64,000 bases of DNA from Candidatus Aminicenantes bacterium. GTDB lineage: Bacteria > Acidobacteriota > Aminicenantia > Aminicenantales > Aminicenantaceae. The stretch covers positions 228,499 to 292,498 of the forward strand of contig WVZL01000016.1 of assembly GCA_011772495.1 (NCBI GenBank). Reading direction: 5' to 3'. The notes under the pieces were generated by a model. The model saw only the letters and a list, made by a program, of their open reading frames with translations. It ran no database searches and was not told the DNA's origin. Below, one piece after another: positions 1-64,000 of the stretch; within the stretch, counting starts at the first letter, position 1; the number at the start of each line of letters is the position of its first letter. The position numbers were made by a program, and so were the translations under genes.

Positions 1-278
1 GGGATGAAACTTCTAAAACAGGCCCAGCAGGCTGGTATAAAAAACACAAGACTTTCTGCTCAGCTCCATAAAATCTACGGCTTACGATAGATCTAGCCCA
101 CCAATTAACAGGTTTATAAGAGCCCAAGGGTAGAATAATCCAGGTGTTTAAGAGTCCAGGTGCATAAGAAATAAAAAAATTCACCCCGCAATTCACCACA
201 AGAGGGGATTGACCTATCCTGGAAGCTCTGCCAAAATCCTTCCTAAGAAACAAGATGAATCATAAAAAGGGAATCTAA

Positions 279-821
279 GTGAAAAAAGACGGGTTCACGG
301 TATGGGAATTGATAGTCGCATTAGTGATTTTAGGCCTTCTCCTGGCTGTATTGATTCCTCTCTATCTGAACGCCAAACAGAGAGCTACGCAGAGATCGAC
401 CATGGCTGATATGCGGATGTGGGGAGAAGCCGTGGCCCTCTATATCGAGGAGAATTCCGTTGCTCCCCCTAGCCCAAGAGGCATGCTCAATTACAAAAAA
501 ACGATCATAAAAGAGCTGACGCCTTACCTCAAAGCCATTCGCGTCGTAGACTGGTGGGGTCACTTCTTTTACGCGTGGACAAGAGAGGGTGACAACTGGT
601 ATGGAATACCGGCCACCACCGATAAAGATTTCATCATCGCTTCCCGCGGAAAAGAAGGACTTCAAGAGGGCTGGAAATACGAACCGAAAAACCCTGAGTC
701 AGGATATTTTGAAATAAATAAGTATAAAGATTTCGAGAGAGACCTGGTTTTCTGGAATAATAAATTTATTCGCTGCCCAAAATCAAAAAAGCAACCCGCT
801 GGGTCTGAGAGTGTAAACTGA
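279..821 (+). CDS. Prepilin-type N-terminal cleavage/methylation domain protein (type IV pilin / GspG-like pseudopilin)
   Basis: The N-terminus MKKDG|FTVWELIVALVILGLLLAV fits the class III signal: a Gly at the cleavage site, Phe at +1, Glu at +5, then a hydrophobic helix. It uses a GTG start. The rest is a soluble domain of about 150 aa. Confidence 0.8.
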   Translation: MKKDGFTVWELIVALVILGLLLAVLIPLYLNAKQRATQRSTMADMRMWGEAVALYIEENSVAPPSPRGMLNYKKTIIKELTPYLKAIRVVDWWGHFFYAWTREGDNWYGIPATTDKDFIIASRGKEGLQEGWKYEPKNPESGYFEINKYKDFERDLVFWNNKFIRCPKSKKQPAGSESVN

Positions 822-864
822 AAATCTATTTATCGAACGAGACATCTGATTTACTTCGTATCAA

Positions 865-2775
865 ATGAAAGCCAGAACGACAAGGATGAAAGAAGGAGAG
901 TTCAACTCAAGAAGGGAATTTCTGTTTTCCTTTTTGGCCGGATTAGTCTTGAGCACGGGTTTTTGGGTGGTAGAAGTTGCCCTCTTTCTTATCTCCAAAC
1001 TCCGCCAGCCTGGAATCTGGTTCTACCTGCCCCTTAAAATCTGGCTTCTTTACTTAAGTACAGGAATAACTTTGGCTGCTCTCAGCTGGATAGCGAGTCT
1101 ATTAGTCTTAAAGAGAGGCAAACGCACCTTAGATAAATTCAGGAGTGTGTTCGGCTCGATATTCATTTCTTCTTTTTTAACCATATATTTGTTGGCCCTT
1201 TATCAACGAGTTTTTCATCATTTTTTGGAAGGAATTTTTTACTTTCTCAATATGCTAATCATCCTGCTCATTTCTGTATTAGTTGGGTGGCTGCTATCCA
1301 GATCCCCACGGCGAATTGCCAAACTCTTAAAAATTTCGCTCATTTCTGTTGCTGCGAGTGCTTCTTTTCTCATCCTTTTCCTGACGGTTTTTGATATCAA
1401 TGCCAAATTCTTTCCTAAAGTCACTGCTGGCTATCAGCGTCATGCTCAGTCCAAGCCCAATGTCGTGCTCATCATCATAGATGCGCTAAGAGCCGACCAT
1501 CTCAGCTGTTTGGGATACAGCAAAATTGAAACGCCGAATATCGACCGGATTGCCCGCGAAGGCGTTCTCTTTGCCGATTGCATTGCTCAGGCTCCTTGGA
1601 CTTTGCCCAGCATGGGTTCGATTTTGACCTCGAGATACCCTTCCCAGCATGGAGCTGAGATGCAGCAGATCAGAAAAGGCCTTAACCCTGATGATGTGAT
1701 TGTCCTAAGAGAGGGATTCCTTTATGAAGAAAATACAACCTTAGCCGAACTCCTTAAAGAAGATGCTTACTATACCCTAGCGCTTCAACCGAATATCACT
1801 GCTGGTACCTCGGTCGGATTTAATCAAGGATTTGATTTTCACTTTGACTGTCATAAATACAAAAACCTGCTCCTTGAGAGGATCGCGGGCTGGATATCAA
1901 ACAGAAAAATTTCCCGAGTGTTCTATCCAAGTTTTAAATACGCCAAGGATGAAAAAGTCGTAAATTATATGAAAAACTGGGTAGAAATCAATCATCATAA
2001 GCAATTTTTCATGAGCATTCTTCTTTTTGATTGTCATGAATATCATCTGAAAGAAAGAGTAAAGAAAGAGAAATATTATATTCCATCAGTGGAGCTTTAT
2101 GATAACGAGATCAAGAAAACCGATGAGCATATCGGAGAAATTTATGATTTTCTGAAGAAAATGGGCATTCTTGACCAGACAATACTCGTTCTGCTCTCTG
2201 ATCATGGCGAAGAATTCGGAGACCACGGGGGATATGACAGAGGATACGAGTATGAATATGACAGCGGAAAAATGCACGCTCACACCTTATATGATGAAAT
2301 CCTCCGCATTCCGTTGATCATCAGATACCCTAAAAAAATTAAGGGAAATAAGATAGTGAATCAACAAGTCAGAAGCATCGATATACTGCCAACGATCCTT
2401 TCCCTCCTGGATATCTCTTATGAGGGAACATTCGAGGGCCTTGATTTGTCCAGGAATAATTTTACCCCAGAAGACAACCTTAAGGCCTACAGCGAATCCA
2501 TCCTCGAGGGCGCCGAAAAGAAATCTTTAAGGACTAAGGAGTGGAAGTTGATCTACCATCCCGTAAGTCAGAGATATGAATTGTACAATCTTGCCCAAGA
2601 CCCTGAAGAGAAGGTGAACTTGGTCCGCCAAGAGGAGCGAGTCTTCGCTTCCCTTAAAAATGAATTGTTCTCCTGGATGGAAAGGATGCCCAAAGAGGAA
2701 ACCAAGGCCAAGAAGAAGCGCAAATTATCTGAAGAGGAAATTGAGGCTCTAAAAGCTCTAGGATACATAAAATAA
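865..2775 (+). CDS. Membrane-anchored sulfatase-family protein (alkaline phosphatase superfamily), with Thr in place of the formylglycine Cys/Ser
   Basis: The N-terminal ~190 aa is multi-TM. The catalytic domain follows: VVLIIIDALRADHL, TPNIDRIAREGVLF, APWTLPSMGSILTSRYPSQHG and LLSDHGEEFGDHG. The canonical C/S-x-P-S-R motif reads T-L-P-S-M here. Confidence 0.8.
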   Translation: MKARTTRMKEGEFNSRREFLFSFLAGLVLSTGFWVVEVALFLISKLRQPGIWFYLPLKIWLLYLSTGITLAALSWIASLLVLKRGKRTLDKFRSVFGSIFISSFLTIYLLALYQRVFHHFLEGIFYFLNMLIILLISVLVGWLLSRSPRRIAKLLKISLISVAASASFLILFLTVFDINAKFFPKVTAGYQRHAQSKPNVVLIIIDALRADHLSCLGYSKIETPNIDRIAREGVLFADCIAQAPWTLPSMGSILTSRYPSQHGAEMQQIRKGLNPDDVIVLREGFLYEENTTLAELLKEDAYYTLALQPNITAGTSVGFNQGFDFHFDCHKYKNLLLERIAGWISNRKISRVFYPSFKYAKDEKVVNYMKNWVEINHHKQFFMSILLFDCHEYHLKERVKKEKYYIPSVELYDNEIKKTDEHIGEIYDFLKKMGILDQTILVLLSDHGEEFGDHGGYDRGYEYEYDSGKMHAHTLYDEILRIPLIIRYPKKIKGNKIVNQQVRSIDILPTILSLLDISYEGTFEGLDLSRNNFTPEDNLKAYSESILEGAEKKSLRTKEWKLIYHPVSQRYELYNLAQDPEEKVNLVRQEERVFASLKNELFSWMERMPKEETKAKKKRKLSEEEIEALKALGYIK

Positions 2776-2837
2776 TTCTAAAATGAGTCATTTCGTTCAC
2801 CCCCAGACCGTACAGCCCCTGGATTCTTAAACAGCCA

Positions 2838-4439
2838 ATGCGAGAGAAAAAAACCTATTCCCTGATTCTGCTGGCCCTTATCATAGCCGCCTTTCATCAG
2901 GGTCTTTTCTTAAACTGGACCAACGACGATGCGTACATTTCCTACCGGTACGCACAAAATATAAAAGCAGGAAAGGGATTGGTCTTCAATCCCGGTGAAA
3001 AGGTGGAGGGTTTTTCCAATTTCCTCTGGGTGATCATCCTAGCTTCCTTCAATCTCCTCGGCATTTCATCCCTTCTAGCCTCCAAAATCCTCTCTTTTTG
3101 CCTTTCCTGGCTATTGATACTTCTCCTCTTCAAAACTGGGCTGGTCTTGGGGCTAGACAAATTCTCGGCCTGTCTTTGTGCCTTAGCCTTTTCCTTCTCC
3201 AGCAGCCTGGCTTATTTTGCGATGTCAGGATTGGAAACGATATTTTATACTCTTCTTTTGCTACTCAGTATACTCATCAACGAAAAATACCAACAAGAAC
3301 CCAATATAAAATCACTCTTTCTTCTGTACAGCGCCCTACTGGCGGCAGCGCTCACTCGGCCTGAAGGCCTTCTCTTTCTTCTAATGTCTTCAGGTTACCA
3401 TCTCCTGAAAAAAATCATTCCAGGAAAAGGGATTCGGCTAAAGAATATCCTTCAAATCCAATTATTATTCCTTTTCTTATATGCTTCTCTCATTCTCCTC
3501 AGACATTGGTATTACGGGGACCTACTGCCCAATACATTCTATGCTAAGCCTCAAGGGACATTCGTTGAAATCGGGTACAGCGCTTTCTTCTCCAATTTCA
3601 TCAATGCTCTATTCTCTGGATCCTTTCTCCTGATTCCCCTACTTTTCCTCTTCACTAAGAGGAGATACCTAACAAAATATCTTTACCCTCTTCTCTTCTG
3701 CCTCGGACAAATGGTCTTCATGTCCTATGCTGGGGACTGGATGGCCTTTGGCCGCTTCTTCATGCCAGTTCTGCCGATAGTGTTGGTCTTGACCTTTGTT
3801 CTTCTAGGTTTGATCAAGGTGAATTCAGAAAAATCGAGCGTGAAGCTGGCCTTGAAATTTATTTCTGTCTACCTTTTAGCGATTTTGGCCGGGTTAAATG
3901 CCTTCCAGACAGGAAAAGCCCTGCATAACCAAGACGCCTATCCCTACCTAGTCATGAATTCTTCCCTGCTTATTCAGACTGGGAAATGGCTGAACCAGGC
4001 TTTTCCGCCAGAAACCGTCCTCTCTCTGCGCAGGCAGGGTGCTGTGCCCTATTATTCAGGAATGAAATCTATCGATATCCTGGGACTTACCGAAAAGGAA
4101 ATCGCCAGCACATTGTATAACGAGAAAGATGCCCTAAAAGCAAACAAAACCAACGCCGAATTCATCCTAAGGCAGAGACCTGAGGTGGTGATCCTGTTCT
4201 CCTCTGTTTCCCTTTATGACGGTTGGATGTATGATGAATCCAATCCAGAAGATAGATTTTTTCATCTTGAATATCTCCTTTACCAAGGAGCAGTCCGAGC
4301 AGGTTACCAGGTTCTGAATTCAATACCCTTCGGGAAGAGTGAAACAATGCACATTCTGGTTGCCTCAAGTGAAGATTTATCAAACTTAAGAACAAGCTCA
4401 GAACAACTGGCCGAGAAATTATCGTTGCCGAGAGAATAG
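2838..4439 (+). CDS. GT-C fold, polyprenyl-phosphate-sugar-dependent glycosyltransferase-like integral membrane protein
   Basis: It is a polytopic membrane protein of more than 10 hydrophobic segments. The acidic motif NWTNDDAYISYRYAQNIKAGKGLVFNPGEKVEGFSNFLW follows TM1, which is typical of ArnT/Emb/Aft-like GT-C enzymes. It has a soluble C-terminal domain of about 150 aa. Confidence 0.55.
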   Translation: MREKKTYSLILLALIIAAFHQGLFLNWTNDDAYISYRYAQNIKAGKGLVFNPGEKVEGFSNFLWVIILASFNLLGISSLLASKILSFCLSWLLILLLFKTGLVLGLDKFSACLCALAFSFSSSLAYFAMSGLETIFYTLLLLLSILINEKYQQEPNIKSLFLLYSALLAAALTRPEGLLFLLMSSGYHLLKKIIPGKGIRLKNILQIQLLFLFLYASLILLRHWYYGDLLPNTFYAKPQGTFVEIGYSAFFSNFINALFSGSFLLIPLLFLFTKRRYLTKYLYPLLFCLGQMVFMSYAGDWMAFGRFFMPVLPIVLVLTFVLLGLIKVNSEKSSVKLALKFISVYLLAILAGLNAFQTGKALHNQDAYPYLVMNSSLLIQTGKWLNQAFPPETVLSLRRQGAVPYYSGMKSIDILGLTEKEIASTLYNEKDALKANKTNAEFILRQRPEVVILFSSVSLYDGWMYDESNPEDRFFHLEYLLYQGAVRAGYQVLNSIPFGKSETMHILVASSEDLSNLRTSSEQLAEKLSLPRE

Positions 4440-4440
4440 C

Positions 4441-5742
4441 ATGGGCTTTACTTCCTTGAAGATGATACTGAAAAAAGAGATTAAAAAAGAAGAGATCTAC
4501 AGTTTCATCGATAGGATCGTCTATAGCCGCTTTTTCAAAAAGAAATTCTTTCTGGTGGCTTTCACCATCCTCTTGCTGATCATCTTCTGGTTTCAAGTCT
4601 TGCCTCATTTTTATACCTGGGATACGGATTCTCCTTCCTTCTACACGGCCGCTAAGGGAACCCTTGAACATGTCAATATTTACGATCAGAAAGAGTTCCA
4701 AACATTGGCCAATTCTCTATTTGGCCGAAGCCTAGTCGTATATCCCTACCTCTACTGGCCGATACTGGCTCAACTTTATGCCCCGTTGACCGTGCTTGGT
4801 TATTCGGCCTATTCGCAGTTCATACTCATCCTGAACATCCTTCTACTTTTCCTCTCCATGTATTTGATTTATTCCCTGCTGGAGCTTAAGAACAGAAAAA
4901 CAAACCTCCCGCTGGTATTTCTTTTCTTGACAATCTTAGTGAACAACCCTCTGGAAACAACTCTCCACCATGGGCAGGTCAACATCTTGGTCTTTGTGCT
5001 CATTCTTCTCGCCGCGTGGTTATTGAAATACGACCATGAGTATGCCTCTTCTTTATTGTTATGCCTGGCTGTTTACATAAAAATATACCCTATCCTCTTT
5101 TTGATCCTGTTCGTCTTCCAGAAGAGATACAGATACCTGGTTTACTCGGTCATCAACTCCATAGCCATTTTCTTGGTCTCAGTTCTCCTTTTCTCGCTGG
5201 ATTCATGGCTTGAATTCGTCAGGATGGGTTTAGGCAATCTTTTCTACGGAACAAAACCTGAATTTTTCTTTGATTATAACGCCCAATGGGGAAACTGTTC
5301 CCTCAACGGCTTTATTTCCCAAATTTTCATAAAATATGATATATCCCGAGGCTATGTTATGCCGATAGTCCTCGTTCTCCTTATCATTTGTTTTTTCTTG
5401 TTCAAATCTAAAATCAAGCAACTTTTGAAGAGCAAAGACCTTAATCTGGATATCTCCTTTATCCTCCCCTTGAGTCTAATTTTTTCGACAATTTCCTGGA
5501 ATCATCATTACATTATTATGATCTTTCCCCTAAATTTTCTGTTCTATAGAATCATTTCGGAAAGAAGGTATAATTATCTGCTTCCCTGTTTGTTCTTCGC
5601 CTATACAATTCTCCTCCATCCTCGCGGTGGGGGATTTCCCTTCAACCAGATTCTGTTTTTCTCTACGGTTCTTTTCCTAGGTCTATTGTATCTCTATCAT
5701 TTCACCAGGAGTTCGTTGAACCGAAGAACAGAAAAAATATAA
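4441..5742 (+). CDS. DUF2029 / GT87-like (PimE-type) polyprenyl-phosphate-dependent glycosyltransferase membrane protein
   Basis: It is polytopic and carries HHGQVNILVFVLILLAAWLL and YIKIYPILFL segments, which are characteristic of DUF2029/GT87. Its start lies 2 nt after the upstream stop, suggesting translational coupling. Confidence 0.55.
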   Translation: MGFTSLKMILKKEIKKEEIYSFIDRIVYSRFFKKKFFLVAFTILLLIIFWFQVLPHFYTWDTDSPSFYTAAKGTLEHVNIYDQKEFQTLANSLFGRSLVVYPYLYWPILAQLYAPLTVLGYSAYSQFILILNILLLFLSMYLIYSLLELKNRKTNLPLVFLFLTILVNNPLETTLHHGQVNILVFVLILLAAWLLKYDHEYASSLLLCLAVYIKIYPILFLILFVFQKRYRYLVYSVINSIAIFLVSVLLFSLDSWLEFVRMGLGNLFYGTKPEFFFDYNAQWGNCSLNGFISQIFIKYDISRGYVMPIVLVLLIICFFLFKSKIKQLLKSKDLNLDISFILPLSLIFSTISWNHHYIIMIFPLNFLFYRIISERRYNYLLPCLFFAYTILLHPRGGGFPFNQILFFSTVLFLGLLYLYHFTRSSLNRRTEKI

Positions 5743-5803
5743 TCAGCAGCCGACTCTTAAGATTTCATTCAGGGAAGGAAGAGGTTGAAATTAAATGAGG
5801 CCT

Positions 5804-6880
5804 TCAATATCTCTGCCACAGACCGCCCCATTCTGTCTTGCGAAACTCTTTTATCCTTTTTCGTCCCACCGTGGGATACCAGAGAAAATCATGATAGAGA
5901 TTGCTGGCCAGAGGAGCCCAAACGATCAAGGGCGTGTGCAGGAGAAGCTTCTCCAGGGGCTTGAGAAAACCTTTTCTCAGCATCTGATCACCCCAGATAA
6001 CTACACTTCTCTTTACTCTGAACTGGAAATTGACCTCAGAGATGTCCTCGCCGATGACTTCTATTTCCCTAGGGTCACCAACTCCCAATCCTTTCTCATG
6101 GCACATCCTTAGGTAAGGAATGTTCAGCGGCTCAAACCCCATGATTTGGGCTGATATGGCATCGATGGCTACCGAATCTGAACTGGCCAGGATGAAATTC
6201 TTGATCTTGGGTTTCATGGTCCTGGGACCGGCTCCGTCACCACAAACCGTTCCATCCATCACACAAAATATTCCAGGGTGGAGCTCTTGCTGCATGATGA
6301 GCAAATCCACCAGGACTTCATGAATATATTTATGGGCAAAATGTCTGACTTCCTTCAGTAGGCCTCCGAAAGCATTCTTGATGGCTCCGGTGGTCATCGA
6401 ATGGCCGTGGGTCTTGACAGTAGGAAGATGAATGACATTTTTTCCGATGAACATCTTGGGAATCTCGATTCCTTCCGGAAAAATCTGATTTAATCTCAGC
6501 AATTTGTTCTTGAATTCGTACTTAACCCATTCGACATCAGGTAGAGGAAAATATTTCAGATCATGTTTTTGCAGTATGGGAGTCCACTTGTTATTCTTGG
6601 CCCCCTTTACCGGATTGGTGACCACAGTCTTGTTCTCGACCGGGAATAGCATTTCCTTCTGGTATCCATCCTGTAAGAGGGTCCTGACGACTCCTTCTAG
6701 CTGCCAGGGCTGGCTGGAACAGGAGGGGAAATACTTTGTCCAGGACAGATTGAGTTTAATTAAAGTATCGGTATTTTTAGGAACAGAATCCTTATAATCC
6801 ACTGCCTGCATCAATTTCTGGTAATCATCGAGAATTGTCTCGGGAGAGGTCTTCAAGACCGCGACTTTCGATTTCAGCAT
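5804..6880 (-). CDS. DUF362 domain-containing protein
   Basis: The protein begins KVAVLKTSPETILDDYQKLM, followed by KLNLSW and HLPTVKTHGHSMTTGAIKNAFGGLL. This layout is typical of DUF362. It abuts the upstream UbiA-family gene with no gap. Confidence 0.6.
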   Translation of the reverse strand: MLKSKVAVLKTSPETILDDYQKLMQAVDYKDSVPKNTDTLIKLNLSWTKYFPSCSSQPWQLEGVVRTLLQDGYQKEMLFPVENKTVVTNPVKGAKNNKWTPILQKHDLKYFPLPDVEWVKYEFKNKLLRLNQIFPEGIEIPKMFIGKNVIHLPTVKTHGHSMTTGAIKNAFGGLLKEVRHFAHKYIHEVLVDLLIMQQELHPGIFCVMDGTVCGDGAGPRTMKPKIKNFILASSDSVAIDAISAQIMGFEPLNIPYLRMCHEKGLGVGDPREIEVIGEDISEVNFQFRVKRSVVIWGDQMLRKGFLKPLEKLLLHTPLIVWAPLASNLYHDFLWYPTVGRKRIKEFRKTEWGGLWQRY

Positions 6881-7759
6881 TTACCTAGCGCTAAGATAAA
6901 GAATAATAACTGCGGCAGCTATCCAAAGAAAAATATCGATCAAGAGAGGTTTGTCTTTGATGATCAGAGCTTCGGGGCTGCCTCCTTCGGATTTCTGATG
7001 AATGAGGTAAAGATAGCGAAAGATGCCGTAAAGGACAAAAGGGACGGTAAAGATGAGATTAGATGTTCCGAACTTGGTCACGGTTTCTTCAGAAATGGTG
7101 TAAAGGCAGTAGGCAATCACCGTGGAGGCAGTCACCACGGCGATCATCTGGTCCAACAGGTAGGGGCTGTATTCTTCAAGAATCGGGCGGTGATCGCTGG
7201 CTTCATCCTCGAGCAGGACAAGCTCGTGTCTTCTCTTGCTCAAAGCCAGGAAAAGGGCCAGCAGGATAGTGCAGATAAGAAGCCAGGAAGATAATGACAC
7301 CTCTATAGCCAGCCCTCCAGCCACCACGCGGATGAGGAAGCCCAGCGCAACCACAAATACATCGAGGATGACGATGTGCTTCAGCTTGAGGGAATAAGCC
7401 ATTTGAATCAAGAAATAGACCAGGATAATGATGAAGTAATTCTTATTCAGGGTGAAGGCCGAGCTAAAACCCAGTAATCCAAGGATGACTATCATCAGAA
7501 GGGCCGTTGACTTCTTGATCTTTCCTGAAGCAATAGGCCTTTTAGATTTTAGGGGATGGAGTTTATCCTCCTCCAGGTCTTTCAGGTCGTTAAAAACATA
7601 CAGAGCGCTGGAAATAAGGCAGAAGGCGCTGAAAGCTATAGTGGTTTTTAAAAGTAGAGGAAGGTTAAAGATGTTCTGAGAAAAGATCAAGGCAGCGTAA
7701 ATGAAAAAATTCTTTGTCCACTGGTGAGGACGCATGGACCGGATGATATCTTTGATCAT
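6881..7759 (-). CDS. UbiA-family decaprenyl-phosphate 5-phosphoribosyltransferase-like enzyme (Rv3806c/DPPR synthase subfamily)
   Basis: From memory it aligns block by block with M. tuberculosis Rv3806c. RPHQWTKN matches RPRQWVKN. YVFNDLKDLEEDKLHPLKSKRPIASG matches YLVNDVRDVEADREHPTKRFRPIAAG. QMAYSLKLKH..LIRVVAGG matches QLAYCFGLKH..LIRAIAGG. LEEYS matches LESYT. Confidence 0.8.
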   Translation of the reverse strand: MIKDIIRSMRPHQWTKNFFIYAALIFSQNIFNLPLLLKTTIAFSAFCLISSALYVFNDLKDLEEDKLHPLKSKRPIASGKIKKSTALLMIVILGLLGFSSAFTLNKNYFIIILVYFLIQMAYSLKLKHIVILDVFVVALGFLIRVVAGGLAIEVSLSSWLLICTILLALFLALSKRRHELVLLEDEASDHRPILEEYSPYLLDQMIAVVTASTVIAYCLYTISEETVTKFGTSNLIFTVPFVLYGIFRYLYLIHQKSEGGSPEALIIKDKPLLIDIFLWIAAAVIILYLSAR

Positions 7760-7922
7760 CGGATTAACTTTCTATCTTTATATCTTTTTTCACTCAATAA
7801 TTCAAATAAACTCATTGGGGTCAGGCCTTTATAATTCTTATAATTGTTTGGGTTTGACATATTGAATCATTTTTTTTTAACTTCAATTCAAAAAGTCAAA
7901 AAGGCCTAATCCTATTGTATTT

Positions 7923-8888
7923 CTAGTCTGATCCCGTTGTTTTCGTTGTTTTCAGAAAAAAGCGATATCCCGACCGAGTGAGATAAACGCCGGCAAAAAT
8001 GATCAAAGCCCCCATTATTTGCAGAAGAGTCAACTTTTCGGAAAGAAAGATATAAGCAGATATGACTGCAAAAACTGGAGTAATATTCCCGTAGATGGCT
8101 GTCTTGCTGTTTCCCACCCGCTTTACAGATGCATACCAGATGACATAGGAAATAGCTATGGCAAAAAGGCCGGAGTAGACAAGAGCAGCCCAGGCCTGAA
8201 AAGACACTTCATTCCAGCCGAGCTGCATTATATCTTTGGCTGAAAAAGGGAGATAAAAAAATGTTCCGACAGCCAGAGTAAGCGTTGTGAATTTCAGGGG
8301 AGGTATTCTCTGCAGGAGGGGCTTCGAAAAAACTGTATAGATGGCCCAAGAAATGTTCCCGGCTAGGATTAAAAAATCTCCCCTTAAGCTCTGCCATTCA
8401 AAACGAAAGGTTCCAGCCTGTTTGGTCATGACGAAATAGAAACCAATAAAGGAAATTAAAATTCCCAGCCATCCTGCCCAATGTATCTTCTCGTGCTTTA
8501 AAGAGGTGCTCAACAGAGCCACGAATACAGGGGTCATGGCCATGACGAGGGAAGTGTTGGAAGCGGTCGTCCAATTCAATCCGTGGATGAAAAACAACTG
8601 GAAGATCGTATTGCCGATCAGGCCGAGAACAAAAATTTTCCATAAATCCGATCTTGGGATCGAGAAACCTTCCCGGCTGATCAAAAGAATAATTATTAAG
8701 ATTATGGAGGCAAAAAGCAAACGAATCCCGTTGAACCCCAAAGGAGAGAATTCCCGAAGCGCTATCTTGACAAAAGAGAAGTTCACCGCCCAGAGCAATA
8801 CAGCTACCAGCATGAAAACATCGGTGCCGCCAAACTTCTTGGGTTCTTCCATGTGAAAGGAGAAATATAGCATAACTAGCCTGGCCAA
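7923..8888 (-). CDS. EamA/DMT superfamily transporter
   Basis: It has about 10 TM segments in two EamA-like halves and reads like the drug/metabolite transporter family (FSFVKIALREFSPLGFNGIRLL ...). The true start may be the internal Met at MEEPKKF. Confidence 0.8.
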   Translation of the reverse strand: MARLVMLYFSFHMEEPKKFGGTDVFMLVAVLLWAVNFSFVKIALREFSPLGFNGIRLLFASIILIIILLISREGFSIPRSDLWKIFVLGLIGNTIFQLFFIHGLNWTTASNTSLVMAMTPVFVALLSTSLKHEKIHWAGWLGILISFIGFYFVMTKQAGTFRFEWQSLRGDFLILAGNISWAIYTVFSKPLLQRIPPLKFTTLTLAVGTFFYLPFSAKDIMQLGWNEVSFQAWAALVYSGLFAIAISYVIWYASVKRVGNSKTAIYGNITPVFAVISAYIFLSEKLTLLQIMGALIIFAGVYLTRSGYRFFLKTTKTTGSD

Positions 8889-9098
8889 TAAAAGCTGATT
8901 ATCCGCTCTTGAAGATTCGTTCCAGGTGGCAGAAAGAGATTTTGTATTGTCACACTAAAAAATTTAGCTTATTATCCTATTGCCTTGGATTCCAGGTCTT
9001 TTACTCTGACAGGGATTCTTTCCGTGAATGTGCCTGAGTAACAGAGAATTGTCTTCCTGATGAAGCATTCACAGGTCTTTCCTTGGAGGCCTTAAGAG

Positions 9099-9842
9099 AT
9101 GAACAAAAAAGAATACTATCTCCAAGAACTAAAAAAACTAAAAGACTGGAAACCATACTTACTCCAAGAATCACAACTTCCGGGAAGACGGGCCAACCTT
9201 GAACTGCTGCAAGCAGCCGTGGACCTGGGCAGCGAAAGACTGTTTAATGAATTGAGGAGATACGATGCCCGAAGAGCACCCACCAATTCTCCTTACGAAT
9301 TCCTGGCCATGTGTGGCGTGGTCGGGCTGGGAAAACTCATCATAGAAGGGGAAGAAAGATATTTTAATGAATTGCGCTGCTATGCTTCTGACTCTCGCTG
9401 GCGAATACGCGAAGGCGTCGCCTTTGCCCTGCAAATCGTCGGGAAGAAAAGTCCGAAGAAATTACTGGAAGAAATGGAAGAGTGGAAAAAGGGAAATCCA
9501 TACGAAAAAAGAGCGGTGGCGGCCGGCTTATGCGAACCAGGAATACTGAAGGAAAAATGGTTTATAAAAAGAGTTTTTGAAATGTTAGATACAATGACCT
9601 CTTCCGTAGAAAACATAAAAGATCGCCAAGATGAAGGATTTCGAGTGTTAAAGAAAGGATTGAGCTACTGCTGGAGTGTGGCTGTTGTGTCCTTTCCCCA
9701 AGAGGGAAAGAAATATATGGAAAAATGGATACAGTACAAAGACCAGGATATTGGGTGGATAATGAAAGAGAATCTGAAGAAGAACAGGCTTCAGAGAATG
9801 GATGCCAGCTGGGTTGCAGGAATGAAGGCCAACCTAGATTGA
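9099..9842 (+). CDS. Hypothetical alpha-helical (HEAT/AlkD-like repeat) protein
   Basis: It is a long ORF with no competing frame and helical-repeat-like sequence (RWRIREGVAFALQ..., EKRAVAAGLCEP). The family assignment is uncertain. Confidence 0.4.
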   Translation: MNKKEYYLQELKKLKDWKPYLLQESQLPGRRANLELLQAAVDLGSERLFNELRRYDARRAPTNSPYEFLAMCGVVGLGKLIIEGEERYFNELRCYASDSRWRIREGVAFALQIVGKKSPKKLLEEMEEWKKGNPYEKRAVAAGLCEPGILKEKWFIKRVFEMLDTMTSSVENIKDRQDEGFRVLKKGLSYCWSVAVVSFPQEGKKYMEKWIQYKDQDIGWIMKENLKKNRLQRMDASWVAGMKANLD

Positions 9843-9896
9843 TAGAATAGCTGTTCTGTCTATTGGAACCAAAAAGGAAAAAAGATTTGATCAGAG

Positions 9897-10325
9897 TTAC
9901 TTTGTCCGGGTCTTGGATCGAGGGAAGTGTGCTTCTACCAAAGATTTCATTCCTCCCCTGGGATTGAACTCTCCGGTGACAGAAGCCCGGACTGGATGAC
10001 AGGCTTTGATGACATCCTCCAATATACGATTGACCGCATTCTCGTAGAAAATGCCCAAGTTTCGGTAAGCCAGGAGGTAATTCTTAAGAGATTTCAGCTC
10101 CAGACAGTTTTTCTTGGGTATGTAACGAATGGTTATTATGCCAAAATCCGGCAGCCCGGTTTTCGGACAGACTGAAGTGAACTCAGGAATCTCTATTTTA
10201 ATTTCATAGTCAGGGAACTGGTTGGGAAAAGTCTCGATCAATGGAAGCTTTTCCTTTAAACCGGCTCGGGCCTCCTTTTCGGTCATTCGAGGCCTTGCAT
10301 TCCCTTTCTTGCTCATTTTCTTCAT
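9897..10325 (-). CDS. queF: NADPH-dependent 7-cyano-7-deazaguanine (preQ0) reductase QueF, type I
   Basis: It carries EFTSVCPKTGLPDFGIITIRYIP, the QueF catalytic Cys motif, and ELKSLKNYLLAYRNLGIFYENAVN...FNPRGG. I chose the start at MKKMSKK. The track ORF extends to 10403 from a TTG, which would add an atypical 26-aa N-terminal extension. Confidence 0.85.
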   Translation of the reverse strand: MKKMSKKGNARPRMTEKEARAGLKEKLPLIETFPNQFPDYEIKIEIPEFTSVCPKTGLPDFGIITIRYIPKKNCLELKSLKNYLLAYRNLGIFYENAVNRILEDVIKACHPVRASVTGEFNPRGGMKSLVEAHFPRSKTRTK

Positions 10326-10684
10326 TTTTTTGGAGTATATAACAACTGAAAAAAGATAACAATCTTCTTCTACTGCCTTCAAGAAACAGATATGATTCAT
10401 CAATCCTCAACTCCTCTTTAATGAATTTAACCCAACAGATGCAATTTTCACCCGAGAGATTTAATATCAATGAACTTTTTAACTAAAATGATTGAGCAGA
10501 ATTTGTCTTAGTAAAATTGGCGATTTTTTAATATAATAGCTCTTCTCTTGGAAGAGATTGGCTACCCTTTTTCTTTAAGGCTCGACAAAGACTTAATTCA
10601 AAGCTAGTATCGCTACGGGTCATCGGAACACAGATTAATGAAGAACTTGAGCTTGTGCTTATTCCATCATTGAGGGAGTTTAGC

Positions 10685-10888
10685 ATGAAAGAATGCAACA
10701 GCGAAAAAAATATCGAGAAATGCAATTGCACCTGGGAGCCGTGCAGCCGCAAAGGCGTCTGCTGCGAATGTCTCCAGTATCACTGGAGCATGAACGAGCT
10801 CCCCGCCTGCTTGTTTCCGGATGAGGTGGAAAGAACCTATAACCGATCTCTAAGAAGATTTATCGAAGTTTGCAAAGACAGGGCTTAA
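10685..10888 (+). CDS. Small Cys-rich cytoplasmic protein (DUF6485-like)
   Basis: It contains CNCTWEPCSRKGVCCECLQYHWSMNELPACLF, with 7 Cys in 30 aa. GAGGGAG lies 7 nt upstream of the MKECNS start. Confidence 0.5.
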   Translation: MKECNSEKNIEKCNCTWEPCSRKGVCCECLQYHWSMNELPACLFPDEVERTYNRSLRRFIEVCKDRA

Positions 10889-10897
10889 CAAAGCACC

Positions 10898-11845
10898 TTG
10901 AACTCAATGCAAGAAAAAAGCACTGCGGTTTGTGTCTACGGCCCTGTTCCTTCCCGACGCCTGGGATTTTCCTTGGGCATTGACATCATCCCCGCTAAAA
11001 CCTGCTCCCTGGACTGCATCTACTGCCAATTGGGCCCCACCACCAAAAAAACTCTCCAAAGAAAAGAATATATCTCTTGGAAAAAGATTACGTCCCAAAT
11101 TAAAAGTATCCTTGCCTCGAGGCAGCGGATCGATTACCTGACTTTTTCTGGCTCTGGAGAGCCAACTCTAAATTCAGCCTTAGGAAAACTCATCTCAGAA
11201 ATCAAGAAAATAACCTCCATCCCAGTGGCTGTCTTGACTAACAGCTCTCTCCTTTCTCGAAAAAGCGTCAGGGAAGCTTTAATGGAGGCAGACGTAGTCG
11301 TTCCCTCTTTGGATGCCGCCACCCAAGAGGTCTTTATTAACCTCAACCGGCCGCATCCATCCCTTAAAGCCGAGAAAATCATAACGGGATTGAAAAAGTT
11401 TCGCCAGGAATTCAAGGGTTCTATCTGGGTCGAGGTCATGCTGGTGAAAAATATCAACGATTCTCCTTCTCATATCCAGAAACTCAAGGAAGTCATCGAG
11501 GAGATAAAACCTGAGAAAGTCCAGCTTAACACGGTGGTGCGTCCTCCCTCAGAAGAATTTGCCCGCCCTTTAAGTTCAGAAGAGCTGGAAAAAATAAGGG
11601 ACGCTTGGGGCGAAAACTGCGAGATAATTGCTGAATTCGAAAAGAAGATACAAATACCTCGAGAGGCAAATCAGGAAGAAGCTATTCTCTCCATGATTCA
11701 GCGAAGGCCTGTAACTCTCTCGGACATTTCCACCTCTTTAGGAAAGGACAAGAATGAAATCAGAAAGCACCTTGGCGCTCTCCTCAAAGAAGGAAAAATC
11801 AAACTGGTCATCCACAAGAAAATAAAATACTACGAGCCAATATAA
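10898..11845 (+). CDS. Radical SAM protein (COG0731-like) with a C-terminal winged-helix-like tail
   Basis: It begins VYGPVPSRRLGFSLGIDIIPAKTCSLDCIYCQ, which contains the CxxxCxxC motif, and has FSGSGEPT. The C-terminal segment is PVTLSDISTSLGKDKNEIRKHLGALLKEGKI. Confidence 0.75.
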   Translation: MNSMQEKSTAVCVYGPVPSRRLGFSLGIDIIPAKTCSLDCIYCQLGPTTKKTLQRKEYISWKKITSQIKSILASRQRIDYLTFSGSGEPTLNSALGKLISEIKKITSIPVAVLTNSSLLSRKSVREALMEADVVVPSLDAATQEVFINLNRPHPSLKAEKIITGLKKFRQEFKGSIWVEVMLVKNINDSPSHIQKLKEVIEEIKPEKVQLNTVVRPPSEEFARPLSSEELEKIRDAWGENCEIIAEFEKKIQIPREANQEEAILSMIQRRPVTLSDISTSLGKDKNEIRKHLGALLKEGKIKLVIHKKIKYYEPI

Positions 11846-11956
11846 TCCTATGAGATTGCTTCGCTCCGTTCGCCATGACAGTCTGAAAAGTTTCTTGCCT
11901 GGATATATAACTTCAAATTGAAAAGCAAAAGGAAATAAATCTTGCGAGGAGTCAGG

Positions 11957-12469
11957 ATGAAGGAAATCAAGGACCTGACAAAGGAAGAACTTCTTGAATT
12001 CCTGACCGACGCTTCAAAAAATTGGCTTGCCCATGACGGCCTCTGGTTTCGTTTGGTCGAAGAGAAGTTTGGCCTCAAAGCAGCCATGGAGCTGGACCGG
12101 AAGGCCTGGGAAAAGTTCACTGTCATCGAGGCCCAAAGGATCATGAAAAGGCTGAACCTGGAACCAGGAGGAGGAATTCCGGCCCTTGTTCAGGCTCTTA
12201 AATTCAGGCTCTACGCGCTCATCAATGTTCAAGAGGTCAAAGAGGTGAGTGGCACTCGCTGTGTCTTCCGGATGAACAGATGCCGGGTGCAGGAGGCAAG
12301 ACAAAGCCAGGGGCTCCCTGATTTTCCCTGTAAAGATGTAGGAATCGTCGAGTACAGCGGATTTGCCAAAACCATAGACTCCCGAATAAAAACCACCTGT
12401 TTAATCTGCCCTCCTGATCCCCATCCTGCCGATGTCTGGTGTGCCTGGGAATTCAGGCTCGAACCTTGA
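11957..12469 (+). CDS. Hypothetical protein (DUF6125-like)
   Basis: It contains NWLAHDGLWFRLVEEKFGLKAAMELDRKAWEKF and a C-terminal Cys pattern. GAGGAG lies upstream of the MKEIKD start. The family recall is tentative. Confidence 0.4.
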   Translation: MKEIKDLTKEELLEFLTDASKNWLAHDGLWFRLVEEKFGLKAAMELDRKAWEKFTVIEAQRIMKRLNLEPGGGIPALVQALKFRLYALINVQEVKEVSGTRCVFRMNRCRVQEARQSQGLPDFPCKDVGIVEYSGFAKTIDSRIKTTCLICPPDPHPADVWCAWEFRLEP

Positions 12470-12746
12470 TTTTCGTGGACAGCAATTCAGCTAAAATTAT
12501 TGAAAAATGGCTCTTTTCATTTTGTTTGAATTATGGTAACTATATGCTTCTTCTATGATCCCCTTCAAGTCTTGAAATTAGTAAAAGTGCCTCTCAGTAG
12601 AAAGGAAAAGTGTGCAGGGAGGATTTCGCAGGGAGAGTATTTATGGTCCCCTGAGGATTAACTAGAGGTGATCCTCGAAACCATAAAGAAATGATTCTTA
12701 TGCAACATAACATAAATGTCAGGCAAGAGAATTAAAGGAGTCAAAC

Positions 12747-13712
12747 ATGTTTGAAAATACCTATTTCCCCCGAGCCAAGAAGTACTGGCAAAAGGGGAAA
12801 CTCCATGACTGGTCCCAAGCCCTAGTTCATTCCATGGCCCATGCCCTGCATTACGGGAGTTCTGTCTTTGAGGGGATTCGGGCTTATAACACCTCGAAGG
12901 GGCCAGCCATCTTTCGCCTCCCAGAACATATCGAAAGGTTCTTCCACTCAGCCGCCACCATAAAAATGCAAGTCCCTTACAGCAAGGAGGAAATCGCCAG
13001 GGCCATCAAATTAGTCATCAAAGAAAACGATTTAGAGTCAGCCTACATCCGGCCACTGCTTTTCTACAATTATGGAAACCTGGGCCTTGTCCCTAAGTAT
13101 TCTCCTGTTGAGCTGACCATAGCTGCCTGGGACTGGGGAGCCTATCTAGGACCCAAGACAGAAAAAGGAGCAAAGGTCTATATCGTCCCCTGGCGGAGAA
13201 TCCATCACAGCCAGTTGGATATGACAGCTAAGCTCGGCGGCATGTATGTCCAGTCAACGATTTGTGGGATGGAAGCCCGCTCTCAAGGTTATGACGAAGC
13301 CGTTCTTCTGAATCTGGAAGGGAATATCGCTGAAGGCCCGGGAGAGAATATTTTTATCGTCAAGGATGGAGTTTTGAAAACCAATGATAAAAGAGAATCC
13401 ATCCTCGAAGGAATCACCAGGGCGAGTCTGTTGGAAATAGCCGCTGACCTTGGTATTAAAACTCATATCGGACCCCTAGCCAAGGAGGAGCTCTTCCAAG
13501 CAGATGAAGCCTTCTTTTCAGGGACAGCCGTTGAGATCACTCCCATAACTCGGGTAGTGGATGGCTCCAATCCTCAGGAGGAGAAAAAAGAATTCACCAT
13601 CGGCTCCGGGGAAGTCGGAGAATTGAACCGCCGCTTGTCTAAATCTTATCAAAATATTATCAGGGGAAAAATAGAAAAATATGAAAAGTGGCTGACCTAT
13701 GTTAATGAGTGA
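12747..13712 (+). CDS. ilvE: Branched-chain amino acid aminotransferase
   Basis: It carries HYGSSVFEGIRAYN, IRPLLFY, LGGMYVQSTICGMEARSQGYDEAVLLN and GTAVEITPI, consistent with a fold-type IV PLP aminotransferase. A good SD (AAAGGAG) precedes it. Confidence 0.9.
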   Translation: MFENTYFPRAKKYWQKGKLHDWSQALVHSMAHALHYGSSVFEGIRAYNTSKGPAIFRLPEHIERFFHSAATIKMQVPYSKEEIARAIKLVIKENDLESAYIRPLLFYNYGNLGLVPKYSPVELTIAAWDWGAYLGPKTEKGAKVYIVPWRRIHHSQLDMTAKLGGMYVQSTICGMEARSQGYDEAVLLNLEGNIAEGPGENIFIVKDGVLKTNDKRESILEGITRASLLEIAADLGIKTHIGPLAKEELFQADEAFFSGTAVEITPITRVVDGSNPQEEKKEFTIGSGEVGELNRRLSKSYQNIIRGKIEKYEKWLTYVNE

Positions 13713-13778
13713 GTAGCTTGCTTTGCAGCTGCCCAAGCATTAACAGCCGCATTTTTTCAGATCGCTGGAAGACATCCC

Positions 13779-14219
13779 TTGGAAAGACAAGACAAAGGCA
13801 CTTATCTTCTAGTCCTAGAAGTGAAAGAAGATCAAACAATAGCCATCGGTAGACGACCCTTGACCGACTTTAAAAAGGGAACTTATCTTTATGTGGGAAG
13901 GGCCAAAAATGGCCTCCAGGGAAGAATAAGACGCCACTTGAGCAAGAAGAAAAAAAGATACTGGCATATTGACTATTTCCTCCAGAAAGCTAAAGTTCAG
14001 GAAATCTGGATAAAACCCGACTTTTTCGATGAATGCCCTACCGCTCTCAAAGTTAAAAGTCTTGTAAAAGATAGTTCCTCTCCTTTGAAAAAATTCGGTG
14101 CCTCGGACTGCAACTGCGCCAGTCACCTCTTTTATCTGCCTAAAGGGAAAGGCCGTCTGAAATCTCTACGGCGAACACTCTCTTTTGAAAAGGTTGAAAT
14201 CCATGGAAATCAAGCTTAG
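13779..14219 (+). CDS. DUF123 (GIY-YIG/Uri superfamily-like) protein
   Basis: It contains GTYLLVLEV....GTYLYVGRAKNGLQGRIRRH....YWHIDYF, the pattern characteristic of DUF123. It uses a TTG start. Confidence 0.6.
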   Translation: MERQDKGTYLLVLEVKEDQTIAIGRRPLTDFKKGTYLYVGRAKNGLQGRIRRHLSKKKKRYWHIDYFLQKAKVQEIWIKPDFFDECPTALKVKSLVKDSSSPLKKFGASDCNCASHLFYLPKGKGRLKSLRRTLSFEKVEIHGNQA

Positions 14220-14661
14220 GCCCATCGGCGTTGTTCATTCACCTTTCAAGACAAACGAAGACATCGAGACTGAAAGATTCGCTGACCCTCAGGGTTTCGA
14301 TTCGGTGGAGGGAGACCTAGAAATATTTGAAGAATATGAAGCAGGATTAAAGGATACAGAGGGATTCTCTCATCTCATTATTATCTTTGCTTTTCATGAA
14401 TCTGAAGGATACAGACTCCACACCAAGCCTTTTCTGGATGATCAACTCCGTGGTCTATTTTCCACCCGCTCTCCTAACCGTCCGAATCCGATAGGGTTGA
14501 CAGTCGTTAAGGTGGTGGAAAGAAAAGGAAATAGGCTTCGCGTCAAAGGAATCGATATGATCGAGGGAACCCCAATCCTGGAAATCAAGCCCTATACTCC
14601 GAGAGACCAAAAACCTTCCATCAAATTCGGCTGGCTAGAAGACAAGATGAAGAAGAAATAG
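14203..14661 (+). CDS. trmO: tRNA (m6t6A37) methyltransferase TrmO/TsaA (YaeB family)
   Basis: It carries IKLRPIGVVHSPFK, GFSHLIIIFAFHES, RSPNRPNPIGLTVV and GIDMIEGTPILEIKPY. The start was chosen at MEIKLRP and overlaps the DUF123 gene by 17 nt. Confidence 0.85.
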   Translation: MEIKLRPIGVVHSPFKTNEDIETERFADPQGFDSVEGDLEIFEEYEAGLKDTEGFSHLIIIFAFHESEGYRLHTKPFLDDQLRGLFSTRSPNRPNPIGLTVVKVVERKGNRLRVKGIDMIEGTPILEIKPYTPRDQKPSIKFGWLEDKMKKK

Positions 14662-14779
14662 GGAATTTTTCCCCTGTTGGGCCTTGCTTGTTTTGGTTGA
14701 AAATTTCTGGTATAAAATTTACGCATTAGAATAACATAAACCTAAAATCTTATTCTCTGTATCTAAAAAGGAGGAAAAT

Positions 14780-16123
14780 ATGACCAAATTCATTTCCGCT
14801 GCCCTTGTCCTTTTTCTGCTCCTGTCGATCCCACTTCATCTCAAGGGTTCCAAGGTCTTTCCATATGATTACCAAATCGAGGAATTGGAAAACGGCCTGA
14901 GAGTTATCTCTATCCCCCTCGGCAACCCCAACATCATTTCTTACTACACCATCGTCCGTTCAGGCTCCAGAAACGAAGTCGAACCTGGGAAATCTGGGTT
15001 TGCTCACTTCTTCGAGCACATGATGTTCAAAGGCACCAAAAAGTTTCCTACTCAGGTCTACGAAGAAATCTTAACGGGATTGGGTGCAGGCACAAACGGC
15101 TATACCTCAGACGATTACACCTGCTATTACGTTGTTTTTGCCGGAAGAGAAAACCTGGAGAAAGTCGTAGAGCTCCAAGCTGACATATTCATCAATCTCT
15201 ACTACACCGAAGAAATGCTCAAAACAGAAGCCCCGGTTATAGAAGGAGAATACTACCGCAGCGTTTCCAATCCAGGCCGCAAGATTTACGAAATTTTGAG
15301 GGATACTGCTTTTGAAAAGCACTCTTACAAACACACTGTTATAGGCTATTTCGATGATATCCTGGATATGCCCAACCAGTTTGAATACAGCCAGCTCTAC
15401 AGAAAGCGCTTTTACGCTCCTGATAATACCATTGTTCTCGTGGCTGGAGATTATGACCACGATCAACTGATGGAGTATATCAAGAAATATTATGGCGACT
15501 GGGAAAAATCAGGGTACAAACTCGTGACTCCTGAAGAGCCCCCTCAAAAGAAAGCCAAAAGAGCTCACTTCGATTGGCCCACGAAAACACTTCCTCGCTT
15601 GGCTATCGGCTTTCATGGGCCTGCTTACTCTGAAGAGAAAATGGATAAAGCTGCTCTCAACCTTCTGGCTGAAATCGCCTTTTCCCGCTCATCTCCTCTT
15701 TATCAAAAATTGGTCATCGAGGAACAAAAATGCCTCAGCCTGTATGCCAGCTTTGGGGACCGCCGCGATCCCTACCTCTTGACCTTCAATTCCATAATCA
15801 AAAAGGACGAAGACCTTCCCTATGTGGAGAAGGCAATATCCCAGGAGCTGGAAAGGCTCAAGAAAGAACCTGTCGCCGAAGAAGTCCTGACTGATGTGAA
15901 ATCCAACCTGAAATATTCCTTTGCCAATTCTATGGGAACCACTGATGGAGTGGCCAGCTCCCTGGCTTTTTATATCAATTTGGCAGCTGACCCAGAAACT
16001 GTGAACAGACTCTTCGCCCTGTATGAAAAGGTAACCCCCGAGGACATTCAAGACATGGCAAAAAAATACTTCAAAAAGACAAACAGCACGGTGGTCACCC
16101 TAGCAGGAGGAAAATCAAAATGA
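14780..16123 (+). CDS. M16 (pitrilysin/insulinase) family zinc peptidase, catalytic subunit, secreted
   Basis: It has a signal peptide and the inverted zinc motif HFFEH in GFAHFFEHMMFKGT. A strong SD (AAAGGAGGA) precedes it. Confidence 0.85.
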   Translation: MTKFISAALVLFLLLSIPLHLKGSKVFPYDYQIEELENGLRVISIPLGNPNIISYYTIVRSGSRNEVEPGKSGFAHFFEHMMFKGTKKFPTQVYEEILTGLGAGTNGYTSDDYTCYYVVFAGRENLEKVVELQADIFINLYYTEEMLKTEAPVIEGEYYRSVSNPGRKIYEILRDTAFEKHSYKHTVIGYFDDILDMPNQFEYSQLYRKRFYAPDNTIVLVAGDYDHDQLMEYIKKYYGDWEKSGYKLVTPEEPPQKKAKRAHFDWPTKTLPRLAIGFHGPAYSEEKMDKAALNLLAEIAFSRSSPLYQKLVIEEQKCLSLYASFGDRRDPYLLTFNSIIKKDEDLPYVEKAISQELERLKKEPVAEEVLTDVKSNLKYSFANSMGTTDGVASSLAFYINLAADPETVNRLFALYEKVTPEDIQDMAKKYFKKTNSTVVTLAGGKSK

Positions 16124-17655
16124 GAAAGAGAAAAAATTTTCTGTTCGGAATCTTTTTTCTGGGTTTATCATTTTTTTTGTTTTCATGCGCTAAAGTCGAC
16201 CCCAACACACTTTCTTCTGAACTCCTCCTCCTTGAGGGAAACCCTCTGGTCAGCTTCAGAATTTTGCTCAAGGTTGGCTCAGCCCATGACCCGGCTGGGA
16301 AAGAGGGCCTCTGCCAGCTGGCCTTCACTATGCTCGCCAGCGGCGGTAGCCAGAGCCTGACGTTTAAGGAAATATCAAAGAAATTATATCCGATGGCTGC
16401 TCGAGTAGGACTAAGAGTGGACAAAGAGATGTCCGTTTTTACCGGGCAGGTTCACACCGACAATCTGGAAAAATACTACGCTATCCTGAAAGACATGCTC
16501 CTCAATCCCGGCTTCAGGGAAGATGATTTCAAGAGGATTAAAACCAACCATCTCAACTTCTTGCAAAAGACCTTAGTCGGGAGCAACGATGAACAGTTCG
16601 GAAAAGAAATCCTGAACCTGCTGATGTACGAAGGGCATCCCTACGGCCATCACGAAGCAGGAACGGTAGAAGCACTGGAAAGCATAACTTTGGATGAGAT
16701 AAAGGCCTTTTACAAAGAGCATTTCCTCCAGGGCAATATCACCATCGGTCTGGCCGGCGGGTATCCTGCTGATTTCCCGGACAAGGTCAGGGAAGATTTC
16801 TCCGCGGTGCCAGAAGGATTAACTGCTCCTTTAGCGCTGCTTGAACAGCGCAGTTCTGAAGGGCTTGAAATTGTCATAGCTGACAAAAAGACACCGGCGA
16901 CGGCTTTCTCCATGGGGTTTCCAGTGCCCATTTCCAGGGCTGATGAAGATTTCTTTGCTTTATGGATTGCCGGCTCTCACTTCGGAGAACACAGGCAGAG
17001 CGTTTCCCACCTCTTTCAAAAAATCCGCGAAGAGAGAGGACAGAATTACGGCGATTATGCTTACATCGAACATTTTATCCAGGGAAGGCGTAAGTTTCCG
17101 GCCACCAACTACTGCCGGCAACAGCAGTACTTCTCTATCTGGATTCGTCCTCTAGCCAATTCCAACCGCCACTTTGTCCTCCGCCAGACATTAAGAGAGC
17201 TCAAAAAGCTGGTCGAAGAAGGCATCTCCAGGGAAAGGTTTGAACTGGTGCGAACCTACCTCCTGAACTACACCAAACTCTACACTCAGACTCTTGGCGA
17301 GAGGCTCGGCTGGCAGATGGATTCTCACTACTACGGCTACCAAGATTTCTTGGAAGAAGTGCAGAGGAGGCTGCCCAAGATTAAACACGAAGACGTCAAC
17401 CGGGCCATCAAAAAATATCTGAACTTCAACAATATCTACATTGCCATTATCACCGAGGATGCAGAAGCCTTGAAAGAGGCCATGGTAGCCAACACACCAT
17501 CACCGATTACCTATGCCAATCCCAACATGCCCCAGGAAATACTCGAAGAAGACCTCGTCATCCAGAGTTTTCCTCTCGATATAAAGCCGGAAAAGGTTAA
17601 AATCGCAACCAACACAGAATTTTTCCAGAAAACAGGACTTCCCCAGATTGATTAG
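16120..17655 (+). CDS. M16 family peptidase-like protein, non-catalytic partner subunit
   Basis: Its architecture is M16-like but it has no HxxEH motif. It carries a lipoprotein-like signal (FFLFSCAK). It overlaps the upstream M16 gene by 4 nt (ATGA). Confidence 0.75.
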   Translation: MRKRKNFLFGIFFLGLSFFLFSCAKVDPNTLSSELLLLEGNPLVSFRILLKVGSAHDPAGKEGLCQLAFTMLASGGSQSLTFKEISKKLYPMAARVGLRVDKEMSVFTGQVHTDNLEKYYAILKDMLLNPGFREDDFKRIKTNHLNFLQKTLVGSNDEQFGKEILNLLMYEGHPYGHHEAGTVEALESITLDEIKAFYKEHFLQGNITIGLAGGYPADFPDKVREDFSAVPEGLTAPLALLEQRSSEGLEIVIADKKTPATAFSMGFPVPISRADEDFFALWIAGSHFGEHRQSVSHLFQKIREERGQNYGDYAYIEHFIQGRRKFPATNYCRQQQYFSIWIRPLANSNRHFVLRQTLRELKKLVEEGISRERFELVRTYLLNYTKLYTQTLGERLGWQMDSHYYGYQDFLEEVQRRLPKIKHEDVNRAIKKYLNFNNIYIAIITEDAEALKEAMVANTPSPITYANPNMPQEILEEDLVIQSFPLDIKPEKVKIATNTEFFQKTGLPQID

Positions 17656-17660
17656 AGATT

Positions 17661-18842
17661 TTATCCCAGAACTTTAAAAAAACGAGAAAAAACCTCATTA
17701 GCTCGGCGCAGATAATGGATCAGCTTTACTTCTGAGAGCGGAATATAGTTTCTCTGGGCAATGAATTGACGGGGAGCGAAAAATGTCCTTCCCACAAATT
17801 TCAGCTTAGCGAATACCCCCCGGTTCATCGAAAGGTGGACGAAATAACTCAATCCAGGAAGACGCCGATTTCTTGAGATGGCGTTCATAAAAATTTTCTC
17901 GCCCACACTGAAATGCTTAGGCCTCAACTCCGATAGAACATCTTCAGGGATTTGGGTTCCCAAAAATTTAGAGCTGAAATAGAGGCTCAAATAGACCATT
18001 TTATCCAGATTAAATTCGTAAGTCTCGTATATCAGGCGGCTCCAATCCAATCGTCCCTGATAATAATTCACAGCCTCATTGATGTCGCACAAAAGGCTTA
18101 ATTTACTCAAAGAATGGGTCACCCGGAGAGCATGTTCTGAAAGGTGGATGAGCAGGTGGTGGGGCGCCATGACCAATGTTTCTACGCCTGCAATCTCAGT
18201 ATTTTCTGCATCCCTCCAAACATTTTCCATTTTAATATTTCTAATGTATGATTCATTGGGAATCGTGGAGTTGACAAAATGCCAGTGGATATGAAAAGAG
18301 GGCGAATTCTCTTCTCTGCTTCGATAATCGAGGGTGGTCAAATAGGTCGAGGAAAAATCAACTTCATCCACTCCGGCATCCACTGGCCCATAACCTAATG
18401 TTTTAAGCCGCTCATCTGCGTGGGCCATGTCTTCTTCTTTCACCAGCAGGTCTACATCTGACATGGGCCTCAAAGCTATGTTTTCATATACTTCCTCTGC
18501 TAAGGCCGCGCCTTTTAGGACTATGACTTCGGGTCCTGAATTCTTGAATGCTTCTAGGACCTTTCCCAACTCCTTAAAAATAAGGGTATTCTTGGTGGCA
18601 TTCAGATAATAATCCTCTTCGAATCCTTCAAAAATATCACCTGGAATGCTCGGATAGTCCTGCATGATTTCATTTAATCTTGAATAGAGTAAGGCTGAAA
18701 CCCCATTTTCTCTCGCCTTCTCCAGGAAGATTCCCCAATCTAACCTATTCTTCACTGCTTCAATGATTTTGCGCTCAACCAACTCTTCTTTTTCTCTTCG
18801 ACAGCAGTAAAGCAGCAATCGATCTTCTTGTGTCCAGCTCAA
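17661..18842 (-). CDS. NTP_transf_5-type (uncharacterised) nucleotidyltransferase family protein
   Basis: VLKGAALAEEVYENIALRPMSDVDLLVKEEDMAHADERLKTLGY matches the hallmark block of the PF14907-type family. It is the last gene of the RiPP-like operon. Confidence 0.7.
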   Translation of the reverse strand: MSWTQEDRLLLYCCRREKEELVERKIIEAVKNRLDWGIFLEKARENGVSALLYSRLNEIMQDYPSIPGDIFEGFEEDYYLNATKNTLIFKELGKVLEAFKNSGPEVIVLKGAALAEEVYENIALRPMSDVDLLVKEEDMAHADERLKTLGYGPVDAGVDEVDFSSTYLTTLDYRSREENSPSFHIHWHFVNSTIPNESYIRNIKMENVWRDAENTEIAGVETLVMAPHHLLIHLSEHALRVTHSLSKLSLLCDINEAVNYYQGRLDWSRLIYETYEFNLDKMVYLSLYFSSKFLGTQIPEDVLSELRPKHFSVGEKIFMNAISRNRRLPGLSYFVHLSMNRGVFAKLKFVGRTFFAPRQFIAQRNYIPLSEVKLIHYLRRANEVFSRFFKVLG

Positions 18843-18933
18843 TTATTTACTCCTCTGAGAACTTTCCTTTCCAAAAGGAGAATTGAAAATGAATCAAGAC
18901 AAGCCCGAGAAAAATATTCTCTATTACACGAAT

Positions 18934-19950
18934 TTATCCTGATTTAATATTCTTAGCCAGGATTTTTTGGCGGCGTAGAGTCGTTCTGGCTTCTTGAATA
19001 AGATGTTTTTCCAGTTCAGGAATCGAGATTTGGCGAAATCCAGACTTTTGATACAATCCTTGGGCAGGTTTAGCATCTTCAAAAACGAGAAGCTTAATTT
19101 CTGAAGCACCGTGTTGGGCTGCTAACTCTGTAGCCATCTTTGTCAATTTCTCAGCGATTCCCATTCTTCGATAACGCCAATTCACCTTCATAACAAAGAT
19201 CCACCAGCCTGCGTAGGGAAAATTGCTTTCTGGAAATTTTGTGAGGTTTACACCTGCGATAACCTTATCTTTCCGTTTGGCTACAAGCCAAAATTCAGTA
19301 ACTCCGGATTTTCCTCCCTTCTTAAAAGAGCCATCCGTAATATCCTTCAACTCTGGTTCCTGATTGTACCTGTAAAGTCGGGAAAGCGCCTGAGCATCTT
19401 CGGGAACTGCGATTTGAAAACGGATTTTTTCTTTCCTTAATCTTTTGACTAAAGTGCTATAGATTTTAAGGCTCTGTATCTTCTCTGTAAGGCCACCCAA
19501 TAGTTTCCTTCCCTTGGACTTGACGACACTCCCGGCCGGATAAATCCACCGGTTGAAGGGAGCAATTCCCACAAAGAACAGACCTATTATATGATAGAGC
19601 TTGGTATCTATTCTTCTTATCCGCCCCTTCCTTTCGATGGCGACAACCTTGCCTAAAGCTTTTTGAATATCCACCCTTTCTGGGGGGCCAAAAGCGGCAT
19701 CTCCTTTAATGAGCAGGGTCATTCCCCCTTCTTTTTTTTGTTTTCCCATAACCCGGTGCACTATGACCTTGTTTTCGTCTGCCAAGTAGAATACCACCTC
19801 ACCTGTTTTAACAGAGGAGCTTTCAACTGGACTGACTGTTATAAAATCTCCATCCTGAATAAAGGGACGCATACTCCAGCCTTTGGCTTGAAAACGAACG
19901 GATTTTCGTTTTTTAAAGATATCTTTGGTTAATTCTAATAAGACTTCCAT
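18934..19950 (-). CDS. S24/S26-type serine peptidase fused to a GNAT N-acetyltransferase
   Basis: The N-terminal half has GWSMRPFIQDGD (Ser nucleophile motif), VHRV and LIKGDA (Lys general base region). A hydrophobic segment (IIGLFFVGIAPF) follows. The C-terminal half has GNAT motif A (WRYRRMGIAEKL...AQGLYQKSGF). Confidence 0.7.
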   Translation of the reverse strand: MEVLLELTKDIFKKRKSVRFQAKGWSMRPFIQDGDFITVSPVESSSVKTGEVVFYLADENKVIVHRVMGKQKKEGGMTLLIKGDAAFGPPERVDIQKALGKVVAIERKGRIRRIDTKLYHIIGLFFVGIAPFNRWIYPAGSVVKSKGRKLLGGLTEKIQSLKIYSTLVKRLRKEKIRFQIAVPEDAQALSRLYRYNQEPELKDITDGSFKKGGKSGVTEFWLVAKRKDKVIAGVNLTKFPESNFPYAGWWIFVMKVNWRYRRMGIAEKLTKMATELAAQHGASEIKLLVFEDAKPAQGLYQKSGFRQISIPELEKHLIQEARTTLRRQKILAKNIKSG

Positions 19951-19962
19951 ATTATCAATCTT

Positions 19963-21888
19963 CTAGATATTGCTGACAAAATCAACAGCGCTTTTATCAG
20001 CCTTGAAGCCTAATTCATAGCAAGGAATCTCGCGTGCTAACTCATCAATAAATTCAAGGGCAGATTCTATTCCCTTCTTATCCCAGAAAGTAAGAAAGGA
20101 ACAGACAATTAAACGGGAGGCAGCCTTTATTGGTTCGATCTTTCTCACACTATTCTTCTTGGCCTTCTTGAGAAAGAAAATCTTTCTTAAAGGCGCCTTT
20201 TCTGGTGAACACACCTTAATGTCCCCATGCCAAGGAGTTCCGTACATCCAAAATCGGCCCTTTACCTGACGAAGAATTATCCTGTCATCGCTGAGGATTT
20301 TGGTTCCTTCTTCATCTTTTCTCAAGCTGGCGATAGTGCTCTTTCCAGCGCCAGAGCTCCCGACAAAAAGTATCCCTTCTCCGTTATCATTAATACCGTA
20401 GCTATGAACGAGAAGACCTCCTCTTTGAGAGAGAAGGTTCATTATCAAGATCTCTCCTAAAGGATAGCCAAAAAAGTTTTCTAATCGCAGCTCTTTTGAC
20501 GCAGAGTAGAAGTCAACTTTCTTAAAATGACGATCAGAAACCATTACTGTCTCCAGTTTGTTCTGATCGCAAGAATAAGCAGTTTTGTTCCTACTCACTT
20601 GATAAAGCTTCCACGGGCCTTCGGAATCGAAGACCTTTCTTTTTTGCTTAAAATTAGGCCTGGAATCAGAATGAACCTCTATATCTATATCTGACCTTCT
20701 GGAACTAATGAATGATGAATAGGGATGATTGACCTGAATGGATTTATGAGAGGAAAAAGCCAAAGTCATATCACCGATAGTCAATTTTCCCTTTCCCTTT
20801 TGGAATTCCAGCTCTTTTTCCCATCCATACCTTTCCTTGGAAAAAGCTTTCAGCTTAGGTAAGGTACGAATATTCTTGTGGATTTGAATCTCTATCTGGC
20901 TGCTCAAAGGATACAGTCTTTCCTTTTTCAAGTCATTCAAGGAAGGAACCGGCCATCTCTGGAAAGGGTAATAATGGGTTAAAGAGAAGCGCCCCTCAAC
21001 ATCTTTATCTAAGCTGTATTCAAACAGGTTGTCTGGCTCAGAAATCTTTAAGTTTATCCAAGAGCCGGGTTGTTTTATGCCCTTATCTTGAATATAAACT
21101 ACAGCCTTGGGTCTTAACATTCTCTTTATCTGGGCCGTCGGGTCTAGGCGAAAGGGCATAAAGGAACTGACTGCAAGATCAATACTTCCTTGATGATTCG
21201 AGAGAAAAGAATCTGCATTATCTTTCAATAGGATTAAATTTTTATGCCTGAACTTTGTTCTTTCTATCAATCTCTCGTTGGGATCTATCCCGATAACCTT
21301 GACCCTCTCTGTCCTGGCTAAAAGATAGGCTAAGAATCCCTGTCCACAGCCGACATCCAAGATGGTCGGCACTCCTTTTCCCGAGTGCAGAAACTGAGCC
21401 AATCTGACAATCTTATCGATATCCATGCTCCTCGGTATCCACCAGGTTAAAGGTTTAGATTCGTCCCTAAAATCATCCAGGGAAATACTGGAAAAATCCT
21501 TGGTGTTCATATCGAAGAGCTCTTGATAGGACGAGGGAATTAGACCTGTACATCTGTTCCCTTCTTGGAAGATACAGGAATCACAATCAGGAAAGGAAGT
21601 GAATCTCTTTATCTTCTCATAATCTTTCCATCCTGGAAGGCAAAAGGGGAAGTCAGCATCTATACCTATCTTCATCATCTTGAGTCGGGATATGAAGTCT
21701 CTTAAGACCCTCCTGTTTTCCAAGGTCAGGTTAGACGGAGACCAGCTAATCTCCAGCTTAATCTTCTTGGGTTTTAAGAGTTCAAAGTCTGAGATGATTC
21801 TGGAGAGGGCTCCGGAAAGAAACCCGGAGGAATGAAAACGAAGAGAAATGTTTACTTCAAATATATTTTTTTTTAATATATCCTTCAA
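19963..21888 (-). CDS. Three-part protein: N-terminal Cys-rich region, class I SAM methyltransferase, C-terminal HPr kinase-like P-loop domain
   Basis: The N-terminal region (aa ~80-115) reads FPFCLPGW...PDCDSCIFQEGNRCTG. The methyltransferase motif I is ILDVGCGQGFLAYLLA...VIGIDPN. The C-terminal part reads GILFVGSSGAGKSTIA...ILSDDRI...GTPWHGD, like the HprK C-terminal domain. It uses a TTG start 31 nt after the stop of the small peptide gene. Confidence 0.65.
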   Translation of the reverse strand: MKDILKKNIFEVNISLRFHSSGFLSGALSRIISDFELLKPKKIKLEISWSPSNLTLENRRVLRDFISRLKMMKIGIDADFPFCLPGWKDYEKIKRFTSFPDCDSCIFQEGNRCTGLIPSSYQELFDMNTKDFSSISLDDFRDESKPLTWWIPRSMDIDKIVRLAQFLHSGKGVPTILDVGCGQGFLAYLLARTERVKVIGIDPNERLIERTKFRHKNLILLKDNADSFLSNHQGSIDLAVSSFMPFRLDPTAQIKRMLRPKAVVYIQDKGIKQPGSWINLKISEPDNLFEYSLDKDVEGRFSLTHYYPFQRWPVPSLNDLKKERLYPLSSQIEIQIHKNIRTLPKLKAFSKERYGWEKELEFQKGKGKLTIGDMTLAFSSHKSIQVNHPYSSFISSRRSDIDIEVHSDSRPNFKQKRKVFDSEGPWKLYQVSRNKTAYSCDQNKLETVMVSDRHFKKVDFYSASKELRLENFFGYPLGEILIMNLLSQRGGLLVHSYGINDNGEGILFVGSSGAGKSTIASLRKDEEGTKILSDDRIILRQVKGRFWMYGTPWHGDIKVCSPEKAPLRKIFFLKKAKKNSVRKIEPIKAASRLIVCSFLTFWDKKGIESALEFIDELAREIPCYELGFKADKSAVDFVSNI

Positions 21889-21919
21889 TCTGAGAAACCT
21901 TCTTAAGTATTCTCATCTA

Positions 21920-22078
21920 TTAACTTCCCGCAGCTGAACACTTGGTCCCATGGTATTTGCAGTCGACTGGCGGACCCACCCCACTCGCTCCTTCCATTTT
22001 ACAGCCGGAAAGAACCGCCTCCTGGGCTTTAAGTTTTACTGCTTTGATGTTAGGTTTGGAATACTTTTTCTTCTTCAT
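21920..22078 (-). CDS. Candidate RiPP precursor peptide, 52 aa: MKKKKYSKPNIKAVKLKAQEAVLSGCKMEGASGVGPPVDCKYHGTKCSAAGS
   Basis: I translated this by hand from the minus strand. It is missing from the ORF track, which lists nothing under 60 aa. AAGGAGGTG (22094-22086) lies 7 nt upstream of the ATG at 22078. The ORF overlaps the last 29 nt of the rSAM/SPASM gene in another frame. It has a Lys-rich leader with Y6-x-x-P9-x-I11, three Cys (26, 40, 47) and a C-terminal Ser. Confidence 0.6.
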   Translation of the reverse strand: MKKKKYSKPNIKAVKLKAQEAVLSGCKMEGASGVGPPVDCKYHGTKCSAAGS

Positions 22079-23183
22079 CTTTTTTCACCTCCTTATTTAT
22101 CCATTTCCCTAATTTATATCGCTTCTCTAATTCTCCAATTCTCAAATGAGTGACTTCACAGAGATATTCTGATGGAGTTTCGAAATCGCCGCCTTCTAGA
22201 TAAGACCAGCCAGGGCATTGGTTGCAGAAAGTAAAGAGTTCACAGCTCTGGCATCTATAATCCCCTTTCACTTTCTGGCTCCTCATTTCTGAGAATGTCT
22301 TCTGCCAACCCTCCCTAAAGCGTCCCTCCCGAAGGTTATAATAGGGGATTCTGGTAATAATGCAGAGGTGGAGGTTTCCAAAAGGATCGACTCTGAAGGT
22401 GTTCAAACCTGCCCTACAGGTAAAGACTCTATCAGAATCCGGTGGACCCCAGTATTTCTCGCAAAGCTCCTTGTAGCTGGGAAGCCTCCTCTCATCGGCA
22501 ATATCTAGATCTACCACTTCCCTGGGAGTAACTCTCAACTGGCAAGGTTCTTGGGAACCATCCAGCCTCGGATTAATCAAGCAATCGTGCCTGAACTCAA
22601 AGCCAAGCTGTTCTGCATATTCTTTAATCTGAAGGACTTCGGATATATTATCTTTAGTCACCAAGGTCTTCAATTTCAGCGGGAGATTCCTCTCTTTGCT
22701 CAGTTCCACTGCCTTAAAGACTCTCTCAAAAGAACCGCTAACTTCCCCGGTTACCTTTTCATAGGTCCCCTTTGTTATTCCGTATAAAGGGATTTCAACA
22801 GAAAAAGGACGCCATTCGGCTAAGAAATCTGCCATCTCTTCATCAAGCAAGACACCATTGGTGAAGAGAAAGATGAGCAATCCTTGCCTTTTAGCATAGA
22901 GATAGAGATCTTTAAAATCCTCTCTGATCAATGGCTCGCCGCCAGTGAAGCAGAGCCAGAAACATCCCTCTTTAGTTACTTCATCGATTATTCGATGGAT
23001 TTCTTCTGTAGAGAGTTCTTGGGCATGAGGGCCTTCTGTACAGTAACAGTGCTTACACTTAAGATTACATCTCCAGGTTATCTCTAACGAACCCAGCAAA
23101 GGTATGCGTTTATTAATGCCTTTCTCATGGAGTTTCTGGCTGAATTCGCCATAACTGATTTCTTGGATACAGGAAGAGCTCAT
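22050..23183 (-). CDS. Radical SAM / SPASM-domain peptide-modifying enzyme
   Basis: It has WRCNLKCKHCY (CxxxCxxC) and FTGGEPL. The SPASM Cys pattern is CRAGLNTFRVDPFGNLHLC ... CQSCELFTFCNQCPGW ... YLCEV. It starts directly after the PqqD stop. Confidence 0.9.
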   Translation of the reverse strand: MSSSCIQEISYGEFSQKLHEKGINKRIPLLGSLEITWRCNLKCKHCYCTEGPHAQELSTEEIHRIIDEVTKEGCFWLCFTGGEPLIREDFKDLYLYAKRQGLLIFLFTNGVLLDEEMADFLAEWRPFSVEIPLYGITKGTYEKVTGEVSGSFERVFKAVELSKERNLPLKLKTLVTKDNISEVLQIKEYAEQLGFEFRHDCLINPRLDGSQEPCQLRVTPREVVDLDIADERRLPSYKELCEKYWGPPDSDRVFTCRAGLNTFRVDPFGNLHLCIITRIPYYNLREGRFREGWQKTFSEMRSQKVKGDYRCQSCELFTFCNQCPGWSYLEGGDFETPSEYLCEVTHLRIGELEKRYKLGKWINKEVKKDEEEKVFQT

Positions 23184-23474
23184 CTATTTTCTCTCGATTA
23201 TCTCCCCTTTCTCTAACTTGGAGAGGAATTCTTTGACATCCTTTTCAGCTTGTTCAACAGTGACTTCGAACTCTTGGTAAATCCTCATTTGGATATCGCC
23301 GACACTTCTCTTGCCGTCAATGAGTTCCCAGATCCGGGCGGCGACCTCGTTCAGGGTGTAGATATTTTCCAGGTCGCCGACATTTTTCTTTATGGGAACT
23401 AAAACGTACTCATCAGCTATCTTTCTCGATACAATAGAATCACTTTTTTTATACACTTTATCGAGAAAATCCAT
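23184..23474 (-). CDS. PqqD-family peptide chaperone (RiPP recognition element)
   Basis: It is 96 aa and reads VSRKIADEYVLVP....IYTLNEVAARIWELIDGKRSVGDIQMRIYQEFEV..EQAEKDVKEFLSKLEKGEII, a typical PqqD/RRE sequence. AAGGAGGG lies 11 nt upstream of the ATG. Confidence 0.85.
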   Translation of the reverse strand: MDFLDKVYKKSDSIVSRKIADEYVLVPIKKNVGDLENIYTLNEVAARIWELIDGKRSVGDIQMRIYQEFEVTVEQAEKDVKEFLSKLEKGEIIERK

Positions 23475-23737
23475 CCTGACTTACGCCCTCCTTAGAAGCC
23501 TATTTCTGTATATAATATATAGAAAATGTGGGAAAAAGTAAACTCAGAGTGGGCCCCCCAAAAGTCTCGAGGCAAGAATACAAGATTTGTTATCTCTTGT
23601 AACTTATTGATTTTAAATGAGAAATACAAGGATTCTACGCTGGTCTCGATATTCATGATGACTTCATAACCTCTTTTAAAAATCATTTGACATTCTAAAA
23701 AGGAAGCCCTATGATTACGGCAAAGGAGGAAGGGAAT

Positions 23738-23932
23738 ATGATGAACAAAATCGTTGATGTATTCATTATACTGGCTGGTATTAGCCTAATTGTCGGAGTT
23801 ATATCCCGTCTTCTTTTAAAACCTTTTCCCTTCGGATTAGAAGCTCAAGCTTATCTTCAATTTGCCCATGGGATGCTATTATTTGCCATCGCTCTAGGAA
23901 TAAGGGAGCTACTAAAAACCAAAGGAAAATAA
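23738..23932 (+). CDS. Small two-TM membrane protein, hypothetical
   Basis: It begins MMNKIVDVFIILAGISLIVGVISRLLL...AHGMLLFAIALGI. AAAGGAGGAAGGG lies upstream of the MMNK start. It is transcribed divergently from the RiPP-like operon. Confidence 0.4.
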   Translation: MMNKIVDVFIILAGISLIVGVISRLLLKPFPFGLEAQAYLQFAHGMLLFAIALGIRELLKTKGK

Positions 23933-24063
23933 ACATACTCGGTTAGAAAAAGCTTGTTCTGTAAAGCTGCCTGAAATGAGGGCGCACGTCCTCATCCATT
24001 TATTCTCAGTAATAATTTCACAGAATCTTCAGCTGCCCAGAGATTACTGGTTTCAATGCTTGA

Positions 24064-25545
24064 TTACGGTGAACTTCTTTTTGCCTGGCTCTGAAACTTC
24101 ACAAATATCGGATTAGAAATTAATCTTCTTCCTTTCCTATCTCTTATATCCAGACGATAGTATATCTTCCTGCCGGGCTCAAAATATTCATCTTCAAAAT
24201 AGATGCTCAAAGGAGTTTCCCCTGTAAATGTATGGATTAATTGACCACTTCGGATCAATCTAATGCTTAGAGAATTCCCTTTTTCTAAACCAATAGTGGA
24301 AATATGAATTGTTATTATTGGGTATCTTTTCAAAGATATTTCTTCCCCCATGATTCCTTTCTGAGTGGAATCAGATGAGGAAATAGAAAAATGTTCAAGA
24401 ACAAGTCTTGGCAAGTCGACATTTCCTGCATAAGCATAAATTCTTCCTTTCTTTATTGCATTTAGAATATCCGTTTTTGTTCTGTTCTTTACCAGAAAAA
24501 TAGTTGGATATCTTCCCAATCTTGCCCCAGCAGCGCCTTCTTCATGAAATTCAGCGGTAGAAACTCCCCAGGCAGGCCTTACCCTCTGACCCAAGCAGTA
24601 TTCCAATAATACTCTATCCCAAATATCACCTGGCTCTGTCACCGTTATTCTTTCTCCATACAGCGCTGAAAAACCCGTATAATTTTTGGATTCTAATAAC
24701 ACCTGAGGATAAGGAGGTGTATCTCTAGATATTGGGCCTAATTGCCCTCGACCCGATCTTGTTTCAGGATGGTTCCAGAAGATCATCCCTCCTCTAGAAT
24801 TGACATAATCGATCAACAATTGGTACGGCGAAATTCCCTGATCGCCATGGTACTGGTTATAGGGAGAGCTTCTGAAAGGATGATTATTAACGAAAAGAAG
24901 CAATGTCAAAACAAGAATAAATATTCCAGAATATCTGACCAATCGCTTTCCTTTTAACATGTATAGAGCAAGTAAAAGGGGAATAAGCAAGAAAAAATAA
25001 GTCGCAGGAATGGAGGGAAGAATATACCTGGTGGAAAAACCATTATGAAGGATGGGCAATTCCATATAAACTCTTGGCTCTTCAAGGCCTACTATTAAGA
25101 GATGCCTTTCCCAATCACGCACAGTCAGGTTTCCACTCAAGTAGCTTCCTTTCCAGTAATAAAAAGGAGCCGACTCTGCTCCGGGAATCAATATCATGTC
25201 CGGATATTTTTTTTGGTTTGATTCAATCGCAGATAAGTAATTTTCTGATCCTCTTTCATTGATCGAAGGCTCTTCGACTCTTCTTTTCAAAATATTCTGA
25301 AAAGGACGAATTCCGTATTCGAGGACTTTCCGGTCATGGTCATTGATGAAAAGCACCTGAAATCCTCTCTTTTGGGCCAGCTTAAGGAGATATTCAATCG
25401 AGTGTGCTCCATCACTAAAATCACTACGGAGGCCGATGAGACCTGGTATTTGTATGAAGTCATCTTCAAGCGGGAAACTCTGGATAGACATCCCAAGGCT
25501 GAATATAATAGAAATTAAAATTATCTTATGAGTGCGACTTCTCAT
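24064..25545 (-). CDS. PHP-like domain protein with a signal peptide and central TM segments
   Basis: It contains SDGAHSIEYLLKLAQKRGFQVLFINDHD, which resembles the PHP phosphoesterase N-terminal block. The usual HxH before SDG reads LRSDF here. The central segment is hydrophobic (YFFLLIPLLLALYML...ILVLTLLLF). Confidence 0.5.
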   Translation of the reverse strand: MRSRTHKIILISIIFSLGMSIQSFPLEDDFIQIPGLIGLRSDFSDGAHSIEYLLKLAQKRGFQVLFINDHDRKVLEYGIRPFQNILKRRVEEPSINERGSENYLSAIESNQKKYPDMILIPGAESAPFYYWKGSYLSGNLTVRDWERHLLIVGLEEPRVYMELPILHNGFSTRYILPSIPATYFFLLIPLLLALYMLKGKRLVRYSGIFILVLTLLLFVNNHPFRSSPYNQYHGDQGISPYQLLIDYVNSRGGMIFWNHPETRSGRGQLGPISRDTPPYPQVLLESKNYTGFSALYGERITVTEPGDIWDRVLLEYCLGQRVRPAWGVSTAEFHEEGAAGARLGRYPTIFLVKNRTKTDILNAIKKGRIYAYAGNVDLPRLVLEHFSISSSDSTQKGIMGEEISLKRYPIITIHISTIGLEKGNSLSIRLIRSGQLIHTFTGETPLSIYFEDEYFEPGRKIYYRLDIRDRKGRRLISNPIFVKFQSQAKRSSP

Positions 25546-25907
25546 TCAAAATTGACAAAAGATATTAAAACTCTAAAATTACCATAATGAATCGATACTG
25601 GAATATAGACTTTCAGAAAGTATTTCAACACTCAATTATCTAAAAAATATAATAAAATTGAAAGTTATCTTTCATCCTCCTTTAGATTTTAGAAAGGGCT
25701 ATAAAATCAATATCCTGTAACTCTAATTTTATCAATAAGATAAATATAGTTTCTGTATTAATGAATCGAAAATCCACCCGAGAATGAGGAGAAAGAAAAC
25801 AACAAGACATTTTGACTATTAATTTGACATGTTCAGTATGTTTAGATATAGTTCTTCTAAATAAGCAGTTATGACCAAAAAGACAGAATGATTTAATCCA
25901 TAAAAGA

Positions 25908-26714
25908 GTGATGTATGAAAAATATTGGGATCTGAACGAGAAGCCCTTCGAAAACACGCCTGATCCACGCTTTATTTATTTCTCCCATGAGCATCTAGAG
26001 GCTATCAGCAGATTGACTTATGCCGTCGAGGAACGCAAAGGAGCAGCTTTACTGACCGGTGATTACGGCTGTGGAAAAACAGTCATGAGCAGGCTGCTCT
26101 TTGAGCGATTGCCCTCGGACAGACATGAAATAGGGCTGGTCACCAATCCTATATTAAGCCCGATCGCTCTATTGCGAGAAATCTGCTTTCAACTGGGCAT
26201 GAAAAATACGAAAGGATCCAACAAATCACAATTGCTGGCCAACCTCAACGAGCACCTCTACGAAAATCTGAACAACAACCAAGAAACGGTCATCATCATT
26301 GATGAGGCCCAAACTATAAAAAATCCTCTGGCTTTCGAAGAATTGAGACTGTTACTAAACTTTCAGTTAAATCAAAGATTTCTGATGACTCTTATCCTCA
26401 TTGGACAGCCAGAATTACGAGAAACCATAGACAAACTAAAACAGCTAAAACAAAGACTAGCCGTAAGGTATCATCTCAATCCTTTGAATAAGAAAGAAAC
26501 CGGAAAGTATATCATCCATAGACTGGAAATCGGGGGACTTAAAAGAAAAATCTTTACCGACAATAGTGTAAATTTAATTTGGGAAGGGTCTGGAGGAATT
26601 CCGCGAATGATAAACACAATATGTGACATGTGCCTACTGGTGGGTTACAATAATAGACTCCAAAAAATCAACGAGGTGGTTGTGAAAGATGTCATCCGAG
26701 ATTTAGGAGAATGA
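25908..26714 (+). CDS. ExeA/GspA/MshM-like AAA+ ATPase
   Basis: It starts YWDLNEKPFENTPDPRFIYFSHEHLEA. Walker A is GDYGCGKT, Walker B is IIIDEAQ, and LILIGQPEL is present. This layout is typical of ExeA-family proteins. Confidence 0.8.
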   Translation: MMYEKYWDLNEKPFENTPDPRFIYFSHEHLEAISRLTYAVEERKGAALLTGDYGCGKTVMSRLLFERLPSDRHEIGLVTNPILSPIALLREICFQLGMKNTKGSNKSQLLANLNEHLYENLNNNQETVIIIDEAQTIKNPLAFEELRLLLNFQLNQRFLMTLILIGQPELRETIDKLKQLKQRLAVRYHLNPLNKKETGKYIIHRLEIGGLKRKIFTDNSVNLIWEGSGGIPRMINTICDMCLLVGYNNRLQKINEVVVKDVIRDLGE

Positions 26715-26720
26715 TAGAAC

Positions 26721-27719
26721 ATGGTTAAAATATCTGAAATCATCAGAAAACCTGAAAGAGAAAGACCCAAACGCAAGCCAGGCATAATTTCAGAAGTCAT
26801 AAAAATCAAAAAAGAAGAAGAAAGTTTCCCAGGAATAAAAAAAATATACGAAGAGGCAATTCATAAATTAAAAAGACTCATGAATGATATTAAAGATGGA
26901 AAAAATGTTGAGGGGAAAAATGTCGCTGCCCTGGCTGAAAAAATAATAGAAAGTCTTAGGATTAATAAAAATATCCTAATATCCTTTGTGAATAATTCTG
27001 CTCTGCATGAAAGCAATGAAGATTATCTCTACCAGCATTCTCTAAACGCCTCTATCTTGGCCACTAACCTCGGCTCAGCTCGTGGTTACTCTAAAGACAA
27101 ACTCCTGGATCTATGTGGTTCGACTTTACTGCATGATATTGGCATCCTCAAAGTGCCCCGAGAAATCATAACCAAGCCCTCAATATTAACCAAAGAGGAA
27201 AACGACCAGATTAAAAAGCATCCAGCCCATGGCTTGGAACTCTTGGAGAACATAAAGAATCCTCCTGAATCCGCAGCCGCGGTCATCTATGAACATCATG
27301 AAAGAATAGACGGAACAGGCTATCCAGAAGGGAAAACAGGAGAGGAAATTTCCGAGTATGCCAAGATCGTGGCTATCGTTGAGGTTTACGAGGCCATCAC
27401 CCATCCCCGTCCCTATCACCGAAATATCCCCTATGAGGGCGCAAGAATGATTGTCCAGGAGGCTAAGAGCTCCTTCGAGCCTGAATTCGTTAAACTCTTT
27501 TTGAATTACATCACTCCTTATCCCCCTGGAAGCCTGATATTATTGAACAATGATGAAGTTGGTCGGGTTGTCCATATCAACGAAGGGCTTCCTCTGCGCC
27601 CTATCGTGGAAATAATTTATGATTCAGAGGGCAGGCCCGCTGAGAAACCGAAGCGGATCGACTTATCCAAGTCTCCTGTCTTAAACATCAAGAGAGCTGT
27701 AGACGAGAGCAGTCTGTAA
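26721..27719 (+). CDS. HD-GYP domain c-di-GMP phosphodiesterase-like protein
   Basis: It contains LLHDIGILKVP (HD) and YEHHERIDGTGYPEG (GYP). It starts 6 nt downstream of the exeA-like gene. Confidence 0.85.
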   Translation: MVKISEIIRKPERERPKRKPGIISEVIKIKKEEESFPGIKKIYEEAIHKLKRLMNDIKDGKNVEGKNVAALAEKIIESLRINKNILISFVNNSALHESNEDYLYQHSLNASILATNLGSARGYSKDKLLDLCGSTLLHDIGILKVPREIITKPSILTKEENDQIKKHPAHGLELLENIKNPPESAAAVIYEHHERIDGTGYPEGKTGEEISEYAKIVAIVEVYEAITHPRPYHRNIPYEGARMIVQEAKSSFEPEFVKLFLNYITPYPPGSLILLNNDEVGRVVHINEGLPLRPIVEIIYDSEGRPAEKPKRIDLSKSPVLNIKRAVDESSL

Positions 27720-27812
27720 GTATCTTTATTGTGCTTCGATACGAACACTGGATTCGAAGCAATTTTACAACTGGTTGAAACTAAGGATTGTGCCTAAAAA
27801 AAGGCATAATAC

Positions 27813-28496
27813 ATGATTGTTTCCATCCATCAACCTCAGTACTTGCCCTGGTTAGGCTATTTCGATAAGATCGAGAGAAGTGATATTTTTATTTTCTTGG
27901 ATAATGTGCAGTTCAAAAAGAACGAATGGCAGAATCGGAACAAGATCAAAACAGACCAGCAATGGCAGTGGCTGACTGTTCCAGTAATTCACAAATTCGG
28001 CCAGAAAATCGGTGAAGTCGAAATCAATAATACTGTCCGTTGGGGAAGGAAACATCTGTCGGCCTTGACGACTCACTATTCTAAGGCTACCTATTTTGAA
28101 GAATATGCTGCTTTTTTTGAGCAAACTTATGCTCAGGAATGGAAATTGTTGACCGGTCTTAATATTCACCTCATTCAATATTTGGCCAAAGCCTTAGGTA
28201 TTTCGAATACAGAGTTTGTCATATCGTCAGAATATGAATCCAGGGAAGAACCCACTGAACGATTAGTCGATCTTTGCAAGCAGGCGCAAGGCAAAGTTTA
28301 CCTCTCTGGAAAAGATGGAGCAAAATATCTGAATCTTGACGCCTTTGAAAAAGAAGGCATCCAGGTCATTTTTCAAGAATATCATCATCCTCAATATCCT
28401 CAGCTCTACGGAAATTTTGAGCCATATATGTCGATCATAGATTTATTATTCAATTGTGGGCCGGAAAGCCTTTCCATCCTCAAGAAAGGAGAATAA
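27813..28496 (+). CDS. WbqC-family protein
   Basis: It begins MIVSIHQPQYLPWLGYFDKIERSDIFIFLDNVQF, the WbqC N-terminal signature. Confidence 0.75.
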   Translation: MIVSIHQPQYLPWLGYFDKIERSDIFIFLDNVQFKKNEWQNRNKIKTDQQWQWLTVPVIHKFGQKIGEVEINNTVRWGRKHLSALTTHYSKATYFEEYAAFFEQTYAQEWKLLTGLNIHLIQYLAKALGISNTEFVISSEYESREEPTERLVDLCKQAQGKVYLSGKDGAKYLNLDAFEKEGIQVIFQEYHHPQYPQLYGNFEPYMSIIDLLFNCGPESLSILKKGE

Positions 28497-28497
28497 A

Positions 28498-29112
28498 TTG
28501 AATATTTTAGCCCTAGGAGCCCATCCAGACGACATCGAATACGGGTGCGGAGGCACTTTTCTTAAATTTTCCAAAAAGGGAGTAAATATTTATTTTATGG
28601 TTCTCACCAAAGGAGAGTTTGGCGGCGATTCTAAAACTAGGGAGAAAGAACAAGAAGAGGCCCTGAAATTACTGAGAGTCAAGAAAATCTTTTGGGGAGG
28701 ATACACCGATACAGAGCTTCCCAATGAAAGAGTCATCATCACTCACATCGACAAAGTCATTGCCGAAGTCAATCCGGACGAAGTGTATGTCAACTACATC
28801 GAGGATATCCATCAGGACCACCGCACCTTGGCCGAGTGCACTCTGGCGGCCACGAGATATGTCAAAAGAGTCTTCTTTTATGAAGATTATACTTCCAGTA
28901 ATTTTGAGCCTGACATATTCGTCGACATCGAAGACGTGCTGGAAGAAAAGCAACAATTGATTCAATGCTATTCTTCTCAAGTGGCTAAAGCTTATCCGAC
29001 CAAACTGGATATGGTGGAAAGCATCAGAGCTGCAGCCAATTTCAGGGGATTCCAAGGCAAAGTCAAATATGCTGAGGGGTTTAAGGCCTTCAGATTCTTG
29101 CGCGACCTATGA
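28498..29112 (+). CDS. PIG-L/LmbE family deacetylase
   Basis: It contains LNILALGAHPDDIEYGCGGT (HPDD motif) and HQDHR. The TTG start at 28498 follows a GGAGA SD. The track ORF begins at 28456 inside the upstream gene. Confidence 0.8.
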   Translation: MNILALGAHPDDIEYGCGGTFLKFSKKGVNIYFMVLTKGEFGGDSKTREKEQEEALKLLRVKKIFWGGYTDTELPNERVIITHIDKVIAEVNPDEVYVNYIEDIHQDHRTLAECTLAATRYVKRVFFYEDYTSSNFEPDIFVDIEDVLEEKQQLIQCYSSQVAKAYPTKLDMVESIRAAANFRGFQGKVKYAEGFKAFRFLRDL

Positions 29113-30161
29113 CGCATACGGACACAATACCTCATTCCCGCCCTCTTGTTGCGGAGTTGGATTTAGAAGCTGTAGTCTCTGCGCTTGAATCCGGCCAAAT
29201 ATCTCAAGGGCCAGCAGTCGATAAATTCGAAAAGGCTCTGGCTGAGTATATCGGCCAAAATAAGGCAGCAGCTACCAACTCTGGTACTGCAGCACTCCAC
29301 TTGGCTCTGCTCGCTTTAGATGTAAAAGAGAAGGATGAAATCATAATCCCTTCCTTTGTCTGTTCTGCAGTCCTCAATGCGGTGAATCACACGGGTGCCA
29401 CTCCGGTCATCGCCGACATCGAGCTTCTCACCTACAACCTATCTGTTGAATCGGTCAAAAAAACATTAACCCAAAAAACAAAAGCCATTATTGTCCCTCA
29501 TATGTTCGGCTGCCCGGCAGAGATGAATAAATTCCTAGAGCTGGATATTCCCATCATCGAAGATTGCGCTCAGGCTATAGGAGCGACTTTTAAGGGACAG
29601 AAGGTGGGGAGCCTAGGTCTCCTTTCTATTTTTTCTTTTTATACCACTAAAGTGATGGCTTGCGGAGAAGGCGGAATGGTCCTGAGCGATGCAGAGGATT
29701 TGATTTTGAAAATCAAAGACCTCAGAGAATATGACAATAAAGATGATTATCTGGTACGCTATAACTACAAAATGACCGATATCCAGGCAGCCTTAGGATT
29801 GAGTCAATTGTCTTCATTAAATAAATTCGTAGCCAGGCGCAAAGAAATTGCTGCTTTATATTTTGAAGAATTTAAAGACTGCGATTTTTCCCTGCCAGTA
29901 TGGAAACAGGGAAAAGAGCATATCTATTACCGTTTTGTCATAAGAATAAAGGATGATATTTCTGGTTATCTTGAAAAATTTCAACAAAAAGGCATTATAT
30001 GCCGGCGTCCTGTTTACAAACCTCTTCATCTCTATTTAAACCTACCCGGTTTTCCCCAGACAACCGAAGCCTGGCAAAAGGCTATATCCATACCCCTCTA
30101 TCCATCATTAACAGAAGAAGAGATTGATAGAATTATTGAAGCAGTCAAAGATATTTTCTAA
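29109..30161 (+). CDS. DegT/DnrJ/EryC1/StrS family PLP-dependent sugar aminotransferase
   Basis: It contains NSGTAALHLAL, IIVPHMFG, EDCAQAIG and FSFYTTKVMACGEGG, which includes the PLP Lys. It overlaps the upstream gene by 4 nt. Confidence 0.85.
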   Translation: MTHTDTIPHSRPLVAELDLEAVVSALESGQISQGPAVDKFEKALAEYIGQNKAAATNSGTAALHLALLALDVKEKDEIIIPSFVCSAVLNAVNHTGATPVIADIELLTYNLSVESVKKTLTQKTKAIIVPHMFGCPAEMNKFLELDIPIIEDCAQAIGATFKGQKVGSLGLLSIFSFYTTKVMACGEGGMVLSDAEDLILKIKDLREYDNKDDYLVRYNYKMTDIQAALGLSQLSSLNKFVARRKEIAALYFEEFKDCDFSLPVWKQGKEHIYYRFVIRIKDDISGYLEKFQQKGIICRRPVYKPLHLYLNLPGFPQTTEAWQKAISIPLYPSLTEEEIDRIIEAVKDIF

Positions 30162-30176
30162 TATAAGGTCTTAAAC

Positions 30177-31250
30177 ATGAGAACCATCCTAGATATTATT
30201 CATTCGTTCTTAGCTGGCGTGCCAATGAGAGCATTTCTTCTTTTTCTTTTTGCTTTTCTCCTCTCATTTCTTTTAACACCTGTAATCAGATTCTTGGCAA
30301 CTAAACTGAAAATTCTGGACATTCCTAATGAGAGAAAAATCCACCAAAATCCAGTGCCTCTTTTAGGAGGAGTGGCCATTTACATTTCCTACGTTGTCAC
30401 CGTCTTTTTAAATTTTAGCTTCTCGATTGAATTGAAAGGAGTAATCTTAGGAGGCACAATAGTATTGCTTGTAGGGCTCATAGATGATATCTGGAACATA
30501 TCAGCAACCTTAAAGTTAGCATCTCAAATCTTAGCCTCATCGATTCTGATCGTATACGGAGTTAAACTCAGCTTTTTACCCAACAACTGGTGGGGGAACG
30601 GAGGAGAAATCCTCCTGACCATAATCTGGGTGGTGGGCATCATCAATGCCGTCAATTTTTTTGATGGCATGGATGGTTTAGCTGCAGGCCTGACTGCTAT
30701 TTGTTCCGTGTGTTTTTTTATCGTAGCTGCCATAACCCATCAAGCCTATTTAGGATTCTTAGCCATTGCTTTAGCCGGAAGCTGCCTGGGATTCTTAAAA
30801 TTTAATTTCAAACCCGCAACTATTTTCTTAGGAGACACAGGCAGCACTTTCTTAGGTTTTACTCTGGCCGGAATTGCTGTGATGGGCGGCTGGGCAGAGA
30901 AAAATCCCAAGGTTGCGCTAAGTCTACCGATCTTGATTTTAAGTGTGTTTATTTTTGATATGATTTACATCACCATCGCCCGGATTCTGGATGGAAAGGT
31001 CAGAAACCTGAAGGAATGGATCGAATACACGGGAAAAGACCATCTTCATCATCGTTTGGTCAATCTTGGGTTTTCAGAGATAGAAACAGTGCTTTTCATT
31101 TATCTCATAGCAGCCTGTCTGGGAATAAGCGGGATTAACCTTAAAACAAACGGAGATTTAAAGATCTATTTTGAACTTCTCCAAGGATTTTATATATTTA
31201 TTATTGTCGTTATCCTCATGTTTACCGGACGCAAACTAGCCAGTAAATAA
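30177..31250 (+). CDS. MraY/WecA-family polyprenyl-phosphate hexosamine-1-phosphate transferase (initiating enzyme)
   Basis: It contains DIPNERKIHQNPVPLLGG, NAVNFFDGMDGLAAG and FLGDTGSTFLGF, with about 10 TM segments. Confidence 0.85.
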   Translation: MRTILDIIHSFLAGVPMRAFLLFLFAFLLSFLLTPVIRFLATKLKILDIPNERKIHQNPVPLLGGVAIYISYVVTVFLNFSFSIELKGVILGGTIVLLVGLIDDIWNISATLKLASQILASSILIVYGVKLSFLPNNWWGNGGEILLTIIWVVGIINAVNFFDGMDGLAAGLTAICSVCFFIVAAITHQAYLGFLAIALAGSCLGFLKFNFKPATIFLGDTGSTFLGFTLAGIAVMGGWAEKNPKVALSLPILILSVFIFDMIYITIARILDGKVRNLKEWIEYTGKDHLHHRLVNLGFSEIETVLFIYLIAACLGISGINLKTNGDLKIYFELLQGFYIFIIVVILMFTGRKLASK

Positions 31251-31347
31251 ATAGAAAACTCTTCACTCAAAGAGACAAACAAAAAAAGAAGATCTTAGAG
31301 TGAGATGAGATTCCTATTCCAGACAAATAGCTGCTATTGCTCAAACC

Positions 31348-32499
31348 ATGAGATATTTTTTTAAATACATCATTCGCAGTTCCAGACTAGGAGATATAGC
31401 CAGATTTTCGAGAGCTTTTTTTTATCGGGGTCTTGATTTTCTTGGCCAAAAGGCTTTTTTTATCTTAAGGACGTTCCATTTATTATCTCCGCTAGAAGAA
31501 TTTAACAAGAAGCGAGTTAAAAAAATATTGATAATACTCTTGGATAGAATTGGCGATGTCATTTTATCAACCCCTGCCTTAAGAGCAGTTAGAGAAGCTT
31601 TTCCTAAGGCAGAGATTCATCTTCTTGTTAGAGATTATACAAAAGAATTACTAGTGAATAACCCGAATATCAACGGATTGCAAATTTTTAAAAAAGATAG
31701 TCTAAGCAAGGATTATGATTTAGCCATTGCTCTTCATCCAGGGATAACACAGAACTATTTAACCTTTACGTGCGAGGCAAAATACAGAGTTGGTTATACT
31801 GGATGGGGAGGAGGATTCTTTTTAACCCATACCTTGAAGGATGATCGATCAACCAGAATAAGACATGAAGTTGAATCAGCTTTAGAGGTCGTTGGAGTAG
31901 CGGGAGGAAAAACAGAGGATAAGAAATTGGATATTTCGGTGACTGAAGAAGGAGAGAAGTTTGCTCGGGATTATTTCAAAAAAAATAATTTGTCGTCAAA
32001 TCAGCCAGTTGTCGCCATCCATCCCGGCGCACGGCAAGAATACATAAGATGGAACAAAGAAGGATTCGCTGAGGTCGCTGATAGATTAATCAAATTTAAG
32101 AACGTCAAAGTCATCTTAACCGGAAGCAGCAAAGAGGATCAATTAGTGAAAGAAACAGCATCTCTCATGGCCGAAAAGCCAGTGTGCGCTGTAGGATTAA
32201 GGTTAACTCAGTTAATATCTCTGCTAAAGAAATGCAGCTTATTCATTGGGAATAGCACCGGACCCATGCACATTGCCGCTGGTTTGGATATACCTGTGGT
32301 TGCTATATTTGGGGCAATTCATCCTTTAGATAGTTATCAGGAATGGAGGCCTTGGAACGAAAAGCACATCGTTGTAAGCAAGAACTTAAATTGCCCACAA
32401 TGCCATCCTACTGATTGTAAAACATTTGAGTGCATGGAAATGATTTCAGCCGATGACGTAGTGAACGCAGCTGAAGAGCTGTTAAAGACCAAGACTTGA
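31348..32499 (+). CDS. Glycosyltransferase family 9 (heptosyltransferase-like)
   Basis: It contains KILIILLDRIGDVILSTPALRAVREAFPKAEIHLLV and FIGNSTGPMHIAAGLDIPVVAIFG, the GT9 hallmarks. Confidence 0.75.
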   Translation: MRYFFKYIIRSSRLGDIARFSRAFFYRGLDFLGQKAFFILRTFHLLSPLEEFNKKRVKKILIILLDRIGDVILSTPALRAVREAFPKAEIHLLVRDYTKELLVNNPNINGLQIFKKDSLSKDYDLAIALHPGITQNYLTFTCEAKYRVGYTGWGGGFFLTHTLKDDRSTRIRHEVESALEVVGVAGGKTEDKKLDISVTEEGEKFARDYFKKNNLSSNQPVVAIHPGARQEYIRWNKEGFAEVADRLIKFKNVKVILTGSSKEDQLVKETASLMAEKPVCAVGLRLTQLISLLKKCSLFIGNSTGPMHIAAGLDIPVVAIFGAIHPLDSYQEWRPWNEKHIVVSKNLNCPQCHPTDCKTFECMEMISADDVVNAAEELLKTKT

Positions 32500-32803
32500 T
32501 GAAACGGCTATCGAATATGGTTTTTCAATCTTTAAAAGCATAGGCAGAGAAGTCTTATTAATTTCGAATATAAGGATATATAAGCGTAGGCATGTTTCGA
32601 GGCAAGTTTTATCTCATAATCGATTCTATGATCCACAACAATGTTCATATTTTCTCCGGTATAAAATAGGGCTAACTGGAAGCTTGAATGGATAAAAAAG
32701 AAGATAAGAAAATTAAGATGAGTTTGCTATTAGATTTGAATTGACTCGCTTCTACGCATTCTATTCTAACGCTACATGTATGAGTAAAATGATATTTCCT
32801 TTT

Positions 32804-34831
32804 CTAGTCTATATAGCCCAATCCCTTCAGTCTCCGCTCAATTTCCGCATCAGCTGAAGATGCCGAAGGCTTCAGCTCACTCAACCTCCACTTACCGTAG
32901 GATGAGATGTATTTTGCTGGAAGTTCATCGAGAAGCCGTTCCTCAATGGCTTCGGTCAGCACTTTGCCATCCATATCATGTCCCACCGGAAGATTCATGA
33001 GATAAAGGATTGTAGGCGTGATGTCCAAAACACCCGCCTCCTCTAACTTCTGACCCTTCTTGATGTCTTTTCCCCACAAGATAACAACACCTGGAGTAGA
33101 TAAGTCATGAGTGGTTTGCGTCCTATGCCGCCAATGCCCCCCATACAGCGGTCTTTCTCCATGGTCAGAAATGATCATGACCACTGTGTTCTCATCGATA
33201 TTTTGGAGCAGTCTGCCTATAAATTTGTCCATATGAATATAATATTTATCAATGACTTTTGAAAACATTCGGATGTCATTTTCATCTACATCGCGGTAAT
33301 ATTCCGGCTCTCGCCATTTCCAGAAATTGTGAGCGACAGCATCAGGGCCATGAAGATAGACAGCTCGAAAATCCAGATCATGATATTTGCCAAACAAATG
33401 CTGAGCAATGTTCATATAAGTCGTATCCTTCAAATATTCGAATTTCAGGATTTCCAGTTCCGGCCGGCTATCGGAATCTTCTGGCAATAAACCGTCTTTC
33501 ATATCAGAAAGTTCCATAAACTGGTCTATTTTCCCAGTCAAAGGCCCTGCAGCCAGGACAGTCTCATGGGAAGGTCTATGACATTGGTGGCGCAATTCTA
33601 TAAAAGGGTTAACTTCTTCCCTGAGGATATTTGGATAAACACATTTTTCTAGGTCAAGACAATGCGCCCGTTCGGTGACTAAAAATCCATTGACTTCATA
33701 AACCGGCCAGGTCGGATACCAGCCAACAATACCCACTTTCTTTTCGTACTCGCTGAGCACATCCCACACAGGCCTACTCAGCCACAATTCACTCGTGACA
33801 GGCAGGTATTTAAGCAGATCGAAAGGAAGGATATTATCCATTCTTTCCAGTATGCCCTTGATTCCAAAGTACGGCGGGAACTGTCGCACAGATCCTGTCA
33901 TTCCCTTGAATGTACAAGTGCGAAAATCCATGATTCCGTGCTTTACAGGAAGCTTACCTGTAGCAATACTCGTCCACACAGCAGGAGTAAACGTTGGCGC
34001 AATTGTTTGCAAATACCCAGACGAGCCATCTTTAATCAACCTGGCCAGGTTTGATAAATACCCTCGCTCCAGTAAAGGGCTAATAACATCCCAACAAAGC
34101 CCATCGAGGCCGATGACTAAAATACTCCTTGAATTTTTCACCTTATTTTGGGCATCCTTCTTTTGGAGTGCACTTTCCTTTTCAGGAGGAACACCTATTG
34201 CACTCCGTCGAAAAGCCAACCACGCCACTAGGCCAATGAGGATGCATAGAGATAAAAACAGGACAAGACCTAAAAATATATTTATTCTGTTTAGTATAAG
34301 AAATATTAGATAAGCAATTGAAACGCTAAGCGCAATTGTACCTAGCGTAAGGAGTAGGTTTTTAACACTGAGCACGAATAATGTGTTTAGGGGACCTGAT
34401 ATAAACCGATGATCGGGAGATTCATAATAGGTAGCCGTGAGCCTTGATTGCAAGTGCCAGAAGAGGAATGGAAAAAATGCGGCTGAGAAAGCTAGGGAAA
34501 ATACAAACGATGGCCCAAAGGAACGATGAAGTAGAGCAAACAGGATTGCTAAAATAGAACTCGATATGAAGCCTGCCAGCGTTCCCAAAATTATATATGA
34601 AAGCAGAATATAGATAGAGATAAGAAATATGTCCTTCTTTGTATCGTGCAACCGGTTTAACCTTATCACCCCCAACGAAAGAAAGATTCCAAGCATGATT
34701 CCTACAGATAGACCCGCGGCCATCCCAATTCTTATATTGAAAGACAATAACGCTCCGCTGAGCATCACTACTAACAGGAAAGCGGCTGCGCCAATTTTTT
34801 TCCATTGTGTTGGACGGGATTCTATGCTCAT
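32804..34831 (-). CDS. Membrane-anchored alkaline phosphatase superfamily enzyme (type I phosphodiesterase/nucleotide pyrophosphatase-like)
   Basis: The N-terminal ~210 aa is polytopic. The catalytic part reads ILVIGLDGLCWDVISPLLERGYLSNLARL...APTFTPAVWTSIATG and ends with VVMIISDHGE. Confidence 0.7.
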   Translation of the reverse strand: MSIESRPTQWKKIGAAAFLLVVMLSGALLSFNIRIGMAAGLSVGIMLGIFLSLGVIRLNRLHDTKKDIFLISIYILLSYIILGTLAGFISSSILAILFALLHRSFGPSFVFSLAFSAAFFPFLFWHLQSRLTATYYESPDHRFISGPLNTLFVLSVKNLLLTLGTIALSVSIAYLIFLILNRINIFLGLVLFLSLCILIGLVAWLAFRRSAIGVPPEKESALQKKDAQNKVKNSRSILVIGLDGLCWDVISPLLERGYLSNLARLIKDGSSGYLQTIAPTFTPAVWTSIATGKLPVKHGIMDFRTCTFKGMTGSVRQFPPYFGIKGILERMDNILPFDLLKYLPVTSELWLSRPVWDVLSEYEKKVGIVGWYPTWPVYEVNGFLVTERAHCLDLEKCVYPNILREEVNPFIELRHQCHRPSHETVLAAGPLTGKIDQFMELSDMKDGLLPEDSDSRPELEILKFEYLKDTTYMNIAQHLFGKYHDLDFRAVYLHGPDAVAHNFWKWREPEYYRDVDENDIRMFSKVIDKYYIHMDKFIGRLLQNIDENTVVMIISDHGERPLYGGHWRHRTQTTHDLSTPGVVILWGKDIKKGQKLEEAGVLDITPTILYLMNLPVGHDMDGKVLTEAIEERLLDELPAKYISSYGKWRLSELKPSASSADAEIERRLKGLGYID

Positions 34832-34985
34832 AATGCTTCTTCCAATAGCTCCTGTTTGACAGAAAACGAATTACCAGCTATTGCGAGAAATTTCACTATA
34901 AAAAATACTAAGCTGTGCATGCACTTTCTAATTTTTATATCAAGGCTCTCGATTTTTAGATTACACTCAAATTCGTAATTGATCC

Positions 34986-35840
34986 CTAGTCATCAAATAA
35001 TCTTTCTTGCAGGTTACAATTGCAGTCTATTCTCTTCTCGAGAAGCTCTGAACCAGGTCTAGAGCCTTTACGAGCTATAACTTCCAGTTGACGCCGAAAA
35101 AAGGGAATCAAGTATTCGATGACCTTATCGATATATGTCAGAATCTTCCACTTCAAATTTAAACTATGGAAACCATGTGTTTTTTTGACCTTCCGATAAG
35201 ACAACGAATTTATTACGAACCCGGTCACCTGCAGCAGGTCACGCAATTCGTGTGCTGAATACTCATGAACGTGTCCCATGTGCCCTAACCAATAAAGTTT
35301 AGCAAACTCATCTACTATACTGCCCATTGCTCTACGTCCTCTAAAAAAGCTGACAACATTCAGAAGTGCATAGATATTGGCAGTCGTTAACAATAGCAGT
35401 TCTTTTTCGTCTAATATCCTGTATGCCTCTGTGAGGGCATGTAAAGGATTAATCCGAAGATGTTCCAGGACCTCGTTCATAACCACGACATCAAAACTTC
35501 TATCAACAAAAGGCCAAACTTCTGTTTCAATATCGAGTTTTTTTACTCTTAAACTGTTTGCCTGGATAAACTTTTTAAGTCTTTCAGCTGCTATATCCAC
35601 CCCAACAACAGGATAGTCTAATTCCTTTAACAACCAGATAAAATGATAGGGATGAGTTCCAACATTTAGGATCCTGCTTTTTTTCGATAAGATATCTTGA
35701 TTTATCAGGCACGATAAATCTTGTTCGTATCGCCATTGATGTTCTCTTAAGTAATGGAGGCTGGATAACCGGAACTCACCATCACAATTCTTATCTACAG
35801 ATTCTTGAAGCCCGGAGAACAAGCGATGCCATTCTAACAT
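34986..35840 (-). CDS. Class I SAM-dependent methyltransferase-like protein with a degenerate motif I
   Basis: It contains ILNVGTHPYHFIWLL..VVGVDI...FDVVVMNEVLEHL, which follows a Methyltransf_11/23-like order. The glycine-rich loop is atypical. Confidence 0.6.
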   Translation of the reverse strand: MLEWHRLFSGLQESVDKNCDGEFRLSSLHYLREHQWRYEQDLSCLINQDILSKKSRILNVGTHPYHFIWLLKELDYPVVGVDIAAERLKKFIQANSLRVKKLDIETEVWPFVDRSFDVVVMNEVLEHLRINPLHALTEAYRILDEKELLLLTTANIYALLNVVSFFRGRRAMGSIVDEFAKLYWLGHMGHVHEYSAHELRDLLQVTGFVINSLSYRKVKKTHGFHSLNLKWKILTYIDKVIEYLIPFFRRQLEVIARKGSRPGSELLEKRIDCNCNLQERLFDD

Positions 35841-35898
35841 TCGTTGTTACCTTCTCTGCAAATAATACAATAAGCAAAATTATCGGCCTGCTGATTCA

Positions 35899-37026
35899 TC
35901 ACAATTGCTCAATCAAGCTGCTTAGTTTAGTGCATATTTTGGACCAATCATATGAATCAACAAGATGATTCCAGGATTCCTGCCATCTCATTTTGCGTGC
36001 CTTTTTTACAGCCTCTATCCATCTGCTGACCTCGTTGGGAACAATAATGACATTGGGAAAATTTAACCTTTCTACTTCTTTTAGGTTTGCCGAAACAATA
36101 GTTTTTTTGGCCGCAGTATACTCGATTAATTTTATATGAAATGCCAAATCCTGTTGGTACGATTTTTCTTTGGGTAATACTGCCACATCCATGGCCGCAA
36201 AATAAGGGTAAATGTCTTCAGGAGAAATTGAGTCAGTAAAAATTATCTGGGGGTCTTTGATCTTTTTTCGAAAATAAATTACATCTTTGCCCGGGCCCAC
36301 CAGGAATAATGCAGCATCTTTCATTTCTTTCTTCAGTTTCTTAAAGCCTTCGATCAGAAATCCTAAGTTCATCCAAGGACCAAAGTGTCCTATACAACCA
36401 ATAACAAAACGCTGACTTAAACCATATTTTTGTCTAATCTTATCAATCTGGTGCTTCTGTATTTTACGAAAATCCTCTAAATCTGCTCCATTAGGTATCC
36501 ACACAGCGTCTCTCTGATATTCAGTCCTGATAAAATCAATTAATCCTTTCGAACAAGCAATGACTAAATCTGCCTTTTTTACTTCTTTTTGGGTGTGATT
36601 ATAAACAAATTTTCCAAATTTACTTTCAAATTCCTTAGCAGGAAGATCTACAAAATCATAGATATATTTATATTTTTTATCTTCTGGCACAGAAAAGAGA
36701 AAATAGCTGCTGCTTAGAACAACATCAATATTTTTTTTAACACAAAACCTATCAAGTTGAGCTCTATTGAAATGATTGGCCAAACCTGGAGGTTGATGCA
36801 TTGTGGGAAATTCGACTATTTTAAGCTTTCCTTCTTTTTTAATTTTTGTTCTTTTTAACATATCTTTCAAAAGAACTGATATTCGTGAGACCAAGGTATA
36901 AGTGTAAGACTCAGTCCATGAGAGATAGAAACAGTTATGCCATCGCGATAGATGTCTGGCTATCTCTTTTTCACGGACTTTTACCTTATGAGTAGGCACA
37001 TGGGGAATAACTAAAACATTTTTCAT
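35899..37026 (-). CDS. Glycosyltransferase (GT-B fold, GT4-like)
   Basis: The C-terminal half has FVIGCIGHFGPWMNLGFLIEGFKKLK...ALFLVGPGKD...AAMDVAVLP, which resembles a GT-B nucleotide-sugar binding domain. The match is weaker than for the other GTs. Confidence 0.55.
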   Translation of the reverse strand: MKNVLVIPHVPTHKVKVREKEIARHLSRWHNCFYLSWTESYTYTLVSRISVLLKDMLKRTKIKKEGKLKIVEFPTMHQPPGLANHFNRAQLDRFCVKKNIDVVLSSSYFLFSVPEDKKYKYIYDFVDLPAKEFESKFGKFVYNHTQKEVKKADLVIACSKGLIDFIRTEYQRDAVWIPNGADLEDFRKIQKHQIDKIRQKYGLSQRFVIGCIGHFGPWMNLGFLIEGFKKLKKEMKDAALFLVGPGKDVIYFRKKIKDPQIIFTDSISPEDIYPYFAAMDVAVLPKEKSYQQDLAFHIKLIEYTAAKKTIVSANLKEVERLNFPNVIIVPNEVSRWIEAVKKARKMRWQESWNHLVDSYDWSKICTKLSSLIEQL

Positions 37027-37033
37027 GGATTAA

Positions 37034-37885
37034 TTATTTTCTTAACTCAAAGATGACTATTTCTGACCAGACATAGGACAAAGGTAAATTTTCTAATAGG
37101 GCATCAAATATCACCATTAGTCCGAAGAGAATACGATGTTTCTCCCAGAATTTATAATCATAGAGCATTCCTCCTGTGCCAATTTTTCTTTGCAATGAAA
37201 AAGCACTTTGTTTAAAGATCTTTGTCCACTCCTTATGATTCTTAACCGAAATATGACGGATTCCTTCTTGTTTGAATTCAGCATGCTTATCTTCTATATT
37301 TCCAAATAATTCAGCATTTTTATAATTAGAAAGCTTCTTAAGTATAAACCTAGCAATTTTTATCAATACATTTTCCCTCTTATTCGGTGTTGAAATGATA
37401 ACTAATCCATCTTTCTTAAGGACTCGATAGATTTCTTTTATAGCCATCCTTGGTTGTTTAAGATGTTCTAACACTTCGGAGCATACTACTATATCAAAGG
37501 AATCATCTTCAAATCTCAAATTACAAGCATCCATCAACTCAAAATGGCAATCTTCTCTATGGAGAAATTTCTTTCTTGTATTGGCAAAGTCTATAGCAGG
37601 TTTATATTTATCCACTCCAATAACTTTAAGGTTATAATACTTCGGAACCGAATTTTTTAATTTAAAATCAAGATAACCATTACCGCAACCTATATCCAAG
37701 ATATTAAAGTCTTGTGTCTTTCTTTTTTTAATTTCTCTGCGGAAACAATTTATAGTTGAATCTATCCTCCGCCAAAGCATATACCTTTCAGCAAAAGAAA
37801 TAATTTTATCGGGATGTTCGGCATCCAGGCTCAATAAAACATAGATATTAGCTTTTCTAAAATCAAAATTCTCTTTCAGGTCCAT
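37034..37885 (-). CDS. Class I SAM-dependent methyltransferase
   Basis: It contains ILDIGCGNGYL, VIGVDK, FDIVVCSEVLEHL and DGLVIISTPN. Confidence 0.8.
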   Translation of the reverse strand: MDLKENFDFRKANIYVLLSLDAEHPDKIISFAERYMLWRRIDSTINCFRREIKKRKTQDFNILDIGCGNGYLDFKLKNSVPKYYNLKVIGVDKYKPAIDFANTRKKFLHREDCHFELMDACNLRFEDDSFDIVVCSEVLEHLKQPRMAIKEIYRVLKKDGLVIISTPNKRENVLIKIARFILKKLSNYKNAELFGNIEDKHAEFKQEGIRHISVKNHKEWTKIFKQSAFSLQRKIGTGGMLYDYKFWEKHRILFGLMVIFDALLENLPLSYVWSEIVIFELRK

Positions 37886-37893
37886 AATGGATC

Positions 37894-39207
37894 TTAAAAT
37901 ATCTTAGCTTCTTGAATGCTTTTATATAAATTCAATATGAAATTTTTATAAATTAATAGATCCTGGCTTTTTATGATAACTGTGTCGGTTAATCTGTTTC
38001 CACTGATTCTCAGGAAAGCCATAAGAATAATCCCAGCATAAATAAAATAAGAACATGTGGTCGCCAAGGCTGCGCCGCTAATTCCCATCCTGGGGATAAG
38101 CATTATATTTAAAAAAATGCAAACGATAATCGTCACCATTGCCGAATAAGTGGCAATCTGAGGCCTGCCAGTTCCACTCAAATACTGCTTAAGAGTCTTG
38201 GTAACGCTCAGGCTCGCTATTCCTGGTAAAAGAATCCACAGGGGTTGTACTGCTGGCAAGAACGGCTGGCCAAAGAAAAATTCAATCAAGGATTTGGCAA
38301 TAATAAACAATACGAGGGCAGCTAAAAATGTTAAAAAGACACTGTGCCTGCAAACAGCAGCCGTATCTTTATTTTTATCCTTAAGCAATGATGAAGAAAC
38401 TTTAGGTAATAAAGCCATACCTATAGCCATAGATATCAACCAAAGATTTTCTGCTATGAGAGAAACAGAATAAAAACCCAAAAATGTTGCGCCCAAAAAG
38501 AACTTCACTAAATAGGAGTCCAGGCGATTTATGAGATTAAAGAGGATCTCACCCAAATGCCCCTTCCATCCATAAATTAAAACATCTTTGATCAAATGGA
38601 GATTAAATCGCCCGCCTTTTTTTAGATAACCGGATAAAAGAACAAACGCTGTTATAGAGGCCACAACGTAAGCCGATAAATTGGCAATAATCAAGAATAA
38701 AATGTTGCGCCAAAATAAGCAAACTATAACTATAAATGCTGTTGTTGATACAACCCTGATAATATTGATTAAATTGTATTTTGGAATATCGTTCAAACCT
38801 AAGAAAATCCAGGATAGAAAAACAGTTAAAAGATTCAGAGGTATGAAAAAAAGCGCAACCTTAAGATAAAGAGGATTTACATTCTGCAAAAGAAAAAGTG
38901 AAATAAATTTAAAGAGGGCAAATACTAATGCTATTCCGACAATTCCCAAGAAAATCGCTAAAAAGATGAAGTTTATTACAAAATCCTCGAGACGGTATTT
39001 TTTTATTCCAAGGTGATATACACCGGCTACCGGTATAGAAGAGTGAACTAAATTAAAGCTTGTGGTCGCTATCATAAATACTAAAAAATATACTCCTTTA
39101 CCTTGAGGCCCTAAGGCCCTGGCTAAAACGATGCTGGTAATTAAAGAAAAAACTAATACTATTATCTGAGAAGTAAAATTTATGACCGAATGTTTTGTTA
39201 TATACAT
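37894..39207 (-). CDS. Wzx-type oligosaccharide flippase (MOP superfamily polysaccharide biosynthesis protein)
   Basis: It is 437 aa with about 12-14 TM segments, and its length and hydropathy pattern fit Wzx. Its position within the polysaccharide locus supports the call. Confidence 0.75.
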   Translation of the reverse strand: MYITKHSVINFTSQIIVLVFSLITSIVLARALGPQGKGVYFLVFMIATTSFNLVHSSIPVAGVYHLGIKKYRLEDFVINFIFLAIFLGIVGIALVFALFKFISLFLLQNVNPLYLKVALFFIPLNLLTVFLSWIFLGLNDIPKYNLINIIRVVSTTAFIVIVCLFWRNILFLIIANLSAYVVASITAFVLLSGYLKKGGRFNLHLIKDVLIYGWKGHLGEILFNLINRLDSYLVKFFLGATFLGFYSVSLIAENLWLISMAIGMALLPKVSSSLLKDKNKDTAAVCRHSVFLTFLAALVLFIIAKSLIEFFFGQPFLPAVQPLWILLPGIASLSVTKTLKQYLSGTGRPQIATYSAMVTIIVCIFLNIMLIPRMGISGAALATTCSYFIYAGIILMAFLRISGNRLTDTVIIKSQDLLIYKNFILNLYKSIQEAKIF

Positions 39208-39298
39208 CAGCAGAAATTATAAATTATTTAAGCCTCTTTATAGCTATCTTAATATTCAAGTATTTGCTTACTTTGCTCAATTCTATTAAGTACAACAT

Positions 39299-40474
39299 TT
39301 AACTCGAAAGAATATTCTTTTTAGTCAGCAATTCATCATACAAACTCGCTATTTTTTCGATCATGACCTCTTTACTAAAATTCAAAGCAATCTTCTTTCC
39401 AGCCTGTCCCATTCTTTCTCTTTTTTCTTTATCCTCTATGAGGATCTGAATATATTTTGCCAATTGTTCAGGATTTCTTGGAGGTACCAAAAAACCATTC
39501 TTCCCGTGCCTAATCAAATCAGGTATCCCCCCTGCATGACTGGCCACGATCGGCTTTCCTAAAGCCATGGCTTCAACTAAGACTCTTCCCATTCCTTCAT
39601 TAAGGGAAGGAAGGACAAAAATATCGTAAATAGAAATAATCTTATCTACATCATCCCTCCAGCCCAGAAAAACAACATTCTCCTTAATGCCCATCTCAAG
39701 AGCTTTCCTTTCTAAATTCTGTCTTAAATGACCATCCCCTGCGAACATAAAGAGCGCGGAAGGATATTTAGGGATTATATTTTTCACGGCTTCAATCAAA
39801 AATTCTTGTCCCTTAACAGGCGCCAGTCTGCCTACTGTGCCTACAATTAAAGCATTCTCTGGCAAGCCAAGCTCTTTTTTAAAACTTTGTTTTTCTGTAA
39901 AGGACAATTCCTTGAATCTATTTAAATCTACACCACTGTTGATAACGACAGCTTTCTCTTCAGGAGTCGTCTTGAATAATCTATAGTCGTCTTTCTCTCT
40001 ATCAGTAAGAGCCACGATTTTATCAGTTATACGTGAGGCAAGCTTTTCAAGAAAAATAAATATCTTTGTTTTGGCGGGTTTAAAATAACCGAAGAAGACA
40101 TGGCCATGGGGTGTGTGCACTATAATCGGAACTCCGGCAAGTTTAGCTGCCAATCTCCCCAACAATCCTGCTTTTGATGTATGAGTATGAACAATATCGA
40201 ATTTTTCCTTTCGTAAAAAATCATATATCTTAAATAAAGTTTTTAAATCTTTGATAATGCTAATATCTCTTACCAATTCAAAAATAAAAATATATTTAAT
40301 ATCATGCGCCTCGATTTCCTTTGTTCTGTCCTGCGGAGAGTCTTCGACTGGACCACTCATTAAAGTCACCTCGTAATTGTCTTTATTTAATCCTGTGATG
40401 GTGAGGAAGGTATTTTCAGCCGATCCTCCTTTATCCATACGAGTGATGATATGTAAGACTTTAATTTTTTGCAT
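39299..40474 (-). CDS. Glycosyltransferase family 4
   Basis: It begins KVLHIITRMDKGGSAENT and contains PSLNEGMGRVLVEAMALGKPIVASHAGGIPDLI, the E-x7-E motif. Confidence 0.85.
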   Translation of the reverse strand: MQKIKVLHIITRMDKGGSAENTFLTITGLNKDNYEVTLMSGPVEDSPQDRTKEIEAHDIKYIFIFELVRDISIIKDLKTLFKIYDFLRKEKFDIVHTHTSKAGLLGRLAAKLAGVPIIVHTPHGHVFFGYFKPAKTKIFIFLEKLASRITDKIVALTDREKDDYRLFKTTPEEKAVVINSGVDLNRFKELSFTEKQSFKKELGLPENALIVGTVGRLAPVKGQEFLIEAVKNIIPKYPSALFMFAGDGHLRQNLERKALEMGIKENVVFLGWRDDVDKIISIYDIFVLPSLNEGMGRVLVEAMALGKPIVASHAGGIPDLIRHGKNGFLVPPRNPEQLAKYIQILIEDKEKRERMGQAGKKIALNFSKEVMIEKIASLYDELLTKKNILSS

Positions 40475-41372
40475 TTTCTGCCAATACCTCGATTGATGGA
40501 GCTGCTGTCAGTCGGCCACGAGTTAAAAAGGAAACCAATTGCGCCACAAGGTAGGCGAATACTTTAAAACTTCTCACTCCTTTTTTTACTCCATAAGGAT
40601 CTCCGGAAGTCGGACGAGAATTTTTAATCTTAATATTCTGAAATCCATTATGGCTCAATACCCTTTCCAGCGTCCTATTAGAAAAATTAAAGATATGAAA
40701 AATAGAACTTTGATAAGGCATCAGGTGGACAAGATGCAATTTCCTTAACACCTGCTGAATCCTATAGGTAAATAAATGAAAAGCTCCATTAGGTGTCCGC
40801 AAATAAAGAATACCGCCAGGTTTCAAAAATTTTTTTATTTTTAAAATGCCCTTTAAAGGATTATAAAGCTCACAAAGAACATTCCACAGAGTAATGACAT
40901 CAAAATAATCCTGGCTAAAATTAGATTCTTCAAAATCAGAACATTGGATATCAAGCCCATAGTCGTATATTCCCTTTTTAACGAGATTGGGATTGAGTTC
41001 AAGGCCATAGACCTCCCAACCATCTTCTTTTGCTAAGGATAAAAAATAACCTCCGCCGCATCCTACATCTAGAAGCCGGGCATTTTTTCTTTTTATGTGC
41101 ACAATCTGATGGAGGAACCTCTTGTACAATTTTTTCCGGCTATAAGCCACTCTAGAAGATGGATCAACATCAGAATAATGCTTTTGAACCTCATTCAAAT
41201 ATCTTTCTTTGCTGACCTGCGGGAATTGATAGATGAGAGCACAATCCCTGCATTTGACGACTGCTCCTTCCCATCTGTTAAACAAGGCGGTAATATTACT
41301 CGAATCACATAAGAGGCACTTCTTCCTTGGTGAATGCTCTTGATAATTGGAATCTTTGACCGAATTTAACAT
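40461..41372 (-). CDS. Class I SAM methyltransferase with an N-terminal CxxC...CxxC zinc ribbon
   Basis: It contains CLLCDSS...CRDCALIY, LLDVGCGGGYF, FDVITLWNVLCELYNP and GGILYLRTPN. It overlaps both flanking genes, by 14 nt and 7 nt. Confidence 0.8.
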   Translation of the reverse strand: MLNSVKDSNYQEHSPRKKCLLCDSSNITALFNRWEGAVVKCRDCALIYQFPQVSKERYLNEVQKHYSDVDPSSRVAYSRKKLYKRFLHQIVHIKRKNARLLDVGCGGGYFLSLAKEDGWEVYGLELNPNLVKKGIYDYGLDIQCSDFEESNFSQDYFDVITLWNVLCELYNPLKGILKIKKFLKPGGILYLRTPNGAFHLFTYRIQQVLRKLHLVHLMPYQSSIFHIFNFSNRTLERVLSHNGFQNIKIKNSRPTSGDPYGVKKGVRSFKVFAYLVAQLVSFLTRGRLTAAPSIEVLAENAKN

Positions 41373-42421
41373 TTTTTTAATATACTATTTACTACCTCTA
41401 TAACCTCTTCTACAGATATCAATTCGAGACAATCTAATCCTTTGCAATCAACCTTCGCCCCTTTGTAACAGGGACTGCAATCCAATTCTTTCCTGATGAT
41501 AACTGCAGAATCTGAGTAGGGTCCTGTTCTTTTATGATTCGTTGGCCCATAAATACCAACAGTTGAGGGATTTACAGCACAGGCCACATGCAAAAGTCCG
41601 CTATCATTGCTGATGAAGAGGCTGCATTTTTCTATCAAAGCTGCAGTCTGGGCTAAAGTTGTCTTCCCGGTCATGACCAGGGGATCTGTCTTCATTAAAC
41701 CTTTTATCTCCTTAGCTAGATGAATTTCTTCAGGTCCTCCAAATATAATTATTGAAGCCTTATGATCATTAGCAAGCCGATCAGCCAATCGGGCAAATCT
41801 CTCTTTAGGCCATCTTTTAAACTCGGCCTGATGCATTCCTGATCCTGGATGCATCCCAATGACCAAACTTTCATTTAAATTATGACCAGCGAAAATTTTC
41901 TTAGCAAAAGCTTTATCCTCCGACGATTTATGAACATATAAGCTCTTATCTTTAGCTTCTATACCCAATTTCTGAATCAAATTTATATTGCTTTCAACTT
42001 CATGGCGATTTTCATCCCAAGCAATTTTTTGATTATAGAAATAACCTTTTCCTTTAATGCTCTCCCCGAGTCTATATTTAATCCCAGCAAGATAACAGAG
42101 AAGACCGCTTTTCAGTGGATTTGTGCCTGTTGAAGTGATGCTCAGACTAAATTTTTCCCTTTTTAGCTCCTGAATAAGTTTTATCTTCCCTGCGAAGCCT
42201 TTATGCTTTTTATGATCTACAATTATCTTTTTGTCTATTAAGTCACTTCCTTCTATTACCTCTTCAGCTCCATAAGGACCCAATAAAAAGCTAATCATTG
42301 AGGATGGGAAGGCTTTTCGTAAGGCTTTTAGGGCTGGAGTCAAAAAAATCATATTGCCGATTCCACCCATCATAATGATCAACACTCTATCTATTTTAGA
42401 TGAATCAATGTCAGTCATCAT
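41366..42421 (-). CDS. Glycosyltransferase family 9 (heptosyltransferase-like)
   Basis: It contains RVLIIMMGGIGNMIFLTPALKALRKAFP and FISNDSGLLHVACAVNPSTVGIYGPT. It is a paralog of the gene at 31348-32499. Confidence 0.8.
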   Translation of the reverse strand: MMTDIDSSKIDRVLIIMMGGIGNMIFLTPALKALRKAFPSSMISFLLGPYGAEEVIEGSDLIDKKIIVDHKKHKGFAGKIKLIQELKREKFSLSITSTGTNPLKSGLLCYLAGIKYRLGESIKGKGYFYNQKIAWDENRHEVESNINLIQKLGIEAKDKSLYVHKSSEDKAFAKKIFAGHNLNESLVIGMHPGSGMHQAEFKRWPKERFARLADRLANDHKASIIIFGGPEEIHLAKEIKGLMKTDPLVMTGKTTLAQTAALIEKCSLFISNDSGLLHVACAVNPSTVGIYGPTNHKRTGPYSDSAVIIRKELDCSPCYKGAKVDCKGLDCLELISVEEVIEVVNSILKKC

Positions 42422-42560
42422 TTTGTCACTTTAGCCTTCTGAATGTATTCTCTAGAGTATCTAAAAGCCAGCCTTGATAGCCTTTTAATCATTTCCTGTT
42501 TCCTGGTTAAAGAGAAGAAAGATTTTCTGTATCTTTAGAAGTCTGACTATGTTTATCTTC

Positions 42561-43385
42561 TTAAGCTTTGACTGCATAGATCTTTATGGCCTCGCCAAAG
42601 TTCTTTCTAGTTATGGCATGAACAATAAAAGTCAAATAATCCAGTATTTTTTTGGGGAACGCTAATTGAGCCAAATCCATATCTATTTTAATTATGCGAA
42701 AACCTGTTTCTTTCAGCATCGAAGCTAAAGTATGGATAGAGAAATGATACAAATGTAATTCCTTTGCTCTATCAGAAAACAGTTTTAGTTTTTTCCCCTT
42801 TGCCAGAAAATACAAGACTCTGGTTATAAAATTGTTCAGATTTGGTGTAGCTATTACTAATAATCCCTCCCTCTTCAATATTCTATTGATTTCCTTTAAG
42901 GCTGCCTTAGGATTCGGTAAATGCTCCAAGGTATGCCACATCGTCAGCACATCAAAGCTTTCAGGGGGAAAATCCAATTCCTCTATATCGCCTCGAAGAA
43001 CATCTATTCTTAAATTTTCTTTCACGTATCTAGATGCATACTCGGAAATCTCTGTCCCGGAAATTCCAAATCCTTCTTCTTTGGCTAATTTTAAAAAAGT
43101 GCCTATCCCACAGCCTACATCTAACAGATGACCTTTATTCTTATATTGCGTTATTTCTTTTAATCTCTTCTTCCACATGGGAATCCGCTTTTCCATCTGT
43201 TTTTCCATCCATTCTCTGTAATACTCTTCTTGATAGTGCTCCTCTATCAATCCTCTTTCAGGCTGCGGATTGGTATACACAAGGCCGCAGTTCCTGCACT
43301 TAACCACTTTAAAGGGTTCCTCTGCTTCTTGAATAATCTGTGTTCTATTGAGACCACAGAGACTGCAATTCACATATTTTGGCAT
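42561..43385 (-). CDS. Class I SAM methyltransferase with an N-terminal CxxC...CxxC zinc ribbon
   Basis: It contains CSLCGLN...CRNCGLVYTNP, LLDVGCGIGTF, FDVLTMWHTLEHLPNP and GLLVIATPN. It is a paralog of the gene at 40461-41372. Confidence 0.8.
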   Translation of the reverse strand: MPKYVNCSLCGLNRTQIIQEAEEPFKVVKCRNCGLVYTNPQPERGLIEEHYQEEYYREWMEKQMEKRIPMWKKRLKEITQYKNKGHLLDVGCGIGTFLKLAKEEGFGISGTEISEYASRYVKENLRIDVLRGDIEELDFPPESFDVLTMWHTLEHLPNPKAALKEINRILKREGLLVIATPNLNNFITRVLYFLAKGKKLKLFSDRAKELHLYHFSIHTLASMLKETGFRIIKIDMDLAQLAFPKKILDYLTFIVHAITRKNFGEAIKIYAVKA

Positions 43386-43494
43386 ATAAGTTCCTTTTAA
43401 ACTTTTTCCTTTTTTCTGAGCGATAGTACTATTAAGATCTATCTATAAAAAGAATCAAAAGTGGCAATTAATATTGTTATTCTTGAATTCCACC

Positions 43495-44883
43495 CTAACC
43501 TTTCAATTCTGCTCTTAATCCTTCGCTTGTTTCTGATGCCTTTTCCGCAAATGCCGGAAGCACCATGATTATTCCCGCAATAAACCAGAAAGGCTCCATG
43601 ATGCGGATGATAATAAAAGTATTGGCCGTTAAAGCGTGTATTATTAAGCCCATAAAACCAGCAATAAAACCAAGGGATAATCCTTTAAAAAATTCATCAT
43701 CTAATTTTTTATAGACAACAAGAGAATGCTTGAAGATCGACCATAAAAGCCACAACAATGCTAGGAAGCCGATAATGCCTAGCTCAGGGAGAGTACGAAT
43801 ATACTGTCCATCTATAAACCTATACCCTGTGATTCCACGTCCTAGAAGGGGACTCTTCTTCCATTCTCGAAAGCTATCCTGCCAACTAAATAGTCTCGCC
43901 GAAGAAGACGCATCAAAATAGATATTGCCAATTTTGGCCAAGGCTTCATGTTTTTCCTGAAAGGTATATTCTACTCTAGAAAAAACCACTTCTGGCTTTA
44001 TAGATAAACCCAATATGATTATGGTCACTATCGCTGTAACTAATACCACTCTTCTTTTGCTAAGAATCGCGAAAGCAAGAAAGGAAAAGATAATGGCCAA
44101 GTATGATGCCCGAGACAGCGTATATAAGAATGGAAAGATAATCAAAACGCACAGCCCGGCCAGGATGTACTTTAACCTTTGGGGAACATTCTGCAGAAAG
44201 ATACCTATGGCTATGCATAATATAAGGAGTAGGTAGCCCCCAAAAGTATTGGGTTCTCCAATCTCTCCTTCAAAAGGAGCACTGACTCTCACGCCCGAAG
44301 GAATCTGAATTATTCCATATATTGAGACCAGAGCACAGGTTATGAAAAAAGCATTAATAAAGAATTTAATCTGTTTTCTGCTATGAATATGATTTACGAC
44401 TAAGATATAAAGCAAGAAATATTCAGTATATCTCAAGATATAAAATAGTCCTTTTGGAGCATCGACGTAGCCTAAGGCAGCACCTCTCAGAGTAGAAATG
44501 AGGCATACCAGTATATAAATACTTATGGCTTTATTGAGAGGTGTTCTAACGAATAAGGCTAAGCCTTTATTAATGGCTGTTTTTGCCAGCCAAGCAAAAG
44601 TAATAACTATCAGCAATAAGTCGTCAAACCGGACGATAATATCTCTTCCAGGAACCTGGCCTAATATAATTTCTGGAGAAAGGAGCATTGAGAAAATCAA
44701 GACTGCGAGTCCTACATCCGTGTTGACCAGAGTTATTATGAAGATGAGAGCACTCAAGATTAAGGCTAGGGTAATTTTATAAGAGAATCCGGTAACGATT
44801 TGACCCAAGAAGATACCGAGGATGAAGATTGCGGCAATGATTATGATAACTCGAAATCTAGGATCTTGCCAGTCAACAGCCAT
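43495..44883 (-). CDS. O-antigen ligase/polymerase family (Wzy_C-type) membrane protein
   Basis: It is a polytopic protein of 462 aa. The segment YTLSRASYLAIIFSFLAF sits before a large loop, which is typical of the O-antigen ligase-like domain. Confidence 0.7.
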   Translation of the reverse strand: MAVDWQDPRFRVIIIIAAIFILGIFLGQIVTGFSYKITLALILSALIFIITLVNTDVGLAVLIFSMLLSPEIILGQVPGRDIIVRFDDLLLIVITFAWLAKTAINKGLALFVRTPLNKAISIYILVCLISTLRGAALGYVDAPKGLFYILRYTEYFLLYILVVNHIHSRKQIKFFINAFFITCALVSIYGIIQIPSGVRVSAPFEGEIGEPNTFGGYLLLILCIAIGIFLQNVPQRLKYILAGLCVLIIFPFLYTLSRASYLAIIFSFLAFAILSKRRVVLVTAIVTIIILGLSIKPEVVFSRVEYTFQEKHEALAKIGNIYFDASSSARLFSWQDSFREWKKSPLLGRGITGYRFIDGQYIRTLPELGIIGFLALLWLLWSIFKHSLVVYKKLDDEFFKGLSLGFIAGFMGLIIHALTANTFIIIRIMEPFWFIAGIIMVLPAFAEKASETSEGLRAELKG

Positions 44884-45012
44884 CTTAATCCCTTTCTCTT
44901 GAAAAGACTATGAAGTTAGTTTTTTTTCTGGAAATGAATCGTGAACTTTTAAAATGGGAATCTGTTTTGATTCGATAGAATTTCAATGGACTGAGAAGAA
45001 ATGAGCCATGCC

Positions 45013-46983
45013 TTATTCTTTTTTCTCCCTTTTCTCTCCATAATATCCATAATAGCGGTATCTTTGATAAGGTGTAACATCTTCTATGAACTCAGCTCTA
45101 AGATTATTTATAACTACTCCCAAAATCTTGGCATCGACATTCTCTAATTGGACTCTAGCCCGGTTGAGAGCATGTCTTGAGGTTCTTCCAGCCTCATACA
45201 CTAGAATGACACCGTCGACTTTAGCTGCGAGAATGGCTGAATCCGTTACTGGGAGAATCGGAGGGCTATCAAATAGTATCACATCAAAATTCTGCTTCAA
45301 TTCTTCAATTAAGTCATCCATTTCGGGGAAACTCAGCAATTCGGCTGGATTGGGCGTTCTTTCCCCACAAGTAATTATCCGGAGATTTTCTATGCCTTGA
45401 GTCTTCAATATCTTTTCATACTCGAGTCCACCTATTAGCATATCAATTTCAGTCCTAACCGCATCCTTCCAAGACGTTTTTCCTATTAATACCTCTGTCA
45501 AGCCAGGGCTTCTCTTAAGTCCAAACAATTTATAAATCATCGGTTTTCTGAAATCAGAGCCGATAATTAGGACTTTCTGTCCGCTCTGAGCTAGCACAAC
45601 GCCTAGGTTCGCTAAGGTCTGGGTTTTTCCCTCTTGAGGGGAAGAGCTTGTAATAACCATACAGTTTCCAACTTTTTTCAAACCTGTTAAGTCTAAATGG
45701 GTGCGTAGGCTCTTGTAGGCCTCGGCAGTGACAGAGGTCGGTTCAAACAAGGCAATTAAGCGTTCATGAAACTGCTCTTTCTCTGAGATTGGCTTTTTTC
45801 TTCTAAAAAGATTCTTAAATATTGTTCTCCCTTTTTCCAAAGAGGTACTGGGAATAATAGCCAACACAGGGACTTTCGTTAATTCTTCGATATCATCAAC
45901 TCTTCCGATGGACGTGTCAAAGCTTTCGGTCACGAAGGCCATGATCAAGCCAAACAGCAGTCCACTCAAGATTCCTATCACAAAATTAAAACTTTTATTC
46001 GGACTTACAGGCACAGAAGGCAGGGAGGCTGGTTCCACGATCGTAACATCTCGAACCTTTTCTGCCTCCAGAATGCGCGCTTCTTCATATTTTGTCTTGA
46101 ACATCAAATAAACTTCTTCAGCGATAGTGACATTGCGATTCAGCTGGACAAGTTGCATTTCTTTGGCTGAAAGATCTCTCTGCTGTACTGATAATTGGGT
46201 TAAGGAATCAGATAAATCTTTATTTGCCTCTTCAATTTTTCTTTTAAGAGTTATAACCTCTGGATGTTCTTCAGTGTACTTGCTTTTTTTTGAGATCATC
46301 TCCAACTCTAATCTGACAATTTCTTCATTGAGGCTGGATATTCGAGGATCGTTTTGCACAAGTGAAACGTTTTTAATATCTCTTTCCACTACTAAAGGAT
46401 TTTCCCGTCGAAATCTCTGGAGTGCTCTTTCACTCCTTTGCAATTCTAATAAATAATTATCTAACTGGGCTTTAACAAATGTTTTTACGTTGGAGGCTTC
46501 CTTTTTCTTGTTCTCAAAATGACTTTCTACATAAACCTGGGCCACAGCATTAGCAAGAGTCATGGCTTTTTCTGGATTGTCTGAACCCGCAGTGATGGCA
46601 ACGATATTTGTATAGCCAACTTGTTCAGTCTCGATTTGGCTCTGAACTTTTTTCACCGCTGCCATACGATCAACAGGCCTCATGTCTGGGAATATGAGGT
46701 TCAATTCTTGTGCGACTTTTTCCATGACCTGGTAACTTTTTATAAGGTTGGCCTGAGACTCCATTTCATCTCCAGGAGACCAAGTCACTAACTCAGTCAA
46801 TATCTCGGCGACTGATTTTCTCTGCTCGATTTTCACTCTACAGGATGCTTGATAAAGAGGGATTTGCCTCAGGGTGAAATAGACAGTAGAAAGAAAAACT
46901 AAGAGAAAAGCCAAAATAATGATTCGCTTCCTTTTGCGAACCACTCGCATATAATCGGCCAGGTTCATCTCAATTCTTGGCAT
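45013..46983 (-). CDS. wzc: Polysaccharide co-polymerase / tyrosine autokinase (Wzc/GumC-type)
   Basis: It has an N-terminal Wzz-like TM segment and a coiled-coil periplasmic domain, then a second TM. Walker A is ITSSSPQEGKT, and DSPP is present. The C-terminal Tyr cluster is YQRYRYYGYYGEK. Confidence 0.85.
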   Translation of the reverse strand: MPRIEMNLADYMRVVRKRKRIIILAFLLVFLSTVYFTLRQIPLYQASCRVKIEQRKSVAEILTELVTWSPGDEMESQANLIKSYQVMEKVAQELNLIFPDMRPVDRMAAVKKVQSQIETEQVGYTNIVAITAGSDNPEKAMTLANAVAQVYVESHFENKKKEASNVKTFVKAQLDNYLLELQRSERALQRFRRENPLVVERDIKNVSLVQNDPRISSLNEEIVRLELEMISKKSKYTEEHPEVITLKRKIEEANKDLSDSLTQLSVQQRDLSAKEMQLVQLNRNVTIAEEVYLMFKTKYEEARILEAEKVRDVTIVEPASLPSVPVSPNKSFNFVIGILSGLLFGLIMAFVTESFDTSIGRVDDIEELTKVPVLAIIPSTSLEKGRTIFKNLFRRKKPISEKEQFHERLIALFEPTSVTAEAYKSLRTHLDLTGLKKVGNCMVITSSSPQEGKTQTLANLGVVLAQSGQKVLIIGSDFRKPMIYKLFGLKRSPGLTEVLIGKTSWKDAVRTEIDMLIGGLEYEKILKTQGIENLRIITCGERTPNPAELLSFPEMDDLIEELKQNFDVILFDSPPILPVTDSAILAAKVDGVILVYEAGRTSRHALNRARVQLENVDAKILGVVINNLRAEFIEDVTPYQRYRYYGYYGEKREKKE

Positions 46984-46999
46984 TTAATTCATCCTTTTA

Positions 47000-48343
47000 T
47001 TATCTTGAGTACCAAAGATACCAAAGGATTGGAGCAGATATCCCTCTTAAAAATCTTTCTATATGGACAACAAAGGTCTTCGGAACATAGACAATATCAC
47101 CAGGCTCCAATTCAATATTCTGGCCAATATCTCCTTCCTTAAGAATTCGCTTCAAGTTGACTCGAATCCCTTTTTGGGAGCCTAATTCACCTCGAACGAT
47201 CATCACGCTGCTGGTGACGGCATCAGGAGTATATCCTCCTGCTTCGGCGATGGCATCGATTAAAGTGAGTTTTCCTTTGATAACAACGGACTTGGGCGCT
47301 CTCACTTCCCCAAGAACATAGACTTTATTAAACTCTAAAGGAGGAACATATACAGTATCCCCACCTTTAACAACTGCTTCAATTGTTTCTTGACGATCTT
47401 TGATAAGTTCATTCAGATCATAATTGATAATTCTTCCGTCTTTCTTAATTAGTTTGATATGAGAAACATCCGCGTTTTCTGAAAGTCCACCTATTTGTCC
47501 TATAAACTCTACGAGGGACGTTTTTCTTCTTAAGGTGTACATTCCAGTCTCAGTCTCACCCAAAGCAATGACTCTGTGGCTGTTGTATTCTTTTACGGTA
47601 ACGAAAACTACAGGGTCGATTAAATACTTGGAAAGAGCCTCTCCAAGCCTCTCTTCTAGTAGAGGAGCATTCAATCCCATGACATTCATTTTTCTAACAG
47701 GAGGTAATTTAATATCACCTTTGTGATTTACCGTGACATCTCGGGAAATATCAGGGTGTTGCCAGACTTCTATGCTTAAAACATCACCGGGGCCGATGAG
47801 ATAACCAGGTTCTGTTTGGAGGTCCTGGGATTTCATCTGTGGTTGAACTTCAGGATTTGACTCTGAATCATTATTTTCATCTTCATGAAATCCAGCTGAA
47901 TACTGGCCGGAATTTTCGAATCTGACGATTATGGAACTTCCGCTGTAAGAGATTTCATAATCTGAATTCTGCCTCAGCTCCACGATCATCAAGTTCAACT
48001 GGGGCTGCTTTTGATCTCCTGTTTGATAATACGCATTTCTTATTCTTTTGATAGGCCCCTTATCGATAATCAATTCATCCTCTTCAAAGCTATAAACCTT
48101 GTCTTCAGGAAAACTCAAGATTAAACAGGGAGGATCCTCCAGTTTCGTATCTTTAACCTGTACAGGCTCGGTGGTGGTTATGACTAACTCTGTCTCAGAA
48201 GACAATTCTCTGGTTGTCAAATTGACAAAATGCGTCCCTCGATAAGAAACGCAAGATATGCATACCAGAATAAATAATATTTTTATGCTTTTAATGATCA
48301 AGTTTTTCACCTGATCTTTTCCCAGAGTTATATTATTTTTCAT
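47000..48343 (-). CDS. wza: Polysaccharide export protein (Wza/Poly_export + SLBB) with an extra N-terminal domain
   Basis: It contains YLIGPGDVLSIEVWQHPDISRDVTVNHKGDIKLPPVRKMNVMGL...PVVFVTV (Poly_export). Two SLBB-like blocks follow (GGDTVYVP, PGDIVYVP). The N-terminal ~150 aa extension is not part of a standard Wza. Confidence 0.8.
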   Translation of the reverse strand: MKNNITLGKDQVKNLIIKSIKILFILVCISCVSYRGTHFVNLTTRELSSETELVITTTEPVQVKDTKLEDPPCLILSFPEDKVYSFEEDELIIDKGPIKRIRNAYYQTGDQKQPQLNLMIVELRQNSDYEISYSGSSIIVRFENSGQYSAGFHEDENNDSESNPEVQPQMKSQDLQTEPGYLIGPGDVLSIEVWQHPDISRDVTVNHKGDIKLPPVRKMNVMGLNAPLLEERLGEALSKYLIDPVVFVTVKEYNSHRVIALGETETGMYTLRRKTSLVEFIGQIGGLSENADVSHIKLIKKDGRIINYDLNELIKDRQETIEAVVKGGDTVYVPPLEFNKVYVLGEVRAPKSVVIKGKLTLIDAIAEAGGYTPDAVTSSVMIVRGELGSQKGIRVNLKRILKEGDIGQNIELEPGDIVYVPKTFVVHIERFLRGISAPILWYLWYSR

Positions 48344-48772
48344 AATAATAATTTATTAAATAGGCATAGTCAATATATTTTTTTAGTTTTCCTCCAAAAT
48401 AGAAGGGGAATGAATCTAACTGCAAGTTATCGAATCTGCTTGCTAAATTTGCCCTCTGTGAGTCACTCTTCCAGGTAGAATAATGCACTATACCTTCCGA
48501 CATCCCTATAAGGCTAGAAGAAAGCACCAAATAAGTAAATCGCCTTCAGAGGTGATTTATTCGATGATTTTCTCCCCCTTTTTCTCACCTAGAAAGAGGA
48601 TTTATTCCCGCCATTTCCTTCAGGTGGATTTATGACATATTGTCTACTTTATATAAAATAAACAAAACAAATTAGCTATTTTAATTCTAAATTCTTGGAA
48701 TGAAACCCGGGATCGAATCACCTGAGAATTGATCCCAGAAATCATCTCACCCTTATAAAGTGCCCTTTGCTT

Positions 48773-49474
48773 CTAAATCTCAGCCTCTCGGCCAGCTACG
48801 TCCAGAATAAAGGTTCTCGTCTTACCGCTGCAGTATTCGCTGATTAAGGTGCTTAATTCTTCGATAATTTTCTGCACTTCCTCCTTTGTAACTGGCGGCA
48901 GGCCTTCCACGACCAGTAAAACCTCTTCAGTGTCTTCAGTCATTTTCGTCTTGTCGCACTCCCTCCAGTTCCACCTCCTGCACAGCACCTCTTTCGAATC
49001 TGCATAAACCACCTCTCCCTCTCTGGGAGTTTCTGTCTCTTCAGAATTCAGGGGCGTAAAGGACTCATCTCCCCGGGCAAACGTCAATCGAATATCCCCC
49101 TCGACCTTAGCCGTGTCATCACCACCAACAGGAACCAGGTGTTTCAGGGAGATGTAATTGTAGATATCCACAATCTTGTTGATCGACCTCAGCTCATTTC
49201 CTTTCAAAACCATCCGGCAAAGACTTTCCACCGAGCTCTTGTATTTTTTGGGCTTGGCTCCGAAGGAAGAATAAGCTTCCCTCCAGGCCCTGATTTTCGG
49301 GTGCTGGGAGAATGTCTCGGGATCGAATTCGCTCCTGATCTCTGCTTCTCTTTCTCTGATGAGGCGCAAGATCTCAGCGCTTTCTCCATGATTGTCTATT
49401 TGCTTTCCCCTGATAATTCCAACATTTAGTCCGGGAAATTTCTCCAAGATTCTGGGATCAATCACAAATTTCAT
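48773..49474 (-). CDS. B3/B4 (PheRS beta-like tRNA-binding) domain-containing protein
   Basis: It begins MKFVIDPRILEKFPGLNVGIIRGKQIDN and contains VESLCRMVLKG..LRSINKIVDIYNYISLKHLVPVGGDD. The start was chosen at MKF, with GAGAGG 6 nt upstream. The track ORF starts at a TTG 21 nt further upstream. Confidence 0.7.
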   Translation of the reverse strand: MKFVIDPRILEKFPGLNVGIIRGKQIDNHGESAEILRLIREREAEIRSEFDPETFSQHPKIRAWREAYSSFGAKPKKYKSSVESLCRMVLKGNELRSINKIVDIYNYISLKHLVPVGGDDTAKVEGDIRLTFARGDESFTPLNSEETETPREGEVVYADSKEVLCRRWNWRECDKTKMTEDTEEVLLVVEGLPPVTKEEVQKIIEELSTLISEYCSGKTRTFILDVAGREAEI

Positions 49475-49610
49475 GGCACCTCTCTCCCGATCCAAACCTC
49501 AACTAAAAGTCCAGTCTGTCAATCATTACCTTGCTTCTTCTTTTTGTGGTTTTTTCTGTTGAATACTTTAAGTCTCTAATCGTTTATTCCTTAAGCAACA
49601 CAAACATGAT

Positions 49611-51026
49611 TCAAGATGACTTGAGCAGCTCTTTGGCTTTGGAAACGATGAGTTCCCAGGCCGCCCTCACCTGGCTCTCTTCCGTTGTTCTTTGGGCCAC
49701 AACCATTCGCAGCACGTATTTCCCTCTTAAAGTTGTGTGAGTAAAGAAAACCTTGCCTGTCTGGTTGAGGCTCTCCAGCAGCCTTCGATTCAGCTCGTTT
49801 AAGTCCTCTTCACTGCGCCCATCATTCAAGCGGAAACAAACCAGGCTTGCACTCACCGGAGCCATGAGCTCGAAGTTTTCCTGTTCCTCAACCCATTTCT
49901 TAATCATCTGAGCAAGGCGGATGTGTTCTCGCACCATCTTCTGGAGGCCCTCGACTCCGTAAAAGCGAATCACAAACCATAATTTCAAGGCCCGGAATCT
50001 TCTCCCGAGTTGAATCCCCCAATCGCGGAAGTTCTTGACCTGGGCATCCAGGCCGGTCTTCAAGTATTCAGGATGAATCTCAAATGTCCGGATGAGCGTC
50101 CCCGGGTCTTTAACAAAATAAGCCGAACAGTCGAAGTTGGTGAACATCCACTTATGGGGGTTGAAGACAAAAGAATCGATGTGTTCAGCTCCAGCGAGCA
50201 TACTTTTCTTCTCCGGAAGGATAGCAGCAGTTCCGGAAAATGCGGCATCGACATGAAACCATAAGCCGTGTTCGCTGCAGATTCGACCGATGGATTCAAT
50301 CGGGTCAATGGCTGTGGAAGAGGTAGTTCCCAGAGTAGCGATTACGCAGCAAGGCTGAAGCCCTCGCTCTTTATCTTCGATAACGGCCTCTTCGAGCTTG
50401 GAGGGTATCAGGGCAAAAGCCTCATCAACGGGGATGTAGCGCAGGTTTTCTTTCCCGAAACCGGCAATCTTCACTCCTTTCTCGACACTCGAATGAGCCT
50501 CATCAGAGGCATAGACGATAAGAGGTTCTTTCAATCCTTTGCGGTTGGATTCAAAACTTGTTGTCTTCTCTCTCGCTGTCAGCAATGCACAAAGGGTGGC
50601 TGTAGAAGCTGTATCCTGGATAACTCCAGCCATCCCTTCAGGAAGTCCCAGCATTTTGCGCAGCCATTCCAGAACGACCTCTTCCAATTCGGCAGCGGCT
50701 GGCGAGGTCTGCCAGATCATGCATTGAGCCCCTAGAGATGCAGTCAACAATTCTGCCAGTACCGAAGGGGGACTGTTGTTAGCCGGAAAATAAGCAAACC
50801 AGGAAGGGTGCTGCCAGTGGGTCATTCCAGGAAGGATGATTTCTTTGAAATCCTCAAAAATCCTCTCCATGGATTCGCCCTGCTGGGGTGGATTCGCGGG
50901 AAGTTGACTTCGAATTTCACCCGGTTTGAGCTGCGACTTCACCGGAAACTCAGCAACATCTGTCAGATAATCAGCTGCCCAATCCACGAATTTATACCCA
51001 AACTGTCTGAAATTTTCTTTATCCAT
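49611..51026 (-). CDS. Group II pyridoxal-dependent (aromatic L-amino acid/tyrosine-type) decarboxylase
   Basis: It contains HWQHPSWFAYFPA, SPAAAELE, GVIQDTASTATL, HVDAAFSG and FNPHKWMFTNFDCS, which includes the PLP Lys in NPHKW. Confidence 0.85.
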   Translation of the reverse strand: MDKENFRQFGYKFVDWAADYLTDVAEFPVKSQLKPGEIRSQLPANPPQQGESMERIFEDFKEIILPGMTHWQHPSWFAYFPANNSPPSVLAELLTASLGAQCMIWQTSPAAAELEEVVLEWLRKMLGLPEGMAGVIQDTASTATLCALLTAREKTTSFESNRKGLKEPLIVYASDEAHSSVEKGVKIAGFGKENLRYIPVDEAFALIPSKLEEAVIEDKERGLQPCCVIATLGTTSSTAIDPIESIGRICSEHGLWFHVDAAFSGTAAILPEKKSMLAGAEHIDSFVFNPHKWMFTNFDCSAYFVKDPGTLIRTFEIHPEYLKTGLDAQVKNFRDWGIQLGRRFRALKLWFVIRFYGVEGLQKMVREHIRLAQMIKKWVEEQENFELMAPVSASLVCFRLNDGRSEEDLNELNRRLLESLNQTGKVFFTHTTLRGKYVLRMVVAQRTTEESQVRAAWELIVSKAKELLKSS

Positions 51027-51234
51027 CAGGATTCTCCTTCTGATAAAAAAATTCCATACCTGTTTCTTTGATTCCCTATTCTATAGGAATCCAGCTTTAG
51101 CAGTCAAAAAGACTATCAGAACCATCGATTTTTTTCATTACCCTGAAAAAAGCGTTAAAAGTGGCCATTTTACTGAGAAAAACCTGCCAAATAAGCCACA
51201 AAACAAGGAATTTTTAAAAATTGAAAAAAATTTG

Positions 51235-51264
51235 TTGAATTTTGTATAAAAATTATGATATAAT
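51235..51264 (+). promoter_or_regulatory. Candidate sigma-70 promoter (TTGAAT, 18-nt spacer, TGATATAAT extended -10)
   Basis: TTGAAT lies at 51235-51240, TG at 51256-51257 and TATAAT at 51259-51264. The region is A/T-rich, so a chance match is possible. Confidence 0.3.
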
Positions 51265-51689
51265 ATTACAAATTATTAATTCTTCCCCCTCATCCTCAGT
51301 CAAATAGCTCCTTTTATATCATTCTTCTTATCTTCTCTACCATCATAATCGATTAAAAATAAAAAAGTTATGATATTTGGAGCATCTTAAAAAGATCTTT
51401 GGAAGGGCAATAATTCCCTTGCTATCTTTCTTCTCATGGTTCGCTCCTCCGACCAGATCAATAAAAATCTTTAAAAATTTTTGTTTCAAAAAACCCAAAA
51501 TTTTCATTTATTTCGGCTCTAAAAAGAAACTTTTTACTCGTTTTGACCGTATATAGATATGGAAGGACAAAATGAGAAAGGTCTTAAGTCCCAACACCAA
51601 ACAGAATCCCCTCCCTAAGCCCTCCTTTTTACTTTTAACGGGAGTTTACCATAAATCCCCTTTTTTCAATTAATCCATTTCCTTTCATG

Positions 51690-51720
51690 GGCTGCCCCGT
51701 TTCCAAGGAAAGGGGCAGCC
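51690..51720. repeat. GC-rich near-perfect hairpin (GGCTGCCCC-G-TTTCC AA GGAAA GGGGCAGCC)
   Basis: The inverted repeat was read directly from the sequence. It has about 14 bp of pairing with one bulge and no adjacent T-run. Confidence 0.6.
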
Positions 51721-51791
51721 TATCTAATTAACATGCCCATGAGGTCAGGTCTCCAGATCCTTCTCTCTATCCAGAGATGGGGACCAGAGAT

Positions 51792-51875
51792 GGGGACGGT
51801 TCTATTTTTTAAAATAGAAAGCCTAGCACCAGAATATAGGCAAGAATAAAAAAATAGAACCGTCCCCTTTTTTTA
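51792..51875 (+). terminator. Long inverted repeat with 19-nt perfect arms and a trailing T-run; candidate intrinsic terminator or structured RNA
   Basis: GGGGACGGTTCTATTTTTT (51792-51810) is the exact reverse complement of AAAAAATAGAACCGTCCCC (51849-51867). TTTTTTT follows the second arm. Confidence 0.5.
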
Positions 51876-51954
51876 TTATGACTTGACAAAGAAAATAGTT
51901 TTTTCTTTAATTAGAATTGTCGTATAAATCTCTTTGACAATTTAGATTCAAGCT

Positions 51955-52095
51955 TAAAGGAAAGGGAAGTCCGTAAAAAGCGGACACAGCCCCCGCTACT
52001 GTGATCGGGGACGAATTCCAGAACACGCCACTATCCGACTTCAGGATGGGAAGGCCTGGAAGGAGGATGATCCGAGAGTCAGGATACCCCCTTTA
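51955..52095 (+). promoter_or_regulatory. Cobalamin (B12) riboswitch
   Basis: The conserved core is AAGGGAAGUCCGUAAAAAGCGGACACAGCCCCCGCUACUGUGA, followed by a GCCACUA element. A B12-box-like GAGUCAGGAUACCCCC lies at ~52074-52089. It sits upstream of a TonB-dependent receptor, the classic btuB context. Confidence 0.85.
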
Positions 52096-52106
52096 AGCCT
52101 CCATAA

Positions 52107-52142
52107 CCCATCTTCGGGTGGAAGATAGGGTCATTTTTTTGC
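52107..52142 (+). terminator. Intrinsic terminator forming the riboswitch expression platform
   Basis: The stem pairs CCCATCTTC with GAAGAT(A)GGG around a 5-nt loop, followed by TCATTTTTTTTT. It lies about 80 nt upstream of the receptor start codon. Confidence 0.6.
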
Positions 52143-52221
52143 TCGTCTTTCCCGGAGAATTGCAGGGTTAAACTTCAGGTCCTTCTGGAGAAGACCAAGG
52201 CGGGGGTAAGAATTTCTGGAG

Positions 52222-54174
52222 ATGCAGATCATGAGAAAATATCTTTTGTTTATTGCCTTCGCCAGCGCCCTCCTCTCCTCGAATCTCTTTTCTGAGGAAG
52301 AGGAGAAGAAACCATCCCCGCCTCTACAGCATGAAATCGTAGTCACCGCAAATCGCCTGGAAACTCCAGCCAAAGAAGTCGCCAGTTCGGTAACCATCAT
52401 CACCCGAGAAGACCTGGAGAGGATGAAAAAATCGACCGTCCTTGAAGTCTTGAGGGAGGCCCTGGGTGTGGCCGTAATTCAAAACGGCGGAACAGGTGGG
52501 GCTGGCTCCATGTCTATCCGGGGAGCCAATTCAGAACACACTCTGATCATGATAGATGGGGTTGAGCTCAATGACCCCATCACGCCCAGCCGTTCCTATG
52601 ACCTTGCCCATCTTGTTCTCGATAGCATCGAGCGTATCGAAATCCTCCGTGGTCCTCAGAGTACTCTATATGGCTCGGAGGCTATCGGCGGAGTTGTGAA
52701 TATCATCACGAGAAGAGGCTCGGGAAAACCTCGATTCTCTCTCTCCAGCTATGGAGGTTCCTTCAGAACTTTCTCCACTGAGGCTGGATTCGGAGGCAGC
52801 ACAGAAAAGATTAATTATTCGCTGGGTATTTCCCACCTCTCTACCCAAGGAATATCGGCCTCCAGCACCGCTTACCCAGGTAATGAAGAGAAAGATGGTT
52901 ACCAGAATATGACCCTTTCAGGAAGATTAGGATTTTCTCCTTTGGACAACCTGGAGGTCGACTTTGTCTTGCGCTTGATAAACGATAAAGCTGATATCGA
53001 CAATTTTGGTGGTGCTTACGGCGATGACCCAAACCATACTCAAGACTACCGCTCTTTATTTCTTAAAAGCCAGCTGAGAGCACTCCTCTTCAAGAACCGC
53101 TGGGAGCAAAAATTATCGGTTTCATTTGTCTATAATGACCGCAAGAATGAAAATTTGTTAGACGCCTCCCATCCTTTCGACTCTGAAGAAGGCCTTTTCA
53201 AAAGCAAAAGGTTTAAAGTCGACTGGCAGAACAATCTCTTCCTTCACGAAACCCACACTCTAACCCTTGGAGTTGATCATCAGCAGGAACAGGGAGAATC
53301 TGAATACCATTCCGAGGGGCTGTGGGGACCCTACTCGAGTCTGTTTCCTCTCAAGCAAGCGTCCATCACCGGCCTTTACCTTCAAGATCAAATCCGTCTC
53401 GCTCATCGATTTTTCGCTACTGTCGGAGTACGCCTCGACAGTCACAGCCTATTCGGCTCAGCCGCAACTTATCGCCTTGCTCCCGCTTATTTCATCGAAA
53501 AATCAGGGACAAAATTGAAGGCCACCTTTGGAACAGGCTTTAAATCTCCCTCTCTCTATCAGCTCTACGCCACAGCAACATCCTTTGGCCCGATCGGGAA
53601 TGAGGATTTGAGGCCAGAAAAATCCTTAGGCTGGGATCTTGGAATCGAGCAGTTCCTGTTGGAGGAAAGAGTTTTCCTGGGAGTCACCTATTTTCATAAC
53701 GACTATAAAGACCTCATTGATTTTGACTTTCTCCAGGGCTACCTCAACATCGGGAAGGCTGAATCCAAAGGTGCCGAGCTTTACCTGCGGGCAGACCCAG
53801 CAGACAAATTAAGGTTAAGGGCCTCCTACACAAGATTGGAAGCCCAGGACAAAAAAACGAGAATCCCTCTCTTGAGAAGGCCAAAGCATAAATTCACCGC
53901 CAACATCTCCTACCAATTCTTGGAAAAAGGTCGCCTTTATCTCTCCCTTATCCACCTCGGAAAAAGAGAAGATCTGGACTTCTCTGCCTGGCCTGCGGCT
54001 CGAGCGACACTTCCTGGCTATACCTTGCTCAACGCCTCAGTATCCTATAATATTAAGGCCCGGGTCCAATTTTTTTTCCGCCTGGATAACATTCTTGATG
54101 TAGAGTACGAGAACATTTTAGGCTATGGAACTCCAGGTTTTTCTGCCTTCGGCGGATTGAGACTAGACTTTTGA
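52222..54174 (+). CDS. btuB: TonB-dependent receptor, BtuB-like (cobalamin/corrinoid outer-membrane transporter)
   Basis: It has a signal peptide and a plug domain reading HEIVVTANRLETPAKEVASSVTIITREDLERM...GGAGSMSIRGANSEHTLIMIDGVELNDP...IEILRGPQSTLYGSEAIGGVVNIIT. The C-terminus is GGLRLDF. A B12 riboswitch precedes it. Confidence 0.85.
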   Translation: MQIMRKYLLFIAFASALLSSNLFSEEEEKKPSPPLQHEIVVTANRLETPAKEVASSVTIITREDLERMKKSTVLEVLREALGVAVIQNGGTGGAGSMSIRGANSEHTLIMIDGVELNDPITPSRSYDLAHLVLDSIERIEILRGPQSTLYGSEAIGGVVNIITRRGSGKPRFSLSSYGGSFRTFSTEAGFGGSTEKINYSLGISHLSTQGISASSTAYPGNEEKDGYQNMTLSGRLGFSPLDNLEVDFVLRLINDKADIDNFGGAYGDDPNHTQDYRSLFLKSQLRALLFKNRWEQKLSVSFVYNDRKNENLLDASHPFDSEEGLFKSKRFKVDWQNNLFLHETHTLTLGVDHQQEQGESEYHSEGLWGPYSSLFPLKQASITGLYLQDQIRLAHRFFATVGVRLDSHSLFGSAATYRLAPAYFIEKSGTKLKATFGTGFKSPSLYQLYATATSFGPIGNEDLRPEKSLGWDLGIEQFLLEERVFLGVTYFHNDYKDLIDFDFLQGYLNIGKAESKGAELYLRADPADKLRLRASYTRLEAQDKKTRIPLLRRPKHKFTANISYQFLEKGRLYLSLIHLGKREDLDFSAWPAARATLPGYTLLNASVSYNIKARVQFFFRLDNILDVEYENILGYGTPGFSAFGGLRLDF

Positions 54175-54325
54175 GGAAAAAATACTTTAAGATTTATATT
54201 CTGCAATATCGACATATTGCTTTTTGTGCTTTTTAATGTCAGCACGACTCTTAGAATAGATTTCAGGATACATAAATAGAGCTGGTCCCAATTTCAAAGA
54301 TGACTTTTTACTTAATGTCCAAACG

Positions 54326-56278
54326 ATGAAATTGCTAAAACTGATCATCATCTCACTATTTCTTTTCTCTTCCCTCCAAGCTCAGACAGACCAGGAAGAA
54401 AAGAAGAAAGAAGAAGAATACGCCCATGACCATCAAGAAATCATCGTCACTGCTAAGAAGGAACCGATCACCGAGATCGCCAACATTAAAGAAATCAGCA
54501 GAGAAGAGATAGAAAAAAAGGGCGCCTTAAACCCGGTTGAAGCCCTGGATTTCATTCCCGGTGCCTTCTACACGGTGGGGTCCAGGGGAGAAACAAACTT
54601 GCAGCTAAGGGGATTCAGCCAGAGACAAGTTGTTATCATGATCGACGGAATCCCGGTGAACCTGCCTTACACCGGGGAAATCGATCTGTCCCATTTTCCT
54701 CTCGAAGGGCTGGCTAAGATAAAGGTTATCAAAGGGACTTCCTCGACTGTATACGGTTCCAATACTATGGGAGGAATCATTAACCTCATCACTGAAACTC
54801 CAAAGAAGAAAACGAAGGCCCATTTTTCTCTTGACTTTGGAAGAAACCTAAACCAGAAGGCTGCCTTTTCCCTTGCCAAAAGATGGGAGAAAATAGGCTT
54901 CTGGATTTCTGGAGAGTACAAGAACTCCAACGGCTTTTACCTTTCCCATAAATTTGAACCTGAATTAAACGAAGATGGCGCTAAGCGTCAAAATTCCGAT
55001 TTCACCAACAGAGGAGTCAACGGAAGATTCCGTTATTCGTGGGAAAAAGGATCCCTTTTCTTGGATTTCAATTATCTAGATAACAAAAGGGGAATCCCCC
55101 CTCATGTTTCAGAAGACAGGCCTCGCTACTGGCGCTTTCCCACCTGGCGAAAAAACAACCTCAAGCTTTCTCTCAAGCATAGTCCTTTCCAGGGATTAGA
55201 ACTGAGAGGAAGCGTTTATTACGACCTCTACTACAACATTCTCGATTCTTATGATGACGCCACCTACTCAACCCAGGAGAGAAGGTATTCCTTTCACAGC
55301 ATCTTCGACGATTACTCTTTAGGTGCCTCCTTCCTCGGCGAGCTAAGCCAGGGAAAAAATCATTTCCGCCTGGGCTTGAATCTTAAAAAAGACGCCCACC
55401 GCTCTCAGGCCGATGAGTTTGAACCATGGGAAAAATACGAGGCCGCCAATTATTCCTTGGGAATAGAGGATGAAATCAGCCTAAAAGATAACCTTTCTCT
55501 TGTTTTGGGAACGAGCCTGGATTGGCTGAAGCCAGTATATGCCAACGGTGAAGAACTCAGAGAACCGATCTTTCATTTCAATCCATTAATCGGTCTCTCC
55601 TACCGGATCAATTCTTCCCAAATCTATTTCTCGATGGCCAGAAAGTCCAGGTTCCCGACCCTTAAAGAGCTTTATTCGGAATACATCGGCAGGAATATTC
55701 CCAATCCAGAGCTCAAAGAAGAAAAATCAATGAGTTATGAACTTGGTTTCCGCTTTCTTGCCTCAGGTGTTTCTCTGGATGTTTCAATTTTCTATTCCAA
55801 TCTCAAGGACTTGATTGTCCAAAAAAGAACAGGTGCTCTTTTCCAGATGCAAAACGTTGACCAAGCTGTATACAGCGGCGCTGAATTCTCGTTCAATTTC
55901 CCGGTAAAAGACGGGTATGATCTGAGCTTTAACTACTCCTACTTGCAAGCCAAAAACACTTCCTCAGACAGAATATCTTCTAGGCTCGAATACAAGCCTT
56001 CTCATAAACTGGCCCTGTTTTTCTCATTCAAGGGGCCTTTTTCATTAGAAGGCATGGTGAAGAGCGCTTATACAGGAAAAAGATATTTTGAAGATTTGGC
56101 AGGAATCTATCAGCCTCTTTCCCCATACATGCTCTGGGATATTAGACTCTCTAGAAACCTGGGCCGTTTCGAAATCTATTTTTTACTTAAAAATATTCTC
56201 GATGTGAATTATGAATTTGAAGACGGATTTCCTGGACCCGGGAGAGAGATCCTTGTCGGGTTTACCTGGAAAAACTAA
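54326..56278 (+). CDS. TonB-dependent receptor (second, tandem)
   Basis: It has a signal peptide and a plug domain reading QEIIVTAKKEP...LQLRGFSQRQVVIMIDGIPVNLPY...IKVIKGTSSTVYGSNTMGGIINLIT, followed by a beta-barrel of similar length (650 aa). Confidence 0.85.
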   Translation: MKLLKLIIISLFLFSSLQAQTDQEEKKKEEEYAHDHQEIIVTAKKEPITEIANIKEISREEIEKKGALNPVEALDFIPGAFYTVGSRGETNLQLRGFSQRQVVIMIDGIPVNLPYTGEIDLSHFPLEGLAKIKVIKGTSSTVYGSNTMGGIINLITETPKKKTKAHFSLDFGRNLNQKAAFSLAKRWEKIGFWISGEYKNSNGFYLSHKFEPELNEDGAKRQNSDFTNRGVNGRFRYSWEKGSLFLDFNYLDNKRGIPPHVSEDRPRYWRFPTWRKNNLKLSLKHSPFQGLELRGSVYYDLYYNILDSYDDATYSTQERRYSFHSIFDDYSLGASFLGELSQGKNHFRLGLNLKKDAHRSQADEFEPWEKYEAANYSLGIEDEISLKDNLSLVLGTSLDWLKPVYANGEELREPIFHFNPLIGLSYRINSSQIYFSMARKSRFPTLKELYSEYIGRNIPNPELKEEKSMSYELGFRFLASGVSLDVSIFYSNLKDLIVQKRTGALFQMQNVDQAVYSGAEFSFNFPVKDGYDLSFNYSYLQAKNTSSDRISSRLEYKPSHKLALFFSFKGPFSLEGMVKSAYTGKRYFEDLAGIYQPLSPYMLWDIRLSRNLGRFEIYFLLKNILDVNYEFEDGFPGPGREILVGFTWKN

Positions 56279-56433
56279 AATAGAAATAAGCGGGGATGGT
56301 AAGAGTTGGCCACCAAGAGTGATCTAGGCTCAGGTCTTGACTTTCAACATTTTGTAACAGTGATCATTTATTTTCTTGAAAATGTTGATAAAAACTAAAC
56401 CTGACCCGGTTTTTCGCGCCAAGACAGAGGGGG

Positions 56434-56994
56434 CTATAGATGCTCGAAAAGAATGATCACTCCGATAAGAATAAGAACAACGCCTCCCAGAAGTTCTCCT
56501 CGTTTCCTTACTAAATTCCCCAGCATAGCGCCAACCTTCAGGCCGACTAGAGTAAGTGCAAAAGCTACCAGCCCTATGACTACAGCCGGATAGATGATGC
56601 CGACCCCAAGCAAAGCAATGCTCAAACCCACAGCCAGGGCGTCAATGCTCGTGGCAACAGAAAGGAGAAGAAGATACAAACCTTTGGTCGGATCAGAATC
56701 GTATTTCTTTTCCCTCTTTCCGAATCCAAAGGATTCATAAATCATTTTCCCCCCGATAAGGAGGAGCAAACCGTGGGCCACCCAATGATCGAAGGACTGG
56801 ATATATTCCTGGATCCCCTGTCCGGCAGACCAACCCAGGATGGGCATCAGGAACTGAAAAAAGCCAAAATAGAAGGCCAATCTCAGTCTTTGTGTTCTCG
56901 TCATTTTCCCTAGGGCTGTGCTTATCCCCAGAGAGACAGCAAAGGCATCCATAGCCAAGGCGAAGGCGATGCCGAGGATAAGAAAAATACTCAT
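56434..56994 (-). CDS. mntP: Manganese efflux pump MntP
   Basis: It begins MSIFLILGIAFALAMDAFAVSLG and contains SIDALAVGLS, the two DUF204 repeats. The start was chosen at MSIF because a TGTTATAAT extended -10 sits immediately upstream of the track's GTG start at 57021. Confidence 0.85.
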   Translation of the reverse strand: MSIFLILGIAFALAMDAFAVSLGISTALGKMTRTQRLRLAFYFGFFQFLMPILGWSAGQGIQEYIQSFDHWVAHGLLLLIGGKMIYESFGFGKREKKYDSDPTKGLYLLLLSVATSIDALAVGLSIALLGVGIIYPAVVIGLVAFALTLVGLKVGAMLGNLVRKRGELLGGVVLILIGVIILFEHL

Positions 56995-57109
56995 CTCAGT
57001 CTCTTTATCTTCAAATTTCACCCATTATAACAAAAGTCAAAAGAAATAAAAAAATTCGATCGAGACCCCTTTCCTACCTGACTGCAGAGACTTATAATAG
57101 AGAGTCAAG

Positions 57110-59812
57110 ATGGAAGAGAAGATTAAACTCAGAGGAGTCAGGGTCCACAACCTGAAAAACATCAACCTTGATATTCCCCTGAACAAACTCATCATCGTCT
57201 CTGGAGTGAGCGGCTCAGGAAAATCCTCGCTGGCTTTTGATACCCTGTATGCTGAAGGACAGCGCCGCTATATCGAATCTCTTTCTGCCTATGCCCGCCA
57301 ATTCCTGGAAAGAATGGACAAGCCGGACGCCGAGCTTATCGAAGGAATAACCCCGGCCATTGCTATTCAGCAGAAGGCTGTCACCAAGAATCCGCGTTCC
57401 ACAGTGGCGACTGTCACCGAAATCTATGATTTCCTGAGGGTGCTCTATGCGCGGATCGGGACCATCCACTGTCTGAAGTGCGGCCAACCTGTCATTCGGG
57501 ATACCATAGACTCTATGGTTGATACCCTTTACCAGCTTCCTCCTCAAACTAAGATCCGGGTCTCTTTCTCCTGGCCAAAGGGAAAAGGAGTCGCTTCTCT
57601 GAAAAAAGACGGATTTTTCCGTATCATCCAGGAAAATAAAATCGTTGAACTTGACAAAACCAGGCTCAAGAAGTCACAAGACATCGATGTCCTGGTGGAC
57701 AGGATGTCTCTCGATCGAGAAGAGAGAGAAAGGCTGGTCGATTCGCTGGAAATGGCCCTGAAGAAAGGAAAGGGGAAAGCTAAAGTCCGAACAGACAAAG
57801 ACGAAGAGTTCATTTTCTCCGATAAGCTGGAGTGTAAAAAATGCCAAATCATCTACGAGGAGCCTTATCCGAATCTCTTTTCCTTCAACAGCCCTCAGGG
57901 AGCCTGCCCCAACTGCCACGGATTCGGCGACTTGGCTGTTCTCGATGAGGCCAAGATTATTCCCGACCGGAATAAGTCTTTGGAAGAAGGGGCGGTGGAG
58001 CCCTGGACCAAGCCTGCCTCCCAAGAGGCCATGGAAGAACTGCTCTTCGAGGCCAGGAAGAGAGGAATTCCCACTGATATACCCTTCAAGGATCTAAAAA
58101 AAGAATGGCAAGAGCTTATTCTAGAAGGCGGAGATGGCTATTACGGTGTGAAAGGCTTTTTTGATTGGCTCCAGACCAAAAAATACAAAGTCCAGGTTAG
58201 AGTATTCCTCAGCCGCTACCGAAAATACGTTCCCTGTCCTGCCTGTCAACAAATGCGCCTGAATCCCAGAGCTTTGAGTGTAAAGGTCGAAGGGCTTTCT
58301 ATCGGTGAGGTTGTCCGAAAGACTGTCGAAGAAGCCCATGAATTCTTCGGTACCCTCGAGTTGTCTCCATTCCAGAAACAGGTGGCTGAAAAATTGAATC
58401 ATGAAATCCGAACCAGGCTCAAATTCTTGCTGGAAGTCGGCCTGGATTACCTCACTCTTGACCGGATGACTTTTACCTTGAGCGGCGGCGAAGCTCAGAG
58501 GATAAACCTGGCTGCAGCTCTCAGTGCCTCTTTGGTGGGAACTCTCTTTGTTCTTGATGAACCGAGTATCGGTCTCCATGCCCGTGATAACCGTCGCTTG
58601 ATCGACATCCTTAAATCCCTGAAAGACATGGGAAACACTGTTTTAGTCGTCGAACACGATCCCGAGATCATCAATTCTGCCGAGTATTTAATCGACCTGG
58701 GACCAGGAGCTGGCGAAAGAGGAGGAAAGGTCGTTTTTAGAGGAAGCAGGAGCGAATTCCTGAAGAGCAAGAATTCCCTCACAGCCCGATACATGAGGAA
58801 AGAGAAGGAAATAACAATTCCCAGGAGAAGACGTGTTAAGAATTTTATTACGATCACTGACGTTCATAAGCACAACCTAAAGCACCTGAAGACCAAAATT
58901 CCTCTGAATGCCTTCACCTGCATCACTGGAGTCTCAGGATCGGGAAAGAGCACTTTGCTCTATGATGTCCTCTACAAAGGATGGATCGGCGAAGCCTCGG
59001 ATGGATTCGGAGAAATAAGGGGGAAAGAAAAGTTAAGTAAGATCATCATGGTCGACCAGTCTCCGTTAAGCACTTCGCCCCGTTCTATTCCTGCCACTTA
59101 CACCAAGGCCATGGACAGCATAAGAGACCTCTTCAGCAAGACCAGAGAAGCCCAAGCCCTGAAATATAAGCCTGGCTTTTTTTCTTTTAACATCACAGGA
59201 GGAAGATGTGAGGAGTGCAAGGGAGCTGGCCAGCAGATTATCGAGATGCAGTTTCTCTCTGATGTGATCCTCACCTGCGAGGCCTGCAAGGGCAAAAGAT
59301 TCAAGAAGGAAATCCTGGAAGTCAAATACAAAGGAAAAAATATTGACCGGGTACTCCAGATGAGCATTTCAGAAGCCGGTGAGTTTTTCGCAGATAGACC
59401 GGATATCACCAAAAAATTGGCCCCTCTTAAAGATGTAGGATTGGGATACCTGAAGCTGGGCCAACCGACGACAACGCTCTCTGGAGGGGAATCACAGAGG
59501 ATAAAACTCGCCTACCACCTCATTCATCAAAAAGGGAAAAAAATCCTGTATCTCTTTGACGAGCCTACGGTCGGCCTTCATCTGGATGATGTCTCCATGC
59601 TCCTCGACTGCTTTCAGCAGCTGGTGGAGGAGGGCCACACGGTGGCGGTCATCGAACACAACCTGGATGTGATCAAATGCGCAGATCATGTCATCGATTT
59701 AGGGCTCGAGGGAGGAGAGAAGGGAGGAGAGATTGTGGCCGAAGGCCCTCCAGAAGAGATTATTAGATCCCGAAAATCCCACACCGCCCGCTACCTGAAG
59801 AAATACCTCTAA
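57110..59812 (+). CDS. uvrA: Excinuclease ABC subunit A family protein (UvrA or UvrA paralog)
   Basis: It has two ABC modules ([17 protein letters not shown] and [17 protein letters not shown]) and zinc modules (CKKC...[12 protein letters not shown]...CEAC). It also contains [27 protein letters not shown]. At 900 aa it is slightly shorter than the canonical ~940 aa. Confidence 0.8.
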
Positions 59813-59847
59813 AGACAGAAATTTATTCTAAATCTGATCTCCTCTTT

Positions 59848-61083
59848 TTATTTCAGCTTGAAGGATACCGTTACGGTAAAGATGATAGGTACAGGACTGC
59901 CTTTTTTTAACATAGGTTCATATTTCCATTGCTTCACAGCTTCGATAGCAGCATGACTTAGTAGAACATGCGGGCTCTCTAAGACCCTGATTTTTTCGAC
60001 GCCACCCTCTTTATCAGTCCTGACTTTGAGAATGACTGCACCTTCGATTCCTTCTTTCCTGGCCTCATCTGGATAAATAGGATTGATTTTTTTAACCAAC
60101 TTGGGCGGCTTGACATCGCCTTCTGCTATCACTGCCCCTTCCTCGAACCCAGCGATTTCTTCTTCCTTCTCCTTTTCTTCATCTTCCAACTTAAAGGATA
60201 TGGTCACAGTAAAAATGATAGGCATGGGCTTGTCCTTGATGTACATAGGCTGATATTTCCACTGTTTCACAGCCTCGACAGAAGCTTTGCTCAGCAATTC
60301 ATGGGGACTTTTTACGATTTTGATTTGCTCGATATATCCCTCTTTATCTGCCCTGACACTGAGAAGAACAACCCCTGAAATTCCTTCCTCCCGGGCCTCT
60401 TCTGGATAAACAGGATCAACTTTCTTTAGTAGCTTGGGTGGCTTGACATCTCCTACTGCTCTCACTGCCCCTTCCTCAAACTCAGCGATTTCCTTTTTTA
60501 TCTTCTTTCTCGCCGGCGGAGGAGGAGGGGGTGGTGGAAGGACTTTATCCTTCGGTCCCGTGATATGAAAAGACAGAAAATAAGGCTTTCCCTTCCTATC
60601 CTCAAACCCGAAGACCGCAATGTTTCCTCCTAATAAAATCATTTCTGTCGTCAGCACATTCTCTGGCTTGTCGTTGATATGCTCATTGACCAGGATGAGG
60701 AAATCACCTTTGTTTTTCCAGCCAAGGAGCATGATATGAACTTTGTATTCATTGCCGTTCAATCGAAAGAAATGGCTCACCGAGCTTTTTTCTTTAGTAC
60801 CAAATTTCAAATCAGCTTCAGTCAACAGATTCACGCTCTTTAGATTAAAGACTCTCTGGATGTGCCCTTTTTCTTTTTCTAGTCCAAAGTCGATCTGTAT
60901 ACTGGCTGTCAGGGTGGGCCGCAGATAGGAAGACGTCACGAACCGGGGCGGCTCGGTCATTCCTTCCTTTATCCCTTCAAAAACTCTCAGCTTGATATCC
61001 AGGAAGCTGTCTGATGCCTGAAGCGAAAGAGCAGAAAAACCCAGTAAAATAATCAAAGTCCATACGAATTTTTTCTTGCTCAT
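59848..61083 (-). CDS. Secreted/anchored TonB-family protein with two tandem TonB C-terminal domains
   Basis: It has an N-terminal signal or anchor and a PPPPPPPPA linker. Two ~100-aa repeats follow, each containing GDVKPPKL.KK..P.YP.EAR.EGI.G.V.L.V..DKEG.....I..SPH.LLS.A..EAVKQWKY.PM. Confidence 0.75.
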   Translation of the reverse strand: MSKKKFVWTLIILLGFSALSLQASDSFLDIKLRVFEGIKEGMTEPPRFVTSSYLRPTLTASIQIDFGLEKEKGHIQRVFNLKSVNLLTEADLKFGTKEKSSVSHFFRLNGNEYKVHIMLLGWKNKGDFLILVNEHINDKPENVLTTEMILLGGNIAVFGFEDRKGKPYFLSFHITGPKDKVLPPPPPPPPARKKIKKEIAEFEEGAVRAVGDVKPPKLLKKVDPVYPEEAREEGISGVVLLSVRADKEGYIEQIKIVKSPHELLSKASVEAVKQWKYQPMYIKDKPMPIIFTVTISFKLEDEEKEKEEEIAGFEEGAVIAEGDVKPPKLVKKINPIYPDEARKEGIEGAVILKVRTDKEGGVEKIRVLESPHVLLSHAAIEAVKQWKYEPMLKKGSPVPIIFTVTVSFKLK

Positions 61084-61094
61084 TATGACCTCCT

Positions 61095-61553
61095 TTAAAT
61101 ATTTTCTTCAGCCCAGATGATGATCATGTTTGAATCCTGGGGTTGGAAAAGATAGGCCCGGGCTGGCTTGTCATGAACCCGAATGTATTTAATCTGGAAA
61201 GGACTACCCGGTTCCTCTGAAGGCTTGCCTAGACGGGCAGACCAAAACAGCCATACTCCGAGGATTATGGCTACGAGCAAGCCAGCAGCTCCAACAGCCC
61301 ATCCCCAACGAGGTAGGCGGAAATATTTCTCTTTTCTTTCTTCCTCAGCCAGCTGGACTTTGACTTTGGGCCACAGACCTTCGAGATCTCCGACTTCTCC
61401 TTCCTGTATCAATAGAGACTTGGCTTCTTCAAGGCTGGCCAGATTCTCCTGACAGCAGGAGCAGTCTTGGATGTGCTTCCGCAGGAGGAAATCCTGCCAT
61501 ATCTTCAGAGGAAAGATAGAAAAGAGAAAATTAACCATTCGACAACGAAACAT
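61095..61553 (-). CDS. Anti-sigma factor (zf-HC2-like) with a single TM segment
   Basis: It contains HIQDCSCCQENLASLEE near the N-terminus and a central TM segment (WAVGAAGLLVAIILGVWLFW). It overlaps the upstream ECF sigma gene by 23 nt. Confidence 0.65.
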   Translation of the reverse strand: MFRCRMVNFLFSIFPLKIWQDFLLRKHIQDCSCCQENLASLEEAKSLLIQEGEVGDLEGLWPKVKVQLAEEERKEKYFRLPRWGWAVGAAGLLVAIILGVWLFWSARLGKPSEEPGSPFQIKYIRVHDKPARAYLFQPQDSNMIIIWAEENI

Positions 61554-62079
61554 GTTCTTTCTCCAATTTATATTTGATTTTTTTTCGGGCTTTATAGAGC
61601 AAGACTCGAGCTGTGCTGGGAGAACACTTCATGACACGCCCTATCTCCACGCTCGAATACCCTTCGCTGGCCCAGAGACAGAGCACGACTCTCTCTTTAG
61701 GGCTCAAACCTTGCAGAATATTCTTGCCTAAAGGCTGGCTTTCAGAACTCAAAGAAGACTGAACACTACTCTTATTGGAATATTCTGCTTTCATCTTTTT
61801 AAAAAAACTAAAAAACCGTCGCCTCTTCCTCAAGACGTCTAAACACCTATTGGAGAGAATCGTGTAGAACCAGTTCCTGAAAGAACTCTGAAGATCGAAC
61901 TTATTGAGATTGAAATAGACTCGGATAAATGTCTCTTGACAGGCATCCTCAGCATCTTCGCGGTTACCCAGCATATTCAAGGCCAGGGCCATGGCTCTGG
62001 TTTTGTATCTATCCACCATTTCTTTAAAGGCCTCCACCTCTCCATCTAGACAGCTTGAAATCAGCTGTTGGTCGCTCAT
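61531..62079 (-). CDS. ECF-type RNA polymerase sigma-70 factor
   Basis: The region 2 part reads YKTRAMALALNMLGNREDAEDACQETFIRVY. The region 4 HTH part reads LSPKERVVLCLWASEGYSSVEIGRVMKCSPSTARVLLYKARKKI. Confidence 0.85.
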   Translation of the reverse strand: MSDQQLISSCLDGEVEAFKEMVDRYKTRAMALALNMLGNREDAEDACQETFIRVYFNLNKFDLQSSFRNWFYTILSNRCLDVLRKRRRFFSFFKKMKAEYSNKSSVQSSLSSESQPLGKNILQGLSPKERVVLCLWASEGYSSVEIGRVMKCSPSTARVLLYKARKKIKYKLEKEHVSLSNG

Positions 62080-62173
62080 GCTACTATTTTATAATTTATT
62101 ACGCCTCAGCATCAAAAAGAGTTTATGTTTCTGGAATTGACATCTCATATCCCCAGTGCTATATCTTACACCG

Positions 62174-63049
62174 ATGATCCTCCCTGAAATAGAATACCAT
62201 GCTCCCCGAACCCTGGCTGAAGCACTAAAACTCCTCGTCAAGCTCAAGGAGGCTCGTATCATGGCGGGCGGCACTGACCTCTTGGTGGAGCTGAAACAGG
62301 GCCTCGTCGAGGCCGAAGCCCTCATCTCTCTCCAAAATATTAAAGAGCTCAAGAAGATCGAAAAAAAAGACCAAAGCCTTCGCCTCGGAGCCATGGTAAC
62401 ACCCCAAGAAATCATCTCCCATCCCTTGATAAAACAACACTTTCCAGCCCTGGTTGAGGCAGCAAAGTCCATGGCTTCCCCTCAGGTTCGCTCCCTGGCT
62501 ACTATCGGTGGAAACATTGCCAGCGCAGTGCCTTCAGCAGACCTACCTCCGACTCTAATCGCCGCTGAAGCCAGCCTCGAGCTTCAGTGTACAGAATCCT
62601 TTCGAGAAGTTAATCTGCTGGAATTCTTTACCGGTCCCAGACTGACAATTTGCCGGGATGAAGAATTGCTGATTTCCATCCTTATTCCGGTGCCTCCCCC
62701 TAAAACAGGAATTTCCTTCCTGAAATTTTCCCTCCGGGAGGCTAATGCTCTGGCTGTTGCTTCAGTTGCCTCCAGGATTACTCTTGAAAATGAGGTCATA
62801 TCCCAGGCCTCCGTAGTTCTCGGGGCTGTGGCTCCCTCTCCTTTGTTAGCCTTAAAGGCATCCGAGCTCCTGGAGGGCAAGAAACCATCGCCAAGCCTTT
62901 TCGAAAAAGCTGCTTCCATAGCTAAAGATGAAGCCAGTCCAATCTCGGATATCAGGAGTTCCATCTGGTACAGGAAGGAATTGATACAGGTCTTGACCAG
63001 AAGAAGCCTGGCAGAATCTCTAAAAAGGGCCCAGAAGAATCCAGGTTAA
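62174..63049 (+). CDS. Xanthine dehydrogenase/CO dehydrogenase family FAD-binding (medium) subunit
   Basis: It begins MILPEIEYHAPRTLAEALKLL and contains IMAGGTDLLVELK, TIGGNIASAVPSADL and SDIRSSIWYRKEL. The start was chosen at the ATG; the track starts at a GTG 18 nt upstream. Confidence 0.85.
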   Translation: MILPEIEYHAPRTLAEALKLLVKLKEARIMAGGTDLLVELKQGLVEAEALISLQNIKELKKIEKKDQSLRLGAMVTPQEIISHPLIKQHFPALVEAAKSMASPQVRSLATIGGNIASAVPSADLPPTLIAAEASLELQCTESFREVNLLEFFTGPRLTICRDEELLISILIPVPPPKTGISFLKFSLREANALAVASVASRITLENEVISQASVVLGAVAPSPLLALKASELLEGKKPSPSLFEKAASIAKDEASPISDIRSSIWYRKELIQVLTRRSLAESLKRAQKNPG

Positions 63050-63058
63050 GTTAATCAT

Positions 63059-64000
63059 ATGGAAGAAATAAAAAAACAGCACCGCCTCCTTCTCCTGAAG
63101 GTTAACGGCGAAGACCATTCAGTGGCTGTCCAGGGTGGAGAGACTCTTCTCGATGTCGTCAGAGATAAGTTAAGATTGACTGGAACCAAAAAAGGCTGCA
63201 ACCTCGGAGTCTGCGGCGCCTGTACTGTTCTCCTTAACGGAGAGCCCAAGAACAGCTGCCTCCTTCTCGCTGCCGAGTGTGAAGGTGCGGAAATCACCAC
63301 TATCGAAGGCATTGCTCAGGAAGGTCAGCTCCATCCTCTGCAGCGAGCCTTCATCAACCAGGGAGCCATCCAATGCGGTTTCTGTACCCCGGGAATGGTC
63401 CTCTCCGCCCTAGCCTTGATAGAGGATAATCCGAATCCCTCAGAGGAAGAAATAAAAGAAGCTCTTTCAGGGAATCTATGCCGCTGTACAGGCTATACAG
63501 GTATCATTAGAGCTGTAAAGGAATGGAGAAAATATCTGAAAACAGAGGAACCTCCTTCTCCTTCCTATGATCTTGATAAGTTCAAGACAGTGGGCAAAAG
63601 CCTGCCCCGGGTAGATGCAGCTTCGAAAGTCACGGGCCAGGCCAAGTTCACCGCCGACTACTATATCGAGAACATGCTTTTCGGAAAAATCCTCCATTCT
63701 CCGATCCCCCACGGCCGGATTAAGTCGATCGATGCCAAAAAGGCTTTATCTCTTCCTGGAGTCAAGCTCATTCTGACCGGCCAAGACGTGCCTGAAATAA
63801 CCTACGGGGTTTCCCCGGCCCGTTACGACGAACACGTCCTGGCCAAGGAGGTGGTCCGCTATGTCGGCGACGAAGTGGCAGCTGTCATTGCTGTGGATGA
63901 GGAGACAGCCGAGAAGGCGCTGGATCTTATTCAAGTCGAGTACGAAGAGCTTCCGAGCGTGTTTAGCCCGATGGAAGCCCTCCAGGAAGGCGCTCCTCAG
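63059..64000 (+). CDS. Fused [2Fe-2S] small subunit and molybdopterin-binding large subunit of a xanthine dehydrogenase family enzyme; partial, runs off the window
   Basis: I translated this by hand; it has no stop within the window, so it is absent from the track. It contains GCNLGVCGACTV, QCGFCTPGM and CRCTGY. It continues without a stop into KTVGKSLPRVDAASKVTGQAKFTADY...VRYVGDEVAAVIA, the N-terminus of the large subunit. Confidence 0.85.
   Translation, partial: MEEIKKQHRLLLLKVNGEDHSVAVQGGETLLDVVRDKLRLTGTKKGCNLGVCGACTVLLNGEPKNSCLLLAAECEGAEITTIEGIAQEGQLHPLQRAFINQGAIQCGFCTPGMVLSALALIEDNPNPSEEEIKEALSGNLCRCTGYTGIIRAVKEWRKYLKTEEPPSPSYDLDKFKTVGKSLPRVDAASKVTGQAKFTADYYIENMLFGKILHSPIPHGRIKSIDAKKALSLPGVKLILTGQDVPEITYGVSPARYDEHVLAKEVVRYVGDEVAAVIAVDEETAEKALDLIQVEYEELPSVFSPMEALQEGAPQ

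Follow-up and report, generated by a model that had tools for sequence, protein, structure and literature searches.

Genes for a pilin-like protein, two GT-C glycosyltransferases and a DPPR-synthase-type enzyme in an Aminicenantes genome suggest sugar decoration of pilins

Introduction

The window analyzed here is a stretch of 64,000 nucleotides from an uncultured sediment bacterium (Aminicenantes) whose genome is 88% complete. It contains a gene for a prepilin-like protein beside genes for two membrane glycosyltransferases and, facing them, a gene resembling DPPR synthases, which raises the question of whether these act together to place a pentofuranose on a pilin. In known systems pilin glycans influence phage susceptibility and pilus function, and to our knowledge pilin pentofuranosylation has been demonstrated experimentally in only one Pseudomonas lineage. 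The original prediction proposed such a modification as possible outside the Actinobacteria. Its occurrence there is already known, as TfpW adds D-Araf to pilin in Pseudomonas (bioRxiv 10.1101/2020.04.19.049825) and three-component pentofuranose systems were described in 2024 by Kelly et al. (PMC11127046).

Organization of the locus

The region consists of two units, an accessory pilin and glycosyltransferase module on the plus strand and a putative donor operon on the minus strand:

279..821, plus strand: prepilin-like protein, 180 aa (TIGR02532, GspG-like), a paralog of the organism's own major type IV pilins
865..2775, plus strand: alkaline-phosphatase/sulfatase-fold enzyme, 636 aa, with a ~5 TM anchor (PF00884)
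2838..4439, plus strand: AftB-like GT-C glycosyltransferase, 533 aa (ortholog profile and AF2/Foldseek)
4441..5742, plus strand: GT87-family (PimE-like) GT-C, 433 aa (PF09594)
5804..6880, minus strand: DUF362 protein, 358 aa, with a predicted LarA-like fold (PF04015; AF2/Foldseek)
6881..7759, minus strand: UbiA protein of the DPPR/PPPRS synthase type, 292 aa (NF008977; PDB match Rv3806c)
7923..8888, minus strand: EamA/DMT 10-TM transporter, a candidate flippase (PF00892)

The first six of these open reading frames, their family assignments and the gaps of 43, 62 and 1 nt between the four plus-strand genes were all confirmed on recheck, and the gap between the DUF362 and UbiA genes is 0 nt. Promoter and terminator scans at the locus gave only background-level signals, no better than those in shuffled sequence, and a search for RNA-seq runs containing this DNA found none.

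The proposed donor operon

The UbiA protein scores 315 bits against the DPPR synthase model NF008977 (cut-off 234) and its best PDB match is Rv3806c (8j8j; 1.2e-42), the next UbiA-family structure being found at 5e-4; the motif NDxxDxxxD...RPIASG aligns with Rv3806c. By these scores it groups as predicted with Rv3806c and not with the menaquinone, heme O or chlorophyll enzymes; it is a member of the DPPR-synthase clade and is predicted to use PRPP and polyprenyl phosphate. The protein covers solely positions 192–476 of the fused-type model NF006088 and lacks the fused HAD phosphatase domain. No phosphatase for the 5-phosphate of a lipid-linked pentose was identified, which counts against the reading favored below. 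The adjoining transporter belongs to the EamA/DMT type (PF00892; 7.6e-58), and a MATE flippase gene is absent from positions 1–12000 of the window. UbiA is present in 114 of the 151 sampled genomes of the class (~75%), in which EamA-UbiA-DUF362 forms a near-core operon, and the longer string queF-EamA-UbiA-DUF362 is kept in loci L188–L190, L015 and L017.

The absence of a recognizable DprE1 gene from the window, noted in the original prediction, holds and extends to the 88%-complete genome, from which the PF04030 domain is also absent, and to the class, with the DprE1 model NF053785 above its cut-off in none of the 151 genomes. A 473-aa FAD_binding_4 protein encoded elsewhere in the genome was considered as DprE1 and rejected, as it is GlcD. 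The operon probably makes a lipid-linked five-carbon sugar.

A link between DUF362 and DPPR-synthase-like genes had also been proposed, and the two are tightly coupled, the DUF362 gene (PF04015; 2e-22) lying directly 3′ of UbiA in ~27 genomes of the class. The AF2 model of the protein (pLDDT 81) has a LarA-like fold, with LarA-family racemases making up the entire Foldseek PDB top ten (E 2e-4, TM ~0.4), and DUF362 and DUF2088 are both placed in Pfam clan CL0471 (PMC11770544). Some DUF362 homologs contain inteins, inserted between K156 and T157 inside the most conserved motif. All members of the UbiA-linked subfamily have H158 and K168, spaced much as in LarA; in the DUF362 family at large the two residues are not conserved (27/40 and 14/40, respectively). 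From the shared spacing of 10, matched by 'SHFMAGTSGGRK' in the genome's own LarA homolog, these were suspected to be equivalents of the LarA catalytic His and cofactor-tethering Lys. This equivalence is unsupported: hhalign comparisons with shallow and deeper profiles gave weak and differently placed alignments, the weak alignment with the genome's own LarA homolog leaves H158 and K168 unpaired, and K168 is not family-wide. That the LarA-type Lys/His set is not among the residues conserved across the wider family counts against the favored reading. Because the genome encodes both LarC and a bona fide LarA homolog, the presence of cofactor genes is uninformative as to DUF362. Where UbiA has no adjoining DUF362 gene (families f8 and f11), other small uncharacterized genes lie beside it; no recognizable phosphatase was found among them when it was asked whether DUF362 replaces a 5-phosphatase.

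The pilin and glycosyltransferase module

The 533-aa protein has no Pfam match and a weak match (1.9e-6) to the NCBIfam AftB model NF041481; the score of 26 bits against an equivalog cut-off of 1050 bits, with just residues 19–266 aligning, indicates that the protein and AftB are not orthologs. The profile built from 35 orthologs of the protein has AftB (9dlf) as its sole PDB match (3.9e-12), and the AF2 model (pLDDT 89) has AftB structures 9dlf and 9dlh as top Foldseek matches (E 4e-8, TM 0.56–0.58), followed by PglB, ALG12 and ArnT. The GT-C assignment is therefore upheld, and the protein is AftB-like by both ortholog profile and fold. A W27-T-x-D30-D31 motif in the first outward loop, with W27, D30 and D31 invariant in the 35 orthologs, aligns with WIADD of AftB. 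In the AF2 model the C-terminus forms a periplasmic alpha/beta domain (residues 390–510), and no TPR domain is detected by Pfam. A scan of genome contigs with the single GT-C sequence returned nothing, and an ortholog alignment was needed to find homologs. Some distant homologs carry TPRs in a TfpW-like architecture and were considered as TfpW-type pilin enzymes, but none is located beside a pilin gene. The GT87 protein (PF09594; 2.3e-26) has PimE (9dm5; 1e-7) as its sole PDB sequence relative, and its gene adjoins that of the AftB-like GT-C wherever the module is complete.

The sulfatase-fold protein matches PF00884 at 4e-46 over residues 198–517, with the sequence WTLPSM in place of C-x-P-x-R and thus a Thr in place of the formylglycine Cys/Ser. 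Every module ortholog has both W-T-x-P-S and SDHGEE, and a distant homolog (L014) retains C-x-P-x-R. Five hydrophobic segments with positive-inside loops precede residue 190, which would place the catalytic domain in the periplasm. The protein scores 34 bits against the phosphoethanolamine transferase model NF028537 (cut-off 500), its best matches are arylsulfatases and S1 sulfatases, and no match to an EptA-type N-terminal domain was found; that the domain is nearer to true S1 sulfatases than to EptA/PptA counts against a phospho-form role.

The pilin-like protein has a class-III signal motif (KKDG/FTVWE), scores above the cut-off of TIGR02532 and is GspG-like (1.5e-12). It shares 36–39% identity with the candidate major pilins of L007 and of its own genome (C8:183943-184458 and C49:119486-120013), and belongs to the same family as these. 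Its N-terminus is degenerate, and the assembly-critical Glu5 is lost in L005 and L105. Few Ser/Thr residues are conserved, and a basic, Ser/Thr-poor loop occupies the position of the alpha-beta loop. The major pilins have Ser/Thr-rich alpha-beta loops and Ser/Thr-rich C-terminal tails, the classical sites of pilin O-glycosylation, and from their sequences appear to be at least as good acceptor candidates as the module pilin.

Distribution and gene order

The module is patchily distributed and sits exactly where queE abuts DUF362 in relatives, the empty queE-DUF362 site being seen in L189 and L190. A GT-C ortholog is present in 2 of the 151 genomes of the class, compared to ~75% for UbiA-DUF362. 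With the GT-C rare and UbiA-DUF362 near-core, the two could be neighbors simply because the site is a hotspot for insertions, and finding UbiA in the same genomes says little in favor of a link. UbiA, pilin and GT-C genes had been read as one locus; all are present, but the module is inserted beside the near-core UbiA-DUF362-EamA operon. The GT-C adjoins UbiA-DUF362 in three independent arrangements: in the window clade, as the GT-C alone (L015, L021, L026, L099 and L100), and in the distant L036 with UbiA, DUF362 and GT-C co-directional. An ortholog of UbiA is present in every module-carrying genome that was checked, with the UbiA operon located elsewhere in the genome in L005. No UbiA gene lies within 10 kb of the distant GT-C homologs found in other phyla. 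One distant homolog (L013) sits in a Wzx/Wzy polysaccharide locus.

The GT-C lies beside a pilin paralog, in a predicted operon, in the window and in at least ten orthologous loci (including L004, L005, L007, L016–L018, L023, L025, L098 and L105). Pilin, GT-C, GT87 and sulfatase-like genes stay together in four different gene orders, and loci with a pilin gene are found on both sides of the deepest splits in the GT-C ortholog tree, at GT-C identities down to 40%. The expected synteny of pilin and GT-C genes is thus kept across deep orthologs, but several GT-C clades lack a nearby pilin gene (the L015 group; L102, L196 and L022; L104). The module of L007 and L008 lies directly beside two genes for major pilins and the genes for PilS/R, PilC, PilT, PilB, PilX and PilY1. 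Within the window, the genes flanking the module include none for polysaccharide synthesis.

Proposed function

The module and the neighboring operon suggest sugar decoration of pilins of the Pseudomonas-like kind with a different set of enzymes, and our favored reading, held with moderate confidence, is that a pilin or pilin-like protein is pentofuranosylated outside the cytoplasm and also receives a phospho-form modification. UbiA would move 5-phosphoribose from PRPP onto polyprenyl phosphate, and the DUF362 protein may then process the lipid-linked pentose, most likely by C2 or C3 epimerization or alternatively by 5-dephosphorylation. The EamA protein would flip the processed lipid-pentose to the outer face of the membrane, toward which the active sites of the three module enzymes are presumed to be oriented in the periplasm. 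There the AftB-like GT-C and the GT87 protein would transfer the putative pentofuranose from the lipid donor to Ser/Thr residues of a type IV pilin that has not yet left its anchorage in the inner membrane; either the module's pilin-like protein or the major pilins could serve as acceptor, or both could. The Thr-type alkaline-phosphatase-fold enzyme could add or remodel a phospho-substituent, much as PptA does in Neisseria.

This reading is favored by the placement of UbiA in the DPPR-synthase clade, by the relationship of the GT-C to AftB in profile and fold with its invariant DD, and by the absence of DprE1 from a class in which UbiA is common. The repeated adjacency of GT-C and UbiA-DUF362, the empty queE-DUF362 site and the UbiA genes of the module-bearing genomes checked also argue for it, as do the retention of module content through rearrangements, the adjacency to a pilus cluster in L007 and L008, and the kinship of module and major pilins. 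All three module enzymes are of outer-face types, and TfpW, PptA and the three-component systems provide precedents. It is weakened by the distant GT-C homologs without UbiA, the pilin-less clades, and the loss of Glu5 and scarcity of conserved Ser/Thr in the module pilin. The original prediction of pilin pentofuranosylation is partly supported, in that UbiA groups with DPPR synthases, no clear GT-C orthologs with unrelated substrates were found and the pilin gene is syntenic in related genomes; the UbiA operon is, however, not dedicated to the module.

The degenerate N-terminus and the loss of Glu5 in two lineages could mean that the module pilin is an adaptor rather than an acceptor. It would then be a non-assembling, membrane-retained paralog that recruits or gates major pilins encoded elsewhere, which would be the true acceptors; this is possible, if on balance unlikely. 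The alpha-1 helix of the module pilin departs from the consensus that the major pilins follow almost perfectly, the distribution of Ser/Thr residues between the loops and tails of the two pilin types fits such a division, and in Neisseria, where PptA adds pilin phospho-forms, the pilin-like PilV modulates the PptA-dependent modification of PilE (PMC4010543). The proposal nevertheless draws purely on inspection of sequences, and in the genome of the window the major pilin genes are 44 kb distant.

A second alternative keeps the same enzymes and donor but has a glycan as acceptor (LPS O-antigen, exopolysaccharide or a wall polymer), with the pilin-like protein an accessory or passenger. The characterized three-component systems and AftB itself all modify glycans (PMC11127046), GT-C orthologs without a pilin exist, one homolog belongs to a Wzx/Wzy locus, and the pilin N-terminus is degenerate. 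We consider it unlikely, as the pilin-like gene stays with the enzymes through four rearrangements and divergence to 40% identity, the module abuts a pilus cluster in L007 and the window has no flanking polysaccharide-synthesis genes. It is improbable that the juxtaposition with UbiA is coincidental, at a permissive queE/DUF362 junction, and that the GT-Cs use another lipid donor such as a PimE-type polyprenyl-P-mannose: characterized GT87 enzymes are mannosyltransferases and UbiA-DUF362 is near-core and module-independent (in L005 its operon is apart from the module), but the closest relative of the 533-aa GT-C is AftB and the adjacency recurs in the unrelated L036, in another orientation, and in the GT-C-alone clade.

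Returning to pilin pentofuranosylation, a fuller version would make the UbiA-coupled DUF362 protein a LarA-fold, single-protein processor of polyprenyl-phospho-ribofuranose that replaces DprE1/DprE2 class-wide (probably as a C2/C3 epimerase and possibly as a phosphatase too), and the module a dedicated pilin-decorating machine in which the AftB-like/GT87 pair and a Thr-type sulfatase-fold phosphotransferase work jointly on type IV pilins and are guided by a non-assembling pilin paralog. That both halves are correct is doubtful.

If the favored reading is true, pilin pentofuranosylation and lipid-pentofuranose systems extend to an uncultured, widespread sediment phylum with a different enzyme set, namely AftB-like and GT87 GT-Cs and an EamA transporter without DprE1/E2 or a known phosphatase. 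The locus would also be a compact, clonable test bed of 7–8 genes for the roles of DUF362, a partner of DPPR-type synthases that is extremely conserved and in some homologs carries an intein, and of membrane-anchored Thr-type 'sulfatases'.

Comparison with known systems

A close parallel is the TfpW system of Pseudomonas aeruginosa Pa5196/PA7 (PsPA7_6245-6249), which likewise has a GT-C with a DD(x) motif, essential in TfpW, encoded next to a pilin gene, a lipid donor that starts from a DPPR-synthase homolog and modification at the periplasmic face. TfpW, at 646 aa, ends in a TPR domain, whereas the GT-C here, at 533 aa, is AftB-like, has an alpha/beta C-terminus and is paired with a GT87 protein. 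DprE1/DprE2, the PAP2 phosphatase and the GtrA-like protein are lacking, with DUF362 and EamA in their places, and the module includes a sulfatase-fold enzyme of the Thr type; the comparison is of features, not of TfpW sequence.

The systems of Citrobacter youngae O1/O2 (ORF15, ORF14 and ORF12) follow the logic proposed here, in which a polyprenyl-phosphoribose synthase that depends on PRPP works with a flippase and a GT-C that faces the periplasm, an auxiliary epimerase being optional in three-component systems of this type. In Citrobacter, ORF15 includes a fused HAD phosphatase (PRP) domain, a MATE-type protein serves as flippase, the GT-C is the founder of GT136 and the acceptor is O-antigen. 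Here a phosphatase-free synthase is coupled to a DUF362 protein of predicted LarA fold and accompanied by an EamA/DMT transporter and by AftB-like and GT87 GT-Cs, and the acceptor is likely a pilin.

With the mycobacterial DPA pathway (Rv3806c, Rv3807c, DprE1/E2 and Rv3805c) the locus shares a clear Rv3806c homolog, and its GT-C has AftB as nearest solved relative. AftB is a terminal beta-1,2-arabinofuranosyltransferase of GT89, and both proteins have a GT-C fold with an acidic motif in the first loop outside the membrane, but they are not orthologs, DprE1 is absent from all sampled genomes of the class and the host belongs to the Acidobacteriota (Aminicenantes). The sulfatase-fold enzyme resembles Neisseria PptA (EptB/EptA family) in its ~5 N-terminal TM helices, periplasmic alkaline-phosphatase-superfamily domain, Thr nucleophile and link to a pilin, but its catalytic domain matches S1 sulfatases at 4e-46 and phosphoethanolamine transferases at 1e-8, and it lacks the EptA-type N-terminal domain. 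TfpW and the systems described in 2024 had already established the concept, and it is by its set of enzymes that this locus differs.

Organization of the region

The six open reading frames of the original prediction are confirmed in the window, as are their coordinates and spacings.

Predicted genes of the region (window coordinates, strand, product)
279–821, plus strand: pilin-like protein, 180 aa
865–2775, plus strand: sulfatase-fold protein, 636 aa
2838–4439, plus strand: AftB-like GT-C, 533 aa
4441–5742, plus strand: GT87 protein, 433 aa
5804–6880, minus strand: DUF362 protein, 358 aa, converging on the plus-strand genes
6881–7759, minus strand: UbiA protein, 292 aa, abutting DUF362 (gap of 0)
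7923–8888, minus strand: EamA transporter, next beyond UbiA
9897–10403: queF

The four plus-strand genes (the module) are separated by 43, 62 and 1 nt. The queC-queD-queE genes, read from upstream of the window (in locus L003), end 188 nt ahead of the pilin-like gene; these preQ0/preQ1 genes (L003 16446–18089) and queF flank the entire region (window 1–10403). A 247-aa open reading frame between EamA and queF (window 9099–9842), partly conserved at locus L017, contains no Pfam domain and has only a weak HEAT/NblB-like match. The 3.28-Mb genome assembly is 88% complete.

The region consists of two units, not one. At two related loci (L189 and L190) queC-queD-queE converge on DUF362-UbiA-EamA-queF, with 17–24 nt between queE and DUF362; relative to these empty junctions the window has the same arrangement with a four-gene, 5.5-kb insertion at that point. 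The junction is variable, being empty in these relatives, occupied by the GT-C alone in one clade (L015, L021, L026, L099 and L100) and by the four-gene module in others; at L005 it contains pilin-GT-C-GT87-sulfatase and the UbiA operon is relocated elsewhere in the genome. At L015 (10001–11851), which represents the pilin-less clade, the predicted GT-C open reading frame is 616 aa long; its C-terminal extension of ~80 aa overlaps the opposite-strand DUF362 gene and probably reflects read-through or misannotation.

UbiA and the sugar donor

The UbiA protein scores 315 bits against an equivalog cut-off of 234 for decaprenyl-phosphate phosphoribosyltransferase, and in PDB searches matches the Rv3806c structure at 1.2e-42, with no other UbiA enzyme better than 5e-4. 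Unlike the Citrobacter enzyme it has no HAD phosphatase domain, and there is no PAP2 or HAD gene near UbiA. Orthologs are present, always in single copy, in 114 of the 151 species genomes surveyed for the class Aminicenantia (46 of 59 genera). None of these 151 genomes has a match to the DprE1 model that exceeds its cut-off; a Corynebacterium control was positive. No ALO domain is found in the 88% complete genome containing the window, whose only large FAD_binding_4 protein is GlcD and was rejected as a DprE1 candidate.

The genomic setting of UbiA differs among families of the class (L185 2315–11182; also L178 and L181). In one, pyrD/pyrF flank it on one side and an unknown 251-aa gene on the other, with polyprenyl synthetase and dxs genes beyond, and DUF362 is on a separate contig; in another it follows ruvA-ruvB ahead of an unknown 202-aa gene.

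A GT-C adjoining UbiA-DUF362 recurs in the window clade, in the GT-C-alone clade and in a distant metagenomic locus (L036), where GT2, UbiA, DUF362 and GT-C (30% identity) are all co-directional, an orientation unlike that of the window. All three genomes checked that contain a GT-C ortholog also have the UbiA ortholog, and two of them carry the pilin module, although with a background frequency of 75% this is weak evidence of a link. Distant GT-C homologs in other phyla have no UbiA within 10 kb, so the association is not family-wide.

L036 (474–6360) is an unrelated contig on which the GT2 gene is partial; beyond the GT-C on the same strand are 462-aa and 130-aa open reading frames that by inspection look like B12-binding radical-SAM proteins, and then a second frame that by inspection looks GT-C-like (PMT/ArnT-like). 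In another genome of the same family as the window (G103; contig C16, L195 6689–12853), an 839-aa open frame ~3 kb downstream of UbiA-DUF362 encodes a distant paralog of AftB-like type with 29% identity.

DUF362

In ~27 genomes a DUF362 gene (≥50% identity) directly follows UbiA at its 3′ end, in the same orientation and 10–20 nt away. Its conservation is extreme, with thousands of homologs at >70% identity and 4992 representatives at E≤1e-3. LarA enzymes invert hydroxyl-bearing carbons by passing briefly through a keto form, and in formal terms DprE1/DprE2 together achieve the same net conversion. The top ten PDB fold matches of the DUF362 model (pLDDT 81) are all LarA-family nickel-pincer racemases, in agreement with a reported Pfam clan shared by DUF362 and the LarA family (PMC11770544). 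From this modelled fold we hypothesize that DUF362 would epimerize the lipid-linked pentose, and put this no more strongly because conservation of the LarA cofactor residues in DUF362 was looked for and could not be shown; alternatively, it could be a 5-dephosphorylation enzyme.

Inteins, the majority of them bearing LAGLIDADG homing endonucleases, interrupt several homologs of this DUF362 subfamily (P0241, P0243, P0249, P0255, P0261, P0262 and P0265) precisely at the K156/T157 (or K156/Cys) boundary of HLPTVK/THGH. This is the most conserved DUF362 motif, and the intein placement indicates that it is functionally central and suggests that it may form the active site. The genome itself encodes a bona fide LarA homolog, with the motif SHFMAGTSGGRK, and LarC (contig positions C21:86836–87462, L097 1477–2850, and C41:56128–57309), so it probably makes the nickel-pincer cofactor.

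Membrane glycosyltransferases and the sulfatase-fold protein

Pfam recognizes no domain in the 533-aa GT-C. When a profile built from 35 orthologs is searched against all PDB sequences, AftB is the sole match (3.9e-12), in an alignment that takes in the W-x-x-D-D, RPE and YYG..P.T..AK motifs. Foldseek likewise ranks AftB first (E 4e-8, TM 0.56–0.58) for the AlphaFold model (pLDDT 89), ahead of PglB, ALG12, ArnT and STT3. The protein is AftB-like and not an AftB ortholog, scoring 26 bits versus a 1050-bit cut-off. Its orthologs are present in two of the 151 class genomes, this one and one other. The 433-aa protein is a GT87 member (2e-26) with PimE as its sole PDB sequence relative.

In the 636-aa protein a sulfatase-fold domain (PF00884, 4e-46) comes after five hydrophobic segments whose loops follow the positive-inside rule, and WTLPSM occupies the position of the sulfatase C-x-P-x-R. 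The Thr is kept in every module ortholog; a distant homolog (L014) retains a true C-x-P-x-R.

Association with pilins

The 180-aa protein carries KKDG/FTVWE, a class-III signal motif, is above the TIGR02532 cut-off and resembles GspG-type pilins (1.5e-12). Its orthologs are encoded together with the GT-C at ten or more distinct loci, in four gene orders: pilin-sulfatase-GT-C-GT87, pilin-GT-C-GT87(-sulfatase), pilin-sulfatase-GT87-GT-C, and GT-C convergent on pilin-GT87-sulfatase. In the GT-C ortholog tree, pilin-positive loci occur to either side of the deepest splits, those without a pilin fall into a few clades, and the well-supported branches require a minimum of three changes. At L007 and L008 the module immediately adjoins a pair of major pilin genes, PilS/R, PilC, PilT and PilB; PilX and PilY1 are upstream. 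These major pilins, the module pilin and two further pilins of its own genome are all members of one family, and one of those two is encoded next to PilC on the window's contig, 44 kb upstream.

The N-terminal helix of the module pilin is degenerate, and Glu5, which is critical for pilin assembly, is replaced by His in L005 and Asn in L105. Its alpha-beta loop is basic and Ser/Thr-poor; the major pilins have Ser/Thr-rich loops and Ser/Thr-rich C-terminal tails. The degenerate helix, Glu5 loss and Ser/Thr-poor loop suggest that the module pilin may be an adaptor instead of an acceptor, or both. Pentofuranose glycosylation of this protein by GT-Cs, with a donor made via a DPPR-synthase-like UbiA, had been proposed originally; the UbiA placement in the DPPR-synthase clade, the AftB-like GT-C and the pilin synteny partly support this, and the pilin-like protein as acceptor is in doubt.

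The most likely reading, to which we give an even chance, is that the module provides a pilin-directed, lipid-pentose-dependent modification and is inserted beside a class-wide donor operon (EamA, UbiA and DUF362). We infer the acceptor, the sugar, the DUF362 role and the phospho-transfer step.

Comparison with known systems

The logic of the locus is that of two described types of system. Pseudomonas aeruginosa TfpW is a GT-C adjoining pilA, with a donor made via DPPR-synthase, DprE1/E2, a PAP2 phosphatase and a GtrA-like protein (bioRxiv 10.1101/2020.04.19.049825); the three-component pentofuranose systems include PPPRS-PRP, a MATE flippase, a GT136 GT-C and auxiliary epimerases (Kelly et al. 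2024; PMC11127046). The locus described here has a synthase without a phosphatase domain, an EamA/DMT transporter, AftB-like and GT87 transferases, DUF362 as the coupled partner and, within the module, a Thr-type sulfatase-fold enzyme. This last enzyme has the architecture of Neisseria PptA, an EptB-like pilin phospho-form transferase whose activity is modulated by the pilin-like protein PilV (PMC4010543), but is nearer by sequence to S1 sulfatases than to PptA-type transferases. The translationally coupled GT-C/GT87 pair resembles the mycobacterial partnership in which GT87 is predicted to accompany a protein-O-glycosylating GT-C (bioRxiv 10.64898/2026.07.15.738315). The locus differs from the pilin and pentofuranose glycosylation systems already known and would extend them.

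Follow-up and report, generated by a model that had tools for sequence, protein, structure and literature searches.

The window analysed here, the whole stretch of 64,000 nucleotides, comes from a Candidatus Aminicenantes MAG and carries on its minus strand six co-directional genes plus a 52-aa open reading frame (seven ORFs in total). The ORF coordinates, all on the minus strand, are 23474-23184 (PqqD-family protein), 23183-22050 (radical SAM enzyme, rSAM), 22078-21920 (52-aa peptide), 21888-19963 (a 641-aa protein ending in a ScmC/HprK-like domain), 19950-18934 (a 338-aa peptidase-GNAT fusion) and 18842-17661 (NTP_transf_5 nucleotidyltransferase), with spacings between successive ORFs of 0, -29 (an overlap), 31, 12 and 91 nt. 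All ORFs of the compact gene set given in the preliminary description were recovered, and every domain assignment made there was upheld by profile searches, that of the HprK-like part also by structure and by PF27840.

The PqqD-family RiPP recognition element (RRE) of 96 aa matches PF05402 with an E-value of 3.3e-19, and reaches 44.5 bits against the lasso_PqqD_Bac model, below the cut-off of 80. The 377-aa rSAM enzyme, encoded without gap downstream of it, matches PF04055 (2.5e-24). Its SPASM-type auxiliary-cluster domain is recognized from full-length alignment to the SPASM families MftC, AhbD and NirJ2, all far under their equivalog cut-offs, and from the seven C-terminal cysteines invariant in the family (C256, C274, C311, C314, C320, C323, and C342), whereas the SPASM Pfam model itself finds no match in the protein; the rSAM/SPASM assignment was retained on this basis. 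Also invariant is C39xxxC43xxC46. The best full-length match is MftC, covering positions 6-327 of the 339 in the model, and among solved structures the thioether synthase SkfB is nearest in sequence (1.3e-21). More than 2,500 homologs were found. All curated-family cut-offs are missed by far, and the best full-length models are not those of sacti- or ranthipeptide maturases.

The precursor peptide family

The 52-aa ORF (21920-22078, minus strand), with the sequence MKKKKYSKPNIKAVKLKAQEAVLSGCKMEGASGVGPPVDCKYHGTKCSAAGS, is preceded by a Shine-Dalgarno sequence AAGGAGGTG located 7 nt 5' of the ATG, scores 1.3e-18 against a profile built from homologous peptides, and has an equivalent at the same position in 68 of 72 related loci, from which we conclude that it is a real gene. 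Although described at first as hidden, it is already annotated in GenBank as hypothetical protein NIM90446.1. The peptide contains the leader motif YxKPxI, a cysteine at Tyr+20 followed by lysine, two further cysteines and a C-terminal Gly-Ser (…CSAAGS).

Comparison of the precursors reveals a conserved K/R-rich leader followed by YxKPxΦxxVxLxxEEAVLxxCK. Mean pairwise identity is 51% in the leader versus 11% in the core, so that these peptides look like RiPP precursors, in which a conserved leader precedes a hypervariable core. The motif YxxPxΦxxΦxΦ is found in 80/80 precursors, 66 of the 80 have exactly three cysteines, regularly spaced in most, and the distance from the tyrosine to the first cysteine is 20 in 66 of 70. 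The C-terminal residue is Ser/Thr in 73/80 sequences, preceded by glycine in 61/80; this terminal Ser/Thr is positionally conserved, whereas the internal ones are not. Cores consist of 16% Gly, 11% Ser, 8% Thr, 2.8% Asp, and 1.8% Glu. Precursors occur as tandem multiple copies in loci L037 and L060. The precursor sequence presents no clear AxA site and no readable position of leader cleavage.

The HprK-like fusion protein and the associated enzymes

The 641-aa protein begins with a four-Cys module (residues 1-150; 21439-21888, minus strand) without a Pfam match, where PxCLPGW…CxxCxFx6CxG is invariant in 12 homologs and which is probably a metal or Fe-S site. A class I SAM-dependent methyltransferase domain follows (approximately residues 151-330; 20899-21438, minus strand; PF13649 2.8e-10, PF13847 8.5e-9); in loci L085 and L086 these two modules form a standalone gene between those for the peptide and ScmC. 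The C-terminal part (residues 371-641; 19966-20778, minus strand) is a ScmC/HprK-like P-loop phosphotransferase domain with weak sequence scores: 0.003 for PF07475, less than the Pfam gathering score, 2.8e-9 for TIGR04355, and 3e-8 for TIGR04249 (ScmC). Its HprK-like identity is nonetheless confirmed, as its homologs carry precomputed PF27840, 21 of 34 of them match Hpr_kinase_C, and a Foldseek search of the PDB with the AF2 model (pLDDT 93, pTM 0.90) yielded 43 matches at E<1e-3, every one of them PEPCK or HprK/P. TM-scores against HprK are about 0.5, and HMMER gives a single alignment with HprK chains, in the P-loop region (E=0.008). By these scores its relationship to HprK is only distant, and a phosphotransferase fold leaves the substrate unfixed. 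The P-loop GxS(G/T)xGK(S/T)T is kept in nearly all members, LxD(D/E)R in 72/73, and His125 and GTPWHG are further family motifs; the P-loop and the DDR motif agree with the HprK sequence LxADDR.

In three loci the precursor ends in a residue other than Ser/Thr and a seemingly catalytically intact ScmC is retained; two of them have lost the otherwise invariant T-P-W of GTPWHG, and in the third the histidine is altered. The resulting covariation between precursor C-terminus and T-P-W is significant (table 63/1/1/2, Fisher p=0.004) but may mirror just one or two evolutionary events, since the three loci are all of Anaerolineae type.

The next protein combines an S26B-type (Ser/His/Asp) signal-peptidase-like domain, a putative leader peptidase (19546-19950, minus strand; TIGR02228 56.3 bits, above the S24/S26 peptidase cut-off of 51.85; PF00717 7e-7), with a GNAT N-acetyltransferase domain (18937-19455, minus strand; PF00583 1.5e-12). 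The peptidase residues GxS26MxP, H65-R66, and G83-D84 are kept in at least 64 of 66 homologs. The last protein (393 aa; PF14907 7.4e-46) is a Pol-beta-type nucleotidyltransferase of the NTP_transf_5 family, with K110-G111…D129xD131 kept in 39/40 sequences; HMM searches support it and, more weakly, the kinase. GNAT, where present, shares one ORF with the peptidase in 10 of 11 loci, and NTP_transf_5 is fused to the peptidase in 9 of 33; these fusions argue for a shared pathway.

Recurrence and genomic setting of the cassette

At least 550 species genomes from more than 10 phyla carry relatives of the rSAM enzyme, which rules out a locus that is rare or peculiar to the source genome; the hosts are mostly uncultivated anaerobes. 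It had been considered that rSAM/PqqD pairs elsewhere might never occur alongside the kinase, peptidase or nucleotidyltransferase genes; the gene set does recur. Where the flank is long enough, the genes follow a near-invariant order of PqqD, rSAM/SPASM, peptide, ScmC/HprK-like protein, S26B-type peptidase. Counted over related loci with sufficient flank, PqqD is found directly upstream of rSAM in 72/74, the peptide in 68/72, ScmC in 62/64, and the peptidase in 47/57, compared with NTP_transf_5 in 17/29 (approximately 60%) and GNAT in 7/29 (approximately 25%), the methyltransferase fusion being limited to the closest relatives. The rSAM and ScmC families are moreover equal in size (2489 vs. 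2524 hits). The HprK-like protein, regarded in the preliminary description as a lasso-type tailoring add-on, is therefore a near-obligate core partner of the rSAM family. Of the remaining enzymes, NTP_transf_5, GNAT and methyltransferase are facultative decorations, whereas the S24/S26 peptidase is a core component too. That dozens of genomes from distant lineages repeat the set in this order rules out chance, and the locus is a real six-gene operon, predicted to yield a crosslinked small peptide that is probably phosphorylated at its C-terminus.

In the window, the cassette has a large exopolysaccharide (EPS) locus as its neighbor. Of 30 long loci, 9-10 carry Poly_export or Wzz/GNVR genes no more than 10 kb from the cassette, and in L001, L002, and L085 such genes abut it; ABC-type exporters are about equally common (10-14/30), and ABC or ABC-2 transporters flank the cassette in other loci. 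No exporter gene was found in or adjoining the window cassette. A divergent pair on the plus strand (25908-27719) encodes an XrtA/PEP-CTERM-type AAA_22 ATPase (TIGR03015 244.5 bits, cut-off 324.5) and an HD-GYP-like protein (HD_5 7e-30). Such genes occur within 6 kb of rSAM in 9/25 and 10/25 loci, respectively (approximately 40%), and also in L001, L002, and L004; they are possible regulatory or contextual partners of the cassette. In L040 and L052, PqqD and rSAM are separated by inserted ORFs whose PEP-CTERM-like tails are weak matches.

Proposed pathway and alternative explanations

As first proposed, the locus is of RiPP type and built on a PqqD and rSAM/SPASM core. We favor, at a probability slightly above one half (about 0.55), an operon of a large, experimentally uncharacterized RiPP family with the following pathway, whose chemistry is drawn throughout from homology and conservation. 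The PqqD protein would bind the precursor leader (the K/R-rich N-terminus followed by Y-x-K-P-x-I-x-x-V-x-L) and hand the precursor to the adjacent rSAM/SPASM enzyme, which would introduce crosslinks through the three positionally conserved cysteines, the first exactly 20 residues past the leader tyrosine, most likely as thioethers formed from Cys, as in sacti- and ranthipeptides. The ScmC-like HprK/PEPCK-fold domain would then transfer phosphate from ATP to the side chain of the near-invariant C-terminal Ser/Thr, and NTP_transf_5, where present as in the window, may add a glycosyl or nucleotidyl group to this phosphate. In lasso peptides such tailoring has a precedent, with an HPr-kinase homolog that phosphorylates the C-terminal Ser while the precursor is still linear and a nucleotidyltransferase that attaches a hexose to the resulting phosphate (PMC8498205, PMC7533575); the kinase step is that of paeninodin-type pathways, the second that of pseudomycoidin. 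The soluble Ser/His/Asp peptidase is predicted to cut off the leader, the fused GNAT to acetylate the amine thereby freed and, in the source genome, the kinase-fused methyltransferase to add a methyl group; the finished product would be exported and may act in the setting of the neighboring EPS locus. The prediction of C-terminal phosphorylation receives strong new backing from the precursor sequences, since the family, including the window peptide, almost always ends in Gly-Ser/Thr.

Within the same RiPP framework, phosphorylation of Ser/Thr by ScmC might instead lead to elimination in the manner of class III/IV lanthipeptide synthetases, giving dehydro-residues that react with Cys thiols rather than a stable C-terminal phospho-ester; at a C-terminal Ser, an unstable enamide would hydrolyze to a C-terminal Gly-amide, and the rSAM enzyme would serve in epimerization, C-C crosslinking or MftC-like C-terminal processing. 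Such a route would suit the Ser-, Thr- and Gly-rich cores with three cysteines, the resemblance of the rSAM enzyme to MftC, which acts at the precursor C-terminus, and the retention of ScmC in the loci without NTP_transf_5 (approximately 40% of all), where the phosphate need not serve as a handle for elaboration. We nevertheless hold it to be quite improbable, given that homologs of phosphoSer/Thr lyases and lanthionine cyclases are absent from the cassette, that conservation of position is confined to the terminal Ser/Thr, and that the phosphate of the lasso precedent is stable (PMC8498205). The same precedent, in which NTP_transf_5 performs phosphoglycosylation (PMC8498205), together with the EPS genes beside the cassette, the ATPase and HD-GYP-like partners and the PEP-CTERM-like tails, could also indicate that the product is no secreted bioactive peptide but a cofactor made from the peptide, or else a component of the cell interior or envelope linked to EPS production, one possibility being a phosphoglycosylated peptide that the adjacent XrtA/PEP-CTERM-type machinery uses as primer, anchor or signal. 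This we consider unlikely, if still worth weighing: cofactor precursors have conserved cores, whereas the hypervariable core found here is the pattern expected of a bioactive or signaling peptide under diversifying selection, and the EPS association holds for only about one third of loci, with ABC-type exporters about as frequent.

An ordinary lasso-peptide locus with its cyclase and B2 protease elsewhere is effectively refuted. Several features do recall the paeninodin and pseudomycoidin systems of Firmicutes, namely the PqqD-type RRE with its sub-threshold lasso_PqqD_Bac score, the YxxP leader, an HPr-kinase homolog, a C-terminal Ser and an "uncharacterized nucleotidyltransferase", and acetyl and methyl tailoring are likewise known from lasso peptides (PMC8498205, PMC7533575). 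However, no Asn-synthetase-like or transglutaminase-like protein was detected among the large window ORFs scanned (a set exclusive of 54326-56278 and several shorter ORFs) and the window has no ORF of 300 aa or more with an SGGxDS PP-loop, in line with the original statement that lasso cyclase and B2 protease are missing from it; among 84 related loci an SGGxDS ORF occurs once, 8 kb off the cassette. Furthermore, rSAM holds the place beside PqqD in 72/74 loci, and the cores have no conserved acidic ring-forming residue, Asp and Glu being scarce and not fixed in position. In the present family rSAM/SPASM is the class-defining enzyme, the kinase is core rather than accessory, leader removal is predicted to involve a signal-peptidase-like enzyme, and the hosts are uncultivated anaerobes instead of Firmicutes.

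The cassette falls within the well-known rSAM/RRE paradigm of RiPP biosynthesis, as a member that is experimentally uncharacterized. A literature search found no paper describing it, and no described RiPP class was found to match the combination, as originally supposed. The rSAM-ScmC pairing has already been flagged in silico, through ScmC of the TIGRFAMs SynChlorMet (SCM) cassette and Pfam PF27840; the SCM models (TIGRFAMs/NCBIfam ScmC TIGR04249, ScmD TIGR04248, ScmE/ScmF TIGR04250/04251) and PF27840 are in-silico definitions only, and we know of no precursor or product of that cassette. Both cassettes have at their core a PqqD-like chaperone, rSAM/SPASM enzyme(s) and the HprK-like ScmC, but the window proteins score far under the equivalog cut-offs (ScmC 33 vs. 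125, ScmD 34.5 vs. 100, ScmE 86 vs. 400), a single rSAM replaces the two of SCM, and an identifiable precursor family, the S26B-type peptidase and optional NTP_transf_5, GNAT and methyltransferase are found here. HPr-rel-A and the HprK-related kinases A and B (TIGR04352, TIGR04355) are distant HprK-like P-loop proteins that adjoin PqqD-family proteins in EPS-type neighborhoods; with scores of 22 and 36.5 bits where the cut-offs stand at 200, the earlier likening to HPr-rel-A holds as resemblance, not as membership. Sacti- and ranthipeptide systems (SkfB, CteB, PapB) share the SPASM/twitch rSAM, RRE-dependent leader recognition and regularly spaced Cys cores, whereas our rSAM falls outside the curated maturase families (StsB 86 vs. 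625, PapB 64 vs. 340), and their known members have neither an obligate kinase partner nor an invariant C-terminal Gly-Ser. Mycofactocin biosynthesis (MftA/MftB/MftC) likewise pairs a PqqD-like chaperone and rSAM/SPASM enzyme with a small peptide of conserved C-terminus, but the rSAM reaches only 123 bits against the MftC cut-off of 265, an MftD/E/F set is absent here, and a hypervariable core ending in Gly-Ser contrasts with a conserved cofactor precursor ending in Val-Tyr.

The minus-strand operon and its recurrence

All open reading frames proposed in the preliminary description are present on the minus strand, encoding a PqqD protein (23184-23474), a radical SAM (rSAM)/SPASM enzyme (22050-23183), a 52-residue peptide (21920-22078), a 641-residue fusion protein (19963-21888), a peptidase-GNAT protein (18934-19950) and an NTP_transf_5 protein (17661-18842), with intergenic distances of 0, -29, 31, 12 and 91 nt. 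GenBank has identical entries for these proteins, NIM90443-NIM90448, in a MAG of Candidatus Aminicenantes. The names given there are generic ("PqqD family peptide modification chaperone", "radical SAM protein", "methyltransferase domain-containing protein", "signal peptidase I"); the NTP_transf_5 protein and the 52-residue peptide are each called "hypothetical protein". HMM scans back each of the domains proposed earlier: PF05402 (3e-19) in the PqqD protein, which also scores 44.5 bits against lasso_PqqD_Bac, under the cut-off of 80; Radical_SAM (2.5e-24) in the rSAM enzyme; a class I methyltransferase (2.8e-10) in the fusion protein, followed by an HprK-like domain matching Hpr_kinase_C weakly (0.003), HprK-related kinase B (2.8e-9) and ScmC (3e-8); archaeal-type signal peptidase I (TIGR02228; 56.3 bits, over its 51.85 cut-off) and GNAT (1.5e-12) in the peptidase-GNAT protein; and PF14907 (7e-46; 157 bits against a threshold of 31.2) in the NTP_transf_5 protein. 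The open reading frame of the small peptide is preceded by a strong Shine-Dalgarno sequence, AAGGAGGTG, with a 7 nt spacer. A promoter and terminator scan of the 17.3-24.1 kb region of the window gave counts no different from those of shuffled sequences.

The 641-residue protein unites what are otherwise two cassette genes: in two related loci from other genomes (L085 and L086) its four-Cys module and methyltransferase form a separate gene between the peptide and ScmC. The N-terminal module (residues 1-150; 21439-21888, minus strand) carries four invariant cysteines in the pattern PxCLPGW…CxxCxFx6CxG and matches no family. Its CLPGW resembles the CPGW that ends the SPASM domain of the rSAM enzyme. 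Judged from these motifs, the module may be a SPASM-derived metal-binding remnant.

Whether this gene set recurs had been left as a check, and the system, initially seen as a singular one, proves to be common, with an rSAM family that spans phyla. More than 2,500 rSAM homologs were found in the protein collection, the best 120 of which all score above 400 bits, and a scan with one genome per species yielded at least 550 genomes with an rSAM relative. Among the matches listed, the hosts are Omnitrophota, Aminicenantes/Acidobacteriota, Desulfobacterota, Nitrospirota, Chloroflexota, WOR-3, KSB1, Desantisbacteria, Cloacimonadota, Aerophobetes, Actinomycetes, one CPR bacterium and one Thermoplasmata archaeon, and the genomes are almost throughout MAGs. 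Profiles built from the window's own proteins were run on 80 fetched loci, taking as denominators those with enough flanking DNA. PqqD was found in 72 of 74 testable loci, the small peptide in 68 of 72, the ScmC-like domain in 62 of 64 and the S24/S26 peptidase in 47 of 57, whereas NTP_transf_5 (17/29) and GNAT (7/29) are less frequent. The order is nearly invariant, namely PqqD, rSAM, peptide, ScmC, peptidase, then GNAT and NTP_transf_5 if present, and the same layout emerges in loci L001-L004 from independent gene calls and precomputed Pfam annotation. Moreover, 2,489 homologs of the ScmC-like domain were found, all named "hypothetical protein" and all with PF27840, which makes this family as large as that of the rSAM enzyme. 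Locus counts, fixed order and matching family sizes together define PqqD, rSAM/SPASM, precursor, ScmC and peptidase as the core of the system, NTP_transf_5, GNAT and methyltransferase being facultative decorations. The earlier interpretation is largely right, except that kinase and peptidase belong to this core and are not borrowed tailoring enzymes.

Gene fusions tie peptidase, GNAT and NTP_transf_5 to one pathway: peptidase and GNAT are fused in 10 of 11 loci, peptidase and NTP_transf_5 in 9 of 33, and L002 encodes a triple fusion. Elsewhere the cassette is accompanied by a PRMT-type methyltransferase whose tail weakly resembles PqqD, by further class I methyltransferases, by TP_methylase or by ABC transporters. 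The PRMT-type gene (approximately 400 residues; PRMT_C 1.5e-21) lies between ScmC and peptidase in L005 (2419-3645), L009 (2605-3834), L010 (12055-13242) and L018 (12118-13287); the weak PqqD-like C-terminal tail is detected in L009 (0.0012), and L010 gives no PqqD match. With such a tail, the insert would be a candidate for a leader-guided Arg/Lys methyltransferase. Variations in copy number also occur: the Aminicenantes sequence CP070825.1 holds two separate cassette copies (L017 and L021), the cassette of L060 is tandemly duplicated with two precursors, and in L037 three precursor genes stand in tandem, of which two lack a Cys-containing core.

Precursor family and core enzymes

Analysis of 80 unique precursor peptides reveals a conserved leader followed by a hypervariable core, with mean pairwise identities of 51% and 11%, respectively. 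The leader begins with a K/R-rich stretch (44% K/R) and contains a Tyr in all 80 peptides, followed by Lys at +2 (74), Pro at +3 (80), which gives the YxxP motif in 80/80, I/L/V at +5 (80), V/I at +8 (80), Leu at +10 (79), E-A-V-L at +14 to +17 (67-73 each), Cys at +20 (74) and Lys at +21 (72). The core, of about 27 residues, is rich in Gly, Ser, Thr and Lys and includes two more cysteines, the median spacings being 14 from the first to the second Cys, 6 from the second to the third and 6 from there to the end. Of the 80 peptides, 65 end in Ser and 8 in Thr, and Gly is penultimate in 61. By its sequences the family shows the classic RiPP precursor signature, and in addition the hydroxyl residue at the C-terminus is fixed in position. 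All of these points recur in the window peptide (YSKPNI…EAVLSGCK…C…C…AGS). A cofactor precursor is disfavoured by the hypervariable core.

The rSAM enzyme contains the CxxxCxxC motif (C39/C43/C46) and seven C-terminal cysteines (C256, C274, C311-x2-C314-x5-C320-x2-C323, C342) that are invariant in 17 family members. The Pfam SPASM model PF13186 gives no match at E≤0.01 on this protein; the enzyme does align over its whole length to MftC and other SPASM families, and its homologs bear the JGI name "radical SAM protein with 4Fe4S-binding SPASM domain". The nearest solved structure by sequence is SkfB, a sactipeptide thioether synthase (1.3e-21), followed by PqqE, anSME, CteB and SuiB. In the substrate, the three conserved cysteines of the precursor family are candidate sites of Cys-to-carbon thioether crosslinks. 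A second radical SAM protein of the window (315 residues; 10898-11845, plus strand) lacks a SPASM-type tail, shows generic matches only (MoaA and tungsten-cofactor maturase-like) and is unrelated to the cassette.

The C-terminal domain of the fusion protein is a distant relative of HprK that is better described by PF27840, ScmC. Indeed, it scores 17-19 bits against the 33.3 demanded of bona fide HprK (PF07475/TIGR00679), and Hpr_kinase_C, although the best Pfam family in 21 of 34 ScmC members (E≤0.01), exceeds its gathering score in none. An AlphaFold model from 34 sequences was unreliable around the P-loop (pLDDT about 35); the one from a 122-sequence alignment reached a pLDDT of 93 and a pTM of 0.90 for the ScmC domain. 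PEP carboxykinase and HPr kinase/phosphorylase are the two families with this P-loop fold, and all 43 Foldseek matches of the model in the PDB at E<1e-3 belong to one or the other, the TM-score normalised to the HprK catalytic domain being approximately 0.5. By sequence, the ScmC profile finds only marginal matches in the PDB (HprK, E=0.008). The conserved residues are His125, GxS(G/T)xGK(S/T)T, LxD(D/E)R and GTPWHG; as judged from alignment columns, the P-loop motif GxS(G/T)xGK(S/T)T is intact in nearly all members and D(D/E)R in 72 of 73. We take LxD(D/E)R to correspond to the LxADDR segment of HprK. The predicted structure thus combines the fold of the HprK C-terminal domain with a Walker A and an (A/S)DDR-type motif, as in the HPr kinase superfamily, and model, Foldseek matches, motifs and Pfam scores together make ScmC a catalytically plausible, distant HprK-like phosphotransferase.

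The GTPWHG loop (ScmC residues 180-185; approximately 20224-20241, minus strand) deviates only in L052, L063, L083 and one partial duplicate (L060). At L052, L063 and L083 the precursor is without terminal Ser/Thr; the former two lose T-P-W of the loop and the latter changes its His (table 63/1/1/2; Fisher p=0.004). All three are Anaerolineae-type loci, and the covariation may reflect only one or two events. This covariation of loop and precursor terminus points in the same direction as phosphorylation of the C-terminus, and GTPWHG is a candidate recognition loop for it.

In the cassette peptidase, the S26B (SipW/archaeal/ER-type) Ser/His/Asp arrangement is present, with GxS26MxP, H65-R66 and G83-D84 kept in at least 64 of 66 homologs. 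The enzyme is atypical in being fused to GNAT and in having no N-terminal membrane anchor ahead of the catalytic Ser. The NTP_transf_5 protein belongs to PF14907 and shows the Pol-beta-type G…DxD signature (G111…D129xD131) in 39 of 40 sequences.

Relation to described systems and proposed pathway

Of the large ORFs in the window that were put through Pfam, none encodes an Asn-synthetase-like lasso cyclase, and no ORF scanned has the transglutaminase-core match expected of a B/B2 leader protease, in agreement with the preliminary description; the cassette peptidase is of the S26B type. By motif scan the window is free of SGGxDS PP-loop ORFs, and the 84 related loci contain a single one, 8 kb from the cassette. 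A PqqD-type (B1) RRE and a YxxP leader are present, and these are common to many other RiPP classes and therefore not discriminating. With neither cyclase nor B2 protease among the ORFs scanned, an ordinary lasso locus is rejected. The sacti- and ranthipeptide systems resemble the cassette in being rSAM/SPASM RiPP pathways, yet the rSAM enzyme falls in no curated maturase family (StsB, 86 bits against 625; PapB, 64 against 340), and all of its 81 NCBIfam matches are far under the cut-offs. The closest formal relatives are the purely bioinformatic SynChlorMet (SCM) cassette and the Pfam ScmC family. SCM has two rSAM/SPASM enzymes, the window cassette a single one; all scores against the ScmC, ScmD, ScmE and ScmF equivalogs are well under their cut-offs. 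The analogy drawn earlier with the HPr-rel-A system holds as a resemblance and not as membership (22-36 bits against cut-offs of 200).

A search of open-access papers and bioRxiv found no publication on the cassette, on the family of its precursors or on what it produces, in line with the earlier view of an undescribed RiPP class; on neighbouring topics it returned lasso-peptide papers and unrelated genome-mining papers only. We regard the cassette as representing an uncharacterised rSAM RiPP family that extends across phyla and is marked by an obligatory HprK-like partner and by Gly-Ser as its C-terminal signature.

In the pathway that we infer, PqqD would bind the leader in an RRE-mediated manner, the rSAM enzyme would introduce crosslinks at the three cysteines, and ScmC would phosphorylate the C-terminal Ser/Thr, a phosphate that NTP_transf_5 could optionally elaborate. 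The S26B-type peptidase would then remove the leader, a step coupled to acetylation by the fused GNAT, with methylation as a further optional step. The kinase step is proposed because of the fold and motifs of ScmC, the near-invariant C-terminal Gly-Ser/Thr and the lasso precedent: HPr-kinase homologs encoded in lasso clusters act specifically on the Ser at the C-terminus of the linear precursor, which they phosphorylate with little dependence on the remaining sequence, and a co-occurring nucleotidyltransferase attaches hexoses to that phosphate (PMC8498205; PMC7533575). In its fullest form, the reading is that of a new RiPP class in which an undescribed rSAM crosslink on three cysteines would be joined to an obligatory ScmC-made C-terminal phosphate, which in approximately 60% of producers would be further phosphoglycosylated or nucleotidylated, the modified peptide serving uncultivated anaerobes not as an antibiotic but as a signal, primer or anchor coupled to XrtA/PEP-CTERM-type exopolysaccharide and biofilm machinery; we consider this unlikely as a whole, with a probability of about 0.2.

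If the model holds, a peptide-modification pathway of little-studied anaerobes, at least 550 species with Aminicenantes, Omnitrophota, Desulfobacterota, Nitrospirota and Chloroflexota among them, would gain a concrete, testable chemistry, radical-SAM crosslinking with obligatory C-terminal phosphorylation, and the Pfam ScmC family, approximately 2,500 "hypothetical proteins", would obtain a function. The lasso module of C-terminal Ser kinase and nucleotidyltransferase would then be a portable unit common to RiPP classes, and the kinase, the GNAT-fused S26B-type leader peptidase and the hypervariable cores could serve as parts for peptide engineering.

Genomic neighbourhood

The cassette is adjoined by a cell-surface polysaccharide locus of about 20 kb (27813-48343) encoding WbqC, a PIG-L deacetylase, a DegT aminotransferase, a GT4 priming transferase, GT9/GT1, a flippase, Wzy, a Wzc-like tyrosine kinase and a Poly_export protein; its WbqC-to-GT4 part is syntenic with Aminicenantes CP070825.1 (L004). 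Upstream of the cassette lies a divergent pair (25908-27719, plus strand), an AAA_22 ATPase followed by an HD-GYP-like HD_5 protein, the former matching the "XrtA/PEP-CTERM system-associated ATPase" TIGR03015 over nearly its full length (244 bits; cut-off 324). The AAA_22 ATPase was recovered in 9 and the HD_5 protein in 10 of 25 testable loci, and the pair is found near the cassette in L001, L002, L004 and about 40% of the long loci. In about one third of the long loci the cassette has this pair or exopolysaccharide export genes in its vicinity; in L001, L002 and L085 they directly adjoin it. The recurrent context suggests an envelope or biofilm link, and the placement by exopolysaccharide loci hints at a role in biofilms.

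The ORF that immediately precedes PqqD, likewise on the minus strand (24064-25545), encodes 493 residues with no Pfam match and a weak similarity, under cut-off, to CehA/McbA-family metallohydrolases (2e-11). It is kept at this position in nine fetched loci, mostly from Aminicenantes, and may have been added within that clade or have no relation to the cassette. On the other side, a pair of M16 (insulinase-type) peptidases (14780-17655, plus strand) runs convergent with the cassette; considered as a PqqF/G-like leader protease, it has homologs in none of the 80 related loci and is probably unrelated. In two Anaerolineae loci (L040, 8540-9910; L052, 208-1527) a secreted protein of approximately 450 residues is inserted between PqqD and rSAM; its C-terminus, …VPEPGALLLL…RRR, resembles a PEP-CTERM sorting signal, with HMM matches that are weak (E of about 0.003) and under cut-offs.

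Follow-up and report, generated by a model that had tools for sequence, protein, structure and literature searches.

The predicted precursor gene and its signals

The window, i.e., the whole 64,000-nucleotide stretch of DNA that was analysed, has a small gene of 52 codons plus a stop on its minus strand at 21920..22078. The gene is supported by its ORF and translation, orthologues at the equivalent position, profile matches, and dN/dS. The translation of the ORF is MKKKKYSKPNIKAVKLKAQEAVLSGCKMEGASGVGPPVDCKYHGTKCSAAGS, in which Y6, P9, I11, C26, C40, C47, and S52 are the residues of interest. A Shine-Dalgarno sequence, AAGGAGGTG, is present at 22086..22094 (minus strand), with a 7-nt spacer to the ATG at 22076..22078, and lies within the coding tail of a radical SAM (rSAM) gene. 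The GGAGGTG form of this signal is kept in the related loci L001, L004, L005, and L006. The peptide ORF overlaps the rSAM ORF (22050..23183, minus strand) by 29 nt, out of frame. The ORF sequence, Shine-Dalgarno, spacer, overlap, and residue positions had all been given in an earlier note made from the DNA alone, and each of them was reproduced. The same note described the ORF as unannotated. This is wrong for GenBank, because the identical protein is entered there as 'hypothetical protein GTO17_05805 [Candidatus Aminicenantes bacterium]', without functional annotation.

The window peptide matches no Pfam or NCBIfam family, and no NCBIfam family was matched at E <= 10 by eight diverse members of its own family. 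Promoter and terminator scans gave results no better than shuffled sequence. Judged by family-wide conservation, residues 1-25 (22004..22078, minus strand) form a predicted leader with a Lys-rich N-terminus, the segment Y6-S-K-P9-N-I11, and then ..L16..QEAVLSG. The codons of Y6-x-x-P9-x-I11 (22046..22063, minus strand) specify a putative binding motif for a RiPP recognition element (RRE), based on its conservation in 330 family members and on the motif described for discrete RREs (PMC13381572). The predicted core, delimited by family statistics, comprises residues 26-52 (21923..22003, minus strand), with C26-K27, a variable stretch rich in Gly, Ser, Ala, and Pro, C40, C47, and a G51-S52 end.

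Enzymes of the cassette

The conserved cassette consists of PqqD, an rSAM/SPASM enzyme, the peptide, and an HprK/ScmC-like P-loop protein; most loci also have a SipW-type S26 peptidase. Among 87 related loci, each anchored on one rSAM/SPASM gene, PqqD occurs in 80, the HprK-like domain in 77, the S26 peptidase in 58, and an NTP_transf_5 gene in 13 (the last by tblastn). De novo clustering of neighbouring ORFs in 84 loci found no additional conserved partner and no conserved exporter, and the window cluster contains no ABC exporter. Antisense shadow ORFs add noise to this clustering in high-GC loci. A PHP-domain hydrolase, an AAA+HD pair, and an M16 peptidase pair located by the cluster were rejected as parts of the system, since they are common only to close Aminicenantes-type loci, or to none.

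The radical SAM/SPASM peptide maturase (22050..23183, minus strand) is 377 aa long and matches PF04055 at 2.5e-24. It has the CX3CX2C motif (C39, C43, C46) and a seven-Cys SPASM pattern of C256-x12-G-x4-C274, C311-x2-C314-x5-C320-x2-C323, and C342, both of which are conserved in 38 homologues. The Pfam SPASM model PF13186 does not score in the window protein at E <= 0.01. The last ~18 residues are a clade-specific tail that reads across the ribosome-binding site and start codon of the peptide. In the AF2 model (pLDDT 81.5) residues 360-377 fall below 50, and the tail is predicted to be disordered. A Foldseek search with this model returns SkfB, CteB, SuiB, and anSME (TMq up to 0.67) as well as PqqE, and the epimerising EpeE and cyclopropanating TigE are further structural neighbours. 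SkfB and CteB are the top PDB matches in both sequence and fold.

The discrete PqqD-family RiPP recognition element (96 aa; 23184..23474, minus strand) matches PF05402 at 3.3e-19, and has weak NCBIfam matches to PqqD and lasso PqqD chaperones. Its gene lies immediately upstream of the rSAM gene in the 80 loci that contain it.

On the other side of the peptide, a 641-aa fusion protein (19963..21888, minus strand) comprises a Cys-rich domain of no assigned family (residues 1-150), a class I SAM methyltransferase (~160-280), and a ScmC/HprK-like P-loop domain (~370-641) with the motifs GSSGAGKST, LSDDR, and YGTPWHG. Across the 87 loci, the methyltransferase fusion is found only in the close relatives L004 and L005 besides the window, and the Cys-rich N-terminal domain recurs in L001-L003, at the point where these loci are cut short. 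The P-loop protein has conserved Walker A and DD motifs. The profile of this protein (alignment A4) matches HPr kinase structures in the PDB at 7e-5, and phmmer with the 641-aa protein against the PDB matched only methyltransferases. The resemblance to HPr kinases, with E = 0.003 in Pfam and ~20-36 bits in NCBIfam (cutoffs of 125-240), is weak but consistent; NCBIfam E-values are 2.8e-9 for HprK_rel_B and 3e-8 for ScmC. For the ScmC/HprK-like region, AF2 on the single sequence gave an unusable model (pLDDT 32).

The next protein (338 aa; 18934..19950, minus strand) is a SipW/archaeal-type S26 Ser-His peptidase fused to a C-terminal GNAT acetyltransferase (PF00717, PF00583). The peptidase part takes up residues 1-~110 (GWSMRP, VHRV, KGDA), and the protein scores 56.3 bits with TIGR02228 sigpep_I_arch, above the 51.85 cutoff. 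Across 58 sequences the Ser (SM) and His (HR) boxes are retained, and the window protein also has the GD box. GNAT is present in seven of the 87 loci; outside the window's clade, neither the GNAT fusion nor the methyltransferase fusion is seen. An accessory gene at 17661..18842 (minus strand) encodes a 393-aa NTP_transf_5 'uncharacterised nucleotidyltransferase' (PF14907 at 7.4e-46).

Conservation and selection

An HMM built from five orthologues was searched against the six-frame translation of the 87 related loci. In ~75 of 80 genome loci it matches a small same-strand ORF that immediately follows the rSAM gene, with E-values from 1e-11 to 1e-2, and all matches at other places are worse than E = 0.1. 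The hosts belong to Acidobacteriota, Omnitrophota, Deltaproteobacteria, Chloroflexota, Nitrospirota, Binatia, Verrucomicrobiota, and Planctomycetota. Such a small ORF, kept beside a PqqD and an rSAM gene across many phyla, supports the RiPP precursor proposed in the earlier note. In L001-L007, where the rSAM proteins are 69-88% identical to that of the window, orthologous ORFs of 51-55 aa overlap the rSAM 3' end. Family-wide, the gap from the rSAM stop to the peptide start has a median of 17 nt, and the two genes overlap in roughly one locus in four. Translation of the peptide is probably coupled to that of the rSAM enzyme, because its ribosome-binding site and start codon lie within the rSAM tail; this coupling had been suggested before, and the conserved overlap in the window's clade points the same way.

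Among close relatives the peptide ORF has a dN/dS of 0.11-0.22. In the overlap, the changes AAA>AAG and CCT>CCC leave the peptide unaltered but, read in the rSAM frame, replace Thr by Ala and remove the stop codon. The rSAM tail past residue ~350 is unaligned in distant homologues. The 52-codon ORF is a real gene under purifying selection. An ORF arising by chance, or as a by-product of the rSAM 3' end and the intergenic region with no peptide product, is effectively refuted and is given almost no probability. It would agree with the shortness of the ORF, its overlap with a larger gene, and the lack of a Pfam or NCBIfam match, but conservation is at the protein level across phyla while the DNA diverges, the dN/dS is low, the strong and correctly spaced Shine-Dalgarno is kept in orthologues, and the homologues share a near-uniform length and end. 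The pattern of synonymous substitutions also speaks against a conserved RNA or DNA element as the source of the alignment.

The peptide belongs to a large, unnamed family distributed across many uncultured bacterial phyla. A profile search gives 541 clusters at 90% identity, and the source-named members are all called 'hypothetical protein'. At 50% identity, the profile finds 1,904 representative clusters among 1.84 billion proteins, nearly all of 50-65 aa and ending at the last position of the profile. The rSAM alignment scan of GTDB species genomes matched at least 583 rSAM loci. The window rSAM as a single-protein query had no match in the genome contigs, and loci were found only with alignment A1.

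Family signature

The family has a bipartite pattern in alignments A2 and A3, with a conserved leader and a variable core, and the gene is adjacent to a modifying enzyme. Of 338 pooled peptides, 330 fit [YW]xxP-x16-C[KR] with fixed spacing, and in 68 of the 69 locus peptides the invariant C-K follows the Tyr at a distance of exactly 20 residues. The Y-x-x-P-x-[LIV] motif pointed out in the earlier note is conserved among these 330 members: Pro is found in 100%, Tyr in 96%, and Trp in 3%, and the third motif position is L, I, or V in 94% (L 73, I 11, V 10). The leader is K/R-rich, followed by [YW]xxPx[LIV] and then 14 residues ending in EE(A/V)(V/L), with the consensus K-[KR]-x-Y-E-K-P-x-L-x-x-I-x-L-x-x-E-E-V/A-L. 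The rest of the leader reads x-x-[IV]-x-L-x-x-E-E-[VA]-[LV]-x-x-x-C-K, with no conserved Ser near the junction. The motif [Y/W]xxPx[L/V/I/A/F/Y] is reported for discrete lasso RREs, and a similar one occurs in PQQ leaders (PMC13381572); the window segment Y6-S-K-P9-N-I11 agrees with that definition.

The core starts with C-K in 100% of the 330 members, followed by two more Cys in a hypervariable stretch rich in Gly, Ser, Ala, and Pro. Exactly three Cys are present in 325 of 330 cores, as expected from the three core Cys noted earlier. Their spacing is C-x12-15-C-x4-5-C-x5-end in the family and x13, x6, x5 in the window. At the C-terminus, Gly(-2) is found in 90%, and the final position holds Ser in 96% and Thr in 3%. 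The C-terminal Ser is the sole conserved hydroxyl residue in the family. Together with the co-occurring HprK-like gene, this fits the earlier suggestion that the Ser could be the target of a kinase.

The leader motif also agrees with the recognition motif of lasso RREs, which raises the question of a lasso precursor. In that case a lasso B1 protein would bind YxxPxI, the core would close into a lariat, and the C-terminal Ser would be phosphorylated. The PqqD protein weakly matches the lasso PqqD models of NCBIfam, with 44.5 bits (1.3e-11) where the cutoff is 80, and the HprK-like kinase and NTP_transf_5 both occur in paeninodin-type lasso clusters. On the other hand, neither an asparagine-synthetase-like cyclase nor a transglutaminase-like B2 protease is present in the window ORFs of >=200 aa, nor are they among the conserved neighbours of 84 related loci. 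Furthermore, the leader ends in ..EAVLSG, with no penultimate or otherwise conserved Thr, and the family core lacks a conserved Asp or Glu suitably positioned for ring closure. A lasso product is therefore extremely improbable. Lasso peptide identity was rejected on the absence of both cyclase and B2 from these ORFs and neighbours, the peptidase present being S24/S26-like. Because of these absences, the lasso analogy of the earlier note holds for leader recognition and Ser phosphorylation, and not beyond them.

Proposed maturation pathway

The ORF quite probably encodes the precursor ('A' peptide) of an RRE-dependent radical SAM RiPP. In such a pathway, PqqD would bind the YxxPxI leader motif and present the peptide to its partner enzymes, and the SPASM enzyme would modify the core. 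The HprK-like domain may then act on the C-terminal Ser52; phosphorylation of this residue, which would parallel the action of PadeK and PsmK on lasso peptides, is somewhat favoured. NTP_transf_5 may decorate the Ser52 phosphate, as PsmN does. The S26 peptidase would cut off the leader somewhere in the EAVLSG|CK region, by analogy with LppS in linear polyphosphorylated peptides (LPPs). In the window's clade, the peptidase-fused GNAT may acetylate the new N-terminus, and the kinase-fused methyltransferase would add a methyl group. We infer all of this chemistry (modification, phosphorylation, and leader removal) from sequence.

Cys-derived thioether cross-links of the sacti- or ranthi-type, formed from C26, C40, and C47, are tentatively proposed as the most likely core modification. 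The chemistry of the rSAM enzyme is not readable from its sequence. Among its structural neighbours are also enzymes for C-C cross-linking (SuiB), formylglycine formation (anSME), epimerisation (EpeE), and cyclopropanation (TigE). The peptide could be a RiPP precursor whose rSAM enzyme makes no Cys thioethers, but acts on Lys27 or the C-terminal Gly-Ser in an MftC-like manner, epimerises, or forms C-C cross-links; the three Cys would then form a disulfide, bind metal, or serve another reaction. The best full-length NCBIfam alignment of the rSAM enzyme is MftC (residues 21-337, 122.8 bits), the Lys after the first Cys is 100% conserved, and Foldseek neighbours include the non-thioether enzymes SuiB, anSME, EpeE, and TigE. 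MftA ends at an invariant C-terminus, and the present ORF likewise nearly always ends exactly at G-S. However, the MftC score is far under the cutoff of 265, and the co-occurring kinase already accounts for the conservation of the C-terminal Ser. The hypervariable inter-Cys core fits a cross-linked scaffold better than a cofactor, the three invariant Cys are the most obvious handles for radical-SAM/SPASM chemistry, and the top sequence and structure matches, SkfB and CteB, are both thioether formers. A route lacking thioethers is accordingly considered unlikely, though it keeps an appreciable share of the probability.

The genomic surroundings raise another possible role. Bordering the window cluster, at 27.8-48.3 kb, is an EPS/LPS-type locus of ~20 kb that carries genes for WbqC, DegT, GT4, GT9, GT1, Wzx, Wzy_C, Wzz, and Wza. 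The peptide could act as a carrier or primer whose C-terminal Ser is phosphorylated and then glycosylated, so that it feeds a polysaccharide pathway as a peptide-anchored glycopolymer and is not a secreted product. Any rSAM cross-links would then only rigidify the peptide. L005 also has Wza and Wzz genes after the cluster, PsmN adds hexoses to phosphate, the cassette has no conserved dedicated exporter, and LPP and paeninodin clusters are reported within capsular polysaccharide loci (PMC13381572). Against this, the polysaccharide linkage comes from the few loci examined for it and does not recur among the conserved neighbours when 84 loci are clustered, NTP_transf_5 is present only in a minority of loci, and the reading is drawn purely from gene neighbourhood. 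A carrier role is hence improbable, and a modified RiPP remains the preferred interpretation.

Relation to known systems

The linear polyphosphorylated peptides of Bacillota, LppA/K/B/S/N/D (Popov et al., Nat Commun 2026; PMC13381572), are the closest described system. Neither this parallel nor the S26 leader peptidase appears in the earlier note. The LPP core genes include a SpI/SipW-like leader peptidase, a discrete RRE, and an HprK-like kinase, all of which are present here. Both precursors have a YxxPx[V/L/I] leader motif, and both systems are near polysaccharide loci. In contrast, radical SAM, rSAM, and SPASM are not mentioned in the LPP paper (PMC13381572), whereas the present peptide directly follows an rSAM gene. 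The LPP precursor has the pattern YxxPxVLxHQxIxFETxxS with variable C-termini of 35-200 aa, while the present one has YxxP-x16-CK...C...C..GS in ~55 aa. LPP phosphorylation is on Ser3 of the core, just past the cleavage site, whereas the only conserved hydroxyl here is that of the C-terminal Ser. That the LPP kinase targets Ser3 is a point against the parallel for C-terminal phosphorylation. An MsbA-like exporter and an NTP transferase belong to the LPP core set; here there is no such exporter, and NTP_transf_5 is found in 13 of 87 loci. LPP hosts are Bacillota; members of the present family come from Acidobacteriota, Aminicenantes, Omnitrophota, Deltaproteobacteria, and further phyla.

Phosphorylated lasso peptides (paeninodin with PadeK; pseudomycoidin with PsmK/PsmN) share an HprK-family kinase, a C-terminal Ser (the predicted target here), an uncharacterised nucleotidyltransferase (PsmN), and a [Y/W]xxP leader with a discrete RRE. 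The C-terminal Ser receives its phosphate from PsmK, and PsmN is required for the attachment of hexose to this phosphate, which it carries out (PMC6993621). PsmN and LppN are described as uncharacterised nucleotidyl/NTP transferases (PMC6993621, PMC13381572), and discrete RREs bind the [Y/W]xxP motif (PMC13381572). The present system differs in having an rSAM/SPASM enzyme and an S26 peptidase instead of a cyclase and B2, and a three-Cys core, not a lariat.

Sactipeptide and ranthipeptide systems (SkfB, CteB, PapB-type) resemble this one in their rSAM enzyme with a SPASM/twitch domain and their leader-bearing, Cys-containing precursor. Unlike in these systems, the RRE here is a separate PqqD and not an N-terminal fusion, the partners are a kinase (77/87 loci) and an S26 peptidase (58/87), and the thioethers are a prediction. 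With NCBIfam models, the rSAM enzyme falls outside the curated maturases, scoring 63.6 bits against 340 for PapB and 86.2 against 625 for StsB.

SynChlorMet cassettes (ScmC/ScmD/ScmE/ScmF; TIGR04248-04251) also combine a PqqD homologue, rSAM/SPASM enzymes, and an HprK-related ScmC-type protein, and precomputed Pfam PF27840 (ScmC) matches are found in orthologues of the window protein. They differ in having two rSAM proteins (ScmE, ScmF), while there is one per locus here, with paralogues only in L086. The Scm scores are far under the equivalog cutoffs (ScmC 33 against 125, ScmD 34.5 against 100, ScmE 85.7 against 400). To our knowledge, and following the TIGRFAM description, no precursor has been identified for SynChlorMet, whereas the precursor family is explicit here. 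Mycofactocin (MftA/B/C) is similar in its PqqD-like chaperone, rSAM/SPASM maturase, and short peptide with an invariant C-terminus, but the MftC match is 122.8 bits against the cutoff of 265, the C-terminus is GS and not GVY, the core is hypervariable, and the accessory enzymes are others.

Significance

No Pfam or NCBIfam model and no paper in the searchable literature was found to describe the peptide family. Literature searches for an HprK-type kinase combined with radical SAM/SPASM, PqqD, and RiPP found none, broader queries returned general reviews only, and searches for SynChlorMet gave no result. Kinases and signal peptidases are not mentioned in the RRE-Finder and rSAM-compendium papers. 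The peptide and its five-gene cassette may represent an undescribed RiPP class, a proposal made with some reserve, with a cross-linked three-Cys core and a phosphorylated C-terminal Ser that is glycosylated, methylated, or acetylated in some lineages. Its range would extend broadly over Acidobacteriota, Aminicenantes, Omnitrophota, Deltaproteobacteria, and other phyla that are for the most part uncultured. For ScmC-type cassettes, such a class would provide the 'missing precursor' logic, and it would connect the phospho-tailoring of LPPs and lasso peptides to radical-SAM chemistry.

For annotation, a short protein listed as 'hypothetical' turns into the substrate that defines an uncharacterised but very common biosynthetic cassette. 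For genome mining, the precursor signature is [YW]xxP-x16-CK...C...C..GS-COOH, which is missing from Pfam and NCBIfam. In biochemical terms, the cassette predicts radical-SAM core modification, HprK-type Ser phosphorylation, and S26-type leader removal, a combination not present in the searchable literature. If true, the predicted combination would tie LPPs and phosphorylated lasso peptides to the world of rSAM RiPPs. The hosts are dominant phyla of soil, sediment, and groundwater, whose secondary metabolism is almost unknown.

Position and conservation of the peptide gene

The minus strand of 21800..22200 includes AAGGAGGTGaaaaaagATGAAGAAG. In this region the 52-aa ORF (21920..22078, minus strand; MKKKKYSKPNIKAVKLKAQEAVLSGCKMEGASGVGPPVDCKYHGTKCSAAGS in the ORF list) overlaps the end of the radical SAM/SPASM (rSAM) gene (22050..23183, minus strand) by 29 nt, out of frame, and a Shine-Dalgarno sequence at 22086..22094 is spaced 7 nt from its ATG. 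An earlier note had proposed the ORF as an unannotated RiPP precursor. Its residue positions, ribosome-binding site and overlap are all borne out by the translation, sequence and ORF coordinates. The word 'unannotated' is wrong, as GenBank holds the same sequence as 'hypothetical protein GTO17_05805 [Candidatus Aminicenantes bacterium]', an entry with no functional name. The window peptide matches no family in Pfam or NCBIfam.

Loci with rSAM proteins 69-88% identical to that of the window contain a 51-55-aa ORF in the equivalent position, which overlaps the rSAM end by 26-32 nt and keeps the GGAGGTG site. Because ribosome-binding site and start codon lie within the rSAM tail, peptide translation is probably coupled to that of the rSAM in the window's clade, as the note had suggested. 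An alignment of 38 rSAM homologues (A1) was used to scan the GTDB species genomes, and at least 583 stretches were confirmed as relatives among the 600 matches listed. In 80 genome loci taken from these listed matches, an HMM from five peptides identifies a small same-strand ORF right downstream of the rSAM gene in about 75, the conservation that the note had looked for. Across the six-frame translation of every locus, the HMM has no other match better than E = 0.1. Peptide genes start a median of 17 nt from the rSAM stop, and in about one quarter of the loci the two genes overlap.

The dN/dS of the peptide ORF among the close relatives is 0.11-0.22. Two substitutions in the overlap, AAA>AAG (Lys) and CCT>CCC (Pro), are both silent in the peptide frame, while in the rSAM frame they change Thr to Ala and abolish the stop codon. 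Distant homologues do not align over the last ~25 rSAM residues, and residues 360-377 are disordered in the AF2 prediction. Constraint therefore acts on the peptide frame; selection on the rSAM frame alone, which the note had raised, does not fit this pattern.

Peptide family and signature

A profile of 40 peptides yields 541 clusters at 90% identity, none with a Pfam match and, where the source gives a name, always 'hypothetical protein'. When a second peptide-family profile (A3) is scored against 1.84 billion representatives, 1,904 proteins pass E <= 1e-3 and 266 of them E <= 1e-10; almost all have 50-65 aa and end at the final profile position. In NCBIfam, eight diverse members have no match even at E <= 10.

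The pattern [YW]xxP-x16-C[KR] fits 330 of 338 unique peptides, in which the Pro and the Cys-Lys pair are invariant. The first position is Tyr (96%) or Trp (3%), followed by Leu at Tyr +10 (97%) and Glu at Tyr +14 (98%). The core, counted from Cys-Lys to the C-terminus, comprises 21-33 aa rich in Gly, Ser, Ala, Pro and Thr, with exactly three Cys in 325 of 330 (C-x12-15-C-x4-5-C-x5-end). The peptides end in Gly (90%) followed by Ser (96%; Thr 3%), and this Ser is the sole conserved hydroxyl residue. The YxxP leader motif, three Cys and C-terminal Ser highlighted by the note are thus family features. The peptide ORF is conserved, looks like a translated gene and has a leader/core design, and a chance ORF is rejected on positional conservation, dN/dS, the frame test and the family's size and signature.

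Some Nitrospirae MAG loci have two tandem precursor genes of the family (L071:8094-8255 and 8292-8462; L066:5742-5888 and 5910-6074), with WxKP replacing YxKP and an extra leader Cys; the L066:5742 copy has lost the third core Cys.

Cassette genes and enzymes

Six genes on the minus strand abut or are separated by at most ~90 nt. Besides the peptide and rSAM (PF04055, 2.5e-24) genes, they encode a discrete PqqD-type RiPP recognition element (RRE; 23184..23474, PF05402, 3e-19), a 641-aa fusion (19963..21888), a 338-aa fusion of an archaeal/SipW-type signal peptidase I with GNAT (18934..19950; TIGR02228, 56.3 bits, above the cutoff of 51.85) and NTP_transf_5 (17661..18842; PF14907, 7e-46). The 641-aa protein joins a Cys-rich N-domain of no assigned family, a class I methyltransferase and an HprK/ScmC-like P-loop domain (HprK_rel_B 2.8e-9, ScmC 3e-8). 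Its residues 1-150 (21439..21888) contain the stretch FCLPG...CDSCIFQEGNRC, have no Pfam match and occur only in the closest relatives (L001-L005); they could be a metal- or Fe-S-binding module.

Tblastn with the window proteins against 87 loci, several on truncated contigs, detects PqqD in 80, the HprK/ScmC-like domain in 77, the S26 peptidase in 58, NTP_transf_5 in 13, GNAT in seven and the methyltransferase fusion in L004 and L005 only. The conserved order is PqqD, rSAM, peptide, ScmC-like, S26. Clustering of neighbouring ORFs in related loci reveals no additional conserved partner, nor a conserved exporter.

The rSAM proteins keep CX3CX2C together with C256-x12-G-x4-C274, C311-x2-C314-x5-C320-x2-C323 and C342 (A1), which by sequence corresponds to the seven-Cys SPASM pattern. 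The AF2 model (pLDDT 81.5) matches SkfB, CteB, SuiB, anSME (TMq 0.67), PqqE, TigE, EpeE and ChlB, with SkfB and CteB as nearest solved relatives. The ScmC-like proteins keep H..G....G.G.LF.G.SGAGKST, LSDDR and YGTPWHG. Their profile matches HPr kinase/phosphorylase structures (2qmh and 1jb1, 7e-5; 1ko7, 7e-4) and also PEP carboxykinase, the aligned region being the His, P-loop and DD. The S26 peptidases keep G-x-S-M-x-P, H-R and G-D-a, the Ser/His boxes of SipW/archaeal-type signal peptidases.

A second Aminicenantes genome (L011:2700-11030) is syntenic with 17661..27719 around the cassette. Flanking and accessory proteins are 54-70% identical (HD 54%, AAA 65%, PHP 66%, a 73-aa membrane protein 62%), as are PqqD (70%), S26 (64%) and NTP_transf_5 (66%). 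Divergence is much greater in the rSAM (50%), kinase domain (47%) and peptide (~39%), and L011 lacks the methyltransferase and GNAT fusions. It appears that the enzyme-substrate core has diversified or been swapped inside a conserved locus. In an Omnitrophica relative (L006/L007:3461-4645), a separate PRMT/PrmA-like methyltransferase lies 3' of a stand-alone ScmC-like gene, the peptide reads CKYRG instead of the window's CKYHG, and a ParE/PhdYeFM toxin-antitoxin pair lies just upstream of PqqD. Only L086 (Omnitrophota MAG161), among the fetched loci, has more than one rSAM gene: four paralogues (1256-2290, 7001-7978, 8487-9410, 12128-13111) and a divergent upstream peptide candidate (6730-6924) with neither the CK nor the YxxP signature. 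This locus could belong to a different, multi-rSAM, SynChlorMet-like system.

Proposed pathway

Discrete RREs bind [Y/W]xxPx[L/V/I/A/F/Y] leaders and hand them to partner enzymes (PMC13381572). Lasso peptides are (poly)phosphorylated on their C-terminal Ser by HprK-like PsmK and PadeK, and the phosphate receives a hexose through the nucleotidyltransferase PsmN (PMC6993621). In the linear polyphosphorylated peptides (LPP) of Bacillota, LppK phosphorylates a core Ser and the SipW-like LppS removes the leader, RRE-dependently; the role of LppN is open (PMC13381572). A lasso precursor, a reading that would extend the note's comparison with lasso peptides, is rejected, since cyclase and B2 protease are both missing from the window ORFs of 200 aa or more and from the conserved neighbours in related loci.

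With its leader/core design and tight linkage to an RRE, an rSAM/SPASM enzyme, a P-loop kinase-like protein and a Ser/His peptidase, the peptide is very probably an RRE-dependent rSAM RiPP precursor. By analogy, a likely pathway would begin with binding of leader Y6-I11 by PqqD. The SPASM enzyme would then modify the three-Cys core. Thioethers are the likeliest product, at a little under an even chance, given SkfB and CteB as the closest solved relatives; MftC-like C-terminal chemistry, Lys or C-C cross-links, or epimerisation are possible from the same sequences. Phosphorylation of S52 by the kinase domain is slightly favoured, and NTP_transf_5 would perhaps extend the phosphate. The S26 domain would cut in the EAVLSG/CK region, expected ~16-20 residues past Tyr if the spacing follows that of LppA and lasso leaders, and the fused GNAT and methyltransferase would add clade-specific decorations.

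Neighbouring genes

A ~20-kb polysaccharide/LPS-type locus (27813..48343) adjoins the cluster. It encodes WbqC, PIG-L, a DegT aminotransferase, a GT4 WecA-like enzyme, two GT9 heptosyltransferases, two GT1 enzymes, four SAM methyltransferases, a phosphodiesterase/sulfatase-like protein, a Wzx-like flippase, a Wzy_C ligase/polymerase, a Wzz/GNVR tyrosine-kinase-type protein and a Wza-type Poly_export protein. The arrangement resembles that of LPP and paeninodin clusters, reported embedded in capsule loci (PMC13381572), and a role of the peptide as carrier or primer for the adjacent pathway (27.8-48.3 kb) is a speculative reading of both. L005 has Wza and Wzz genes 3' of the cassette.

Directly upstream of PqqD, a 493-aa protein (24064..25545, minus strand) comprises a hydrophobic N-terminus and a PHP/CehA-McbA-type metallohydrolase domain. 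A phosphoesterase beside a putative phosphopeptide pathway is suggestive, yet its conservation in L001, L002 and L011 only looks like lineage synteny. An M16 (insulinase/PqqL-like) peptidase gene pair (14780..17655, plus strand), convergent with the cassette end, is not conserved beside the cassette elsewhere and is probably unrelated. The window also contains a second, unrelated radical SAM protein ~10 kb from the cassette (10898..11845, plus strand; 315 aa, PF04055 2e-15), two tandem TonB-dependent receptor genes and a TonB gene (52222..56278 and 59848..61083) and a UvrA-like ABC ATPase (57110..59812).

Relation to known systems

The cassette has the RRE, kinase, SpI-peptidase and NTP-transferase logic of LPP. 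In contrast, its precursor family differs and an rSAM/SPASM enzyme is added, the anchor gene in every locus fetched. It is similar to sacti-/ranthipeptide systems, except that its RRE is discrete and that a kinase and a peptidase are obligatory partners. It shares homology with the SynChlorMet cassette but is not a member, because every score is far below the cutoffs. Full-text searches of freely accessible literature found no paper pairing an HprK-like kinase with an rSAM RiPP. The cassette very probably belongs with the RRE-dependent rSAM RiPPs and has a fair chance of earning class status once the product is known. The peptide ORF is a bona fide RiPP precursor, of a chemistry that we infer, and the founding example, in the window, of a large unnamed family.
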